Source: Torpedo marmorata
Lineage: Eukaryota
Assembly: GCA_977017645.1 (NCBI GenBank)
Contig: OZ360250.1
Coordinates: 25,606,001 to 25,670,000, forward strand
Direction: 5' to 3'
DNA: 64,000 bases
Each line of letters opens with the position of its first letter. The first letter of the stretch is position 1. The notes beneath the pieces were generated by a model. That model was not told the DNA's origin. It saw only the letters and a list, made by a program, of their open reading frames with translations, and searched no databases. This document shows positions 1 to 64,000 of the stretch, piece after piece. A program made the translations under genes and the position numbers.

Positions 1-770
1 CCAGCAATATAATTCCAAGTCAGGATGCTGTGCGATTTGGAGGGGAACCCTCAGGTAATTGTGTTCCCCTCGGGAGACGTCATGAGTTTGACAATTGGTG
101 TATCCTCGGCAAACTGATTTTATAAAGAGTACAAACTACACCACAGTGCACCACTGTGAGAGGATGAAGTTTGGGATGCGGTAGAGTTCATTTTAAGCAG
201 GCTGCTATGTCCTCAATAGTATTCAGCTTCCTGAATGTTGCTGAAGTTGCATCCATCTGACTTGAATTTTGTTAATGGTAGAAAGGTAGTGTGTGTCGAG
301 AATGAATCATTCACTGCATAAAACTTAGCTTCAGATCTGCTTTTGCAGTCACCATATTTATGTGCCTGATCCAGTTAAGTTTCTGGCTAATGGTGACTGC
401 CAGAATGTGGATGATGAGGAACTCAGACAGAGTAATGTCACTGAATATCAAGAGGTGGTTAAATGCTCCCTTGTTGGAAGATGACTATTGCCTGGCACTT
501 TTGTGTTGCAAATGTGACCTGCCATTTATTGGCTGATGCCAAATGTTATCAGGCAAGGAGGCATGGGCTGCTTTATTTGCTGAGGAGCAACAAATGGAAT
601 TAAACATTCAACAACCATCCCCGTGCCTCCTTCTGATGGAAGGATGATCATTGATAAAGCTGCTGAAGATGCCTGGGCCTCTGACACTGCCCTCAAGAAC
701 TCCTACACTGATGCCCTGGGGCTTGGATAATTGGCCTCTACTCTAACAACCTTGGCCATCTTATTTGTGC
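1..770 (-). mobile_element. Old non-LTR retrotransposon RT fragment (same family as 33.8-36.6 kb)
   Basis: Reverse complement resembles the degraded RT 'GVPQGSVLGP' region. Similar segments at 10.7-11.6 kb and 49.7-50.5 kb. Boundaries approximate. Confidence 0.5.
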
Positions 771-1894
771 GAAGATTCACACCCTCCAACGGTGGTACGG
801 AGTTCTTTGGAAGCACCCTCCAAACCGGAACCTCAACCATCTGGAAAGTAAAGGATAACAGGTGACTGAGTACAGCACCACTTCCAACCTCTCTGTCAAG
901 TCATACTGGCATGAAGCTTGGCTGGGTCGGAACACTGAAACTTCCTCTCAACAACCGCAGTGGAAGTATCTTCACCACATGTATTTCAATGGTTTAAGAA
1001 GGAAGCACTCACCATTAGTTCCTCAGGGGCAATTTAGAAGGAGTAATTAATGCTGTTTTTCTCTCTGATGCTTGTATCTGGGGAACAATTAAAAATATAC
1101 TTGCTGAACTTTCATTGCGTTTCCCGGGAAGTCAAGGTTAGGTATAGTTAGAAAGCAGAACTCCCAGGTGGGGGATATTTTCACCAAAAGCATTCAGTCC
1201 CTACTTTTAAGGTTAAAGAAAACTTGTCCTTTTCGAATTTATGATGAATTCTTCTCCACTTGATCTGTTGCAGTTACACCTTCCTGCTACTTATGTACTG
1301 CAGTGTTCCCACTGGGGAAATGTGGAAGGTTCCAATCAACAAGTTTCTTTCTAAGATAGAAATTGAGTAGGAATTATATTGTGGGGAAATTCACAAGCCA
1401 CATACAGATGGAAGGTGAACACAAAGACATTCATAAAAGTCCTGCTCTTGGCACTATTCTTTCAGATAAGTTCCTACACCTACCTCACAGCATCACACAA
1501 GCAGAAGTGCTAATTTTACAGGTTCTCAGGTGGACATATCCATCCTTTCACCAGCTGGTGAGTAATCCCCAATACGGGGGTTTCATATTTTATATCAATT
1601 AACCAGCACAATACCTGACCTCTACCATAGGAGGTACAGACAAGGTCAAAACGTGGAAGCACAAGAGACTGCGGATGTGAGAATCTGGAGCAATAAACAA
1701 ATTGTTGCAGGAACTCAGCAGCATCTAAGGAGGAAAGAGAATTGTCGATGTTTTGGGTCATTAGGACTAAGATTGTGTCCCGATTCCTCCAGCAATTTGT
1801 TTTTTTTTTGCTTGCAAACAGTGGATGTGCTTCTGTGTGCCTCTGGACTCTAATGCACGATTTGGACAGAGGAGCAGGGTTTCTACATTACATG

Positions 1895-2080
1895 CAAACA
1901 ACGAGCTGCTAGAAGAACTCAGCGGGTCAGGCAGCATCCACGGGTAGAAATATCATCACTGCGGGTTGTGATCCTTTAATGAGACTCGATGAAGGGTCCT
2001 AACCCAAAATGTTGACTGACCATTTCTTACCCATGGATGCTGCCTGACCTGCTGAGTTCCCCCAGCAGCTCATTGTTTGC
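1895..2080. repeat. Palindromic Penelope-type terminal repeat (head-to-head copies)
   Basis: gcaaaca..gagctgct..gaactcagc.ggtcaggcagcatcca mirrored by tggatgctgcctgacctgctgagttc..cagcagctc..tgtttgc. The same repeat forms the tail of the GIY-YIG element at about 39.3 kb. Confidence 0.7.
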
Positions 2081-2277
2081 TCAAGATTCCAGCATCTGAA
2101 GTTTTTGTGTTTTTCTACATTACATCTTGGGCACTTTCTTCACACTATTAGTCTGAGACACTTTGAGCAATTAGCCTTTTTTTGTGCCAATCCCACTTAA
2201 CCTTTTTTGTTGACATCAGTTAATCGAGCTGTGTCATTGAATGGCCACATCTGCCTTGCCCCTATGCCTTTCCTTAG

Positions 2278-2588
2278 CTGGGGTGGTGCAGATGGTAGTC
2301 TCTGTCTCACAGCGCCAGAGACCCAGGTTCAATCCCAACCTTGGGTCTGTCTGTGTGGAGTTTGCACATTCCTCTCTGACCACATGAGTTTCTTCCAGGT
2401 GCGCTAGCTTCCTCCCACATCCCAAAAATATATGGGTTGGTAGATTAAATACCGGTAGTTTCGGTAAATTGCCCCCAGTGGTAGAGTCTGGGATGAGAAT
2501 GTAGGGGAAATAAACAAAATGGATTCATAGATCTAAGTATAAAGCAGAGGGTGATGGTCAGCACAGACTGTGTGGTGAAAAGCCTGTT
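2278..2588 (+). mobile_element. tRNA-derived V-SINE (HE1-like), tail interrupted by a MITE
   Basis: A/B-box-like head (ggttcaatccc) and V-domain-like ctgtgtggagtttgcacattc...ttcctcccacatccc. Confidence 0.7.
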
Positions 2589-2590
2589 TA

Positions 2591-2991
2591 CCGTATATAT
2601 GCATGTCATAGTCGATACCGTGTAAAATTCGACCCCCCCCCAATTTTTGGCCCCGGCCGCCCGCCCATCCGAACTCCTGATGCCCCGAATGCGGACTTAC
2701 CACCCAGTCCCGGCCGCCCGCCTGCCTGGCCATCCGAGCTCCCGACGCTCCGAACACGGAATTACCACCTGGTCCCGGCCTCCCGCCATGCCCACCCACC
2801 CGAGCTTCCGATGCCCCGAATGCGGACTCACCACCCGGTCCCGGCCGCCCGTCTGCCCATCGCAACTCCCGATGCCTCGAACAACGCAGGCACTTACTGT
2901 GGTCAAAAGTAGTACGGGTGTAATAGTCGACCCCCTAAATTTACCCAAAAATTTGGTCCACAAATTTCGACTATTACACGCGTATATACAG
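2591..2991. mobile_element. Tc1/mariner-superfamily (Tc2/pogo-like) MITE with internal GC-rich minisatellite
   Basis: 25-bp imperfect TIRs ccgtatatatgcatgtcatagtcga / tcgactattacacgcgtatatacag flanked by TA on both sides; about 4 internal copies of a roughly 60-bp unit. Confidence 0.85.
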
Positions 2992-4317
2992 TAATTGCTG
3001 TGTGTCTCTGTGACTCAGACCTCAGCATGGTGAAGATATATTGTTGAGTTTTCTCTGGGTGTGGAGGGGGTCTCTTCCAATTCTCAGAGGTTGTGCTCAA
3101 GATGTTAATTCTGAACAATAAGGTAGTGTAGCGATAAAGACCGCACAAGTTGTCAAAAGTAACATTTTGTGTATAAAAGCCAGTATTTTAAATAATTAAT
3201 CTTTGTGTTGCTTAATACAGGGAGGTGAAGAATGAAGTATGGTAACTCCTGTGTGTAGTGTGACAGCTATTGCACGTTCCTGGTTCAGGAATGGTCAGTG
3301 TGAGTGACAACAGCAACAGCTTCCCCCACCCCTGTCCCCGTATCAATCCATCTTTAGTCGATTGCAGTCATCAAAGATTTGGCTCTTTTGCCATTAGCAC
3401 ACCCATGGTACTTTGCAATGAATTTATGAAATATAATCCCATTTTAATTTGAGTAATGCTGCATTTCTGTGCACAGAAATGCACCAGCAACATATTAATA
3501 ACGAGATAATCCCTGTTAGTGAAATAGAACATGTAGACATTTGAAGATGAAACATTAACTCTGTTTCTCTTTCCACAGATGCTGCCTGAACTGCTGAGTA
3601 TCTCCAACATTTCCTGTTTTTAGTTTAGAGTTTCCACCGTCTTAAATTTTGCTTTTTAGTGTCTATTAGTGATATTGATTGGGGGGGGCGCGGTAAATAT
3701 TGCCCAGGGCATCTGAAGAACTATATGGTTTTGTTTTCTAAGTCAACCTGAGAGAATGTTTATCATATCATCTGAAAGCCTACAACAATGCAGTATCCTT
3801 TGGAGAGCGGGTTCAGATTTTTGTGCTTTGTCTTTGCAGACAAACTGACTGAGAGAACACCAACCCACTGAGAGTTAAATGTCAGGCATCAGAATCAAAA
3901 GATACTTCATGATCTCTCAAACTGCTGCTTTGTTCCCCTCTAGTGTTAATTCTCCACTAAGGCAAGCACTTGTTTCAATCCTCTCTGCTCCTTTCTCAGC
4001 CCTGGACTGAGATACAGCCCAGCATGGCAGAGTCAGATTGCAGAAGGCGTATTAAAAATAAACATTTGCCCAGTTTAATCACTTCTTAGTTAAAAGACTT
4101 CCATATTACGTTCCAATTCTGATTAAAACCAATGCAATATAATTTCAAGAATGTCTCAGGGATTTTCTGTCGTTTTGAACAAGGTTGAATTCGGAAAACA
4201 TCCTTATGTGCTGCGGGATTATTCTGTTAAGCCGAATCAAAAATGTTTAATTCCCATGTGTTCACAGTAATGTATCAGAAGCTTATTATTTTATTCTTTT
4301 GTGTTCTGACTTTGCAG

Positions 4318-6983
4318 AGCTACATCGGAGTGAAAGTGTGCAGGAGAAGCAAGTGAAGGAAGCCAGGACAAAATGCAAGACCATAGCTTCTCTCCTCACT
4401 TCTGCACCCAATCCTCACTCAAAGGGGGTTCTTATGTTTAAGAAACGGCGTCAAAGGGCAAAGAAATACACCCTTGTTAGTTACGGAAGTGTGGACGAGG
4501 AGAAGCAGAGTATTGACGAGGACGGAGAGTTGCTGCCTACCAGTGAGTCTGAATTTGATGAAGAAGCATTTTCTGATGCAAAGAGCTGGACAAATCAGTC
4601 AACGGGATCAGATTGGGACAGTTCTTACCTGGATATCGAAAAGCCCAAGTCCAAGCCCCAGGGTTTAACTGAAACCAAAGGGAAGGGTGTGGTGTTATTT
4701 GAGCATCAGAGACAACGCGCCACGGAGTATATGATGCAGGAACCTCCAACTCAGACACAGCACAGTCTGCAAATGAAGCCAAAGGTAGAGGCTGAAGCAA
4801 TGAGCTACAGCACAATGAACGGAGGCCAGACCTGGCCCAGGGGATCGGCTGCGTCTGCTGGAACTCCAGCCTTGGATACATTGAACTATTACACAGAAAC
4901 AAATCTGTCACCAAGGGTGCACGCAGAGACCAGTCTGCCAAGGCACCACTTGCAGCATGTTGTACAAGGTCCCCCTTGCCTGCCTGGAGTGGCAAATTGG
5001 ACAGCAAGACCATTCACTCCAGGTTTTCAGCAGAGCCATGCAAGCCCTTTACACTCTGTCTCTGCTCCAGTGCTGTATCGACGGAGTACATCAAATGCAG
5101 CTCCAGTAAAACCTTGGGAACAAGCTACTGGGCAAAACAAAGTCACAAAACCCTTCTCACCACCAGCAATCGAATCCAGGGCAACTGTGAATGTTGTCAG
5201 TCAACCTGAACCAAAGAAAGCTTTGGCGACAATGAGGATGGCAAACAGTTATTCGCCACCATCTGCCGTGATGTCACCACCACCAGCCATGATGTCATCA
5301 CCTTCTGCTGTGATGTCACCACAGCCTGCAGAGGTGGCGCTGCCACCCATGGTGACATCATCATCTCACACAGCGATGTCGCCTCCGCCTGCTGTTACGC
5401 CACCACAAACCACAATCAATTCACCTTCATGCACAGCGGTGACAGCAGAACATACAGTGATGTCACCTCCACCCATGCTGACATCACCTAAACCTCTGGT
5501 GATGCTGACACTAACCGCAGCGATGTCACCACCATGCACATCAATGCCACCAGGTTGCACCATGGCATCACCAACAGCTGCAGTGATGTCACCACCGCCT
5601 GCAGTGATGTCACCACCACCTTCAACAATGACATCCCTACTCACAGCAACTCCATATTCAACACCCAGGGCGCCAGTCACCAGCACTGCTACCTTTCGAA
5701 TTTCTTCAACGTTACTGCCACAGAGAGAGTGTGAAGGCCCTCCCAGTGCTGCAGTAAACACTCCTTCCATTGGGAGCACTTCATCAACAACTTGGACAGC
5801 CAATCAGCCATCAGAGAGCTTGGCTACGAGAGAGCAAAGAATTTCAGTACCAGCCTCTAAAACTGGTATCTTGCAGGACGCTCGTCGTCGGAGCACCAGG
5901 AAGCCAATGTTTACAAAAACTGAAGAGAAAAAAACCTCACCAAACCCTGAGCTTCTTTCCCTGGTACAAAACTTGGATGAAAAAAAGCCAGACCACGTGG
6001 GAGCAGGATTTGAATCGGGCCCTGAAGAAGATTTTTTGAGTCTTGGTGCTGAAGCATCAAATTTTATGCAGCCCCAGGCATGCAGGCAAAGTATTCCCCC
6101 TCCCGTTGCCCCAAAGCCTTATTTAAAGACTCAGTTCATCGGTATTGGTTCCAATCATGTGGTGAATGGAACCAAAACACCAGCAACCCTGCAGCTGAAA
6201 GGAAAGGGGGCGGAACTCTTTGCTAAGAGACAAAGTCGCATGGATAGGTTTATTGTTGATTCAGTGCCGACCCACTCTTCGCAACCAAGAGGACCATCTC
6301 CCACTCCTTCCCTTCCTGCTACATGGAAATATTCTCCCAATATCCGGGCTCCACCTCCCATTGGTTATAACCCCATTCTCACCCCATCTTACCCATTGGC
6401 AGCCAGCAAGTCGCAAGCAGCAGCAGCCTCCAATAGGGAGAGGAAGTGGATCCCAGGAGGGAGCCAAAAGGTGGGGATAAAAGCCATCGATTTCATGAGA
6501 CGCCAACCTTATCAATTAAATCCAGCCATGTTCAGTTTCGATGAATCCAACTTGAGGTCAGGAAGTGCTCCAACGATGCCACTCAGCCAACAATCCTTTA
6601 TCTCCACCAAGCACATCCCCGTGAAAACACCAAGAGTCTGTGAGATTAAACGCTTTTCAACCCCAGTGCCGACCATCACTCCCACAGTCATTGCTCCGCG
6701 GTCAGCCACAACACTTGCTGAGCCCGTGTGGATGTCTGCGCCCAATTCTCCACCACCGGTATCACCCAAAGTATCTCACAGAAATGGGCTGGCTCCTCAG
6801 TACGGAAGGGCACCTGGAGAAAGTTCGGAAGTAATATTTGATCCTTCGGTGCTCCAATTCTCACCTATAGAAGAAATGCAGGTGCAAAAGAAGTCACCGA
6901 TTCCTTTCCCTAGACCGAGGTTCTCAGCTGTGAGAGGTGGGAGCAATACCCATACATGGAGACCGGAGTCACTCCAGGAATGA
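4318..6983 (+). CDS. SYNPO2L: Synaptopodin 2-like protein (CHAP), large terminal coding exon; upstream exons lie outside the window or were not found
   Basis: Open frame (E)LHRSESVQEKQVKEARTKCKTIASLLTSAPNPHSKGVLMFKKRRQRAKKYTLVS, plus GFESGPEEDFLSLGAEA, KGAELFAKRQSRMD and WKYSPNIRAPPPIGYNP, matches SYNPO2L as I recall it. Acceptor is a pyrimidine tract + tttgcAG (4316-4317, phase 1); stop TGA 6981-6983. Lies directly upstream of MYOZ1 as in other vertebrates. Confidence 0.95.
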
Positions 6984-7069
6984 AAACATGTTGACGTGAA
7001 TTTTGATTCTTAGTGGATAGAAGGAGATTTTCCAAAAGAAAGTGGACTATTATCCTGAAATGAAAGGAA

Positions 7070-7430
7070 GACTTGAATTTATATATCACTTGTCTGGACC
7101 TCAGGACATCCCAAAGTATTTTTTACAATTTTGAAGCATATCACCATGCAGGAAACATTGCAGCCACCTTTATGCACAAATAGCACTATGTTAATGACCA
7201 GGTGTTGGATGAGGGGTAGATTATTTCCCACTGTGCTCAGGATTTCTCCCCATGTATTTTTTTTTCAATTTCGCACCATGCCTTCTTGCACATTCAGCCA
7301 GGTGGACAGATGAGGTGGTCTAGTAGAGCAGAACTGTTTCAGTACTACACTCGCATCAGTCCGCATTATGTGGTCGTCACTGACTGGGCTCAACTTCACG
7401 ATTTGTTGACTCACAGTCAAGAATGCTGCC
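7070..7430 (-). mobile_element. Old DeuSINE/SacSINE1-like SINE in the SYNPO2L 3'UTR
   Basis: L2-like tail signature (acttgaatttatatatcac...cctcaggacatcccaaag) and degraded body; a related piece at about 3370-3870. Confidence 0.5.
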
Positions 7431-8542
7431 ACTTACATCCAAAGAAATGCTATTCTAAACCAGTGATTATTCACATAGTCCTATATAAAGAACTTGCGAC
7501 CATATAGTGTTGTGAAGAATTTAATGTTTAATTATTTTTGGCATTACATGTAGGAAGAACCCACTTTTCATCTAAAAATGTATTGGAGTGAGATGGTGTC
7601 AACTTGAGGTCTCTCTGTATTGCAATTACTTATTAGAACCTTTTAGGGTTCTGATTAACAAAATGTAAGATCATTCTTCCCATAACACCTCCTTTGGAGC
7701 ATAAAGAGGAAGTACATCATCCTGCTTTGCAATTTGCTGGATTTGACCTTATAATGTAACATTGGTTTCTTCTTGAAAAATCCTTCTTTAAAACACATGC
7801 ACACTCCCTCATTCTACTGTGTGCAACAGATAAACTGAATATTTTTGGAGGGATTCCTGAATTTAGATAAATTCCTTGTTGTAATGCCTCACACAAGTTA
7901 TAAACGGTCAGACTAATAAGTGAAGACCTGCAGCAATAGAATTAGATTGTTAATTCTGTCCTAAAGCATCTGTGATGGTGATAACAGTTTGAAAGGTAAA
8001 GATAAATCTCAGAAGAATCACAGGAAAAAGCCAAAACCAACTGAGGCGATCCTTCATTCTCGGACAGATGCTTTATTTGCAGTGAAGGAAACAGATCTAA
8101 CTCTGGCACAGCTGATTATCAGTTGAGAATTGTTTCCAATTAACTTTCCATTTAAATAAAGAACTACTGAGTTGTCGATGACCTGGCACCATCCTTTTCA
8201 AGTCGAGTTTAGTATACATTCAACAAATGTATTATAGCATTCAGCTCTGAAGGATCGGTACAATATACATCCGCTGCATTATTTAACCCCAGACAAGATA
8301 ACCATTGTAGTCATCTTCAGATATGGTTCAATTGGAGTGAAGGGAACCTGACCAGATCACACGCTATGCTGATCAACCTCGTGCCATTCCTCAGTGTTAG
8401 CACTAGCATATCAAAGGATAGATATTAAGGGCTTTGAGAAATTACAGGGGAAAAATACAAATTACACAATTTGTTCCTGAATTTGCTTCAGGAATGGCCA
8501 AATATTAACTCTAGATCTTATCAGAAGGTAACAAACTTTATT

Positions 8543-8769
8543 TTAAAAAAAATATATTTTATTTTTCATTTTCAGAAATGTTCACAAAACATTAATAAAC
8601 AATCATGAAATATACACAAATTTCAAACGTGTCAAGTACAGAATACATTACACCCCTTAACCCTCCCTTCCCCACCCAAAAAAAAAAAAGAATAAAACCA
8701 AGACAAAAGAAAAAGAAAACTAAATGTACTGTCAGTGCTTACAACTTTTGTTCAAGTATTTGGGGATGT
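8543..8769 (-). mobile_element. 5'-truncated L1-like 3'UTR insertion
   Basis: Exact 16-bp TSD GGTAACAAACTTTATT at 8527-8542 and 8770-8785; G-rich patch and AATAAA on the minus strand. Confidence 0.75.
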
Positions 8770-9570
8770 GGTAACAAACTTTATTATGGTCAAATATGAA
8801 TTCTAGATCTTATTAGAAAACAATTAAGTTACTCTTACCTTTGGGATGTTGGAAATAAGACTGCAAAATATGCAATGCGATTCTTAAAACAAGTGACGTA
8901 AAACTGGTTGTATTTTCTATTTTTGTTGCAAAACAATTATGATGAGTGAAGACTGGATACATTTTGAGGATATGAATAGTTATGGACAGAAATGGTGGAA
9001 TTGATTGGGGATGCAGAGAAGATTGGATCAGATGGGACATGGATGACCTTGGTTTCTGTATGTTGTGATGGGAAGCAGAATAAATGGAACTGGGGATTAG
9101 TTCAATGATTTGAGCTGGTTTAAGCTGTCATTTCTGATAATGCAAAGGTTAATTATTTTCAAAAGTTAATAATATTTAAAAGTTTTCTTCATACTATAGT
9201 TTTTGACCAACCACTGAGAATTATTACCGGTACTCATTAAAGTTCAGTAGTGAAAGCCTCCACTTTTATTTGCAGTTTCACACAAAACTGATAAGTGCCT
9301 TGATTATTAGTGTTGCCAAACTGAAGAGTCTGTTATCAGTTGTGGCACATAAAGCTACTGTGATTTGTAAGCCGTAAATCTCACATGCTTTTATTCTTCA
9401 TCACCATTAATTTGCACATAGCTTTGAAGAAAATGGGCTCAGGGGATTGATGCTAACTCAAGCTCTTGGTTGTATTGCTCTCTCCATGCAGTTAGGCATT
9501 GCACAAAGCAGTCAGCAAAAGATAATTACCAAATTATTTAACTTTTATCTGTAATTCAGTCAAAATATTA

Positions 9571-9815
9571 ATTTTAAATTTAGACATACAGAACGGTAAC
9601 GCGCCCTTCCGGCCCACGAGCCCGTGCTGCCCAAATATACCAATTAACCTATGACCCCTGCACGTTCTGAAAGGTGGGAGGAAACCGGACCACCCGGAGG
9701 AAACTCATGCAGACACGGGGAGAACGTACAAACTCCTTACGGACAGCGCCGGATTCGAATCCTGGTTGCTGGCGCCATAGCGTTGCGCTAACCGCTACGC
9801 TAACCGTGCCGCCCC
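9571..9815 (-). mobile_element. Young full-length tRNA-derived V-SINE
   Basis: Minus strand GGGGCGGCACGGTTAGCGTAGCGG...GGATTCGAATCC (A/B boxes), V-domain, tail gtatgtctaaatttaaa; CpGs retained. Confidence 0.88.
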
Positions 9816-10295
9816 AATTGGATTTTGAAATCTGAAACAAAATGAAAAACGGTTTGAAATACTCATTGGTCGGGGCATTAATTCTGTTCCTATTCACAAA
9901 TAGAATGTCTCAAGATCAACCTTTTGAGATGGATGTTCCAATATCAGGCTGTTGACCTGAAAGGTTAAATGTCACTCTCCACATATGCTGCCAGACCTAC
10001 TGAGTGTTCCCAGCACCTTTTGTCTTGAATCCTTAGTAATTACCAGGCAAAAGCACCTTTGCAACATTTGGCTGTTTTATTTGGAGTGTCTTTGGAGTGA
10101 CAGATTGTCAGTAAATGAATGATATGCAGACCCCATTTTCGGCTTTGGGATAAGTAAGTGAAGCAACACAGCTCTGCACTTTACCAATACTAATAGATGT
10201 GCTTTATTTCTTAGTGGTCTTGCCTTACTTTGTGCAAACTATATGCATTTATTGCAGTTTTAATGTTCAAACTGTGCTGTTTTCTGATGTAAAAT

Positions 10296-10301
10296 AATAA
10301 A
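10296..10301 (+). terminator. Candidate SYNPO2L polyadenylation signal (about 3.3 kb 3'UTR)
   Basis: AATAAA after a U-rich UTR-like stretch and followed by GT-rich sequence (tttgtgggttgttg). Alternative AATAAA at 8155-8160. Confidence 0.4.
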
Positions 10302-13300
10302 ATGTGAATAATTTAACATTTGTGGGTTGTTGAGAGAATGAAAATATGTTTAGTTGGTATGGAATGAGTCACAACTGAAGTCTAGAACAAACCAAGGTGG
10401 GAGTTGTTGGAGGTTGTTTGGCTCCTGCCAAAGGAGCTGGAACAATATAACAATATCTTTTCAGGAACACATGCACAACTTTGTTCTTTCTTGTTGTAAG
10501 GCTGTGAATCTTCTAAGGAATTAAAAATTTCTTGAAACTGCAGGGTAAAAATCGTCGCAACAAAAAAAAAAGTTAAACTGTAGAGAATCCAGATTGTTTG
10601 ATGGATGGAAACTATGGGATGAAACCTACAGGAACACGTCCTACTAAAACCAGAAACTCTACCCAAAGAAGGGTTTGCTTTATTTGTAACCAGGAGGTGG
10701 ACAATTTATGATTTTCATTTTTTATTTGGGATGTGGGCATTCCTTTTATGAACTATCCCAAATTATCCTCAAGAAGGCCGCTGGTGAATTGCTTTCTTGA
10801 ACAGCTGAAGGACTTCTGATGAAGGCACCAACACCGTGCTGTTGGTTTAGGAGCTCCAGGATTGAACCAGTGGCAATGTAGGGATGGCAATAATGTTTTG
10901 GGTCAGGATAGACTATGAATTGAAGAGGAAACGCTGCAATTGGTAATATCCTCTTGCATCTTGCTAACAAGCTACTGGATGGCAAAGTGCAAGTTGTCAG
11001 AGTAGCCTAGGCAAGTAACTGTGGTGTATTTCACAAATACTGCACAGTGCAACTCTGGTGTGCTAGTGGTGGAAGGAGTAAATGATTTGGTCTGTATTTT
11101 TTGGTGTTTGGAAGAAGCAGACATAAAGATGGCTTGAGAGCGTAGATGTTGAGATGTTTTCCCCAGTGGAAAAGGCACAAAGAAGGAGACAAAATTACAA
11201 GATGAAGGCTGGTCATTTAAAACTGAGGTACAAGAAAAATTCTTCTCACAAAGGATGGTGAATCTGGATTTTTTTTGCTCCTGGAGGCTAAATCATTATA
11301 AATATTTAAGATGCAGATGGGTACACATTTGAAAGATTGCAACTGGCAAAAAGAGGAGTAGAGGTCAGTATAGATCAGTCTTGATCATATTGAATGGTGA
11401 GGCAGGCTTAAGAGACCTGGGGCGGACTCCTGATCCTGTTGTGTTCTTGTATGGACTCCACTGAGACCACCTTCATACACCTGAATGCTGTTTGCAGTGA
11501 ATTCTTCAGATGGTGCATTCGGAAACCTTATTTTCCTGGATTATCATTCCAGCTACCTGACCACAAAACTGTTCACACTCCTGACTTGTAGATGGTGGAA
11601 GGGCTTTGGGGAGATAGCAAATGAGTGACTGGCTATGGACTTGATCAGCTGAGAATGAAGGGGAATTCTACGACAGAGCGATCAGCTGTTGTGGTTCCTC
11701 CGACTCTCAGCCCTTCTAGGCGTGTGGTGACCTGGCCCACAGCAGAGTCCTGTTGGTGCCAGCAATTCTTCCAATAGACTAGGGTAACAGGCAGAAGAGT
11801 AATGTGGCAATTCCTCATCAGCGTGCAACTTGTGGCTTCTCTTCTGGCTTGGGAGGAAAGTGAAAGCAGAGATAAACTTATCTCCAGCAAGAGATAGAAA
11901 GAAACAAAAGAAGGAGTGCAACTTAAAGGAACTGAGAACCAGCCAGAAAACACACAAGGGTTATTAACCCGTCAGTTGTAATGAATACCACCAGGGGCTG
12001 TAGACATATCATTTAGCTTGTGGAGCTGGAGTTGACAATGTGACGATTATCTGCAGCATTACAACACACGTGGCTATGCACCCCTGACAGTATGTAGTAT
12101 GAGAGCATACTTGTACACTGTGATAGAGCACTGCCTGATGGAGCATACCATGTCAGAGTGGAGTGTAAAAGTATGACAGGGCACTGTGTGACATGTAACA
12201 TCGGGATATGTGATGTTAATCAGTTCAATATATGCCGGGGCAAAGTGTGACAGTACAATGTATGAGTGTGATGTAATCAAACAACATGTGACAGCTTTTT
12301 AAAGAAGGTTTATTTATTTACATATTTACAATACAGTATATACATTTAATCAGAAGATACAGGTACAAAATATTCAAATTCAAATTAAAACATGACCATC
12401 CGTGACAGTGCAGCTTTCAACTATGATAGCACACTTTCATAAAAGTTAAGAGCCATGGGTGACAGTGTGACATGTGACAAACTACTATGCAACAGTGGTG
12501 TGAAAGCATGTGAGAGCACACTAGTGCAATGTGGGACAGCAGAACTGCCCGAGACAACTTGCCAATGACATCTCTATCAGTACAATGCATTGTGTGACAA
12601 TTAATTCACACAAAGATGTGTGACAGTTTTAGGCATGGCAGTGAATATGATAATGCAGTTTAACAGAAGAGCTTGCAACAGTAAAAGAGTGACTGTGTAC
12701 CATGTGATACAGTGCAACATGACAGGGCACATATGACGGAGTAACATCTGACAGCATGATATGTGACAGTGGATGACATGCAATAATGCAAATGGTGACA
12801 GTGCAGTGTGTGATAGTGCAACATTCAATGGCATAATATGTGCGGCAGAATGCCAAACAGCACAAAATAGTGTCGTGCAATGTGTGACAATGGAATAGTC
12901 ATGGACTATGACTATAGTCCTGGACCTGTGAACAGCCACTATTGACCAATTTGCACTCTCCTGCACCCTCCCTCCCTTACCCACACCACCCCCCCCCCCC
13001 CCCAAACCACCACCCGACTGCACAGGGTACCTAAAGATGAGGAGTGTGGGGCTGAAAAGCAACCCTTTCAAAAGCTTAAACAGGGCTGAAACCCGTCATA
13101 TACCACATAACCATGGAAAACGGACTCTTCCAGGCTACAGAAATGGCAGGGGACCTGGGAGTCCGGGAACCAACTTAAAACCCGATTGCTCTGTGCAACT
13201 TTCTCCAGCCTAGGTCCCTGAGTAAAGGTAAGGCCTCCTACAAAAGGGCGACCTGACTCCCACGTGTGGAGACCTTCACTGGGGATCTCCCTTGCTGCTG

Positions 13301-13449
13301 GATGGCTGAACAGTCCATCATGGGGCCTGTCCAGGTGGCAGATAAGAGCAAGGGAGTGCATGTTGGAGCAGCCTGAACAGGAAATGTCTCTGCATAATGC
13401 GGAACAGCACAGAAGGCATTTCTGAGAGATGGCATATGTTCATTGATAC

Positions 13450-15780
13450 ATAAAGTTAGACAGTGTGGAAACAGGCCTTTTGGCCCAAGTTGTCCATGCG
13501 AACTAAGATCTAAACACTAAACCCACTTACCTGCATTTGGCCCATATCCCTCTAAACATTTCTTGTTCAATATTTTTATTGGTTTCATCAAATAAATGTG
13601 ACATAGGTACATAACAATAGAATAAAATATTAACAAATCTTATATAATAGTAAAAATGATATTAAAACCTACGTAACATTAAAAAGAAGTGAAGAAAAAA
13701 AAACTATACTAATTATCTATTAATCAATCCCCTCTCTACGGAGGCTACTGGCTTAACACAAACAGTCCACTACTAATAATAAAAAAAAGGAAGATGAGGA
13801 GTGTGGGGTCAAAAACCAGAAATTAATTAATCTTACAAATTTTGAAAATAATTAAGAAAAGAACCCCATAAAGAAACAAAGTTAAGATTCATTTCAGTAG
13901 TGGAACATCAAATTTTTTCCAAAGTCAAACATGTCATCATATCAGACAACCATTGAGTGTGAGTGGGAGGGACAGCACCTTTCCATCTCATTAATATGGC
14001 CCTTCTAGCGATAAGGGAGGTGAGGGCAACTACACAGGATTTTGAAACAGTCAATATCAAACCTGTTGGCTCACTTATTCCAAAGAGAGCAAGAAAAGGA
14101 TTTGGAGTCAAAGTAATATTAAGAAGTAAAGACAAGGTACGAAATACCCCTTCCCAAAAATTGGAAAGAGGAGGACATAACCAGAACATATGATACAGTG
14201 TACCTTCTTCAGTTATACATTTATCACATTTAGAAGAGAGATTAGAATAGAATTTAGCCAATTGGACTTTAGAATAGTGGGCCTTAAATTGTAATAATGA
14301 GTGTCTAGCACAAAGAGAGGATGAATGCACTTGCTTCAAAATAGAGTTCCATGTAATTTCAGAAAATAGCTGTTGAAAATCTTGTTCCCATAGTTTTTTA
14401 ATTCCGTCCAGGGAACTGTCCCTAGAATTTAGAAGTAATTCATAAAGGCCAGATACCACCCCTTTATAATTAGGTTTGAAATTATAAATCATCCCTATCA
14501 TATTAGGCTCCAGGTCTTCAGGGAGCTTCAAAATCAAAGAATTCAAAAAGCTCCTAACCTGTAAATAATGAAAAAAGTGATGTCTGGGTATTTTAAATGT
14601 GGTGGATAATTGTTCAAAAGAAGCAAGATTTTGGTCAGTAAGGATATCTAAAAAGGATTGGATACCTAAATTTGACCAATGATAGTAACTGATATCTTGA
14701 ACCGAAGGTAAAAAGAAGGAATTACCTAAAATAGGACTAGTTAATAAGAATCTATGGTACCCAAAATGCTTTCTAAATTGAAACCAGATTCTCAATGTAT
14801 GTCTAACAACAAAATTAGCAGTTAATTTGGAGGCCAACCGTAAACATTTCTTATCAATGTACCTGTCCAAATGTCTTTTCAATATTGTAAATGTACCTGC
14901 TTCTACCACCTCCTCTGGCAGCTTGTCCAAATATAGCTGCTAGCATCTGTGCAAATTTTGCCCCTTAGGTCCCCTTTAAATCTTTTCCCCATTAATTTAA
15001 ACCTATACTTTGCAGTTTTAGACTTGCCTACTTGAGAAAAATGACTGGGACTACCTATGACTCTCATAACGTTGTATATCTCTACACGGCCACCCTTTAG
15101 CCTCCTTTACTCCAGGGAAAACAGTGCCAGCATATCTATTAACTTAAGACCTTCAGTCCAGGCAATAATCCTGTGAATCTTTTCTGCACCCTCTCTAGTT
15201 TAATCACAATCCTTGCTATAATGTGGCAACCAGAACTGTACACAATCCTCCTGGTGCGGCCTAAACAACGATTTGTAAAACTATAATGTGCTGTCCCAAC
15301 TCATTGCCTAGGCTGACGAAGGTAAGCATACCGCATGCCTTCTTCACCATCCTGTCTACCACTATGTACAGTACTTGTACCCTGGGTATCACTGTTAAAT
15401 AAAACTTCCCAGTGCCCTGTCTTTCATTGTGTATGCCCCGGTCTGCTTTAACTTCCCAAAATGCGTCACTTTACACTTGAATGAGTTAAATTCCATCAGC
15501 CATTTACTTGCCCACTTTCCCAATTGATCTGGATCCTGTTGAAACCTTAGACAACCTTCTTCACTGTCCATTATACCACCAATTTTGGTGTCATCTACAA
15601 ACTTATTAATTATGCTCCCTACATTCTTTCCTAAATCATTAACATATATGATGAATAATAAAGGGCCCAACACTAGTTTCAGGTCTAAAAATGGAAAAGC
15701 TTCCACTAACATCTTCTGCCTCCTACCACCATGCCAATTTTGCATCCAATTTGCTATTCAACCCTGGAACCCAACCATGT
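13450..15780 (-). mobile_element. CR1-clade LINE 3' part, interrupted by an L1 insertion
   Basis: ORF 15395-15745 'LGPLLFIIYVNDL..KFVDDTKIGG'; CR1 C-terminal 'LPEEVVEAGT..KRHLDRY'. Confidence 0.8.
13565..14840 (-). mobile_element. 5'-truncated L1/Tx1-clade LINE (ORF2 C-terminus + 3'UTR)
   Basis: CCHC motif CDKC...HMFWLC; 12-bp TSD TAAACATTTCTT at 13553-13564 and 14841-14852. Confidence 0.88.
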
Positions 15781-16011
15781 ACTCCAACCTGGACCAACCT
15801 GCAATGCACAACCTTGTTATACCATGGAGCTATACTGCAAGGAAACAGGCTCTTCAGCCCATTATTCACAGACACACCAAAGTATCTACTTCTGAGCCAG
15901 TTCCATTTGCCTGTGTTTGGCCCACATACCTCCAAATCTTTCCTATCCACGTACCTGCCTAAATGTCTTTAAACGTTGTAAAATCCATGAAGACAATGAC
16001 CACCATCATGC

Positions 16012-16717
16012 CCTTAAGTTCTTGGGAGTCACTACCTCAGACCCAACACACTAATGGCATCGTCAAGAAAGCATGTCAGCGCCTCTACTTCCTCAGGAGT
16101 TTGCGGAGGTTTGGTATGACATCAAAAACCCTAGCAAATTTCGACAGATGTGTGGTGGAAAGTGTGCTGACCAGCTGCATCATGGTCTGGTATGGGGACA
16201 CCCAATACCCCTGAGCATAAAGCCCTCCAAAAGGTAGTGGACACAGCCCAGGACATCACAGGCAAAACCATCCCCACCATCGAGAACATCTACAGGGAAC
16301 ACCGTCGTCGGAGAGCAGCAGCAATTATCAAGGATCCACACCACCCAGCACACGTTCTGTTCTCGCTGCTAACATCAGGAAAGAGGTATAGGTGCCACAA
16401 GACGCACCACCAGGTTCAGGAACAGCTGCTACCCCTCCACCATCAGACTCCTCAATGACAAACTCAATCAGGGACTCATTTAAGGACTCTTATTTTTGCA
16501 CTTTATTGATTTTTTAAAATTCTCTCTGTATTGCACAGTCAATTTCTTTACATTTCGTTATCTGTTTACAGTTCTTTATTTGTTTACATGTGTACATTGT
16601 GCACAGTTGTTTTTGCACTACCAATAAGAGGTAATTCTGCCTCGCCTGCAGGACAAAGAATCTCAGGGTTGTATGTGATGTCATGTATGTACTCTAATAA
16701 TAAATCTGAAATCTGAA
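16012..16717 (+). mobile_element. Rex1/Babar LINE 3' fragment
   Basis: KKACQRLYFLRSLRRFG...ESVLTSCIMVWYG and KDPHHPAHVLFSLLTSGKRYR are typical of the Rex1 C-terminus; tail aataa(atctgaa)2. Confidence 0.88.
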
Positions 16718-16926
16718 ACTAATCCTTGATTACCTCCTCGGAAAACTCAGTCAAATTTGTGATCAGTAAGTTTACAGATGCCGGAAAGACTGGCGGAGTT
16801 GCAGATAGTGCGGAGGATAGTATCAGTCTTCATATCAATGTGTCAGTTCAATGAGTTGAGAAATGGCGGATGGAGTTTAATCACTATTTCCATCCACAGG
16901 AGTTAGGAAGAGTTAATCTTCCTAAG

Positions 16927-17721
16927 TTACTGAGTTACAATGGCGGCACTGGTGTGGACCCGCGGGGAGCAAGGGAGAGGAGATGCAGCGCTCCCGCGGG
17001 GTCCAGCCGCCCAGTCGTTGAGGTAGCCGATGGTGGTTTTATTTGAAATCCCGCGACCGCGGGGTCTGCGCCCAAGATGGCAGTGCCTATTAATCGGCAG
17101 CAGCCACAGACTCCAGGGAAGTGGAGGACTGGAGCAGGGCACCAGAGGGCAGAAAGATCACCCCCGTCTGAGAAGGAGAAGCAAAGGAGACGACCCTCGG
17201 GACGGTGACCACGGTGGTGAACCGGTGAGGGGCTCTGAGGCTGAAGGACCACTGCATGCGGCGGGCTGCTGGCGACTCGAGGCGAGGAACCCGCGGAGGC
17301 TGTGGGCTGCTGGAGACTGCTGTCGGGGGACTCACGCCGGGCTGCGGACTGCTGGAGGCTGGCTCGAACTGGCTGGAGGATTACCAGGTATCGGAACCGG
17401 GATGCGAGGGGGTGCCGAGGGCACCGAAGGGTTCCTGACCGTGTCGGAGGTTCGGATCTGGAGCTCGGGTTGTCGATGGTTTGGACTGGACTCTGTGTGG
17501 CTGCGGAGGCTGCGGAAGCGCTGGAGGCAAATCTACGGACACTCGGTGACTCTGGGGGGGATTCTCTTTTGCTTCTCTTTCTCTGACTGTAAGGAATGTA
17601 AGAGGCGCTTAGGCAATTTCTGCCGGTGGCGAATCTGTCTGCCTTGCAGCAGGCAAAAAGAAATTTCAAGGAATATGACACTGTTTTATTACTATGACAA
17701 TAAATTGAATCTTGAATCTTG
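16927..17721 (+). mobile_element. Non-coding, non-autonomous retroelement: GC-rich head + Rex1-like tail
   Basis: AAGATGGC at 17074-17081; tail 17597-17721 aligns with the SINE tail at 48763-48886 and ends gacaataaa(ttgaatc)2; homologous copy at about 40.0-40.6 kb. Confidence 0.72.
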
Positions 17722-18106
17722 TATGATAATTTATCTCTTCCCTTGGCCGGAGACATTGTTACTTTCAATAACTCACTCAACCACCCTGGGCAGCACCTGT
17801 TCACTTAGTACAGGCCAGGGAGCAAACATGTCATCTTCCTGGCTTGAACTCTCAGTGTCTTTGTACATGTGTCAGCAGTGGGGCAGCAAGACTTTGTTTA
17901 ATTATTAAATAAAAACCAACACACATCTTGGAGCTTCTGACCACAGTTAGCTGCTTTGTGATTATGAGGATTACACTTTCTTATCAATTTGAAGACCTTC
18001 AATCAGATTTTTGGTTTATTTCCACCTTAACATCTGAAGTTTGAAGAATGCTTACATACATGGTTTTATCTTGTCTCCCTGCTATCTGAGACCCTTGGTT
18101 CAATAC

Positions 18107-18302
18107 TATATATATCTCAATGATGCACATGCGAGAAAAACATTTGGAATCAAGTTCACTGCACTTTGCACCAGCTCTCGGCGCTGTGCAGACACAACCC
18201 GTCTGTCCTTTCTGCACAATTTCTTTAGCTTATCTCATGAACACCTTGATTTCGCAAACTTGGAGCTGAGCTTGCAACCAGCAGATTGTTTTTTTAAAAA
18301 AG
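18107..18302 (+). promoter_or_regulatory. MYOZ1: MYOZ1 TATA-like box and probable non-coding exon 1
   Basis: TATATATA at 18107-18114; consensus donor AAG|GTAAGT after 18302; the next exon carries the ATG. TSS is inferred. Confidence 0.6.
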
Positions 18303-18743
18303 GTAAGTCATTGCAAACACCTGCACATTATGAGATAATGTTGGATAATCTGGCAGCGACTGTATCTTCCCGGATTTGTTAATAAGCAGCAATGGATCTC
18401 AGGTTCAGAGCTTTATATGGTTGACCTACCAGAACGGTTCTCTCTAAATATCTTTGCTATCGAAATGTTTGTCTGCTGAAAATATGAATAACACTGAATT
18501 AACATTATTTACTTCTGTGCATTCATTACTGTGGATGGAGTAACTGTCCAATATATCAAGAGCAGAACATTTAGCTTGTGTTTCTTAATGTCAATAACTT
18601 CAGAGTATTAATGAGAATTAAACTAAGTTTGATTACTTTGCAGTCTTAAGAGTACTTCCCCAGGTTGAATGTTATTGCCAAAACGTGTGCTTTTTCTTCC
18701 TCGCTCTTCAGTGGCAAGAAAGAAAGGGCAGACCCCATTGATC

Positions 18744-18819
18744 ATGCCGTTAGCTGGAACCCCCGCACCCTCCAAGAGGAAAAGGTCATCGAGAATCATT
18801 ACAAAAACGATGCAAGATG
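18744..18819 (+). CDS. MYOZ1: Myozenin-1 (calsarcin-2/FATZ-1), first coding exon (exon starts 18712)
   Basis: MPLAGTPAPSKRKRSSRIITKTMQD resembles the MYOZ1 N-terminus MPLSGTPAPNKKRKSSKLI. Acceptor ctcttcAG 18710-18711; donor G|GTAGGT, phase 1. Too short for the ORF track. Confidence 0.92.
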
Positions 18820-19389
18820 GTAGGTCCAACACTTGAGAGCCTCCGCACACATCTAGGATCACGGCTTTCCCTATAAAGATACTGGGCTCTCCCAAAAAGA
18901 GATGAAGCGGTTTCTCGGATTACAGGGTCACTGATGGGATTTGTCGCATCTGATTTAGAACGGTAAACGGCATTTCTATGGTGGTTAATAGAGAACAACG
19001 GACCTTTTCTGTTTGAGCGTGGAGTTTTGAAGGCTGCATTTATTAATAAACATGCAATCGTACCCCACGTTTTTTTTTAAAGCAGTCACTGATTGGTCAA
19101 TTTACCAATAGAGAAAGATTGAATATTTTTCGATTTATTTTTCAGTCTGTGCGTCCTGTAATTTTATGGAATTTGCGCAGTCTGTCCTCTCCTCTCCGTA
19201 CTCGGCAGTGCCCAGACGTGAAGCTTGTGATTTACTGAGCAGCGTCTCCAGTCTTTCCCCACGCTCGCCTGTGATTCCAGCCTCCAAGGCAAGGGGAATT
19301 GACGAGAGCGCAGTCCAAAACCCCAGCGCCAAAGGTGGGTCTCACTGGCGCTTCCCCCCGGATAACTGGGTCCCATTCTCCACAAACAG

Positions 19390-19559
19390 CCGGAGCCGAG
19401 ATTAACTTCGGGAAGAAGATCAGCATCCCCCGGGATGTGATGTTGGAGGAACTTTCGCTGTTGAAGAATAAAGGATCCCAGATGTTCAAAGAGCGACAAC
19501 GCAGGGTGGAGAGATTCATCTATGAGTCACATCCCGACGTCTTTAACCCAGATTCGATG
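19390..19559 (+). CDS. MYOZ1: Myozenin-1 coding exon 2
   Basis: GAEINFGKKISIPRDVMLEELSLLKNKGSQMFKERQRRVERFIYESHPDVFNPDSM is the calsarcin motif. Donor ATG|GTATGC, phase 0. Acceptor aaacAG 19388-19389 gives the required phase 1, but this 5' boundary is less certain. Confidence 0.9.
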
Positions 19560-20326
19560 GTATGCATTTCTTCATTCAGGATGTTCAAATAAAGATTCAT
19601 GCACAACCTTTAATCCTATCTCAGAACAAATTTTGGACACATTCTCCCCATTCTATTTAACCTTGCCACTCATGGCACCTTCCCATTTCTCCTGAGGAAT
19701 TTCCTATTGTCTGACAGTGAACGTTCACCACCTGAGATAAAGGGAATCCTAACAAAAAATGCTGTGATGAATATTTAGGTATGGGAAGGCCACAGGCTAT
19801 TACTGTACCCAATGATACTCATACCTTCACCTTTGCTTTCTTTGCTTTCTCAACTACCAGATGTGCTAAGTTTAACATTTAACTGGCTGAGTCAGTCATC
19901 TCCATCTCATGTACTGTTGGGCCAAATCCTGTACTTTCCCAGCTCATCCCTGAGAAAGGATCTTCTGACTTCCTTCCATTGTTGTTAAAGTCTTCCTCAA
20001 ATGATTGCCCCCCTGCCCTCATCAACCACACCCCTGACAAGAAGGGTGAGGTCCCACTTACACCAAAATGGACCCTCTCCTTTCAGTCCCAATCCCCTGG
20101 CTCACCTGAGAACTCTATCCCGATCATTCCTGAATCCTGATCACTCAACATTGTCACTTCTGTCTCCCCCATGCACCACTTAATCTCATAAAACCAATCC
20201 TTTGCTCTCTTACTCCATTCTCACTAAACTTCTGACTGTACAAACTTCTCTTCCAGGGGCCTGTGTGTTCTTCAGCCGCAGAGCTCCTCACTGGTCCGCC
20301 GCCATAGTCGTCTCCTCTTCATCCAT

Positions 20327-20555
20327 AAATTAAATTTAAATTTAGACATACAGCATGGTAACAGACCCATGAGCCCGTGCCGACCGAATACCCCAATTAA
20401 CCTACAATCCCCATATGTTTTTGAAGATAGGAGGAAACTGGAGATCTGGAGGAAATCCACGCAGACACGGGGAAAGCGTATAAACTCCTTTCAGACAGCG
20501 CTGGATTCGAACCCCAGTTACTGGCACTGTAATAGCATTGTGCTAACCATGCCGC
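20327..20555 (-). mobile_element. V-SINE (same family as 9571-9815)
   Basis: Direct similarity: tttagacatacagca.ggtaacag...gaggaaac...ggattcgaacc. Confidence 0.85.
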
Positions 20556-22005
20556 TCATCTGCTGTAACCTTGGTTTTGGTTGACATGGCACCACCTCCC
20601 AGATCTAGGTCTCCTATATTTACCTTGAACATTTGCTCCCTCTGTGTAATCTAACTGTGGACCAACATCCAATGTTGGATGAGTTCAAATTTTATCTAAC
20701 TAAGCCTTGGGAAAATCGAAGTGATTCCTTTGGTTCCTGTCATTGATTCTATTCCGTTCTTTCAATTAAATCTCATGTTGAACCAGACTATCATTCTCAG
20801 CCAATTACTAGTAAATGTAGGAATCCTTCTTTACAAAGAGGATCATGGGACAGTAGTTGTGCTGGACGGAAGCAAATACTATCATCATCACAAGAGATTT
20901 AGTATTCAGCAAATTAATGGGGCAAAAGTCTACTGGATGGCCTGTGTCCTAGAATCCTAAAAGAAGTAGCTACCAAGGTAATGGATGCATCATTTATATC
21001 CTCCAAAAATCCTTAAATTCCAGAAGTAGATCAGACTGTGGAATAAGAATCGTCAGTTTTCTATCCAGACCATTGAATAAAAAAAAGAGAAGAATAAACG
21101 TGGAACTCCTATAAGATGGTAATTAGTTAAAAATTATTGAACTTATTTGAGTATTGGATGATACCATGCAAGGGGAATAGAAAAACACTGGATCCACAAG
21201 CATTTATCAGGATTGGTGAGATTTTACATATAACGTAGAACACTACAGCACAGTACAGGCCCTTTGGCCATCGATGTTGTGCCGACCTATATATTCCTAC
21301 TGAAAAATTATTCAAGATGGGTTCTCAAAGTATAAGAGCAGAAGAGAAGGTATTTGATCATGAAAAAAAATTAATCCAACAGATCATGTGACCTGTTTTC
21401 TGTTCATGGTTCAATTATGTTTTCAAATTCAATAGGATTAAAGGGAGAAGATATCAAGAAACAACAGAATGGTTTGAGTGATGGGACTAGGTTAATTGAA
21501 ACTCTATAGAAGAACATTTCCAAATTGATCAAGTAAAACAGGGATGGTGAAGAGCTGAATAAAACAAAGGACTTGGTTAATCGAGGTCTGACAGGAAAAT
21601 CTGGCAGCAACAGATAGGCAGGATTGTGGAAGTATTGGGGATTATTTTTTAAAGGAAAACATCACCATTACTCTTCAATTGGCAGTATTGCCTTACTTAA
21701 TGAACTTTGCCATGAATAAAGGGCCTTAAGGCTCCTGGACACTACACCACTTCAGGTTTATTGGACCTGACAATGCTCCATACGCTGCTCTTTTTCTGCA
21801 CTTCATTTACCCGCCCCATCTCAAAATGCCAAATACATCCATAACTGGAAACAGTAAAGCCTTGTTCAAGTAATAGAAGTTGAAAAACAAGCTCTGAAGC
21901 CAACTTCAATTGAAACTAACTAGAATCCTGATCTCCTCACCTCTGAAGATTGATTAAAGTTTAATAAGTTTCATGTTTTTTTTCCCCCCAAATTTAATTT
22001 TCCAG

Positions 22006-22267
22006 GACAACCTCCAGAAATTCCTCCCTGGCTCTGGTGTTGTGCTGAAGACTGGGCCAGGTGGTATCCAGGTAATTGGAGAGGTGAACTCCAAATTCCA
22101 AAGTGGGTACAGCCATTCTGGAACACATTCAAAGGGCGCAGCACCAGCACCGTACCCAAAACCTCAGCATCTTGCCGCTGTCTCTGGGATCATTGGGAAA
22201 CAAGGAAGTGGCCAAGGAGATGGAGGGAGCGGAGGGGCTGGCGGTCCAGAGGGAAGTGGGGTTCAGG
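22006..22267 (+). CDS. MYOZ1: Myozenin-1 coding exon 3 (Gly-rich)
   Basis: DNLQKFLPGSG...GSGQGDGGSGGAGGPEGSGVQ; acceptor tttccAG 22004-22005; donor G|GTAAGC; phases 0/1. Confidence 0.92.
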
Positions 22268-23589
22268 GTAAGCATGTGAATTAGGTTCACCTTTCAAACA
22301 CTGAATAGACTTTGCAGAACTTACTTAGAAGAGAGGATGAAAGAGTGAGTAAGATTACACTGGAACCTTGTCAGTAAATACTGAAGTACTCTGAAGCAGT
22401 ATTAGCTATTCCACCTCATGATGCATATTTGCATGGTAGGGAAGGATAGATGGGCAAACAGTGAGCAGGCAATTCAGAGGAAAAGAAGAGATGGTTTTGT
22501 TGTGTCAGTGTTGGGAGCCTATCCATCTCCACAAAATTCTAAAAGTGTTTGAAGATTTTAACCTTTCCCCAGAGTCTCCATTCCAGAGACCTTTGAAGTC
22601 TACCGAAGACTTGGAAATGCCAATGAGCATTGATCATCATATGACTTGAATATTAGAATAAAGTCTACATTTTACACAGCTAGCAAAGCTGCAGTGAAAA
22701 TAAAGACTATAACCAATTTCAAATTGGTTTGAACGCATGATGTTCAGTTACGAAATTGGTTAACATCGGATGTGTTGGTTCCATAAAATATGTGCAGTAA
22801 TGTTAACAGACTACTTTACATTACATTGAATGTCAATGCATCTCCTTTATCAATCAATGCACAGAAGAAACCCAAATTGAACCTATGAAAATTGGGAAGA
22901 CATTCAGCACCAATTTAGAAACAAGGTTTTCCCCTCAGTGTTGACAATGACCAAGGAAAGAGTTGTTTTTTTTTTCTGTTGCACTGAGTTGTTGAACAGG
23001 TGAACTTAAAAGAAGTGCAACTTTAACAAAATGCTATATCAGGAGTTTGGTTGGCATGAGAATTTGGTGCAGAGCAAAAAGAGAAGTTGCTTTATCCCTC
23101 CAATAGATGATGATTTACGCAAGCATCAGGAAGTTAAGTACAGTACAGGTATTTGCATTTTATCGAGAGCTTATATGCGTTAAACTGTTTTCCTTAAGAT
23201 AAAGGTGGATACATAGCATTGAATATATTTACAATAGCTCAGCAATAGTCGAAAACAAGTAAATAGAAGCCTCAGCTGATATATAAAATAAATATTGGGA
23301 AATGAAAACTTAACAAAAATAATCTGTGTCTGATGTTAAGAATAATATTACTTCAAAAGAAAAGGCTGATAATGTTGTCAAGAAGAGTAGTAAACCTGAC
23401 GATTTGGGTAAAAGGTAACAGTGAATAATTTAAAAAAGAAAAAGGAAGAAATAGATTATAAATAAACAAAAATACATAAAAATAGTTAGAAATTTTAAAT
23501 CAGTAAAAGGAAGAGTAATGATAGTTAACATTATAATGTGAATTGTTTGAGCATTAACTAAATATTTTGTATTTATCTTCATGCAGAAG

Positions 23590-24980
23590 AAATAATAAGT
23601 GGAACAATAAGGGTTTTGGTAAAAATAATTACTATCACAAAAGATAAGGTACAGGAGGAAGTAAGGGGATTGAAACTAAACAAATCTGCATCTGATAAAC
23701 TACCCAGTTTTTAAAAAATCTGTCTGTGGAATAGCTGAATTAGTGATACTTCAAAATTCCTTAGGTTCTGGAACTGTTCCAGTAGTAAATACAACACTGC
23801 ATTTTAAGAAGAAAGTGAGAAAATGTAAGAAACTACAAATCTGTTACCCTGGCATATGTTGTCATCTAAACATTGGAATCTATTATTATGAATGTTGTAG
23901 TTGGTATAAGGTGGATTATATTTTGATTACGTAGAGGCAACATGCCTTGAGATTTGATAAACCTTGTACAATTTTTAGAGGTTGGAATTTTGGCAGGAAA
24001 AGTAATAGATGACATTTTCAAAATGGAATAATTAGGTACCGCACTATAGTTATTAAATGAAACCAGGATTATTGGGAATGAATAGAGGATTGATTAATGG
24101 ACAGAAAACATAATAGGAATAAATGGGTCCGATTCAGGATGCCACATGGATCACTGTGGGGCCCTACGTTTTCACAATTTATATTAAAAACGTGTGAAAA
24201 ATCACTTCTCCCAAGTACGAAACTCGATGCAACCAGCAGGCAAAACAGCTCCAAAGGGATACAGATTATTTATGCAAATAGTCAATAACATGAAATATAA
24301 TGTGCCGTGCAATTAGAAAACAATATTTTTCAATGGTGTAAAACTAGTAAATTTTGGTATACAGAGGTATGCTAATTCATGAACGAAGATAATAAGTATG
24401 CAAAGAATTAGGAAGGCACATGTCATGATAGTCTTAACACGAGAGGGTTGGAATGCAAAAGAAAGGAAGTATTTCTAAATTGTTTAGGACTTTGCAGAAG
24501 TCTCAGACAAGTGTGCAGTTTTGATCTTTGTTCCCAAAGAAGGATCATTTTGATAGATTCATTGGAATGATAGGGTTGTCTAATGAAGAAAGATTGAGTA
24601 AGGTTGGCCCATACTCAGGTGTTAAAAAATATGTGATCTATCTGGGAAATGCATTCTGAGAAGGATTGATATAGTAGATGCTGAAAGAAGGTTTACTCCA
24701 CTTGGCGAATCTACTAGAACAAGGAGGCATATTCTCTGAAACTGAGATTTCTTTATATGACCCCTGCAATTTACCTTAAGTTGAGTGAATTCAATCAAGA
24801 CTAAGGTGATAGGGTTCTGAACACAAAAGAATATAGGTACAGGTGGTGGTAGGTGATATCATGTGTGTACTCTGACAATAAATATGAACTTTTCAACTTT
24901 GGGTTGTGGAAATGGGAATTGAGGACCTGTAGTTTGAGATGTGGAATCAATCATATTATTGATGCTGGAGCAGACTTGAG
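23590..24980 (+). mobile_element. Heavily degraded CR1-like LINE
   Basis: Residual RT-like 'MPHGSLWGPTFSQ' and CR1-type 3' sequence. Boundaries approximate. Confidence 0.5.
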
Positions 24981-25198
24981 AGATTATATAACCCTCATCT
25001 AATTTATGTTTTGTTCTTTTAAGCACAGAAAGGTGTAAGTGGATTTGCAATGTGCACTGTCACATAAATGAGTACTGGCACATCTCTACTGTCCTGGTGA
25101 TCAGCACTATGTGAGCTGGAATGTTAAAATGGCATCATGTTAAAAACCACTGGCCATTCAGCCCCTCACTTTTTATGATGGTGTTTGCTCCCTGACAG

Positions 25199-25385
25199 GT
25201 GCAGGTGATGATAAGAAAGGAGCTGGAGGAGGAGGCGGCAAAAAATACACATCGATAATCAAAACCTATGTGTCACCCTGGGAACATGCCATGGGGAATG
25301 ATCCGGAGCTGAAGTCTACCATGAGTCTTCACATGGAACGACCAGGCGCTGCACCAAAACTTCATGCTTACAAGTGTTTCAACAG
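25199..25385 (+). CDS. MYOZ1: Myozenin-1 coding exon 4
   Basis: Manual translation gives GAGDDKKGAGGGGGKKYTSIIKTYVSPWEHAMGNDPELK...AYKCFNR (KTYxSPWE and FNR motifs). Acceptor ctgacAG; donor AG|GTGAGG; phases 1/2. Confidence 0.93.
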
Positions 25386-25959
25386 GTGAGGCTTCTGGCA
25401 TAAAATGAACAGACGGAGTCAGAACTACACAGCCCAGGACATAACATTGAGGGAGATTTTTCACCTTCACCCCCTTTGATGATTATTTGTCCAGTGTAGG
25501 TGATGAAGCCAAATGTGATCAGAGAAGCAGGTACAGGGGAGGTGAAGTGTTGCATTTGGGCAGGAAATCCACTCTGCCTGGAATGAAAGTGAAAATTACA
25601 CTACCTTTCATTTCCCCCAACTTACTCCATGCTATAATTTCACACCAACAATTACTACCATTTTAGTACCCCCCTCAGTTTGTTATTTTATTGGCACTTT
25701 CAAGAACCAATCAGATTCAATAAATTCATTGGTGAGCAATTAGAACTGTCCTGGTAGTGTTAGAATTAAATAAATCCACTTAAAAATGGTCAACCACATT
25801 TAAGCTCTGGCAACCAGCTCCCCAGTAAAATAGTTTAAGGGAGTTTTACAATTGCTCAGTCAGCCACCTAGTGAAAAATCTTGTTCTGTACTTGGCAAAA
25901 GTTGGTAGAGCACTGAAGATCAGTTCATCAATATCACAAGGATTAATCACCTTGGAACA

Positions 25960-27990
25960 TTACTGAATGCTTCAAAGGCTTCCAAAAATAATATTTAAAA
26001 TAAATATCACCATCTGTTGCCCTTGACATTGAGGAAGAATGAAAAATATTGGAAATGCTAAGCATAGCGAGAGAAAATATTGTAATGCATCTAGCATTTT
26101 TAAAAGTGGATAAATAACCAGGCTTGGCCAAAATGTATCTCAGACTCTTGTAAGAAGCAAAGGAGGAAATGGCACTGACTATCATTTTCCAATTCTCCTT
26201 GGTTGGAGGCATTAAGCGAGATAAATCAGCACAAATCAACATTTGGAATGGCACAGGTTAGTCAAGGACAGTCAGAATGGATTTGTTAAGAGTACATCCT
26301 GTTTGAATCTGACTAATTATGTTGAAATTTTTTGAGGAAGTAGTAAGGAATATGGATGAGTAATTTTGATGGCAAAACCCGGCATGGCAGACTAATCACA
26401 ATGTAAAAACCCATGTGGTCAAGGAATGTTACATTTTTTTTCAGTAGTAAAGGGTACGAGAGCTTTTGTAATTGGAGGCTACAACAGAAAAGTTCTATGG
26501 ATTCACTTTTCCTTTGTGGCACTCCTTGATAACTGGGACTTAAATGCAGAGACTGTGATTAGGAACTTTGCCAATGATCTCAAAACTGGCAATTTGGTTA
26601 AAACTATAGAAGATTCGAACCAGCAAGAAAATATCAATCAACACAAATATGATATATGGAATTCAGTCCAGAGCATTGTGAGATAATGATTTTGAGCAGG
26701 GCAAACAACTAAAGGGAGTAGGTAAAAATAATAGAATACCAAGAAGTACTGAGCAAAATTGGGATCTTGGAAGCGCACTCCACAGGTAAGGTAGTTAATA
26801 AGACATTGGTGATATTTTCCTTAAGTGCTTCAGGCACACAGTATAAATGTAGAAGGCCATGCTAGAACTCAAAGAAAAAAATTAGTTCGGCTGTAGTAAG
26901 AGTATTATTGTAAAGAGTATTATTTACAGTTCTGGTCACCGCACAACAGGAGGGATATGATAACACAAGGGAGATGCTGAGGAAAGGTAAAGGTTCCATT
27001 ATTGTCACGTAATACTACATTTAGAATGTAACATACATGAAATTCTTTAATTTTTGTCTACCATAAGGCAGACAGAGAGTCACTACTTTGTCCAGCGCCC
27101 CTCACAGAAACCTACAGCACCTGGTGTTCCTAGGCGATCTCCCCTCCAAGTACTGACCAGTCCTGTGCCTGCTTAGCTTCCGAGATCAGACAATCCCAGT
27201 CGTAGTCAGGCTATTGGTGCTGTACAATTATATTAACAGGATGGAGAATTATAGTTATATGGAGAGACCAAATAGGCTATTTTCTCTGGAGAAAAGAGGC
27301 TGCAGGCAAATTTAATTGAGGTGTACAAAGTTATGAGAGAACTATTAGGCACAGTGGTGCAGCTGTTTGGTCTGCTGTCTCAACACCAGAGACCTTAACT
27401 TCAGTTGCTATCTGTTTTCAATTTGCATGTTCACCCTGTGACAATGTGGGTTTCTTCTGGGTGTTCCATTTTCCTTCCATGATCCAAAGACATGCGGGTT
27501 CCTTGCCCCTAGTATGTAGGTGAGTAGTAGGATCTGGGGGAAGGTGAGAAGAATGTGGGGAGAATAAAATAAAACATTAATTTAGGATTTGTGTAAAATG
27601 GGTGCTTGATGGCCATTGTAGACTCACTGGGCGAAAGGATTTGCTTCCATGCTGTATCTATCTATTTAAAAATACAGATAATATGAATAGGAAGAGACTT
27701 CTCCTTTAGTTGTTAATAACAAAGAGACTTAGGTTTAATTTAATTTAAATTAAAAGAGAAGTTGACAAAATGTTAGTGAGAGTCTGAAGCTCACTGCCTT
27801 AAACGGTGATGGAGGCAGAAAGTCCCATCTCGTGTACAGTATTAGAAACTAGTGAGCACTACCTGCTGTAAACAATCAGGTTACGGACTGAGACCTGGGA
27901 AGTGGAAGTAAGCCAAGCATTCATTGCATCCATACCCATACAATGGGCTGACTGGTTTTCTTGTGCCCTAAATTTCTAAGATTCTCTGAA
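25960..27990 (+). mobile_element. Degraded CR1-like LINE hosting a 5S-SINE and a V-SINE (about 27345-27665)
   Basis: Residual CR1 RT motifs (cagaatggatttgttaag...aaattttttgaggaagta; tttgccaatgatctcaaaactgg). Confidence 0.55.
26983..27213 (-). mobile_element. 5S rRNA-derived SINE (SINE3 type) with Rex1-like tail
   Basis: 27108-27213 reverse-complements to tagcctga..gtctgatctcggaagctaagcaggc.cagg.ctggt.agtacttgga.gggaga.cgcct.ggaa.accaggtgctgtagg, i.e. 5S rRNA lacking about 14 nt at the 5' end. It is followed by a 125-nt tail ending ggaacctttaccttt. Confidence 0.9.
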
Positions 27991-28217
27991 AAACTAAAGT
28001 TTTATTTTCTCTTTTTCTTGAGTTGAATCATTTGGTTCTTCTCAAATTCTATCAGAATTTGTCCAGGCAGCAAAATGGTTGCTTAAGGAGAATTCCACCA
28101 AGATTAGTTTGTTAACTGGGGTACTGAATGGGGAAAAAAGGAGATTGAAAATAACAGTATAGCTCAGCCCATTTGAATCTCACTGGAAGCTAATGCGTGA
28201 TGGTTCTTGCATTCATT

Positions 28218-29059
28218 TAAAAAAAAATTTATTTTATTTAAATTTTTAAATCACAAAATACATAGAATAAAATGCATATATTTGAAAATACATGTGATAT
28301 ACGTTTTCTCCCCCCCTTCCCACCCTACCCTCCCTAACCCCTACATCCCCACTACTCTTTAAAAAAAAAAAAAAAAATTATATACCGGTATATAAAAAAA
28401 TATATAGTAAAAGAGAAAAAGAAAGGTAGAAAAATAGAGTGAGGAGAAAACAAGCTACAAACTAATTCTACCATAGAGGTTATTTTCGCCAGTGGATCCG
28501 ATATCCAGAGAATTTAAATTGTTAAACCCATAATTCTCATATATGGGCCCCAAATTTTCAAGAAAAAATGATATTTATTACGCAAATTATAGGTAATTTT
28601 TTCTAATGGTATACATGAACGTAATTCTGCATGCCATCTTTCTAAATTTAATTCTACATCTGACTTCCAAGTAATAGCTATACACTTTTTCGAAACTGCT
28701 AAAACTATACGTAAAAATTCTACCTGATACATATTTAATCTATTTCTAATACTAAATTTTCTAATATCTCCAAATAAAAATAACATAGGATCCATTGTAA
28801 ACACAACATTAAAAATTCTCTCTAAAAAATTCTTAACTTTCAACCAAAAGTCTTGAATTTTTGAACATAACCATGTACAGTGAACAAAAGAGCCTATTTC
28901 ACTCTTACATCTAAAACACATATCTGATAATGCTGGATTAAATTTCTTTAATTTTTTAGGTGTTAAATATAATTGATGAAAGAAATTATATTGTACTAGT
29001 CTATATCTAACATTCAAGACTTTAGTCATACTTAATTTACATAAGTCTCTCCAATGATT
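28218..29059 (-). mobile_element. 5'-truncated L1/Tx1 LINE
   Basis: ORF2 end with CFRC...HCTWLC; 17-bp TSD TGGTTCTTGCATTCATT at 28201-28217 and 29060-29076; same family as 40848-41343. Confidence 0.9.
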
Positions 29060-32000
29060 TGGTTCTTGCATTCATTAAGCATCCCAAGGTAATGATCAAG
29101 TGACCAAGAGGAAGTGCAATAGGCGTGCATGCAGACTTTCAAAAGGCACTTCATAATTAACCACATCAGAATTAATCAGAAAACTGAATCTCATGAATTT
29201 AAAAAAATACAGTCATATAATTGACTTGAGAGAGGAGGCAAGGATCATGTTGATATGATGTATTTCTGAATGAAGAAAAATATGAATTGGGGTGTTTCAG
29301 GGATTAATATTTAGCAGCAATGCTTTTTATTTTATTGGGTACAGGGAATTTCATTTGAACTTTGCAGTTGATATGAAACTTGTCAATGTGTTCAATAGTG
29401 TGAAATGGTTCTCTTTGGCAATAAGCAACCTGCAAGAGCAGTATAATCTGAGTGGTTCTAATTTGAGGGAGACGTAGATCAGAGGACCCCAGGGTGAACA
29501 ATACCTTTGAAGATGGCAGGGCAAGTTGATCAGGGTGGTTGGGGAAGTCCATGGAATACTTCCTTTGTAAAGTAGATATTGAACGTGAAGACAGAGTAAT
29601 GCTAAACTTTTACACCTTACTAGTTAGGCCACAGCTGGAAGACTGGCCATCAAACCTCAGGAAGGATGTCAGGTTCATAGAGCGCATGAGAGGAGAATTG
29701 CCAAGGATGAGACACTTCATCTGTTACCTGACTGAATTTGGCAGGTTTGTTCTCCTCACAACAGGGGAGATTAAGGGGGAAAACAAATTATAAATGACCA
29801 AGGGCCATTATGGAATAAGGAGGTTGAAATTGAATGAAGTACCTCAAAGGATGGTGGAATCAAATTCCATAGTTCAAAAGGCAATTTGACACATGAAAAA
29901 AGATAATTAATGTGTAGCTCCCTGAGGGAAAAGACAGAGAGTAGGACTAAATTGGATGTCAAAGAAATTATAGGCTGAATGACCTCAGCCAAATTTAGAA
30001 ACTGACAAACTGTGGAACGATTCAGCAGAGTTCGCCCTGATAATTTTTTCCTGCATTTTCTGCACTGAACATAACATTCTTTCTAACCTTCTCTGATTCT
30101 CCCTCCATTAAGGGCTGTACAGATCAGTAAATAGAAACAATAATGTCCCAATTCCCTGACCCTATTCTGGGTCAGGTGGCTAACATTTCACCAATTACCA
30201 TCTGAGGAGGCAAAACATGGATAGTTAGAACATGGAAAATCTGTATGGAAATAGGAGGAGATTCTTCAGGTCCTCAATTAAGCAATTCAATATCATGATC
30301 TCTGACCTATTTTCTGCCTGATTTCCTTTAAAATATGATTACATTCTGAATATTAATATGGGAAGATTTACTCTCTTTTATATTTACGTATTTATAATAG
30401 GTGCTTTTACTGTTCATGAACACTTGGAATGTTCATTCATTTTTTAGAACATGGGGTTTCACCCTTATGATCCCCATCTAGGGAGTGGGCTAAAGCTATT
30501 CCGTAAGCATTTTCATCTAATATAGATGTGAAGTGGGCACTGCTTTGGTGTATTGTAAATGTTCCCTAAGCTGCCTATTCTCCCTTATGTCCCTTCTCCC
30601 TTCCTTCACTACAGAACTTGTTATAATTGCCTGACTTGGTTCCCCAATCAGAAAATGTCACAATTGGGGTACTCCATCACAAACTGGAAAATGGACCACT
30701 TTCTGATCACTCACTTCCCAGCACCAATCCCAAACTGTACACCTAGCTCAGCATGGGAGCACCCGATCCCAAGCTTTCTGCCACAGTTTGATTTTTGGCT
30801 GGTTCAGTTAATTCTGCATTGAGATTTAATGATATGCAGAAGAGTGGGGAGAATGTGGAGCTACTGTCTTCAGGAGAAAGGTCTGTATTTGGGAGGATGT
30901 TCATCTTTTTTTCACTCTTTGAGCATTTAGTTAAAATAAGCAAGAGGTCCACTGTAGACATCTCTATCCAAATGAGTAATCATTGCACAAACAAGTGCTA
31001 TGTGCAATATTAAATGCATAAATTACTGGCTGGGAAAAAATAAATGGCTGGAGAGAAATTTGGGGTCCATAGCTTTTACTGATAACTGGTGCTCTGAACC
31101 TTCTCCATTTTCTGCCCTGCATAAACTTGCATTTTGGAGCTGATTTTTATTTTGAACTGAGGCATATTTTCTTTACAGTGCCTCTGTTACCTCTTAAACT
31201 GCTGTAGGTGCACTGACAGCAAATCTAGGCCAGCAATTATAATTAATGGTGCATTTGTTGAATGCTTTTTCTATTATTTTTCAATTCTTAATGAAACCTT
31301 GGTTGGAAAATAAAATTGGGTCTGGTTCGTTCCCACTACTGCTGTGCCCCATTTCCCAGACATTGCACGTACGAACATTCGTATTTGTGCTTTTCTATAC
31401 GGATATGTTGTGTTGGAAGAAATACTAACGGCCACTATAGGTCTTACATTGGATCATTTCACACATCTGTTTCAGAGGTAGGTGTTTTTAATATTAATGT
31501 CTTTGACATGTGCTCTTGTCATGTGATTTCCCTGAGTGCTAATGTGATTAGCTAAATCGTGGAGTTTGCCAGGATATTAGCCTACCATATTTTTTGTGCC
31601 CGTCATTTCTCACTAGCCTTCCGTCTCTCTGTTCTTTCCCATATTGTGGCAAATTAAGGAAGAATTCTTGTGCAACGGATATGTGATGCACCAGCATTGG
31701 TCTATTTAAATTCACGGAAGTCAGTGCAAACAAATTTCATTTGGAATTTTAATGTGGAAATGTTGCTGCATCATGCATTTACCACATATATCTGGGAATG
31801 TGTTTTGGCCCTTTATGTTTAGTTAATTTTTCATGTGGAATCTGCAACCATCAACAGCACAGACACATTGGTTAAGTAAATTTGACAAAATGTTCCAACT
31901 GTCAGGAATATCCTAAGAGACCAAAATGTTCTTAATTGTATGTTCCTCATCTCCAGCAAAAATTGGATCAAGATAATTAAGTTGCCACACCAATCATAAA

Positions 32001-32867
32001 TACCTTGTTTCCTCATGCTGTGGGGCTTCATTGTTCTCGCTTAAAGACCCTGCTGTAAAGCAAAAAAAACCGTTGAATTATAAAATAAACAGTAAAACAT
32101 ACATTTTAACAAACATAGCATAAGGACCTTCAACATAGTATAGGGGCATTTATCCAGGACTTAGTCTGACAAGATTATTTGGTGACCAATGTTCATGACA
32201 CCCATATATGTGTCTGTAATTCAACTATTAAGGAAAGCACAATAGCCAATCTTAAATAATTGTGGGTAATAGACCTAATGGTGAGCTCCAGCCTGGTTTA
32301 AACTGGATGCTAGTTACACAGCAGAGGCCTCTCATATTTCATTGCCAGTCCATTGAGTCTCGGAACATACTCTTGGTCACAAGTCGATTGCCGATGCTAA
32401 TGTTTCTACCCTTCATCCTGTAAATTGGCTGGTGGATTAGATAGAAATTATTTCAGATAGTTAAGGATTTTCAGATATAGATGTAAAAGTTAGAGCAAGG
32501 GGCGAGGTCAGGATACACATCCACACAGAGAATGTAGTAAGAATTTGCAAATATTATTTGATGCAAGGTCAGTTATTAATTGATTGATACATTTTTGTTA
32601 ACCAAAGTATTAATGGTTGGGGGGCATACGAAGATATGAAGATGTCATAACATTAGCCCTGATGTTATTGATTGGTGGACATACTTGAGAGGTGAAACGG
32701 CTTTCAGATCCAATGTACAGCTAGTTGATGAAGGTTATTCCAAACCAATCAATACACTGAAGGTGGGGTTGGTCAGGATGATAAACATTTTGTGCAGAAA
32801 ATGCTTACGTCACAGTTCCGTTTGCTTATTGGTCTTCAAGTAACTGCCTAGAGTGCACTATCTAAAA

Positions 32868-33420
32868 CAGGGGCGGGCAACCTTTTAATTTTTAATTTAG
32901 ACATACAGCACGGTAACAGGCCATTTCGGCCCACGAGCACTATTCCCTCTAAGCTGTGCGTGTGTGCGCGTGCACACACGTTTTGCAACCAGCGCACAAA
33001 GGAAATTAATGTGCGCACAAAAGGTTAGTTACCTAAAATAATGTAGTAATTAATAATTATACTTATTGAAAATAATCTCTTAGCTAACTGTTTCTGTTAA
33101 GTTAATCATACTTGTATTATATTAAAACATGCCAATACAGTTTTATTAGCCATGAGAGATAGGCTGTGCCAAAATTATCTTGAAACAATTTCAAGTTTAC
33201 ATTTGCACAAGCGTTCAGTGTGCACATACTTTTGTCACAGGAAAAAAATTTGCACAGCATAAGATTTTTGCGCACACTGACTACTAAAAATTAGAGGGAA
33301 CATTGCCTACGAGTCCGTGCCGCCCAATTAACCTATACCCCCGGTACGTACTCATGGGCTGAAATGGCCTGTTACCGTGCTGTATGTCTAAATTAAAAAT
33401 TAAAAGGTTGCCCACCCCTG
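32868..33420. mobile_element. hAT (Charlie-like) MITE with 70-bp inverted arms derived from SINE tails
   Basis: Termini CAGGGGCGGGCAACC / GGTTGCCCACCCCTG; 8-bp TSD ATCTAAAA/GTCTAAAA (7/8). Confidence 0.85.
32938..33305. mobile_element. Nested hAT-type MITE (368 bp)
   Basis: TIRs CACTATTCCCTCTAA / TTAGAGGGAACATTG (13/15); 8-bp TSD CCCACGAG/CCTACGAG. Confidence 0.85.
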
Positions 33421-33799
33421 GTCTAAAACAACTATTAGGTTACAGGACGAATTGGCCAATAATAACCAGCCCATCATATTAACTGTCTAATGAGTGCAGG
33501 CTCAGTGACTAGTGCCAATCTTGTAATCTCCAATAAATGTAGAGCAACATGGAGATGAAGGGACAGTTTTGCACATAACTGCCCAAAAGTCTCCAGTATC
33601 TGTGTGACCTGATCAGGAGTCTTAAATTAGACCTGTCATTTGATATAGCTGTGTCATTGGATATGGTGGCTTAGTTTTGAAATCTCTATCTACATTCTTT
33701 CTGTAGAGCTGCCTCACTTAAAGGGCTCCTGTCTCCTTAGAGAATAAATAAATATCAAATGCATTTTCTTCAAAAATTGCAGAATATTAGGAAATACTG

Positions 33800-36630
33800 T
33801 GGCATAGGTTTAAATAACTGGAAAGGTAATCAATCCAAAGACATTGGTTACATGTCTTTGGATTGATTACCATACCATTACACCATAACAGCTGGGAAAT
33901 TTAAATAAAGTGAAATAAATAATCTGGAATTTTAAGGAAATACTAGTCTCAGTATGGAAGCTTGGAACCACTATATTATTCTAAAACACATCTTATTCAC
34001 TGATGACCTTCAGGGAGGGAGATCTGCTGTGCTTACCCATGACAAGCCCATGTGGCTCCAGACCTAGAATAATATGGCTGACTCTTAGTGGCACACTGAA
34101 ATGGGCAGGAAGCCATTTAGTTGTATTAAATAGCACTATTTTTAAATAAAAAGAGTAAAAATCAGACACACTCTCAATTTAATTCACTTAGCAATATCTT
34201 TCTCATGAGCATCTGTGGATCTTTGGCTAAATTAGGAGAACTGTCATAATTTGGTCAAGCAAGAGCCTGATGTCCTTTTCACAGAATTGTTTCAGCAGAC
34301 ATCACAGTCCTGGGGTATATTCTGTCCCACAGATCAGACACCCCCACTCCCTCCCCCCAAGAGGTGGTGGGACAATGGTACATAGGTAGGAAGGAATGGC
34401 TTGGGGTTCCTTGTGGTATCAGGTCAAAAGTGGACAAGGAAAATTCCTATTGTTCCCCCTCATTTGAAGAGTCAGTGCTGTTCTACGTTCAGCAATATTT
34501 GAGAGAAGCAATGAGAGTAGCAAGGTGCAGAAAATACTATGGGTGAGGTACTTGGACGTCGGAGAGCATCCACAGTAACTGGGCCCTGAGTACTTGACAC
34601 ACCCGCCAGATTAGATTTGCAGCAGGTGATGAGTGAATCAAAATGAAGGAGCATACTGGACTTTGTCCTCACTGGTCTACATGTTGGAGTTGCATCTATC
34701 CATGTCAAAATTATTAGGAGTGACCATCACATAATTCTTGTTGAGATAAAATCCCACTTCCCCTCCATTGTGTGGAATGGGGTAGATTTGGAACGGATCT
34801 ATTAGTTCAAAATTAGGCATCCCTCAGCAAACAGCAAAAGCAGAATTGTATTTCACCATAAGCTGTAATCTTGTGACCCAGTATATCCCTCACTCTACCA
34901 TTAAAATCAATCCAAGGGTTCAACACTGGTTCAGTGGAGAGAGGAGGGTCTTGCCAGAGCAGTACCATGTGTGCCTAAAAATGAAATGCCAACATAACGA
35001 AGCTGCAACATTAACTACATGCATTCCAAACAACAAAGGCTGCATGCAATAAAAATAGTTAATTGTCTAGCAAACAACAGATCAACTCAACTCTCTGACT
35101 CCTGCCACAGCAATCGTGAATGGTAGTAAACCATTGAACAGCTAATAGGGGGAAAATGTTCCAAGAAATCCCATCGTTAATGAAAACGGAGTCTAGCATG
35201 TGAGGATGGGACTGAGGTACTTCCAGGCTATTTTCACCCATTTTCATCTCAGCCCTCTCCTGTCTTCACCATCATTGAAGTCAACCTTGAGCTGAACTAA
35301 TTTACTCTAGATCAAGAAATAACTGAGGTTACTGATACAGTTAAGGCCAAGGGATATGCTGACTGTATTCTGAAGACAAGAAATCCAGAACAAGCCAAGC
35401 CACCAGCAAAACAGTTCCTTTACTGTTATGGAAATTTCCTTAGTATGTCTCGTCCATAAAAACCAGGAGAAATTCAACCCAGCTTATTACTGCCAAACTA
35501 ATTCATCTGCTCTCAATCATCAAAGTAATAGAAGGTGTCAATAGCAGTGCAACCAGGCTTTCTTATCTATAGTATGCTCATTAATATCTGGTTTGGCTCC
35601 AGTCCTCCTTGCAGCCTTGATTCAATCATAGACCAGAAGCGAATCCCAGAGGTATATTCCAGAGGTGAATCCCAGAGGTATATTCCAGAGGTGAATCCCA
35701 GAGGTGTTCTGGCCTTGACACCAATGTAGCATATGACTGGGAGTGACCATGAAATAACATGGTAAAACAGGTCATAGGAATAAAAGGAAAATTTTCCTTT
35801 ATTTGAAATCATAAAAGGAAGATAGCTATGGTTGTTGGAAGTCATCATCTCAGTCCCATGATTCTAACAAGGCTGTATCCTGGGCCCAATTATTATCAGA
35901 TGTTTCATCAATGAATTTCCTTCTATTATGGTCAGAGGTGCATTTGAGTCCCATTGATTTTGCAATGTGCAACTAATTTGCAACTCCTTAGAAAATGAAA
36001 TAATACAAAGTACATGCAAATATTTAGGCACGTGCGGTAAATGGGAATTATCATTCATGCCGCAGAATTTCTAGGTAATGACCATCTCTGACATGGGATA
36101 ATCTAACACTACCCTTTATATCTAGAGACACTACCATCACAGTTACCCAGAATCAACTACTTGGGGGTGGGGTGTCACCATTCACTAGAAATGCAAAGAA
36201 ATCAGTTACATAAATGCCCCAGCTATAAAACAGATTCAAAATTAGATATCCCGTGGCTCATCAACATTTAAGGAGCTCAATACCAGCCTGCTTGACTTAT
36301 GCAGCAATATCATTCCCTCCTTCTATCATCAGCACCATCTTCAAAATGAACAATTACTCAATTCAGTTACTTCAAACTGCACCATGCATATCCAGTGCCT
36401 CATTATCAGTGATAATGGGGTAAGTACATGTTCCCCTCCAAATCACAGGCCACCCTGACTTGGAAATGTATTGACATTTCTTCATTGCTACCGGGGTCTA
36501 AATCTTTTAATTCCCAATCCAATTGTACTGTAGGAGTACTTTCACAATACAGCAAATCAGGGTTGCTCACCATTCCCTCTCAATGGCAATTAGAGAAGGG
36601 CAACAAATGCTTACCTTGTCAACAATGCAC
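33800..36630 (+). mobile_element. Old, long non-LTR element with a SINE-like 5' head and degraded APE/RT
   Basis: Degraded RT at 35830-35940 (VVG.SSQ...QG.ILGP.I..CFIN.FPSI); 3' end ggcaattagagaagggcaacaaatgc, similar to about 1020-1060. Confidence 0.55.
35641..35706. repeat. Tandem repeat of alternating 13-mers (26-bp period, about 2.5 copies)
   Basis: gaatcccagaggt / atattccagaggt alternate. Confidence 0.9.
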
Positions 36631-36817
36631 ACATTCCATGAAGGCATAGAAAAAACACAGGCCACCTTATTACAGTATTAATATATTTAATTTTCAGTGC
36701 TATTTTTGAAATTTGTATGTTTTGATAACAACTTTGCACTTATTTACCCAAAGGCAATAACACAGTGCAGGCTATTTGCCCCATTTGGGCAAGTTCAGAA
36801 TTTTCTGCTCCACATAG

Positions 36818-37214
36818 ATGGGATCTTATAGAAACGTTTAAAATTATGAAAGGAATAGAAAGATAGAGGTAGGTATGTTTTTTTTTCCACTGGTTTGTGA
36901 GACAAGAACTAGGGAACATAGTCTCTAGATTCAGGGTAGTAGATTTAGGATGGAGATGAGGAGGAACTGCTTTTCCCAGAGAGTGGTGAATCTATAGAAT
37001 TTTCTGCCCATGGAAGCAGTGGAGGTGGCCTCAGGTAACATATTTAAGATAAAATAGGATAGATTTTTGCATAGTAGGGGAATTAAAGGATATGGGAAAA
37101 GGCAGGTAGCTGGAGATGAGCCTACCATCAGATCAGCCATGATCTCATTGAATGGCGGAGCAGGCTCGACGGGCCGAATGGCCTACTCCTGCTCCTATTT
37201 CTTATGTTCTTATG
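36818..37214 (+). mobile_element. CR1 LINE 3' end
   Basis: gggatcttatagaaacgtttaaaattatgaaagg...gaatggcctactcctgctcctatttcttatgttcttatg. Confidence 0.88.
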
Positions 37215-37413
37215 AGCATCATCTACTGCTCTTCTATCCATCTGATTAACATTTCTAATAATTATTTGTTTCCACACTGTTGCTGACTTGTTTTACATTT
37301 CCAATGGCGCGAGAATAATGTTATAATTCCAAAAAGAGTGAAAGATCAGTAGTCAATTTGAAGAATTATCCAATATAATAAGAAAACTGAAACGTGTTTA
37401 AAATCCTTTGCAG

Positions 37414-37645
37414 AACTGCTATGCCGTACGGAGGGTTTGAAAAGGCAGCGAAACTGATGACTTTTCAACTCCCAGAATTTGAAGCAGCTCCTCCAGAACC
37501 TGAGCCTATGCTCGTGTTCCACCAAGACATCAGCACTCGGCCTAACTTCAACAGGACTCCTCTCGGCTGGACTCCAACAAGCACAGATAATTTGGTTAAC
37601 CTTGGAATAGATCTAGAGTTCAACGCTGAAACTGATGACCTGTAG
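37414..37645 (+). CDS. MYOZ1: Myozenin-1 last coding exon
   Basis: TAMPYGGFEKAAKLMTFQLPEF...RPNFNRTPLGW...AETDDL* with a calsarcin-type C-terminus. Acceptor tttgcAG 37412-37413. The five exons sum to 927 nt = 308 aa + stop. Confidence 0.95.
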
Positions 37646-37883
37646 AGGCCTTGGACAAGTGCCTTGAAACCATCTGTTTCAAGCACTCAGTTGTCCTTTG
37701 ATCAGGAGCCCTTGGAAAACATTGGATTCGAAATGACACCAAGCTATAATCATCACGCATAAAATGTATATTCTTTAAAAGCTGGTTGCTTCATCCCCCA
37801 TACATTATCACCACATTTTGTAACTTTACTGTAAAGTAAAACAACTTTTGGGTTCCTGTGACAGTTGGAATCTACATGGTTTA

Positions 37884-37969
37884 AATAAAGGAAAATATGG
37901 TGGATGTACACTTATGCCTTATAGATGCCTCAATTTATTGTCAGGCAATTATCTTCTGAATTAAATAAA
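37884..37969 (+). terminator. MYOZ1 polyadenylation signals
   Basis: AATAAA at 37884-37889 and 37964-37969, about 240-320 nt after the stop. Confidence 0.6.
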
Positions 37970-38349
37970 AAGTTAACAAAACCTAAAGCTTCAACAATTT
38001 GCTGGAGAACTCAATGAGTCAAGCAGCATCATTGGGAGAAAAGGAATGGTCGACATTTCGAGCTGAAACTCTTCATCAAGACTCCTGTGTGTCTTCAGTT
38101 TAATAAAACTTGAGTCTATTTTGTTCTCCCCACATGTCATAAGGCCATTTGTTACTAGGTGTAGTACTTTATATCCAAAGAAGCACCTCTCCTTGTCAGT
38201 GTTACAGAGTACTAATATACTGTCTCCATACCACCAATCCTCTTTTGGATTCATATGTGACAATCTTAAATATATAACTCCTAGATTTGGATCATCCAAG
38301 AGTGGAAAGATATTTGTGTTGCCTCAAACTATTATAGAATTGCAAATAG

Positions 38350-39415
38350 TCCTTTGGGTTACCCTTCCCTCGTTCACTCATCCCTTCCCAGTAATCGCCC
38401 CCTCTGTACCTACCCATGTGACCGCAAGAAATACTACTCATGCGCCCACACATCCTCACTCCCCTCCATTTGGGGCTCCACAAAGTCCTTCCAAGTGAAG
38501 CAACACTTCACTTGTGAATCTGCAGGGGTCATCTACTTCATCTGGTGGTCTCGTGGTAGTCTCCTCTACATGGGAGAAACTGGACGCAGACTGGGAGATC
38601 ATTTCATTGAGCACCTCAGCTCTGTCCGATTCAATAACAGGGACCTTCCAGTAGCCAACCATTTTAATTCCACACACCATTCCCACACTGACATGTCTAT
38701 CCATGGCCTCATGCACTGCCAAACTGAGGCCACCCACAAATTGGATGAACAATACCCAATATTCCATCTGGGCACTCTCCAACCAGACGGCATTAACATC
38801 AACTTCTCCACCTTCCATTAAACCTTTCCCACGTGTCTCTCTCTTTCCCTATCCCTCCTTCTTTCCCCCAGATCCCCACCCACTTCGCTTCCCTCTCCAA
38901 TCAGAAAGTTACCCCCTCCCACTATCACCTCAGCTTTTTTCTCTTCTACTGTTCCACTTATACCCTCTCACCTGTTAGCCTGTTCTCCTCCCTCCTGCCC
39001 CTTCTTTCCTCCCTTCTCCCCTCTCTTCCCCCACCTTTTTATTCAGGCACCTGAGTTTTAGTTTTTAAAAAATATTTAGACATATAGCACGGTAACAGGC
39101 CCTCCTGGCCCACAAGCCCGTGCCGCCCAAATATACCAATTAACCTACAAACCCCGTATGCTTTTGAAAGGTGGGAGGAAACCGGAGCGCCCGGAGGAAA
39201 CCCATGCAGACACGGGAAAAACGTACAAATTCCTTACAGACAGAGCCGGATTCAAACCTGGGTTGCTGGCGCTGTAACAGCGTTGTGCTAACCACTATGC
39301 TAAGCGTGCCGCCCTACCTGGAAGGGCTCAGGCCCAAAACGTTGATTACCCTTTACTTCCCATAAATGCTGCGTGACATGCTGAGTTTCTCCCAGTACTT
39401 TTGTGTATTGCACTT
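38350..39415 (+). mobile_element. Penelope-like element 3' part (GIY-YIG endonuclease + terminal repeat), interrupted by a V-SINE
   Basis: FTCESAGVIYFIWWSRGSLLYMGETGRRLGDHFIEH...HFN...LGTLQPDGIN is a PLE-type GIY-YIG domain. Confidence 0.88.
39060..39314 (-). mobile_element. V-SINE (same family as 9571-9815)
   Basis: Near full-length similarity to the 9.6-kb copy. Confidence 0.88.
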
Positions 39416-40029
39416 ATTTCCTATCTACTTCTGTTCTCCTAGAGTGGAACTGTTCCACATCAACAGCCTAACCCACATCCAGCTGGTTCATTGGTTGACA
39501 AACCATCACTACTATTTACTTCACTGATGTTTACTCTCTTAATTATCAGCCCAGAACCAAACAGATGCTCCAGACATAATCAACCCAGGATGAGCAGCTT
39601 ATTCAGGCATCTCACTGCTCATGGGTCTGATGGTTGGTTGAACCCTCTGACTATCAGAAAACACTCAGCAAGGTGGGCAGATCATTCATCAGAATTTACC
39701 TGAAACTGTTTCCCTTTCTACAAATGCTGCGAGAACTGCTAAGTGCTTCTACCATTTTCTGGTTTTATTTTTGGCACTTTATATTGAAAAGGTGCAACAA
39801 TTGTTGATGGAATTGTCAGTTAAACAGTTTTAAACGATTTGCAGGCTGTTTGCAGGAGCAGCTCTGCTGTTAGTCCAGAACCGGGAAGAGCAGGGAGTGG
39901 GACCACGGCCTTTCAGGGCACCTCCACGGGGTCTTACTGCGTGAATGTCCTGCCCCACAACCCCCGTGCAGCTCTAGATTGCCTGCAGAATGGACCTGGT
40001 GACAATTTTTACATCGAAGATCCTCGGAG

Positions 40030-40643
40030 GTCTGAATTCAAGATGGTGGTCCCCATGTTTGGCAGCCCAGACTTCCATGGTTACAGACTCCGAGGAAGGA
40101 GCCAACAGTGAAAGGCACCAGAGCAGGAGAGCACTCCACCCCATCCCCACTGAGGGGGAGAAGTCTTGGAGAGGTCCCTGCAGAGTAGGAAACTACAACA
40201 GCAAACCAGGCTCCAGCTCAGGGCTCAGCAACCAAAGGCCTCACAACAGGCCACAGGAGACTGGCTTCTGGGAACCCATCATCAGGTCCGGGATTCACAA
40301 AGGTGCTGATGGCGAGCAGGGCTCCCGAAGCGCCTCGGGTGCTGATGGCTTTCTGCTCACTCTGGAGATTTGAAAACAGGGATTGAGGAGGTGCGACTTG
40401 GGTCTTTAACTCAGGTTCACCGCTGGGCAGAACGGGAGGCCATGCAGCTGCAGAGGTTACAGGGGCGCAGGAAACAACGGCGACAGAGGAGATGGAAGGA
40501 TCCATGGACACAATGTCTCTGTGGGGACACTCTATTGCTTCTCTTTCTTGTCTTGGTAGTGATGCTGTATTAATAGTGCCTCTTTGTGTGCCTTTACAGG
40601 GCTGACAAAGGAAAGGTTTTTGTGTATTTTGTGCACTTGACAA
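40030..40643 (+). mobile_element. Diverged second copy of the GC-rich-head / Rex1-tail element (5' end may extend to about 39835)
   Basis: caagatgg..acagactcc.gg.aag..ggcaccagag..ggagaag..ttgcttctctttct..tgacaataaa shared with 17070-17721. Confidence 0.65.
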
Positions 40644-40847
40644 TAAATGCAATCTTAAATCCTTGGGAATGATAGGATGGGTGTTTGCCCTTGCAGATGC
40701 AATGTGTAACAGCAGGGGGAGCTCTCAATGGCTACTGGGTCTTTGCCTTTACTGAAACCTCGTGTGACAGAATGAATGAAAATCACGAATTGTCTGATTA
40801 AGAAACACACACGTTCAAAGACATAATTAAGAAACTGCTAACATTAA

Positions 40848-41343
40848 TTTAGTATTAAAAAGAAATTAAATATGTTTCAAGTAGAATTTTTACGAATTGC
40901 TTTAGCGGTTTCAAAAAAATGCATTGCTATTACTTGGAAATCTGACTTAGATTTAGGATTAGAAAGATGGCATGCAGAGCTCCGTTCGTGTATACCACTG
41001 GAAAAAATTACTTATAATTTACGTAATAAATATCATTTCTTCTTGAAAATTTGGAGCCCATATATGAGAGCTGTGGGTTTAAGGATCTGAAGATCTCTAG
41101 ATATCGGATCTACTGGCAAACTTGACCTCCGTAATAGAATTTGTTTATAGATGATATTCCCCTTATTCTATCTTTTCCTTTCTTTCTTTTTTCTATTTTT
41201 ATTTTTACTTTATATTACTAGATTAGTGGGGATGGGGGGGTTAGGGAGGGGAGGGAGGGTGAAAATGTATCACATGTATTTTGACAATTTTATATTTTAT
41301 GTATTTTGTGATTTAAAAGTTTAAATAAAAAAAAAAAAAAAAA
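40848..41343 (+). mobile_element. Recent 5'-truncated L1/Tx1 LINE with poly(A)
   Basis: 19-bp TSD AAGAAACTGCTAACATTAA at 40829-40847 and 41344-41362; TT/AAGA site; intact A tail. Confidence 0.92.
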
Positions 41344-42047
41344 AAGAAACTGCTAACATTAACTTTAGAACCTGCTCTTTGGAAAGTTTAGAACTGAATA
41401 GTAAGGGGACTGAAATAGGTGCACCATTATTTTCCTCGTATCATTCAGTGGGATGCGCTCCAGGGCGTGATAAAATTTTCCCCTCGTGACCAAACACCAA
41501 TTATTGTCTGTGCTCTAAAAATCACTGCAACTTTCCCAATTCTTTTTGGAATTCACTCTGTTATTGATTTATTAAAGATTTTTTTTTCAGACGACTAACA
41601 AATAGGATAAAAGGAATAGCTGCTTACTGGCCTCCAAATTGGGCAGGAAGTGTGTACGCATTATGAGTATTTTCATCAAAATAATAATGGCTGAAACATC
41701 TGCACGAAAACAGCACTTATGCTCTCTGTAGCAGTCACGGATCTTCTACCATTCTTTTTTTTTTTTTTTAACTTCTTGGGCAGATCCTTAGGATTGAGGA
41801 TAACTTGCTTCCTCCCTAGTTTTCTGATTTCTGGGGAGACTGATGAGACCAATGTAAGAATTGCAGATTCTACCACAGATGCAACAGGAATTTGTTTATT
41901 GTCATATGCACCAAGGTACAGTGAGAAAGTTTGCTTTGAGAGCAGTCCTGTCAATTTACATTCATAGTACAGCAACAAAAACAGTACAAAGTGCAGAGTT
42001 ACAGACAGCGATCAGTTAGAACAGGACAAACAAAACATTATTTTATT

Positions 42048-45012
42048 CGTCAAGTCACCTTTATTTGTCGTTCATTACCATATACACAGTAAGACGAGAT
42101 AGCGTTTCTCCAGGACCATGGGCAGATGTACATAAATATCATAATACAATAGAAAAACTATAACATGCTAATACACATACATATCTAGGAATTGAGGAGC
42201 CTGATGGCTTGGGGGAAAAAACTGTTGCAGTCTGGACGTGCGAGCCCGCGTGCTTCGGTACCTCCTTCTAGATGGCAAAGAGGAAAACAGTTTACCAAAG
42301 GGGTGTGATAAGTCCTTCACAATGTTTTTAGCCTTCCTCATGCATCGTGTGTTGTAAATGTCTGTCATGGTGGGGAGAGAGACTCCAATAATTTTCTCCG
42401 CTGCCCTCACTATCCTCTGCAGGGTCTTTTGGTCCGAGGTGGTACAGTTTCCAAACCAAGCGGTAATGCAATTGCTCAGAATACTCTCAATGCATCCCCT
42501 GTAGAATGTAGTAAGGATAGGGGGTGGGAGATGAACTTTCCTCAGTCTTCGCAGGAAGTAAAGATGCTGCTGGGCTTTCTTGACTATGGAACTGGTGTTT
42601 AGGGACCAGCTGAGACTCTCCGCCAAGTGCACTCCAAGAAACTTGGTACTCTTTACGACCTCAACGGTAGAGCCGTCCATGGTCAAAGGAGAATGATTCC
42701 CCCCGGGCCCTTCTGAAGTTGACAACCAACTCTTTTGTTTTGTTCACGTTCAGCTGCAGGTTGTTGTTTCCGCACCATTCCATTAGCGACTGCACCTCAT
42801 CTCTGTATGCTGACTCATCATTCTTACTGATAAGGCCCACCACGGTTGTATCATCAGCAAACTTTATGATGGGATTCGAGCTGTGTTTTGCTGCACAGTC
42901 ATGAGTCAGCAGGGTGAACAGCAATGGACTAAGCACAGAGCCCTGGGGAGCCCCCGTGCTCAATGTAATGACCTTGGAAGTGCTGTTTCCAATCCGGACT
43001 GCCTGAGGTCTTCCCGTCAGGAAGTCTAGGATCCAATTACAGAGGGTGTAGTTTAGGCCCAGCCCGCTCAACTTCCCTATCAGGTACTGAGGTATGATCG
43101 TGTTGAATGCCGAGCTGAAGTCAATAAACAGCATTCGAACATACGCGTCCTTATTTTCCAGGTGGGTGAGGGCTAGGAGGAGGGTGGTAATGATGGCATC
43201 ATCTGTGGAGCGGTTTGATCTATATGCAAACTGCAGGGGGTCCAGTGAGGGGGGCAGCAGAAGCTTGATGTGCCTCATGACGAGCCTCTCGAAGCACTTC
43301 ATGACGGTGGATGAGAGTGCGACAGGGCGGTAGTCATTGAGGCAGGACACCGTCAACTTCTTCGGCACGGGGATGATGGTAGCGGCTTTGAAGCACGTTG
43401 GAACCACGGCACTGCTCAAGGAGATGTTAAAGATGTCGGTGAGAACATCAGCCAGCTGGGCCGCACATCCCCTGAGAACTCTGCCGGGAATGTTATCTGG
43501 CCCAGCAGCTTTCCGCGGGTTAACCCCGCCTAACACTCTCCTCACGTCGGCCACTGTGAAACACAGCACCTGTTCATTTGGAGGAGGGGTTGTCTTCTTT
43601 GCCACTACATCGTTTTTTGCCTCAAAACGCACGTAGAAGTTGTTCAGTGCATCTGGGAGGGAGGCATCACCAGCACAGTCAGATTGCCCTTCAACATGCG
43701 TCGCGTGTCCTTGCTGTCCTGAAAGTGACTCTGAATTCGCTGGGCCTGTGCACGCTTTGCCTCCTTGATGGCCTTAAACAGCTTGGCTCTTACAATAGCT
43801 AAGGTCACCTTGTCACCCGCACTGAAGGCAGAGTTTCGGCTCCTCAGCAGCACACGCACCTCCGCAGTCATCCATGGCTTCTGATTAGAGTGAGTAATGA
43901 TGGTTTTGGGCACAGTGACTTCGTCAGTACACTTACTAATGTAGCTAGTCACCGATGCCGTATACTCCTCCAGATTGATGCAGTCGCCATCGGTTGCTGC
44001 TTCCCTGAACATGTGCCAATCAGTGCGCTCAAAGCAGCCCTGAAGTGCATGGATGGCACCTGCTGGCCAGGTTTTAACCTGCTTCCGAACTGGTCTGGAG
44101 CATCTGGCGAGCGGTCTGTATGCTGGGGTTAGCATTACTGAGATATGGTCTGAGTATCCGAGGTGGGGGCGGGGCTCCGCCCGATACGCACCGGAAATGT
44201 TCGTGAACACAAGATCCAACGCGTTCGCTCCTCTCGTAGCAAAGTCCACATACTGATGAAATTTTGGTAGCCCTGTCTTGAGGTTCGCCTGGTTGAAGTC
44301 GCCAGCGATAATCAGCAGTCCATCAGGGTGTGCGGTCTGCAGTCTGCAGTTCGCCTATAGCCCCACACAGTTCCCAGATCGCCTCCTTGGCATTAGCACT
44401 GGGGGGGATGTACACTCCAACAAGAAGGACCGTGGTAAATTCCCACGGTAGGTAAAATGGTCTACATCTTACAGTCACAAATTCCACCAATGCTGAGCAG
44501 TGACTGGAGACTAGTACAGACTCCTTACACCATTCTGTGTTGATATAAACACACAAGCCACCGCCACGGACTTTTCCACAGAGAGCAGCATCTCTGTCAG
44601 CCCTAAATAAAGTGAGTCCATCCAGCTGAATGGCGGCGTATGTGACCCTGTCGCTGAGCCACGTTTCCACAAAGACCAACACACAGCAGTCCCTGTACTC
44701 ATGCTGTGCAGACTCTGGAGTCGGATGTGGTCCATTTTATTCTCCAGGGAACAGACGTTGGCGAGCAGAATGGACAGGAGAGCCAGGCGGCAGGGGTTTG
44801 CTCTCAGTCTAGCGCGCACCCCCCGCTCGCTTCCCACGCTTCCTCCATCTCGCACACCGCTTTCGTCTTCTCCGCGATCCCGAGGCTTTAAAGCTTAATC
44901 CCCGCAGCAGCCCGTGGTCGCTCAGCCTGACCCGCAGATCTTCCCGGAGGTAAGTAGACGAGTTTCTGAGCATTTTTAGAAGCAGAAAATTGTAGTTACG
45001 CCAGGTAACCAT
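42048..45012 (-). mobile_element. Near full-length Rex1/Babar LINE (APE + RT, frameshifted)
   Basis: [43 protein letters not shown] (APE); [38 protein letters not shown] (RT), split over several ORFs. Confidence 0.93.
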
Positions 45013-45573
45013 GTTCCAAACCGTATTTTGAATTAAATATTAAATTAAAAACACCCTATTTCCCGCTATAATTTAAAACTAAACTCAAGGACAATGTCTA
45101 TTCATTATCATCTAATACCAACATACCCCTCCAGATTTGTCAACATGTAAAAAAAAATCACTGAGAGAAGGGCACAAAATATATTCCGGGACAGAGGGGT
45201 TTCAATGCTAATCTCCAAGTGGAACCCAGCTGGCTGTGTGATGAAAGCCACATGTGTCATCCTTCATTTCCAATTTATCAGAAGGTGAAAAATAAAACCC
45301 AAAGCTTGTAATCCAAACTAAAAATGTAAAAGAATGTAAATACTCAACAGGCCAGGCAGCATCTATGGAAATAGAAGAGTAATGTTAAAGATGGAAGTCC
45401 ATTCATGAGAGTAAAATCTGCCTGACTTTGTCCTCACCAATCTATCTATTGCAAAAGTGTCTTTCAATACCTGCATTGCCAGGAGCGAACTGTTTGTAGA
45501 GGGTCCTAATTTTACAGAAGTCACCCAACGTTATTCTCTGCGGCATCAGCACGATGCCAACTGCACCGTCTCT

Positions 45574-45769
45574 CCCGCCCCCACAACCCCCTCCCTCCCC
45601 CCCGCCCCCACAACCCCCTCCCTCCCCCCCGCCCTATTCACCGACCTCTCGCGAGAACCAGGCGCTAGCAGGTACCAGCTCTCGCGATGTTTGGCCGCCG
45701 GGTACTGGCGATCGCGCTGTGGCTGCAGCGAGCGGCGGGAGGGAGACCGCGTCCATCTTACAGGTGAAT
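45574..45769 (+). promoter_or_regulatory. CpG-island promoter and probable non-coding first exon of the next gene (USP54 by synteny, inferred)
   Basis: Dense CpG; three GC boxes in a 27-bp duplication (45574-45634); TCTCGCGAGA 45647-45656; TCTCGCGATG 45680-45689; YY1-like CCATCTT; donor CAG|GTGAAT after 45763. Confidence 0.65.
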
Positions 45770-46724
45770 ATTTCAGACGCCGAGTGATTCGCGGTTTGAA
45801 CGTGCCTGATGTCCGAAAGGGCTGGATCATCTGCAGCGTGTCGGGGCGCGGGAGGCTGCGATCGTCGCGCTCCACGGTGGTCGAGGCACGTTGACCCCTG
45901 ACCTGGCTGGAGAGGGAGAGGGAGGGGGAGTGTTAGTGACTCGGGTGGCATCAACCCCCTCTCATCACCCGGCTTCTCTCAGTACTCTCCATCCCTACCC
46001 TTACAACCCACCCTCAGGGACCTTTCTATTCCGTTCAAGCACTTCCCCCGACGTTCCCACCTCCTACACCCAAATTCCCGCAAATTGTTGCCCTTTCCTT
46101 CATCCATCTTCCCCAATTCTTCTCACCCCATTCCCTCTCATGTCTACACCCACATACCCCAGTCTGCCTCCAACTCCTTCCCTCCTCCCTCCCATCCACA
46201 CCCTCCTCCCCTCCCATCCACACCCTCCTCCCCTCCCATCCACACCCTCCTCCCCTCCCATCCACACCCTCCTCCCCTCCCATCCCCTCCTCCTCCCCTC
46301 CCATCCCCTCCTCCTCCCTCCCATCCCCTCCTCCTCCCTCCCATCCTGTCACCTCTTCCTCCCGTCACCTCTTCCTCCCGTCACCTCTTCCTCCCTCCCA
46401 TCCCGTCCGTCTCCTCCTCCTCCCTCCTATCCCCTCCCCTCCCCCCTCCCCCCTCCCCCCTCCCATCCCCTCCCCTCCCCTCCTCCCCTCCTGTCCCCTC
46501 CTCCCCTCCCATCCCATCCCCTCCTCCCCTCCCATCCCATCCCCTCCTCCCCTCCCAACCCGTCCCCTCCTCCCCTCCCATCCCGTCCCCTCCTCCTCCT
46601 CCCTCCCATCCCGTCCCCTCCTCCTCCCTTCCATCCCGTCCCCTCCTCCTCCCTCCCATCCCGTCCTCCCCTCCCATCCCGTCCTCCCCTCCCATCCACA
46701 CCCTCCTCCCTCACATCCCATACC

Positions 46725-46787
46725 CTCAGTGGTTAGAGCACTGGTCTTGTAAACCAGGGGTTGTGAGTTCATTCCTCGCTGGGGTCT
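46725..46787 (+). pseudogene. 5'-truncated tRNA-Thr(TGT) sequence serving as a SINE head
   Basis: CTCAGTGGTTAGAGC A CTGGT-CT-TGT-AA-ACCAG GGGTT GTGAG-TTCATTC-CTCGC TGGGGTCT; anticodon at 46748-46750; 5' acceptor strand missing and T-loop altered. Confidence 0.88.
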
Positions 46788-46916
46788 CACCAATGTGAGG
46801 GGCGCTGGACAAAGTAGCGACTCTCTGTCTTCCTTACGGTAGACAAAGTTAAAGAATTTCATGTATGTTACATTCTAAATGTAGTATTACGTGACAATAA
46901 ATGGAACCTTTAACTT
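46725..46916 (+). mobile_element. tRNA-Thr-headed SINE with the same tail as the 5S-SINEs
   Basis: 46794-46916 is nearly identical to 48763-48886 and to the reverse complement of 26983-27105. Confidence 0.88.
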
Positions 46917-48142
46917 CCCATCCACACCCTCCTCCCCTCCCATCCACACCCTCCTTCCTCCCATGCCATACCCTCCTCCCCTCCTGTCCCATCTCACACC
47001 CTTCTCCCTCCCATTCTGTATCCTCCTTCCCTCCCATCCCATTCTTCCCTCCCATCCCGTAGCCTCCCTTCCTTCCCTCCTATCCCATACCTCTTCCCTC
47101 CCATCCCATACCTCCTCCCTCCTTCCCTCCCATCCCATACCTCCTCCCTCCCTCCCAGCCAATACCACTGTCCCTCTCATCCTAAACTGCCTCTATGTAA
47201 ATCTTCTACTTCTATCCCTATACCCCTCTCTACCCCAACCAAATGGTACTTATCCTATTGCCCATCCCTATCCCATCTCTTTTCCCTATCTGCCCCCACC
47301 AGTCCCTTGCCGTTCCAATTAATCACCCTTCCACCACTGTACCCCATACCTCCTCCCATCATGTCTCATTCCCATCTCCATATCCCTCCCAGCTCCCATC
47401 TCTGTCCTGTCCCAACTCTGCCTACTCAACCCTCCATCTACCCCATCCTCTGAAGATTCCTTTCTCCCTTCCAAATCCTCCTTCATCACTCCTAGATTAA
47501 GCCCCTCCTTCCCCCCGCAGAGATTAATCACTTCCTTCCTCCCTCCTTCCAATCAATCGCCTCTGCCCTCCCAGATCAATCATTTTTTTATGACCCTTCT
47601 CTCCTTGCTTCCCTTCCTTCCCATTCCCTCCCTTCCACTCACTTTCCACATTCTTTCCTCCTCCCTCTCTCATCAATCCCCTCTTCCCACCTAAATCAAT
47701 CCCCTGGTTCCTCCCTACCCAGATCTGTTACCTCTATGAGTTTAATACATCTCACCTAAAAATGTTTATTTCACCAGAGATGCTGCTTGTCCACAGATTA
47801 TTTCTGGTGTTCTCTGTTTTTATTTTAGGTTTCTAGAATTAGCTTTTTGCTTTTGCATTAAGTGTTGTACTGTAGTCCACAACTCTATTTTAGTTTAGGT
47901 TTAACAGCATGAATATTGAATTTTCTAATTTTAGGTACAGACCCATATGATTCCATTATTTCCATCTCTTCTTCACCTTCTTCTGTACTCAATTTTTTTC
48001 TCTCTTTCTCTAACTTTTCTTGACCCCCTTCCTAATAGTTTCTCCTTCTACCAGTCTCCACCTTTCACACCTTCTCTCCATCACCTCTGGGGCCCCTTCC
48101 CCAGCTTCTTTCCTCTATATATGTATTTTTACCTTTTTACCT

Positions 48143-48410
48143 TGGTCTTGATAAGGGGTTTTGACTCAAAATGTTGACTAACCAGTTCTACCCATGGATG
48201 TAGTCTTATTTGCTGAGTTCCTCCATCAATTCTTTGTACACTGAGGCTGAGTCAACAAAACAGAAAAAAAAGAAAAACACAAAGACTTCAGATGCTGGAA
48301 TCTTGAGCAGACAAAGAATTGCCGGAGGAATTCAGTGGGTCATGCAGCATCTATGGGTAGAAATCGTCAGTCAATATTTTGGGTCTGAACCCTTTATTGA
48401 GATTAAAGTG
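48143..48410. repeat. Tail-to-tail Penelope-type terminal repeats
   Basis: gtcttgataagggg..aaaatgttgact..ctacccatggatg followed by its inverted homolog; more copies at 48890-49050. Confidence 0.65.
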
Positions 48411-48733
48411 TAAAGGGGGTGATATTATGTATAGAAAGGGGAAAGAATCTGGGAGGGGCGAAGAGGTGAAAGGGTGTAGGACAGAAGGTGTGAGAAGATG
48501 TGAGAAGGGAGAGATCATGTGGGGGGTGGGAAGAAAAGTTAAAGAAAAAAAAAGTCCAGGAGTAGGTAAGGAAGAGTTGAAACAGATGGTGATGGGGGTG
48601 ACCTAAAGTTTGAAAAATCAGTCACTTGAAGTCTCTCACACCTGTCTTATCCCCTATCACCTCTCGGCCCTTCACCAGGTTAATTTTCCCTTTATATTAC
48701 ACAATATTATACATTCCCTTTATATTATATTAC

Positions 48734-48886
48734 CCTAGGAACACCAGGTGCTGTACGTTTCTGTGAGGGGCGCTGGACAGAGTAGCGACTCTCTGTCTGC
48801 CTTACGGTAGACAAAAATTAAAGAATTTCATGTATGTTACATTCTAAATGTAGTATTACGTGACAATAATGGAACCTTTACCCTTT
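48734..48886 (+). mobile_element. 5'-truncated 5S-derived SINE (second copy)
   Basis: cctaggaacaccaggtgctgta.gtttc (5S 3' end) joined to the tail at the same junction as the 27-kb copy. Confidence 0.9.
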
Positions 48887-51800
48887 AGTCTTTAGTCTTG
48901 ATAAAGAGTCTGGACCTGAAATGTTGACTGCCTTTTATTTTCTATGGATACTGCATTTCTGCTGAGTTTCTCCAGTAATTCTGTGCACTCATTTCTAGCC
49001 ATGGATACTGTTTGACCTGCTGAGTTTCACTAGCAATTCTTTGTTTGCTGACAACAAAACAGCCGGTTGTAGTATTGTAAAATAATTACATTTTTAAAAA
49101 GGGTGTTGTTAAAATGGCTGTCGTATACTTCATCACATTAAATATTTCAAAAAGTTTTAAATAAATTTTTGAAATCTAGATACAACTATATGGAATTAAT
49201 ACATGATATGTGAAGATAGCAGTACACAGATGCATGTGAATATAACTGTGCATATGCCATTTATTAAACCAAATTGAAAGGTTCCTTAAGGCAGGCATGC
49301 AAACATGTTGTCAGTCAACATTAAGTTGACCAGAGAGTTTTCTGTCATTTGCCTTACCCTTGCAAAATATTATCTCAAAGGGTTGTTTGCAAAGAGGTGT
49401 TCTGTGATTTTTTTTTTTGTATTTCATAACTATATTGAAAGTAGTTTTAATGCAAATATTGGGGAATTGGCTTCCTTGATTTCTGCAGCAGAACCACAAC
49501 TCCCATGTAAAAAAAAAACATTTTGTTATCCAGAAAGCATTTTGATAATTCTGAATTGTGACATGGAGTTAGTGAAATTAAGTTTTTATTCATGAATGAA
49601 ATTGCATTTAACTTAAACCTGGACTTCCTAAATTTGTATTTGATGCATTCTTGCATGTCAGCTTGTAAGCATAAGTAAAAGACTACATTTTGTCAGTTAT
49701 TGTCCACAAATAATGTCTCAGAACAATGTGTAACTTGTAGGTGGTAGTATTTTCATTACTGTTCTTGTTCTTCTAGGTGATGGAAGTAACTGGTTTGAAA
49801 GATGCAGTTGAAGGAATTTTGGCGAGTAATTACAGTACATTTTTTATCCGTGGTATACACTAGCAATGTTATAGTGAATATTTAGGTGGAAGATTCGTTG
49901 CCAATCAAGGCGGAGCGCTCTGACCTGGATGGCTTCGAACATGATGAGTTAGAGCTGCATTCATCCCTGGCAAATGATGAGAGCACTCTTGACTTCTAAC
50001 TTAAAGATAGTTGAAAGATCATGGGGAGTTGGATGGTGAATCACTCATTGTAGGTTGACAGCTTCTGTCCTGCCCTGTTGGTGTTATTGTTGACATCACC
50101 GGTCATTTGAGTTTCTGGTTGTTAATGGTGTGGTATTCATCGTGGAAATGCCATTAAATGTTGAGAGAAGATGATTGGATTCCCTTGTTGGGGATGGCTC
50201 AGCATGTATGGAGCAAATGTTATTTGCCGTTTATCAGCCTGAAAGCTGCCAGGTCTTGCTACATGCAACATTTTTTCCTGGGGTTCATGTTTTCCTGAAG
50301 AATTGGAATAAATGACATTCAGCCAAAGCATTATACTTGCCTTCTGAAAATGAGAATGACTTAAATTGCTTCTTACCAAAACTGAAGAGCAAACCTTTTC
50401 GGCAATCTGTTGTGTATGTTTCCAGGGAAAGCGTGGTACCCTGGTGATGCCAACTGTCTTCAGCAAAAACACCACCTTGTTTAAACCACCAATTTGTTTC
50501 TAATTGATTTCTCGCGATGGTGTTTCAGCAGCGTAAATGTTCTAAAAGTGGACCACTCATACCCAAAATGCTGTATTTATTTGAGCACAGTCAACAAACA
50601 CGTCTGTTTGTTCCAGTGTTTGTTGAAGTTGTGGAAAATATAGCTTTATGAGTGTGAAACGAAATGAATGTTATGTTGAATGTTAATTGACGATTCTAAT
50701 AGTACACAAGTTTCCATGAATGCAGTATGAGTTCATTGGAGCATTTGCAAGGAAGATTTAGTTCATTGTGTACTGGAAAAATATACCCAGAAATAGAATG
50801 CTCATCCTGGTTTAAAAAAATTATCCAAAGTAAGAATAAATTAAATGACCAGTTGTATTTTTACAGTTAATAAAAGAAAATTAAATTGTAAACTATTGCA
50901 TGAAGTTTCCAAGATGGTGTTCTACAGTTAGACAACAGTTTCCCAAATTCTCCATTTTCATCCAGGGTCAATTTGTTTTACTCAGAGTATCATTGATATA
51001 AATGTACTTTTAAAATTAATATCCTTCTTGAAATATGAATGTATATCTTTGCATGAAACCAACATATTAGGTTGAGTCAAAAATAAAATAAAATGGTGCA
51101 AAAAGAGTAGCAAATGCAGGAAACAGAAAGTTAAACAGGATCTGTTGACAGAGAAAGCATTAATTAATTCTGACAGACGTAAACTGTTTATCTGTCCGTT
51201 GTGATTGACTGGTATGTTCAGTGTTTCAATCAATTTTAATCTTCAGCTGAATCGGTGCACAATGGTACATTTAGTAAAGAGCAGAATTAAGCAAACCTCA
51301 TAGAATATTAAATTTAATATAGCACAGAAGAAATTGGCAAACTACGGTATATATGTAGTATTCTGATCAGGCATGGAACTCTGGTTACCAAGAAACAAGA
51401 CAGATATCAAAATATATGACGTGATGCAGAGAAGAACCAGAAGGCTGATAGGGGAATATAAAGAATAACTTTTATTTACATCATGCCTTCTGCATTACAG
51501 AGCATCCCAAGGTGCTTCACAGATTTGTAATAAGACAAACATTGACACTGAGACAAAGGAAAAGAAAAGCTACATTTTAAAGAGGGGCATGGAGAGAAGT
51601 GGTGGAGAAAGGTTAATGGAAGAAATTCCCAAACTTAAGGCCCAGACAAGGGGATGAATAAAGGTCAGAGGAACCCACATATCCGGTGTTGTAGAATTAC
51701 AGGAAGCAAGTAATAAGGAGGCATGAAATCATGGAGAAAATTTAACATGAGGCATTAAATTGGGGCATTAAATGGGCAAAAAGGCCATTTGTGATGTGAG

Positions 51801-52598
51801 CTTTTTAATTGAATTAGATAGTAATTTACTTGTACATTGGTGCTATTCATCTGTCTAATGACAAAACTATGGAATAGTTATGAGGAACTGAAGGGGCTTG
51901 AACTTAACAGGTTGGGAAAGGGAAATTATCTAAATTCATGGAAGAAGCTGCTGTGAAAAGGTTAATTTGAAATGCTGTTTTAAGTGAAACAGTGAGAATG
52001 AATCCATTTTGTCTGATCTTAGTTTCTTAATCTTGCCAATACATTTATAGAAATCCTAGAACTAGTCAAGTATTCTCACCTGTCATTTGTGTGTGTGTAA
52101 AATGTTTACTATTTTTCCACATTCAATTCAGTGATTTGCCCTTGTGATGTATATTTCAAGAGAACAGATTTTGATAACTGGTTTGTTAAGGTTAATTCAG
52201 AGTTTTGTAATTAAAAAAGATTTGAGACCCCAGTCCACCACGGTGAATTCTTAATGGCGTTTATGGTGGGTTCCTCAGAAAAAGTAAACTTGGAGGCATG
52301 TTAACAAACTTCCCTGCCAATATTCTACCACCTTTTCCACAGGACCTCCCTGTTGAGCTTCTTCCCTCTGGTACTTTAACCTGATAACATTTAATTATGT
52401 TGGCATTTGATAGACAATTTGGGTCGGGCTGTGGGGCAGCAGCACTAACGGCAGTACATTGGTGCAAGTGTTAGTGCTGTTGCTGCATAGCTCAGTAATT
52501 CATGTTCGATTCTGACCTTGGATGCATATTCCCTCTATGACTTGCACCAGTTTCCCTGGGTGCTCTGGTTTCCTCCCATATCCCACAATTTTTACGTG

Positions 52599-52806
52599 CA
52601 TAAAATCCCCGTTATCCAGAATTCAAGGAATCGGCAGCCTCAAGCAACCGGCAAAAAAAAATAGCGGGAAATAAATAGGTAAAAGATACGAAAGTTTAAA
52701 ATTGGCGCCGCCTTGCGGTCAGGTCACCAATCCACGCAACTCGCAATCTCAAGCAACCGGCAAATTCACTTATGCGGCATCTACCAATCCCCAGGGGGTT
52801 TTACTG
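52599..52806. mobile_element. Tigger/pogo-like MITE next to a V-SINE fragment (about 52440-52590)
   Basis: Right end GGGGTTTTACTG+TA; degenerate left end CA-TAAAATCCCC; internal repeat ctcaagcaaccggcaaa x2. Confidence 0.65.
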
Positions 52807-55800
52807 TATCATGCTTGTGTCCTCTTGATTTGCTGAAATTTATTCTCTTCTGTAATAACATTGAAAGCACCTACACAGATGCTTTATTGTAAAGCCAAAA
52901 TCACTGAAGTGGCAGCAAATTTAGAGCAATGTCTTTTGTTAGGATTTTAACATAGTTAAATCAAATATATTTCAATGACTAAAAAGAATTTAGTTAATAT
53001 GCATACGTTCTCAAACATTAATTAGGTATGCAAAAATATTTTTCTCATCTAAAGCCAGTGTTAGGAGCTGGCATATGGCCATCTCAGTCGGTTGTTTGTG
53101 CATGTGAAATACAATTAATCAATAATAATTCATGCTGAAAGGGAAAAGTAGTGTAATTCAGTGCCAACTTGAATGGAATCCAGCATCAAGATTATTTAAA
53201 TCTTCATGAATAACTAAAAGGTAGTTCTTTGTAATTTATTTTCGCTTCCCTATACAGCTACTGTCATTAACAGCTGAAAGCTATCTTGCTCCTATTTCCA
53301 GCAAAATATGGTATGGGGTTGAAAAAGTAGAGGCTGTATCTTTCTGAACTTTTAAGACCATTTGAGTGATGTGCTTAATGGCTTAAATGTTGAATAGTGA
53401 AAGCAGTCCTGCTGCTTTTCTAGCACAACTTAGTGCCAAAAATGGTTCCTGTGGCTTCCAAGCAAAGGATTTAAAATTGCATGATTAGGAATGTTATATA
53501 TTTTTAAAATTTCTTCATTTATGTTTGAATATTTGTTCCAATTTAAAACAAGTGAGTTTGTCACAAGATTTGTATAATTGAAAAGCATTTGGACAAAATG
53601 TTGCTCAATGAGAATGCAAAGGAATATGTGTAAGTTTCCCACAGTTCACTGAAAAATTGATCTCTTCTTTATAGTTTATCCAAAACATAAAAGTTGTTTA
53701 ATTCTGTATCTTTTTTCGCAGATACTGCCTGAATATCTTCAGCATTTTCTGCTTTTAGTTCAGATTTCCAATTTTTGTTATTTTTTTGCTTTTAGACTTC
53801 ATGAAACTGATTATATTCTTGTTAGCCTATTTGACCCAAAAGCTGAGCTTTAAGTGCCCTGCATCTATATTTCATACTACACGTTGCACATTGTTGTGAA
53901 TTTCATTTTTGGCTACCCTCGTTTCCCTCCACTTCACTACACTCTCTTTAATAGTACATGTTTGTGAACTTTTGAGAGTAAAGAGTTGGAGGTGGAGAAC
54001 TGTGGTTAGTTAAAGCGTTTTTAAGCAGGGAGATATTCAAAGTCTGAGGGATCGTTATTGGAGCTGAGTTTGTAGAATGCATCATCATCTTGTGCAAAAC
54101 TGACTGAAGAAGCTTGATCTCAGGATTTTGAGATGATATATTTTGGGAGCATTACTCTGAAGCTTTTTTGCATGCTGCCTTACATGTTGGAAAAACAAAT
54201 TATAATCTCAAAGCAAAATGAAGCCCAATCAGCAATTTGAGGACCATTGCATGGGGATCTTGTTTTGAAAGCAATTGAAAATGAAAGGTACCAGACAAAC
54301 CCCACTGGCTACAGTTCTTCAGAATAACTGGAGCACAAACAGAACTAATTAAGTATGGAGACTAATGCACAGTTTGAGGAAATCATTAAGTGGAAAAGGC
54401 ATGCTGCGAGGTGCAGCTGGGTTGGATAAATGGTGTTTCAACTCAGTACAAGAACCTTGTTTTAGTGGTTGATTTTTGCGCATGCTCAGAGGTCATTCGA
54501 AAGTTGGTTGCACTTATTCTGGTAACGTTGTGTTGCTCTGAATTCTGCAGAATAACTGCACAGATAAATGTTGGTTCTTTCTCAGGAAGTTGATGTTCTT
54601 GGTAAGTACAGTATTGTACTGATTTGATTAAATTGGCAATGGCCTGAAAAGAATGGACCTGATTTTATTGTAAATACAGCCCACATAACAGGGAAAATTG
54701 AAAATAAATGCCTTTGTTAATTGTGTATTGTTTCTTGTGTTGACTTGGTCATGTTCTGTGGTGGTGGTTCCTGTGTGGTATGTGAAGTGAATGTATTGGT
54801 TTTGTGGTCTTTGTTAATGTTTTCTTTGTTGTGGAATGATTTGGTTTCAAATGATTGTTATATTTCCTCCATTTATTGTGTATTGAGGCCAGAGATCTAA
54901 ATCATTGATTATATCATAGTTTTGAGAATCCATTGAATAGACTTTTCTCTCAATTGTTCAACAATGGTTTATGTAACCTTTCTTTGTTTGATATAATCCA
55001 GAGGCTGTGTTTTTATATCATGTACACAATCTACCCTGTGAGTTCTACATTCAAGGATTATTAATTACACTTGGAATAAATTGTTTCTGCATATGAAACA
55101 GTCTTGTGGTTCACTACCTATCTCATTTCAGATTCTTGAAATTAACTACATTCCCAAATTCAATAACAAAAAAACTAACATATTAACTTCCAACTGGAAA
55201 TGTGAAATACAGATGTCAGCGAATAGAGTATGGCAGCATGTACAAGAGAGGCCATATCACCTTCTTGCCTCTGTCCTTTGTCTTACCTCCACCACCACTA
55301 CCACTGGGTTCCATCTGTCCATCATCTCCTCTTGTATTCAGTTGAGCGCCCTGGTTTCCTTCCTGTTACTTTAAATAAAACATAGAAATATAATAAATAC
55401 ACCAAAACTAAAATAATACAAATGATGAAATCAATGAAAATGACATAGTGATTTCAAACTCTTGTGATTCATGAGTGTGAATAAATGAAGCTGGTTGTCA
55501 GATTTTTTAAAAACTTTAACCACATTCAGGACATTTTATTACAAATATGATTCATACACAGAATCCATTGGTCAATGTTTTCATAGAATTGTTACAGTTC
55601 AGAAAGGCTAACCCTTAACCCATTTCAGCCAGTTAGTTTTATGCAATCTTATCCCACTACCATTTTTAGACATGTTAAATTAGGATCGTGCCTCTTGGTG
55701 CCTTCTGCTGCACTGCTAAATGTTGGCGTGAAATGAGTGGGCTAATTTTAAAAAGGAAGCTGGGTCTGTTTATCGGCTCATCCAACAGTTTATAGTAAAA

Positions 55801-56890
55801 GATAATGATGAAATCTTGAAGAAAAAAAAATTCTGATTAATTTATCAAGCTGTAATATCACCATCTGTTAATGTAGTCAACTGAAATGTAATTTTCCCAT
55901 CTGGTTATGAGCACAGTCAACGAATCCAGAAATAGTTATTACTATGATGCTCTTGAAGCTAGGTGATAGGGGATACTATAATTTGGAGGAAAGATAGTGT
56001 CTTCTGCTGCCAAGAATGAAAAAGGTGTGTTGTTTACTCATTGCCAAATGAATGGCGTAGTAAAGAAGGGCACCTTCTCATGTACCACTTGGGATCAGAA
56101 GAAGTTGTGAGGCTGTGATGGGCTCCACATTAAACAGAATGGGTCATATGAATTTGTGGAAACCATTACTAGGTCTGCAGTAAAAGCTTCAGACAAGAAT
56201 AGAAGAGGGCTCTTCAAAAAACACAAGTAATTTAAATGTATACATACAGGAAGGAAAATACAAGAGGACATTGAGAGCAAATGAGAAACTGAACATAAAG
56301 AACAGGAGCCGAAAAAAGAAAAAAACTATTATATGAAGAAATCTAATTAAAATTAATTATATTGTCTAAATAGCAATGTTCATAGTATCCGTAATAAAAT
56401 AAGGGAACTTGAGGAAATGCATTAGGGACAATCAGACATGGCAGAAAAATGAAGTTTGTTGTTAAACGTTGCAGACTATTTGGAGGAGATAGTAAAAATG
56501 GTAGATATGAGTTGGGCAATATAGCAGTAGTAAAAAAGAGAAAGCCGTAAAGAAATAAAAAATAGAATCTGCATAGAATAGAGAAAATGTAACAAAGATT
56601 TATTAATATGAACAGTGGAAGAGATTTGTAAGAAATATTCAGAAAAATTGGGGAAATAATTAAAAAGTGGAATAATCATGGGATGTCAACTGCCCAACAT
56701 TAATTAGACTGAAGAGAAACATAATGGTATAAGGCAATGGAGTTCCCACCAGATATATTTGAACCCTTTCTTATCCAATATGTAAAAAGAATAAAAAAGT
56801 GGTACATTTGGATTTGGTAATGGGTATGAACCAATGTAAAAAAAAATTTAAAAAAATGACAGGGAATATTAGGCAATAGTGACCATAATT

Positions 56891-58315
56891 TGAGGGAGAA
56901 AACGGGGAATTATAGACTGGTTAGCCTGACGTCGGTTGTAGGGAAAATGCTAGAGTCAGTTATTAAAGATGTGATAGCAGCACATTTGGAAAGCGGTGAA
57001 ATCATTGGACAAAGTCAGCATGGATTTATGAAAGGAAAATCATGTCTGACGAATCTTATAGAATTTTTCGAGGATGTAACTAGTAGAGTAGATAAGAGAG
57101 AACCAGTGGATGTGGTATATTTGGATTTTCAAAAGGCTTTTGATAAGGTCCCACACAAGAGATTAGTGTGCAAACTTAAAGCACACGGTATTGGGGGTAT
57201 GGTATTGATGTGGATAGAGAATTGGTTGGCAGACAGGAGGCAGAGAGTGGGAATAAACGGGTCCTTTTCAGAATGGCAGGCAGTTACTAGCGGGGTACCG
57301 CAAGGCTTGGTGCTGGGACCCCAGTTATTTACAATATATATTAATGATTTAGATGAGGGGATTGAATGCAACATCTCCAAGTTTGCGGATGACACAAAGC
57401 TGGGCGGCAGTATTAGCTGTGAGGAGGATGCTAAGAGGATGTAGGGGGACTTGGATAGGTTGGGTGAGTGGGCAAATGCATGGCAGATGCAGTATAATGT
57501 GGATAAATGTGAGGTTATCCACTTTGGTGGCAAAAACAGGAAAGCAGATTATTATCTGAGTGGTGGCCGATTAGGAAAAGGAGAGGTGCAACGAGACCTG
57601 GGTGTCATTCTACACCAGTCTTTGAAAGTGGGCATGCAGGTACAGCAGGCAGTGAAAAAGGCAAATGGTATGTTGGCATTTATAGCAAGGGGATTCGAGT
57701 ACAGGAGCAGGGAGGTTCTGCTGAAGTTGTACAGGGCCTTGGTGAGACCACACCTGGAGTATTGTGTACAGTTTTGGTCTCCTAATCTGAGGAAAGACAT
57801 TCTTGCCATAGAGGGTGTGCAGAGAAGATTCACCAGATTGATTCCTGGGATGGCAGGATTTTCATATGAAGAAAGAAAGACTTGGCCGACTAGGCTTATA
57901 CTCGCTGGAATTTCGAAGATTGAGGGGGGATCTTATTGAAACATATAAAATTCTTAAGGGATTGGATAGGCTAAATGCAGGAAGATTGTTCCCGATGTTG
58001 GGAAAGTCTAGAACCAGGGTCACAGTTTAAGGATAAGGGGGAAATCTTTTAGGACTAAGATGAGGAAAAATTTCTTCACACAGAGAATGGTGAATCTGTG
58101 GAATTCTCTGCCACAGGAAACAGTAGAGGCCAGTTCATTGGCTATATTTAAGAGGGAGTTAGATGTGGACCTTGTGGCTAAGAGGATCAGGGGGTATGGT
58201 GAGAAAGCAGGTACAGGGTATTGAGTTGGATGATCAGCCATGATCATACTGAATGGCGGTGCAGGCTCGAAGGGCCAAATGGCCTACTCATGCACCTATT
58301 TTCTATGTTTCTATG
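56891..58315 (+). mobile_element. Young 5'-truncated CR1 LINE (RT domain + 3'UTR)
   Basis: NYRLVSLTS, QHGF, YLDFQKAFDKV, GVPQG, KFADDTKL; premature TAG at 57442-57444; frameshift near 57875; ends ttctatgtttctatg. Confidence 0.95.
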
Positions 58316-59302
58316 ATAGAGGTACAACAATGATTTTAAAAAAAACTTCAAGGATACATTCTATTCCCTTTATCAATTTGTGTGCTTAACATTGATTGGT
58401 ATTGGATCTAGATTTTCAACAGGTTTGTGATTCTAAGTGTTGTCACAAAGTTTGTAGCGAAACCCACACACAAAATTGGCAAATGGAGTATAATGTGGAA
58501 AAATGAGGTTATCTACTTTGGAAGAGAGAATGAAAAGAAAATTATTATTTAAACAGAGTGCAATATATTGCAACACAAAGGGATCTGGAGATCCAAATGC
58601 ATGAAACACAGGACACAGTAAGTAATTAATAAGGCTAATGGAATGTTAACCTTGATTGCAAGGGGATGGAGGCTTAAAGGAGAGGTTTTGATGCCATTTT
58701 GCAGGAAGCTGGTGTTACCAACTATGGATCACTGTGTGGTTGGTTGCCATATTTAAAGAAGAATTGAAAGCAATGCCGAAAGGTTGATTTGGTTATTCCT
58801 GGGTTTCAAGGGGTTGATGTATGAAGTGAAGTTGGCATTATGAGTGTAGAAATGATTTTACCTGAGATATTTGGAAGCGGGTTTCTGTATAAGAGGTCAT
58901 CCATTTAAGACTAGCATGAAGATGAGCCTTCTCGGAGTTGTAACTGTGGAATTCTCTATCCCAGAGAGCCAAGAAGAGGAGTCATTGAACATGTTCAAGG
59001 CTGTGATTGAGGGATGAAGAAATTGAGGGGTTAAATGAGAACACTGAGGTCATGATTGGGCTGAGTGATCTGTTGTTGCTCCTATTTAATTTTGAATGTT
59101 GACAGGGTACATACCAAAGTACATAGATGCATATGGGCAGAGAATAGAATTAAGGGTAAGGGGCAGATGGATTTCTAGCTAATGGGAGGAAAGGATAGTT
59201 CATCACATTTGAATAGGTCTGTAATGGTTCTTAAGGATCAGTAGTGGGACCACTGCTAGTTACAATTTACAGTCGTGATTTAGTCTCTGGAATCAAACAT
59301 GG

Positions 59303-62300
59303 TGTAAGAGCTGTAGGCCCATTAACTTACCTTGCTGCGGCGCTCCGGCGCCTCGTCGGCTTCTGGAGCGCTCGCGTTGTCAGCCAGGGCCGTCGTCGGC
59401 CCGTTCTGTGCTCTGCGCATGCGCTGGAGTGCCGACGGGCGCATGCGCAGTATGGAGTGACGTCATTGTGCGCGTGGGAGGCTGGGAAATGTAGTATGCG
59501 CGGTGGAGGGTGCGCAGAGCCATTAGGAGTGACGGAGGAGGCGCGAAGCTTCTAGAAAAAAGGAAGGAATGAGATGTTAGGAGGGTGAGTGAGGTCTCCA
59601 CATCTTTATTGACCATTTTAGACGTTTTACATCGTTTTAGATAGTTTTACATTGTTTTACATCATTTCAAGAACTGTTTATATTAAAGTCACTTGAAGAT
59701 TACTGCAAGTCAAATGTAAATAAAGGTTTTTGAACATTTTGGACTTTGTTGGTAAATTGATTAAAACGCGTCAAAGACAAGGACCACACTTAGCCTCCAG
59801 GTGACTATTGGAGGATCGAAGTCACCGTAATATAGTCAATAAAGAACTGGCTGTTTTTGGAACAGAAAAATTGAAGAATAGAAGATAGAAAAAACTCTCT
59901 GTGCTTTGGACTGATATTTAAAATGGTGGCCATCTTGGAGATGCCTCGAGTTGGGGGCAGTTTGTAATCCACTTCCATCTGCCGTGAATAGCAACCAAGG
60001 GATTTAAAGCTTCAAATCTCATATTAAAGTGTCCTATAAATACGTTGGAGAAACCATTTTCTGGAAAATCAGTGATATTAGTGACGGATGTTGTGGTTGA
60101 AACTCGTTTGTGGATTGCAGCACATTACAGTCATTTGAAGTGGTTGGCATAAGTCTGTGGACTCCTGTGTATCTTTAGCAAGTAAGAACACAGATTGGAA
60201 TTGCTGCCGCTGGTCCATTGGGGACTGTTGTTTGGCTAGTGTTGTGTATGCTTAAAGGAAAGAGGAACTAGACGAGTAAAATGGCCGCAGCAGCCACTGA
60301 TACAGCAGCTACTGATATATCAGCAGCTGGCGCAGCAACCGCTGATGTTGCTGTTGAGGACCAACGTATTGAAGACATGAAGGTTTCGGATATTAAAGAA
60401 GAATTGAAGCGACTGAAAAAGGACATAAGAGGAAATAAAAAGGTTCTTATCGAAAGATTGAAGCAGTCAAAGGATGAAGAGGCAGCTTCATTAAATGAAC
60501 AAGAAGATAACTTGGAAATGGCTGAAATTGTGTCACCAAATGATGAAGAAATTGAAGTGGTTGATGATGCAAAGGATATACAATTCGAATTGGATAAAGA
60601 GGTAAGTATGAAGACAACATATGAACTGCAGGACGAAATACAAGCAAGTGACAGTGTCTCAAATGCTGTAAGCAGGAGAAGCAAAAGAAGTTCTGGTTCG
60701 AGCTCCAGAGTTTCTCGTACTTCAAGTTCTGCATTGTCACGTACAGAGATTGAAGTTGACTTGGCCGCTCTTCTTGCACAACAAAAAACGCTTAAGAATA
60801 AACATATTTTAGAACAAAAGGAGGAGCAGCTAAGACAAAAGGAGGAGCAGCTAAGACAAGAGAAGGAGCAGCTAAGGCAGATAAAAGAACAGCAGGAGCT
60901 GGAAGCAAACATTGCAATTGCCAAGGCAAAAAAGAAAGCAATAGAAGGCTCAATGGTATCTGGTGCTAGCAGTAAATTATCTAAATTGTCTGATAATAAA
61001 GGGTCATATTTAAAAAAGGAGTCACAGGAAAAGAAACCAACCAAAAGGATAGATATTTTAGAACCAAGAATACAAAACTTACATATACAAGGACAAACCT
61101 TTCAAGAGCATATTGGTATCGAGTCACATGTACCAATAGTAACATCTGAAAGCAAAGCTGCGGCTTGGGTTCGGTCGAACGAAGCAGCTTCTTTGTTATA
61201 TGAGTCAAGCATCAGAAATATGGAAGAAACTACACCAGTGAGGTTTCCAAATACATTGCATGCAACAAGAGACGGTGAACAGAGCAATGTATTGTCATCC
61301 AAGGAAAGACAAAATGAAATTGCTGCATCATTGTTTCAGTTACAGTCTCTCTCTTCTTTACCCAAGAAAGAGATACAAACTTTTGATGGTGATCCACTTC
61401 AATATCAATCATTTATGAGATCTTTTAAACACAATATTGAAGATAAATGCCAAGATCGTGATGAATGTCTTTATTATTTGGAAATGTTCACAAAGGGACA
61501 TCCAAAAGAAGTGGTAAAGAGTTGTAAACATATGTCTTCAGAAAGAGGATTAGACAAAGCTAAGGCTTTACTGGAACAATATTTTGGCAACAAGCATCGA
61601 ATTGCTTTAGCTTATATGGATAAAGCTCTTAAATGGACATCAATAAAACAAAATGATGTAAAGGCTCTGCAAGAATATACTCTGTTTTTAAGAGGATGTA
61701 ATGCTATGGAAGAAATCGATAATATTCGTGAGCTTGAAGTGCATAGTAATATGCGAATCATCTTAGAAAAATTACCTTACAAGTTATGGGATAGATGGAG
61801 AAATTTGGCTTGTGATTTACAAATAAATTACAGTCGAAAAATTGCCTTAAAGGATTTGGTAAATTTTCTTGAACGACAGGTGTACGTTGAAACAGATCTA
61901 CTATATGGAAATACCAGAGATAATTCTATGGGCAAAGATGTAAGGAAGTCTAACACACAGTCTAGTCCGAAAGTGAAAAGGAGTACTTTTGCTACTAATG
62001 TGCAAGTTATAAGTAAAGAAAAGGACAAAGTAAATAAGGAAAAGGAAAGTTTGCCTAATGAAAAGAGTTGTTTGTTCTGTAAAGGTGGACATACTTTGGA
62101 AATGTGTTTACGATTGGAAAAGAAGGAACATAAGGAAAATATCGCTTTCTTAAAGGAAAATGGAATATGTTTTAGCTGTCTGTGTAAAGGACACATCAGT
62201 AAAAACTGCGAAAAGCGAATTAATTGTAACATATGCAATTTGAAACATCCTAGAATTTTGCATATCCATAACAGAAACAAGGAATTGGAAAAGGAAACAA

Positions 62301-63610
62301 CAGAAAATAATGTTATAACCTCGGATCAGACAAGTGGTCTTACTGGGGCCGGTGTGAATAACTGCAAACTTTCAATAGTGCCTGTACAATTCAAGGCCAA
62401 GAAAGGGGATGTAATAGTTAAAACATATGCATTTTTAGACCCAGGCAGCACTGCATCTTTTTGCACGGAAGGACTAATGAATAAACTTAATATTCAAGGA
62501 AAAAGATCAAGAATTATGTTAAAAACCATGGGACAAGAAAAGGTTGTTGAAACTAACATTGTTTCAGGCTTAGAGGTTGCTGGATTGGATGACAAAAAAT
62601 TTTGTGATCTTCCAAGTGTATATACTCAGAAGACTATGCCTGTGAATGAAGGAAATATTCCTCATCAAAGGGATATCCATCATTTAGCTTATCTGTGGAA
62701 GGTTTATTTACCTGAAATTAATTCTGAAATAGAAATGCTGATTGGTTCAGATGTGCCAAAGGTTTTGGAACCGAAAGAAGTAATAGAGAGTAAAAGGAAT
62801 GGACCTTACGCTGTTAGAACCAAGTTTGGTTGGACAATCAATGGACCACTGGAAAGAAATAATGATATTGCTCAGGAACAGTTCGCGATAAATATTAATA
62901 GAATTTCGGTTGTGAAAGTTGAATAGTTAAGCGAAGAGCAAAAAACTGTGAATAAGAAAATCACTTTTGAAGAAAAGAAAACAGATCAATGTGAAAATAA
63001 ATCAATGGTATTTAAAACAACATTGAAAGAATTAATTTCGTCAGAAATAGATGAAAGTGAAATATTAGAAGATGTTGCAGATAATACCATTGATTATTCA
63101 TGTGTAATTGAATCAAATACAGGAATAAAACAAGTGACTGAAAACAAATCTGAATGTAGATTTTGTAGTTCAGAGAATACAACAGACAAAGCTAATGAAG
63201 AAATATTGCAATGTGATGTAAAACTGGAAAACACAGAAAATTGTGCTGATGGAATAAAGAATAATGTGAATGATAATCTAATGCAATTGAATTCAGAGAA
63301 CAAAATGTTGAAAGGGGAATTGGAAATATTAGATAATCAAGAAAACAGTAAACAGAAAGATTTAATTGTAAGTAAAACTCGCAAAGTCAGAAAGCGGAAG
63401 AAAAGAATAACTGCTGAAGAAATGAATACAGTTATTGAGGAAAGAGATTCAGCATTATCAAAATGTAAAAGGTTGGAGGAAGAGATTAATATTTTAAAAG
63501 AGAACAAGTTATTGGTTAATAACACAAAACAGGTGACTTTAAAAACCAATCAAAAATGTAAATTGAATGTTCAACAATTAACAATGCAGAAAGAATGTGA
63601 TATTACACGG
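59303..63610 (+). mobile_element. BEL/Pao LTR retrotransposon, 3'-truncated (putative 5' LTR about 59303-59832), inserted in an old CR1
   Basis: Starts TGT; AATAAA at about 59719; BEL-type gag-pro ORF follows. CR1 RT sequence breaks at 59302 (..tctggaatcaaacatgg) and resumes at about 63611 (gtgtagtattctaaattc). LTR end is inferred because there is no second LTR. Confidence 0.8.
60281..62926 (+). CDS. BEL/Pao Gag-protease polyprotein with N-terminal SAP-like motif (881 aa)
   Basis: FDGDPLQYQSF Gag region; three Cys/His knuckles (CLFC..H....C, CFSC....H....C, CNIC...H...LH); aspartic protease AFLDPGS; GPYAVRTKFGWTING; SAP-like MKVSDIKEELKRL..DIRGNKKVLIERL. Confidence 0.88.
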   Translation: MAAAATDTAATDISAAGAATADVAVEDQRIEDMKVSDIKEELKRLKKDIRGNKKVLIERLKQSKDEEAASLNEQEDNLEMAEIVSPNDEEIEVVDDAKDIQFELDKEVSMKTTYELQDEIQASDSVSNAVSRRSKRSSGSSSRVSRTSSSALSRTEIEVDLAALLAQQKTLKNKHILEQKEEQLRQKEEQLRQEKEQLRQIKEQQELEANIAIAKAKKKAIEGSMVSGASSKLSKLSDNKGSYLKKESQEKKPTKRIDILEPRIQNLHIQGQTFQEHIGIESHVPIVTSESKAAAWVRSNEAASLLYESSIRNMEETTPVRFPNTLHATRDGEQSNVLSSKERQNEIAASLFQLQSLSSLPKKEIQTFDGDPLQYQSFMRSFKHNIEDKCQDRDECLYYLEMFTKGHPKEVVKSCKHMSSERGLDKAKALLEQYFGNKHRIALAYMDKALKWTSIKQNDVKALQEYTLFLRGCNAMEEIDNIRELEVHSNMRIILEKLPYKLWDRWRNLACDLQINYSRKIALKDLVNFLERQVYVETDLLYGNTRDNSMGKDVRKSNTQSSPKVKRSTFATNVQVISKEKDKVNKEKESLPNEKSCLFCKGGHTLEMCLRLEKKEHKENIAFLKENGICFSCLCKGHISKNCEKRINCNICNLKHPRILHIHNRNKELEKETTENNVITSDQTSGLTGAGVNNCKLSIVPVQFKAKKGDVIVKTYAFLDPGSTASFCTEGLMNKLNIQGKRSRIMLKTMGQEKVVETNIVSGLEVAGLDDKKFCDLPSVYTQKTMPVNEGNIPHQRDIHHLAYLWKVYLPEINSEIEMLIGSDVPKVLEPKEVIESKRNGPYAVRTKFGWTINGPLERNNDIAQEQFAININRISVVKVE

Positions 63611-63616
63611 GTGTAG
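62948..63616 (+). CDS. Unassigned acidic/coiled-coil ORF (222 aa) inside the BEL element
   Basis: Open for 669 nt in AT-rich DNA, in the same frame as gag-pro; no RT motifs; GTG start only. Confidence 0.4.
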   Translation: MNKKITFEEKKTDQCENKSMVFKTTLKELISSEIDESEILEDVADNTIDYSCVIESNTGIKQVTENKSECRFCSSENTTDKANEEILQCDVKLENTENCADGIKNNVNDNLMQLNSENKMLKGELEILDNQENSKQKDLIVSKTRKVRKRKKRITAEEMNTVIEERDSALSKCKRLEEEINILKENKLLVNNTKQVTLKTNQKCKLNVQQLTMQKECDITRV

Positions 63617-64000
63617 TATTCTAAATTCCGACTGACAAAAGCAATTTGGACATGAGACAAAACACATTCCATAGTTCCAGTATCTGCCACAATTAATCTC
63701 CTGCTATTTACACCCATTCAGCTTCCTCCAATACTTGTACAATCAGATGACAATAAACTTGACTTTATAGGAGATGAATGGGGCAGAAAAGCTGTCATGG
63801 ACTTGTTGGGCTGAATAGTCTGGATGATCTTGAAATTTGTTTTCTAAATAGAGCTGCAGAATTTGTCCAGGTTCTTGTATTCCATGGGGCTACTTATAAT
63901 GTTCCATTTAAGAGGTTTGCTTTCAGCTCTGTTGAAGCAATGGTAATTTGGGGACATCAGTGGATGCAATGATATGGATCAGGGCAAAGCTCATTATTTT

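Follow-up and report, generated by a model that had tools for sequence, protein, structure and literature searches.

The minus strand of the window, by which we mean the whole 64,000-nt stretch of DNA analysed here, contains a segment that resembles 5S rRNA, raising the question of whether it is a displaced 5S gene with its spacer, a pseudogene, or the head of a retroposon and, in the last case, which LINE moves it. A reading made from the sequence only had proposed a 5S-derived SINE (SINE3), and this interpretation is supported here by an Rfam 5S match, dispersed copies and an empty insertion site. The locus is very probably best explained as a member of a high-copy, recently active electric-ray SINE3 family with a head from ray 5S, a tail resembling those of CR1-group LINEs and a tRNA-Thr-headed sister family. 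Composite structure, dispersion, the empty site, 5' truncation, subfamilies and the sister family were all directly observed. The features of the full-length copy (c1) are as follows:

26983..27224, minus strand: copy c1, full-length 5S-headed SINE (ends of X1 contigs cluster at 26983 and 27223-27224; an X6 contig joins 26985 to 27221 at the empty site)
27108..27224, minus strand: 5S rRNA-derived head, 5S positions 4-120 (RF00001, 44.4 bits; 68/77 identical to stingray class II)
27192..27224, minus strand: rewritten 5' third of the head, positions 4-36 (pair probabilities, folds, Rfam consensus structure)
27164..27178, minus strand: box A, 5S 50-64 (sequence)
27156..27161, minus strand: intermediate element, 5S 67-72 (sequence)
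27131..27148, minus strand: box C, 5S 80-97 (sequence; differs from stingray class II at 84, 91 and 97)
27108..27110, minus strand: 3-T run at the head/tail junction (sequence; stingray 5S genes have a 4-T run at the same place)
26983..27107, minus strand: tail of 125 nt carrying a GACAAT(A)AA motif and ending in the terminal repeat (the tail occurs three times in the window)
27075..27103, 27055..27074 and 27005..27040, minus strand: three predicted tail hairpins (fold z -3.21, 1/200 shuffles as good)
26983..26993, minus strand: short 3' terminal repeat, unit 5-6 nt (sequence; loose ends at 26983/4 and 26988/9)

The element spans 242 nt and comprises 5S positions 4-120, a 3-T run and a 125-nt tail (5S position p corresponds to window position 27228-p). 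An Rfam scan of the 64 kb returned two matches, a tRNA at 46714-46787 (+) and the 5S match at 27109-27227 (-), which covers model positions 1-120 of RF00001 with 44.4 bits (E 5.9e-6), above the gathering score of 38. Four of 24 public sequencing runs (X1, X2, X6 and X14, from organisms A, B, C and F) were compared with 26750-27450 at 85% likeness; X1 may share the window's own source and is thus not independent, while the other three come from other studies. Because the loose ends of X1 contigs cluster at 27223-27224, or 5S position 4-5, we place the end of the element at 27224 with the first three 5S bases absent, rather than at 27213 with a 5S part of about 105 nt as first proposed. The promoter motifs recognised at that time do lie on the minus strand at 27168-27178 (box A) and 27139-27148 (box C), and box A, intermediate element and box C are kept with one, one and three differences from stingray class II, respectively. 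The limits of these three elements in c1 are ones that we assume to follow those of the Xenopus 5S promoter. The c1-private change at 27137 (5S 91) reverts in ~96-99% of depth in all four runs. The whole element is predicted to fold better than any of 200 shuffles (z -4.30), with separate values of z -2.63 for the head and -3.21 for the tail.

The reference for the head was a set of 30 stingray 5S clones covering +44..+120 (PMC3123226, supplement 1), which were compared by eye and do not represent the host's own 5S. Rays have two 5S classes according to the available parts of that study, and at diagnostic site 60 the c1 head is nearer class II, from which it differs at 9 of 77 sites (62, 67, 73, 84, 91, 97, 102, 112 and 118); site 62 is ray-like in organisms B, C and F. 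Given this likeness to the stingray clones, the head is of ray 5S descent. With 68 of 77 positions identical and an Rfam score above gathering, it lies within the SINE3 definition, which asks for a 5' end with a minimum of 60% identity to 5S across 60 nt or more. The deviations said earlier to be common to two copies are real when set against ray 5S, as the change at position 97 occurs in 1/30 stingray clones and that at 102 in 0/30; together with the extra 125-nt body, these common changes of c1 and the truncated copy c2 bear out the view that the copies are not independent 5S pseudogenes.

Positions 4-36 of the head are far more diverged than positions 37-120, which hold the promoter, a pattern reported for SINE3 heads in the accessible text of PMC10886601. 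The divergence appears to be non-random with respect to folding: in a model that rests on one copy, c1, positions 4-12 pair with 107-115 (probabilities 0.51-0.98) and an 8-bp hairpin joins 29-36 with 41-48 (probabilities 0.86-1.0) at the site of the open loop C of real 5S, giving stronger hairpins. The rewritten third is found family-wide, with X1 depth steady at 2.4 million over 27182-27205 (85% likeness). Changes in the helix II pairs 15/64 and 17/61 were considered as SINE-specific compensation and rejected: since 61 and 64 are native in stingray 5S, and 15 and 17 match the start of the stingray class I gene (a stretch that may be primer-imposed), these pairs were inherited from ray 5S and are not new.

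Three dispersed tail copies, in both orientations, lie within the 64-kb window; the earlier count of two had missed the one behind a tRNA-like head (tail 46794-46917). The two further copies are:

48734..48885, plus strand: copy c2, 5'-truncated and 5S-headed (5S 94-120 plus tail), promoterless (96.7% over 152 nt, E 3e-69)
48688..48733, plus strand: c2 5' junction, probable 7-bp target duplication and 39-nt AT-rich filler (host repeat colinear with another copy)
46714..46917, plus strand: copy c3, tRNA-Thr(TGT)-headed sister SINE (Rfam tRNA 37.9 bits; tail likeness)

The tail of c2 (48762-48885) is identical to that of c1 at 120/124 positions. Of the identical junction claimed for these two copies, GTTTC holds; the base directly before it differs, and c2, at 48.7 kb, is 5'-truncated and keeps only the last 27 nt of the 5S, without box A and most of box C. 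A truncated copy of this kind is dead on arrival. Its probable duplication occurs at 48688-48694 and again at 48881-48887, there overlapping the terminal repeat, and the host repeat becomes colinear with another copy after removal of the insert, the filler and one duplicate. Beside c2, at 47917-48620, a common repeat occurs as two inverted copies, 68% alike over 330 nt, with a sub-threshold and likely spurious Rfam match to MIR7533.

In c3, a head at 46714-46787 is followed by a 6-nt linker and a tail that is 93.7% alike to c1 over 127 nt (117 of 123 aligned bases identical), and the two heads join the tail at the same first base. The anticodon loop reads UGU (Thr) in the Rfam alignment, and ARAGORN called no gene here. 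Copy c3 lies in a C/T-rich satellite (~45900-47750; GC skew -0.73, 22-bp period in part); a 21-bp sequence around it resembling a target site duplication was rejected as satellite sequence, the flanking 21-mer occurring six times.

Retroposition left several hallmarks of the kind that the sequence-only reading had asked for, namely an orthologous empty site, a truncated copy with a probable 7-bp duplication, and a 3' terminal repeat. The empty site for c1 is present in organism C, in one contig of one run (X6; 2,694 nt, depth 20.1), whose alignment runs over 26763-26985, leaves out 235 nt and resumes over 27221-27449; the short side of the alignment has 223 letters. A 10,575-nt contig of X2, compared on its right side, also stops at 27221. 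Because the empty site keeps 3 nt matching the SINE 3' end and 3-4 nt matching its 5' end and shows no duplication, we interpret c1 as a blunt insertion with microhomology at its ends. The insertion target is the following:

26780..27345, plus strand: old LINE relic that we take to be CR1-like (the two sides of the empty site align in order with the LINE at 57.6-58.0 kb)

A slower alignment of this relic with the LINE at 57.6-58.0 kb was marginal (1/200 shuffles as good), and blastn found no match between the CR1-like LINE and the c1 flanks joined together. High depth was observed at 26918-26965, within the relic.

The sequencing runs indicate a dispersed family. Matching contigs number 21,507 in X1, 18,775 in X2, 15,155 in X6 and 1,349 in X14, with depth concentrated on 26983-27224, and contigs bridging head and tail are present in all four runs. 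At the 3' end (26983-26989), at least 303, 1,357, 738 and 81 contigs of X1, X2, X6 and X14, respectively, have loose ends. At the 5' end, at least 188 contigs end at 27219, 27223 and 27224 in X1, and at least 227, 107 and 17 end at 27215 in X2, X6 and X14, where a variant with a first helix longer by one base is followed by unrelated sequence. Among the 24 of 1,184 loose-end clusters listed, agreement beyond both ends is 0.35-0.49, and therefore the flanks differ from copy to copy. Summed depth on the element (1.8-3.1 million, against 12.3 in the left flank in X1) hints at a very large family without being a copy number. At 242 nt the element is under 1 kb, interspersed and non-tandem, consistent with the SINEBase definition in the sections of PMC3531059 that are accessible, dispersal being judged from contig counts rather than an assembly count. 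Outside these runs, the tail pattern matched metagenome contigs at two loci through a common 18-mer attributable to chance, and three patterns had no matches in viral contigs. Near-identical vertebrate-type 5S genes with GC-rich flanks were present in three unrelated bacterial assemblies (L003:241-360, L004:265-384 and L005; Rfam 79 and 76 bits for two of them); they are probably contamination, look edited in places, are atypical as vertebrate-type 5S and were set aside as a reference for the head.

Diagnostic bases separate the lineages in both head and tail. The variant at 27084 accounts for 0.3% of depth in X1 against 97-99% elsewhere, that at 27051 for 3.7% against 95-98%, and that at 27166 for 0.2% against 75-94%. 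The variants at 27078 and 27132, absent from c1 and c2, reach 55-61% in X1 and ~4% or less elsewhere, so that organism A contains at least two subfamilies. At the CpG sites 27008/9 and 27135/6, paired C>T and G>A changes fit methylation decay. As many as 13,884 of the 21,507 X1 contigs reach a likeness to c1 of 95% or more. Judged by the lineage-diagnostic bases and these closely similar contigs, the family is older than the four organisms and went on amplifying in each. The sister family also extends beyond the window. At least 11 contigs of X14 leave the reference at the junction (consensus agreement 0.78), their consensus agrees by eye with 26/30 bases at the 3' end of the c3 tRNA head, and 9, 176, 75 and 15 contigs of X1, X2, X6 and X14 carry a c3-type tail variant. 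From these junction contigs and the occurrence of c3-type tails in all four runs, we infer that c3 belongs to a tRNA-Thr SINE2 family and is not a one-off chimera.

These results bear on three other accounts of the element. A dispersed 5S rDNA unit (an orphon or a variant 5S class) whose tail is non-transcribed spacer would explain the full-length Rfam match and the retention of much of the fold, and could draw on the existence of two 5S classes in rays. This account is refuted by the diverse flanks: flanking sequence is unrelated at both ends and an empty site exists, and the spacer explanation, posed beforehand as a test of the SINE reading, also fails on the occurrence of the same tail behind a tRNA head. 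Neither a tandem array, a constant spacer nor a 4-T terminator, as expected of a 5S rDNA unit, was found; the first three 5S bases are missing, the score of 44 bits falls short of the 76-79 bits of intact vertebrate-type genes, and by eye the tail has no likeness to the stingray spacers given in PMC3123226 supplement 2 (class I whole, class II for its first 160 nt). We regard a 5S unit as scarcely credible. Scarcely better placed, and largely refuted, is the proposal that a LINE or tail-only element picked up cellular 5S or tRNA anew at each insertion by template switching. Such products are described in the portions of PMC5499810 available, and each head is an almost complete cellular RNA attached at the identical first base of the tail, but the copies have common changes absent or rare in ray 5S (97 and 102), the rewritten 5' third is family-wide, and the lineages differ in their subfamily bases in the head as well as in the tail, making this account very improbable.

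A third account accepts a true retroposon but has it copied from a single locus, or a handful of loci, transcribed under the control of upstream sequence, and treats the internal 5S promoter as weak or unnecessary. The box C change at 84 and the intermediate-element change at 67 in lineage A, along with the small number of sharply defined subfamilies, would suit such master loci. Conservation is nevertheless concentrated on the promoter-holding positions 37-120 while 4-36 diverged, following the SINE3 pattern noted above, and 5' ends cluster near the 5S start, so that we consider it improbable. We retain a SINE3 family using its internal promoter as the preferred explanation.

The mobilising LINE is a separate matter. 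Twelve motif sites outside the three copies were checked for tail likeness, two of which were positive, and a third related 3' end follows coding sequence:

17597..17720, plus strand: related tail ending a GC-rich, apparently non-coding element at ~16.94-17.72 kb (upstream-of-motif alignment beats 300/300 shuffles)
40554..40663, plus strand: another related tail, at the end of the GC-rich, apparently non-coding element at ~39900-40665 (beats 300/300 shuffles)
15948..16720, plus strand: Rex1-like LINE 3' relic, RT C-terminus 15948-16456 and then 3' UTR (tblastn E 5e-25; nhmmer 16636-16718, E 0.004)

The elements at ~16940-17720 and ~39900-40665 are probably non-autonomous retroposons too, dependent on the same LINE group. 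An nhmmer profile seeded with c1, c3 and the tails at 17.6 and 40.6 kb, which were picked via a motif partly common to the relic, had two matches beyond its seeds and c2, with E 0.004 for the 3' UTR at 16636-16718 and E 0.02 for a fragment at 24849-24891. The RT C-terminus preceding that UTR is related (tblastn E 5e-25) to that of the LINE at 42-45 kb, which bears RVT_1 and PF09004; both are presumably Rex1/Babar elements. In direct comparisons with the relic UTR, c1 scored weakly, with 10/200 shuffles as good, against 6/200 for c2 and 0/200 for c3. The LINE at 42-45 kb was itself rejected as the partner on account of its own unrelated end (71/200 shuffles), and no LINE with this exact tail was found in the 64-kb window. 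A comparison of six tails yielded one stem of 7 pairs (-4.3 kcal/mol) with little covariation, and the folds of three related tails are no more stable than expected of shuffled sequence (z -0.4 to -1.6). The accessible text of two sources describes Rex1 elements as terminating in a conserved 3' UTR with an oligonucleotide repeat (PMC6274825) and gives rays the highest Rex1 coverage among the vertebrates sampled (PMC13343379). From sequence comparison, the mobilising LINE is probably of Rex1 type; the Rex1-type partner suggested beforehand thus gains moderate, indirect support from the profile match (E 0.004).

The same SINE3 could instead be mobilised by L2, CR1 or another member of the CR1 group whose AT-rich end is similar. 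The available parts of PMC7245038 assign the mobilisation of vertebrate SINE3 families to the CR1 clade, and the likeness of the tail to the Rex1-like UTRs of the window is distant (scores 41 and 33, against a 99th percentile of 48 for the window). The name Rex1 for the reverse transcriptases of the window is, moreover, our own assumption, none among 120 listed relatives being so named. On the other side, the only coding-linked 3' end matched by the tail profile follows an RT C-terminus of PF09004 type, and the CR1-like LINE at 56.9-58.3 kb gave no notable match. We therefore regard a partner other than Rex1 as unlikely, if far from negligible.

Under the preferred reading, a ray 5S rRNA gene would have supplied the head, whose internal control region may recruit TFIIIA, TFIIIC and Pol III, as is usual in SINE biology. 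Pol III termination follows a 4-T rule. No run of four or more Ts occurs on the sense strand of c1, c2 or c3, which agrees with the earlier remark that the junction run is TTT only, and the first such runs lie 102, 42 and 362 nt downstream; this absence is permissive only for read-through. Because the terminator is reduced to three Ts, Pol III would read through the 125-nt tail and stop at the next T-run in the flank. The 5' third, outside the promoter, would have been rewritten into stronger hairpins, such that the predicted fold is no longer that of a working 5S rRNA. The tail may mimic the 3' UTR of a CR1-group LINE, most likely Rex1-type, a step that is moderately supported. A LINE reverse transcriptase would bind the tail stem-loop, a 3' structure recognised by a stringent LINE in the accessible text of PMC5135761, and prime on the short terminal repeat by target-primed reverse transcription. 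Such priming would give the blunt or short-duplication insertions and 5' truncations, products that are observed here. The tRNA-Thr-headed sister uses the same tail from the same base, which may reflect either exchange of the head or capture of the tail on two occasions.

Comparison with described systems, for which we rely on the available portions of the sources, places the family within a known type. Zebrafish SINE3 and AmnSINE1 (DeuSINEs; partner CR1-4_DR; PMC3747384) are vertebrate elements that also have a 5S head and a LINE-like tail, but by description they differ from c1, in which the tail is Rex1-like rather than CR1-like and there is no room for a central domain because the 125-nt tail follows the head directly. 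The part of c1 behind the head aligns with the 3' tails of other elements, which argues against a DeuSINE, V-SINE or CORE-SINE central domain. In salmonids, 5S-headed OS-SINE1 and tRNA-headed SlmI and HpaI are found on one LINE tail, RSg-1 (PMC3747384). OS-SINE1 differs from c1 in being a DeuSINE. RSg-1 may be Rex1-type, and if it is, OS-SINE1 would be a direct precedent for a Rex1-driven SINE3. Paired tRNA and 5S families with a common 3' part or partner include CoeSINE4/CoeSINE5 of coelacanth and HaSE1/HaSE3 of a moth (PMC5786205), as well as Ped-1/Ped-2 of springhare (PMC3747384); these use RTE/BovB LINEs, whereas the c1/c3 tail is CR1-group-like with both heads joined at the same base. The 5S/tRNA pair pattern is therefore already known from coelacanth, moth, springhare and salmon. 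SINE2-5_NV with Rex1-24_NV in the sea anemone Nematostella (PMC3747384) unites a SINE with a Rex1 LINE, which weakens the earlier expectation that such a partner would be unusual, although its head is tRNA-derived and its host a cnidarian. That 5S-derived SINEs are less common than tRNA SINEs is in line with PMC7245038. In cartilaginous fish, the host class of c1, HE1 (a V-SINE with partner HER1), SacSINE1 and SINE2-1_CM/CmiSINEs are described as tRNA-headed, with conserved central domains or L2/CR1 tails, and none is listed as 5S-headed in the parts consulted.

There is thus good support for the c1 family as a new electric-ray SINE3 accompanied by a SINE2 sister, of a type itself known. No 5S-headed SINE from rays or sharks is described in the literature that we consulted, which included the available parts of PMC5499810, PMC2746220, PMC3123226 and PMC9004415 and few subscription papers; Repbase, Dfam or the SINEBase table may hold the family. 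As a tentative and rather doubtful extension, we posit that selection refolded the non-promoter third of the 5S head, with a longer terminal helix and a closed loop C, the RNA keeping the promoter while escaping the TFIIIA/L5 5S RNP route; that this would be the first domain-free vertebrate SINE3 with a Rex1-clade LINE and among the most abundant young electric-ray SINEs; and that it was born by an exact head swap with the tRNA-Thr SINE on a tail common to several non-coding retroposons.

Lineage-specific subfamilies and empty orthologous sites make the family a source of insertion markers for electric-ray phylogeny. Because c1 passes the Rfam gathering score, members of its family are also likely to be mistaken for 5S rRNA genes in annotation. 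With both heads attached to one tail at an identical position, the 5S/tRNA pair offers a clean natural test of SINE promoter exchange, and if the partner is Rex1 the tail defines what the Rex1 reverse transcriptase recognises.

Copy c1 lies in repeat-rich DNA just past myozenin-like exons (19275-22284; Calsarcin match 19275-19589). Elsewhere in the window, which is vertebrate genomic DNA, a long ORF at 4251-6983 is synaptopodin 2-like, a SYNPO2L exon with 93% identity to the Narcine bancroftii protein, 81% to Pristis and 74% to Mobula; these identities mark the host as a batoid of electric-ray type. SYNPO2L and MYOZ1 presumably form a conserved gene neighbourhood. Several other mobile elements were observed. 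The LINE at 42040-44900 (-) is near-complete, frameshifted and Rex1-like, its RT 76-80% identical to teleost proteins, which would fit the ray-teleost Rex1 horizontal transfers described in the accessible part of PMC13343379. Two ORF2 C-terminal relics occur at 13908-14939 (-) and 28514-29071 (-), the first without a Pfam match, and 28228-28758 matches 40846-41334 at 76%. Both relics are, we assume, L1/Tx1-like. At 60272-63616 (+), an 884-aa ORF with SAP and DUF1759 domains is followed by a 229-aa ORF, in what we take to be the gag region of a BEL/Pao-type LTR retrotransposon.

What the first reader, a model, noticed from the sequence alone, without database searches (positions are those of the whole stretch)
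46725..46916. Head-swapping SINE system: one tail fused to either tRNA-Thr or 5S rRNA
Seen: the same approximately 123-nt tail (TGTGAGGGGCGCTGGACAAAGTAGCGACTCTCTGTCTGCCTTACGGTAGACAAA...GTGACAATAA(A)TGGAACCTTTA) occurs three times. At 46794 it follows an almost complete tRNA-Thr(TGT) plus a CACCAA linker. At 48763 and at 27105 (minus strand) it follows the 3' end of 5S rRNA. In all three the tail starts at the same TGTGAGGGG. Known: 5S (type 1) and tRNA (type 2) heads are different internal Pol III promoters and define SINE3 versus SINE2. Inference: RT template switching onto abundant Pol III RNAs has made young sister SINE families from one module, so SINE birth or promoter swapping is visible in the sequence. 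I cannot tell whether this family is already catalogued.
Basis: partly seen in the sequence, partly recalled or inferred. Interest (0 to 1): 0.85.

Follow-up and report, generated by a model that had tools for sequence, protein, structure and literature searches.

The report
SINE swapped 5S head for tRNA
Two young jumping-repeat families in this fish-like genome share one 121-base tail behind either a 5S rRNA head (about 20,000 copies) or a threonine-tRNA head (about 2,800); a handful of relic copies suggest the tRNA family likely arose by replacing the 5S head, a kind of swap already described in other animals.

Summary
Confirmed, and not a one-off. The tail occurs 9,182 times as an exact 28-mer; the first 100 hits carry 91 5S heads, 9 tRNA-Thr(TGT) junctions and no third head. 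Estimated copies: 17,000-27,000 5S-headed (SINE3), about 2,800 tRNA-headed (SINE2), both 1-2% from their own majority sequence. The window's CACCAA linker is a mutated form of a CACCTC subfamily (318 matches); the main linker is CATTTC. The tail is not a free module: it is the last ~120 nt of an older, ~820-nt, ORF-less non-LTR repeat (at least thousands of copies). The best reading is sequential, not twin birth: a 5S head was fixed on this tail long ago (19-21 changes from the 5S gene), then replaced once by a near-intact tRNA (2-4 changes). About ten relic 5S copies carry the tRNA family's tail. Template switching, Pol III transcription and a Rex1/Babar partner LINE are inferred, not shown. 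5S/tRNA sister SINEs are known (Ped-1/2, CoeSINE4/5, HaSE1/3, SlmI/OS-SINE1), so this is a new, unusually well-resolved member of a known kind. Repbase and Dfam could not be checked.

The parts
46725..46787 (+). tRNA-Thr(TGT)-derived head, nt 11-73 (5'-truncated), SINE2 copy
   Evidence: family majority differs from genome tRNA genes L206/L211 at C48T and A58T only
46788..46793 (+). linker CACCAA, two changes from the CACCTC subfamily linker (main family: CATTTC)
46794..46916 (+). shared tail, tRNA-family type (TCTTCC, AAAGTT), ending in ACCTTT-type repeat; inserted in a C/T-rich minisatellite
48734..48761 (+). last 28 nt of 5S-derived head (5'-truncated SINE3 copy)
48762..48888 (+). shared tail, main 5S-family type (TCTGCC, AAAAATT)
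27107..27224 (-). nearly full-length 5S-derived head with box A, IE and box C
26983..27106 (-). shared tail, main 5S-family type
16925..17720 (+). copy of the ~820-nt ORF-less repeat family whose 3' end gave the SINE tail (a sister subfamily with (ATCTTGA)n end; ends approximate)
16002..16700 (+). 3' fragment of a LINE with PF09004 domain (Rex1/Babar type, clade name recalled); same kind of 3' end; candidate partner clade only

Best explanation
These are two real sister SINE families on one tail, and the tRNA-headed family likely arose once from an older 5S-headed SINE when a reverse transcriptase, probably of a Rex1/Babar LINE, switched from the SINE RNA onto a tRNA-Thr RNA at the run of U that ends the 5S part. 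Steps. (1, shown) The tail is the last ~120 nt of an ~820-nt ORF-less non-LTR repeat. (2, inferred) A 5S RNA was joined to it long ago, giving a Pol III type-1 promoter; head and tail have since drifted about 16-18% and 12-14% from the 5S gene and the donor, with the promoter boxes kept. (3, shown) 5S-headed copies exist on every tail state: donor-like, tRNA-type and the young main type; tRNA heads sit almost only on one of them. (4, inferred) In that branch the head was replaced by tRNA-Thr(TGT), keeping TTT of the 5S end in the junction. (5, inferred) The fixed A58T change may be a misreading of m1A58 during capture and would also remove a block to later reverse transcription and tRNA-like cutting. 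(6, shown) Both families then spread without target-site duplications, with variable 5' truncation and 0-6 ACCTTT-type end repeats; in this genome the 5S family burst last.
For: Counts; estimates. Head-tail linkage in the first 141 distinct copies: readable 5S copies 64 of 64 TCTGCC, readable tRNA copies 42 of 43 TCTTCC. Donor: 30 loci with the same 3' end, variably 5'-truncated, 30 more with one sharp 5' end, most running on as ~820-nt units; tail vs donor majority 14-16 substitutions in 117-118 nt; one donor copy (L184) has the exact tail start internally. Head ages: 19/115 and 21/116 changes from the genome's 5S gene vs 2/73 from its tRNA gene. Relic 5S heads closer to the gene (C28, A32, often T62): 7 of the 9 found by head-only patterns carry the tRNA-type TCTTCC tail (8 of 10 overall) vs 0 of 30 head-anchored main copies. 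Intermediate 5S copies: 6 of 19 have the donor state AAAAGTT vs 0 of 30 (p=0.002). In organism G the donor states dominate (98-99% of laid depth at two tail sites) and a contig bridges 5S head and tail. All 30 sampled 5S head ends lead into this same tail. Pre-tRNA-Thr with its trailer is also fused to the 5' end of another repeat twice (L208, L212), so such captures happen here.
Against: The oldest-looking sampled copies are tRNA-headed: distal-tail divergence 2.0% (GTGG subfamily, 25 copies), 1.7% and 1.3% vs 1.1% for 9 relic and 0.8% for 40 main 5S copies (relics are few and partly picked by likeness). One tail site (G to A at position 24) is shared by the main 5S and main tRNA subfamilies and needs parallel change or recombination; one relic head sits on a young tail (L468), so relics could be recombinants. 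No tRNA gene with the exact trailer CATTT was found (L211 has TATTT, L206 CGCGC). No excess of truncation at the junction in 26 unselected 5S copies, so an RT stall there is not shown. No autonomous LINE with this tail was found; likeness to seven LINE 3' ends of Rex1 type is weak (SINE best z=2.4, donor best z=5.7, most not significant; no blastn hit). DNA recombination or gene conversion would leave the same junction.
Confidence: 0.68

Rival explanations
1. The tRNA-headed SINE came first, and an already diverged 5S head was brought in from another, now lost SINE3 family (the direction proposed for HaSE3).
For: tRNA-headed subfamilies show the highest copy divergence. One triplicated tRNA-headed insertion has the fully donor-like tail (L246-248). 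The GTGG donor state is mostly on tRNA heads here (27 of 30).
Against: Main and intermediate 5S tails keep two donor states that the tRNA tail has lost. The tRNA head is too close to its gene to have ridden the tail through 12-14% drift. No 5S head of this kind on another tail in 30 of 30. TTT matches the 5S 3' end.
Confidence: 0.15
2. Both heads were captured independently onto a headless short tail RNA or onto the donor, possibly several times.
For: Identical junction point; pre-tRNA and 5S both end in U-runs; several tRNA subfamilies with two linkers exist; 12 headless copies start at the junction.
Against: The two tails differ at about 3 sites while both differ from the donor at 14-16, so they share a long history after leaving it; the 12 headless copies all carry the main 5S-type tail, as truncations would; no third head found; all tRNA subfamilies share T58.
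Confidence: 0.12
3. One family is not a transposing unit but a pile of one-off chimeric retrocopies (RNA fused to a repeat tail at each insertion).
For: Such chimeras occur in this genome (L208, L212).
Against: Heads carry shared changes absent from the genes (T58 in 91 of 96 readable copies; 19-21 changes in 5S heads), fixed junctions, and subfamily-linked tail sites.
Confidence: 0.02

Closest known systems
HaSE1 (tRNA) / HaSE3 (5S) of Helicoverpa armigera (PMC3272025, passages read)
   Same: tRNA and 5S heads on one 3' region (94% alike there); template switching proposed
   Different: RTE partner; proposed direction tRNA to 5S; here tails differ at ~3 of 121 nt, intermediates survive and the direction is likely 5S to tRNA
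CoeSINE4 (tRNA) / CoeSINE5 (5S) of coelacanth, and Kojima's model of head capture by ORF-less non-autonomous LINE derivatives (PMC5786205, parts 1-4 of 5 read)
   Same: sister SINE2/SINE3 on similar 3' parts; birth by adding a Pol III head to a non-autonomous LINE derivative
   Different: those tails are bipartite RTE 5'+3' UTR; here only the donor's 3' end is used. That paper lists only RTE, Ingi, Vingi and R2 as making ORF-less bipartite elements; the donor here looks Rex1-like at both ends but its parent was not found
Ped-1 (5S) / Ped-2 (tRNA) of springhare; SlmI (tRNA-Leu) / OS-SINE1 (5S) of salmonids; AmnSINE1, SINE3 (5S) / LmeSINE1, SacSINE1 (tRNA) (table passage in PMC3747384)
   Same: both head classes with one partner LINE; the salmonid pair uses RSg-1 (recalled as Rex1 clade)
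   Different: those have bodies (Deu, CORE or RTE 5' part) or share only ~70 nt; here head joins tail directly
HE1, SINE2-1_CM and SacSINE1 of cartilaginous fishes (PMC3747384 table; PMC5499810 passages)
   Same: likely the same animal group (inferred from recalled repeats, not from a call)
   Different: tRNA heads with V, CORE or Deu bodies and CR1/L2 tails; no room for a body here

Membership tests
SINE3 | 5' head derived from 5S rRNA | tested here: met
   Rfam RF00001 44.4 bits; 95 of 116-117 nt match the genome's own 5S gene
SINE3 | type-1 internal promoter (box A, IE, box C) kept | tested here: met
   13/15, 5/6, 15/18 match vs 24/40 in nt 1-40 (box limits recalled)
SINE3 | short, non-coding, dispersed multi-copy unit with shared changes | tested here: met
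SINE2 | 5' head derived from a tRNA | tested here: met
   71/73 to genes L206, L211; ARAGORN of 104 copies tRNA genes
SINE2 | type-2 promoter boxes A and B | tested here: inconclusive
   box A as in the gene; box B has A58T in 91 of 96 readable copies; effect on transcription unknown
SINE2 and SINE3 | transcription by RNA polymerase III | not testable with these tools
   no run on record as RNA was listed
SINE2 and SINE3 | 3' tail shared with a partner LINE | tested here: inconclusive
   tail matches an ORF-less non-LTR repeat; autonomous partner not found
Rex1/Babar-mobilised elements | 3' end like Rex1-type LINEs (GACAATAA + short tandem repeat), no TSD | tested here: inconclusive
   motif shared with PF09004-bearing LINE ends; alignment z 2.4 and 5.7 at best; TSD >=8 nt in 3 of 93, >=10 nt in 0. 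Clade assignment of PF09004 LINEs is recalled
Deu-, CORE- or V-SINEs (SINE3-1, SacSINE1, HE1) | conserved central body between head and tail | tested here: not met
   everything after the head aligns to the donor 3' end; the domain sequences themselves were not compared
Bipartite RTE-type SINEs (Ped-1/2, CoeSINE4/5) | both 5' and 3' UTR parts of the LINE in the SINE | tested here: not met
   tail is colinear with the donor's last ~125 nt only
Catalogued Repbase/Dfam/SINEBase family | match to a deposited consensus | not testable with these tools
   no such library offered

The most novel reading that the evidence does not exclude
A complete promoter swap caught in the act: an ORF-less Rex1/Babar derivative (a clade not listed as making them) gave the tail, a 5S head made it a SINE3, and the LINE's reverse transcriptase then copied a modified pre-tRNA, leaving A58T as a fossil of m1A58 misreading that also lets the RNA escape tRNA processing.
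Probability: 0.2. Interest if true: 0.62.

Novelty: new member of a known kind. Interest (0 to 1): 0.42.

Why it matters
Head swaps are usually inferred from two old consensus sequences. Here both families are 1-2% diverged, differ at about three tail sites, and relic and intermediate copies survive, so direction and order can be tested, and type-1 and type-2 promoters can be compared on one cargo (about 7-10 times more 5S copies). Practical point: half of the tRNA-headed copies score as tRNA genes (52 of 104), on the order of a thousand false tRNA-Thr loci against about three real genes of this type, which bears on reports of unusually many tRNA loci in sharks and rays (bioRxiv 2025.06.08.657570, passages read).

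Tried and rejected
Third heads (U6, 7SL, other tRNAs): none in 100 unselected copies or in all 26 matches of a pattern excluding both junctions (6 tRNA, 8 5S, 12 headless truncations; 20 of 26 scanned with Rfam, 6 read by eye); heads not ending in T-run would be missed by that pattern. Tail as 5S spacer DNA: no hit in 15 array units. 5S head from a variant gene class: the 54 array matches are 5S pseudogenes unlike the head; a second 5S class elsewhere is not excluded. CACCAA as tRNA CCA end: rejected, CACCTC is the common form. 5' leader as pre-tRNA evidence: dropped, leaders vary. A distinct old subfamily behind the 96 donor-like AAAAGTT tails: most sampled heads are main type. RT stall at the junction: not seen. 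Closer donor with ACCTTT end: 1 match. Full-length partner: one family recovered (3.25 kb, single ORF) without tail match; a second only as 5'-truncated copies. A canonical 5S motif gave 0 matches. No RNA holder listed. Earlier scan findings: none. Paper searches listed no description of this family; subscription papers, Repbase Reports and supplements were not seen.

Full report
Observation. The three copies are as described, with one-base offsets and a nearly whole 5S head on the minus-strand copy. The window lies in a 6.2-Gb genome that I take for a cartilaginous fish from recalled repeat types; no call names it.

Two families. The 28-nt tail start has 9,182 exact matches, control 0. Of its first 100 places, 91 have a 5S head or junction and 9 a tRNA junction (59 were classed by exact junction match, 41 by reading; one tRNA-type case, L049, is only a 10-nt junction on a 5S-type tail). 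Exact junction counts are 7,516 for 5S and 666 for tRNA with CATTTC; the 5S head end has 15,454, and 30 of 30 sampled lead into the same tail. The tRNA-type tail variant has 1,847 matches within one mismatch, 30 of 30 sampled tRNA-headed, 22 with CATTTC. Calibrating on 26-30 copies gives 17,000-27,000 and about 2,800 copies. The window's CACCAA has one exact match and belongs to a CACCTC subfamily of 318 matches. Copies are 1.5-1.7% from their majority outside CpG, end in 0-6 ACCTTT-type units and mostly lack target-site duplications (3 of 93 at 8 nt or more, null maximum 2). Seventeen runs of seven organism labels in eight studies hold 41% or more of the sampled words of a tRNA-headed copy; one may be the source sample.

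The tail. A chance neighbour (L088) showed a longer repeat with a homologous end. It is a family with 5,698 and 10,571 first-look candidates, variable 5' truncation, a sharp full-length start at AAAATGGCGG, about 820 nt, no shared open frame and (GAACCTT)n or (ATCTTGA)n ends; copies are 6% from their majority. The SINE tail is colinear with its last ~125 nt, 14-16 substitutions in 117-118, and begins at an internal point of it (L184). A sister copy lies in the window at about 16925-17720. LINEs with RVT_1 and PF09004 (Rex1/Babar by recall) start with AAAATGGCG and end in GACAATAAA plus a short repeat, but alignment support is weak: of seven such ends, one gave z=2.4 with the SINE and three gave z=2.0-5.7 with the donor. 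The partner is therefore likely, not shown.

The heads. The tRNA head majority differs from genes L206 and L211 at C48T and A58T. An older subfamily keeps C48 and has T8C, T63C and often A51G (27 of 30 sampled from 195 GTGG matches). T58 is in 91 of 96 readable copies among 104 (three A58 copies were picked). The 5S head differs from the array gene on C25 at 21-22 of 116-117 nt, mostly in nt 1-40, with the promoter boxes kept; a full-length copy folds with helix I closed and hairpins in the tail (z=-5.3).

Order of events. In the bulk, head and tail type are tightly linked. A search for 5S heads with the gene's T62 turned up two copies with the tRNA-type tail. Head-only patterns for that relic head found 9 copies with tails, 7 with TCTTCC; with one more from a BLAST search, 8 of 10, and 7 of 10 also have the donor's GTGG. 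Nineteen intermediate copies with the relic 5' end and otherwise main head include 6 with the donor's AAAAGTT. In organism G the donor states make up 98-99% of laid depth at two tail sites, both TCTGCC and TCTTCC loose ends occur (18 and 15 contigs), and a contig bridges 5S head and tail; organisms B and D resemble this genome (contig depth is no copy number). So 5S heads span all tail states and tRNA heads occupy one branch. Against this: tRNA-headed copies are the most diverged sampled (2.0%, 1.7%, 1.3% vs 1.1% and 0.8%), one site is homoplastic, one relic is a mosaic, and one triplicated tRNA copy has a donor-like tail. I put 5S-first at about 0.68.

Mechanism. A template switch at the U-run ending the 5S part onto a U-ended pre-tRNA explains the fixed junction and the kept TTT; the nearest gene trailer is TATTT (L211), one change from CATTT, and two other pre-tRNA-Thr chimeras with trailers exist. 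It is inference; DNA recombination fits too. m1A58 is put on pre-tRNA and aids RNase Z cutting (bioRxiv 2026.05.17.725798, abstract only) and causes RT misincorporation (PMC8062790, passages), so A58T may be a misreading, a selected escape, or chance; it is a single base.

Known or new. Sister 5S/tRNA SINEs are in print: Ped-1/2, SlmI/OS-SINE1, AmnSINE1/LmeSINE1 (PMC3747384, passages), CoeSINE4/5 and HaSE1/3 (PMC5786205, parts 1-4 of 5; PMC3272025, passages); head replacement by 7SL in hagfish (PMC7245038, passages, which says vertebrate SINE3 use CR1-clade LINEs). Passages of PMC5499810 and PMC6274825 did not describe this family. Nine paper searches listed none; repeat databases and supplements were not seen. 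Verdict: real, a new member of a known kind, valuable for its surviving intermediates; interest 0.42.

Noticed in passing
L208 and L212 (around 1460-1570): Retrocopies of pre-tRNA-Thr(TGT) of the L209 type, with its 3' trailer, fused to the 5' end of another tRNA-like repeat: two independent chimeras.
   Followed up: partly
L406-L416 (G000 C25, 86.18-86.63 Mb): Many units of the 5S rDNA array hold a 5S pseudogene, a LINE 3' fragment and a tRNA-like piece beside the canonical gene; 54 such matches listed.
   Followed up: partly
L535, L540, L549, L557: Small tRNA-headed subfamily whose linker has four T (a Pol III stop signal, recalled) and a shared extra base in the tail; it spread despite this.
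   Followed up: no
L134-L163, L288-L317; window 16925-17720: Abundant ~820-nt ORF-less non-LTR family with several 3' end types and a YY1-like start (motif name recalled); parent LINE unknown.
   Followed up: partly
L348-L355: Young full-length 3.25-kb LINE with one ~1,030-aa ORF (endonuclease, RT, PF09004), copies 92-98% alike, several with open frames over 1,000 aa.
   Followed up: partly
L061-L069: One 5S-headed copy multiplied with its flanks on nine small contigs beside an intronless 315-aa GPCR-like frame (family by eye): segmental amplification.
   Followed up: no
window 4251-6980 (+): 910-aa open frame, synaptopodin-2-like by recall; weak Calsarcin hit: a large host exon.
   Followed up: no
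window 60272-62923 (+): 884-aa open frame with SAP and DUF1759 domains, likely the gag region of an LTR retrotransposon.
   Followed up: no
window 42664-43773 (-): 370-aa RT frame of another LINE of the same type as 16002-16700.
   Followed up: no
window 46146-47160: C/T-rich minisatellite into which the tRNA-headed copy inserted; its CCCATA unit mimics the tRNA 5' part.
   Followed up: no
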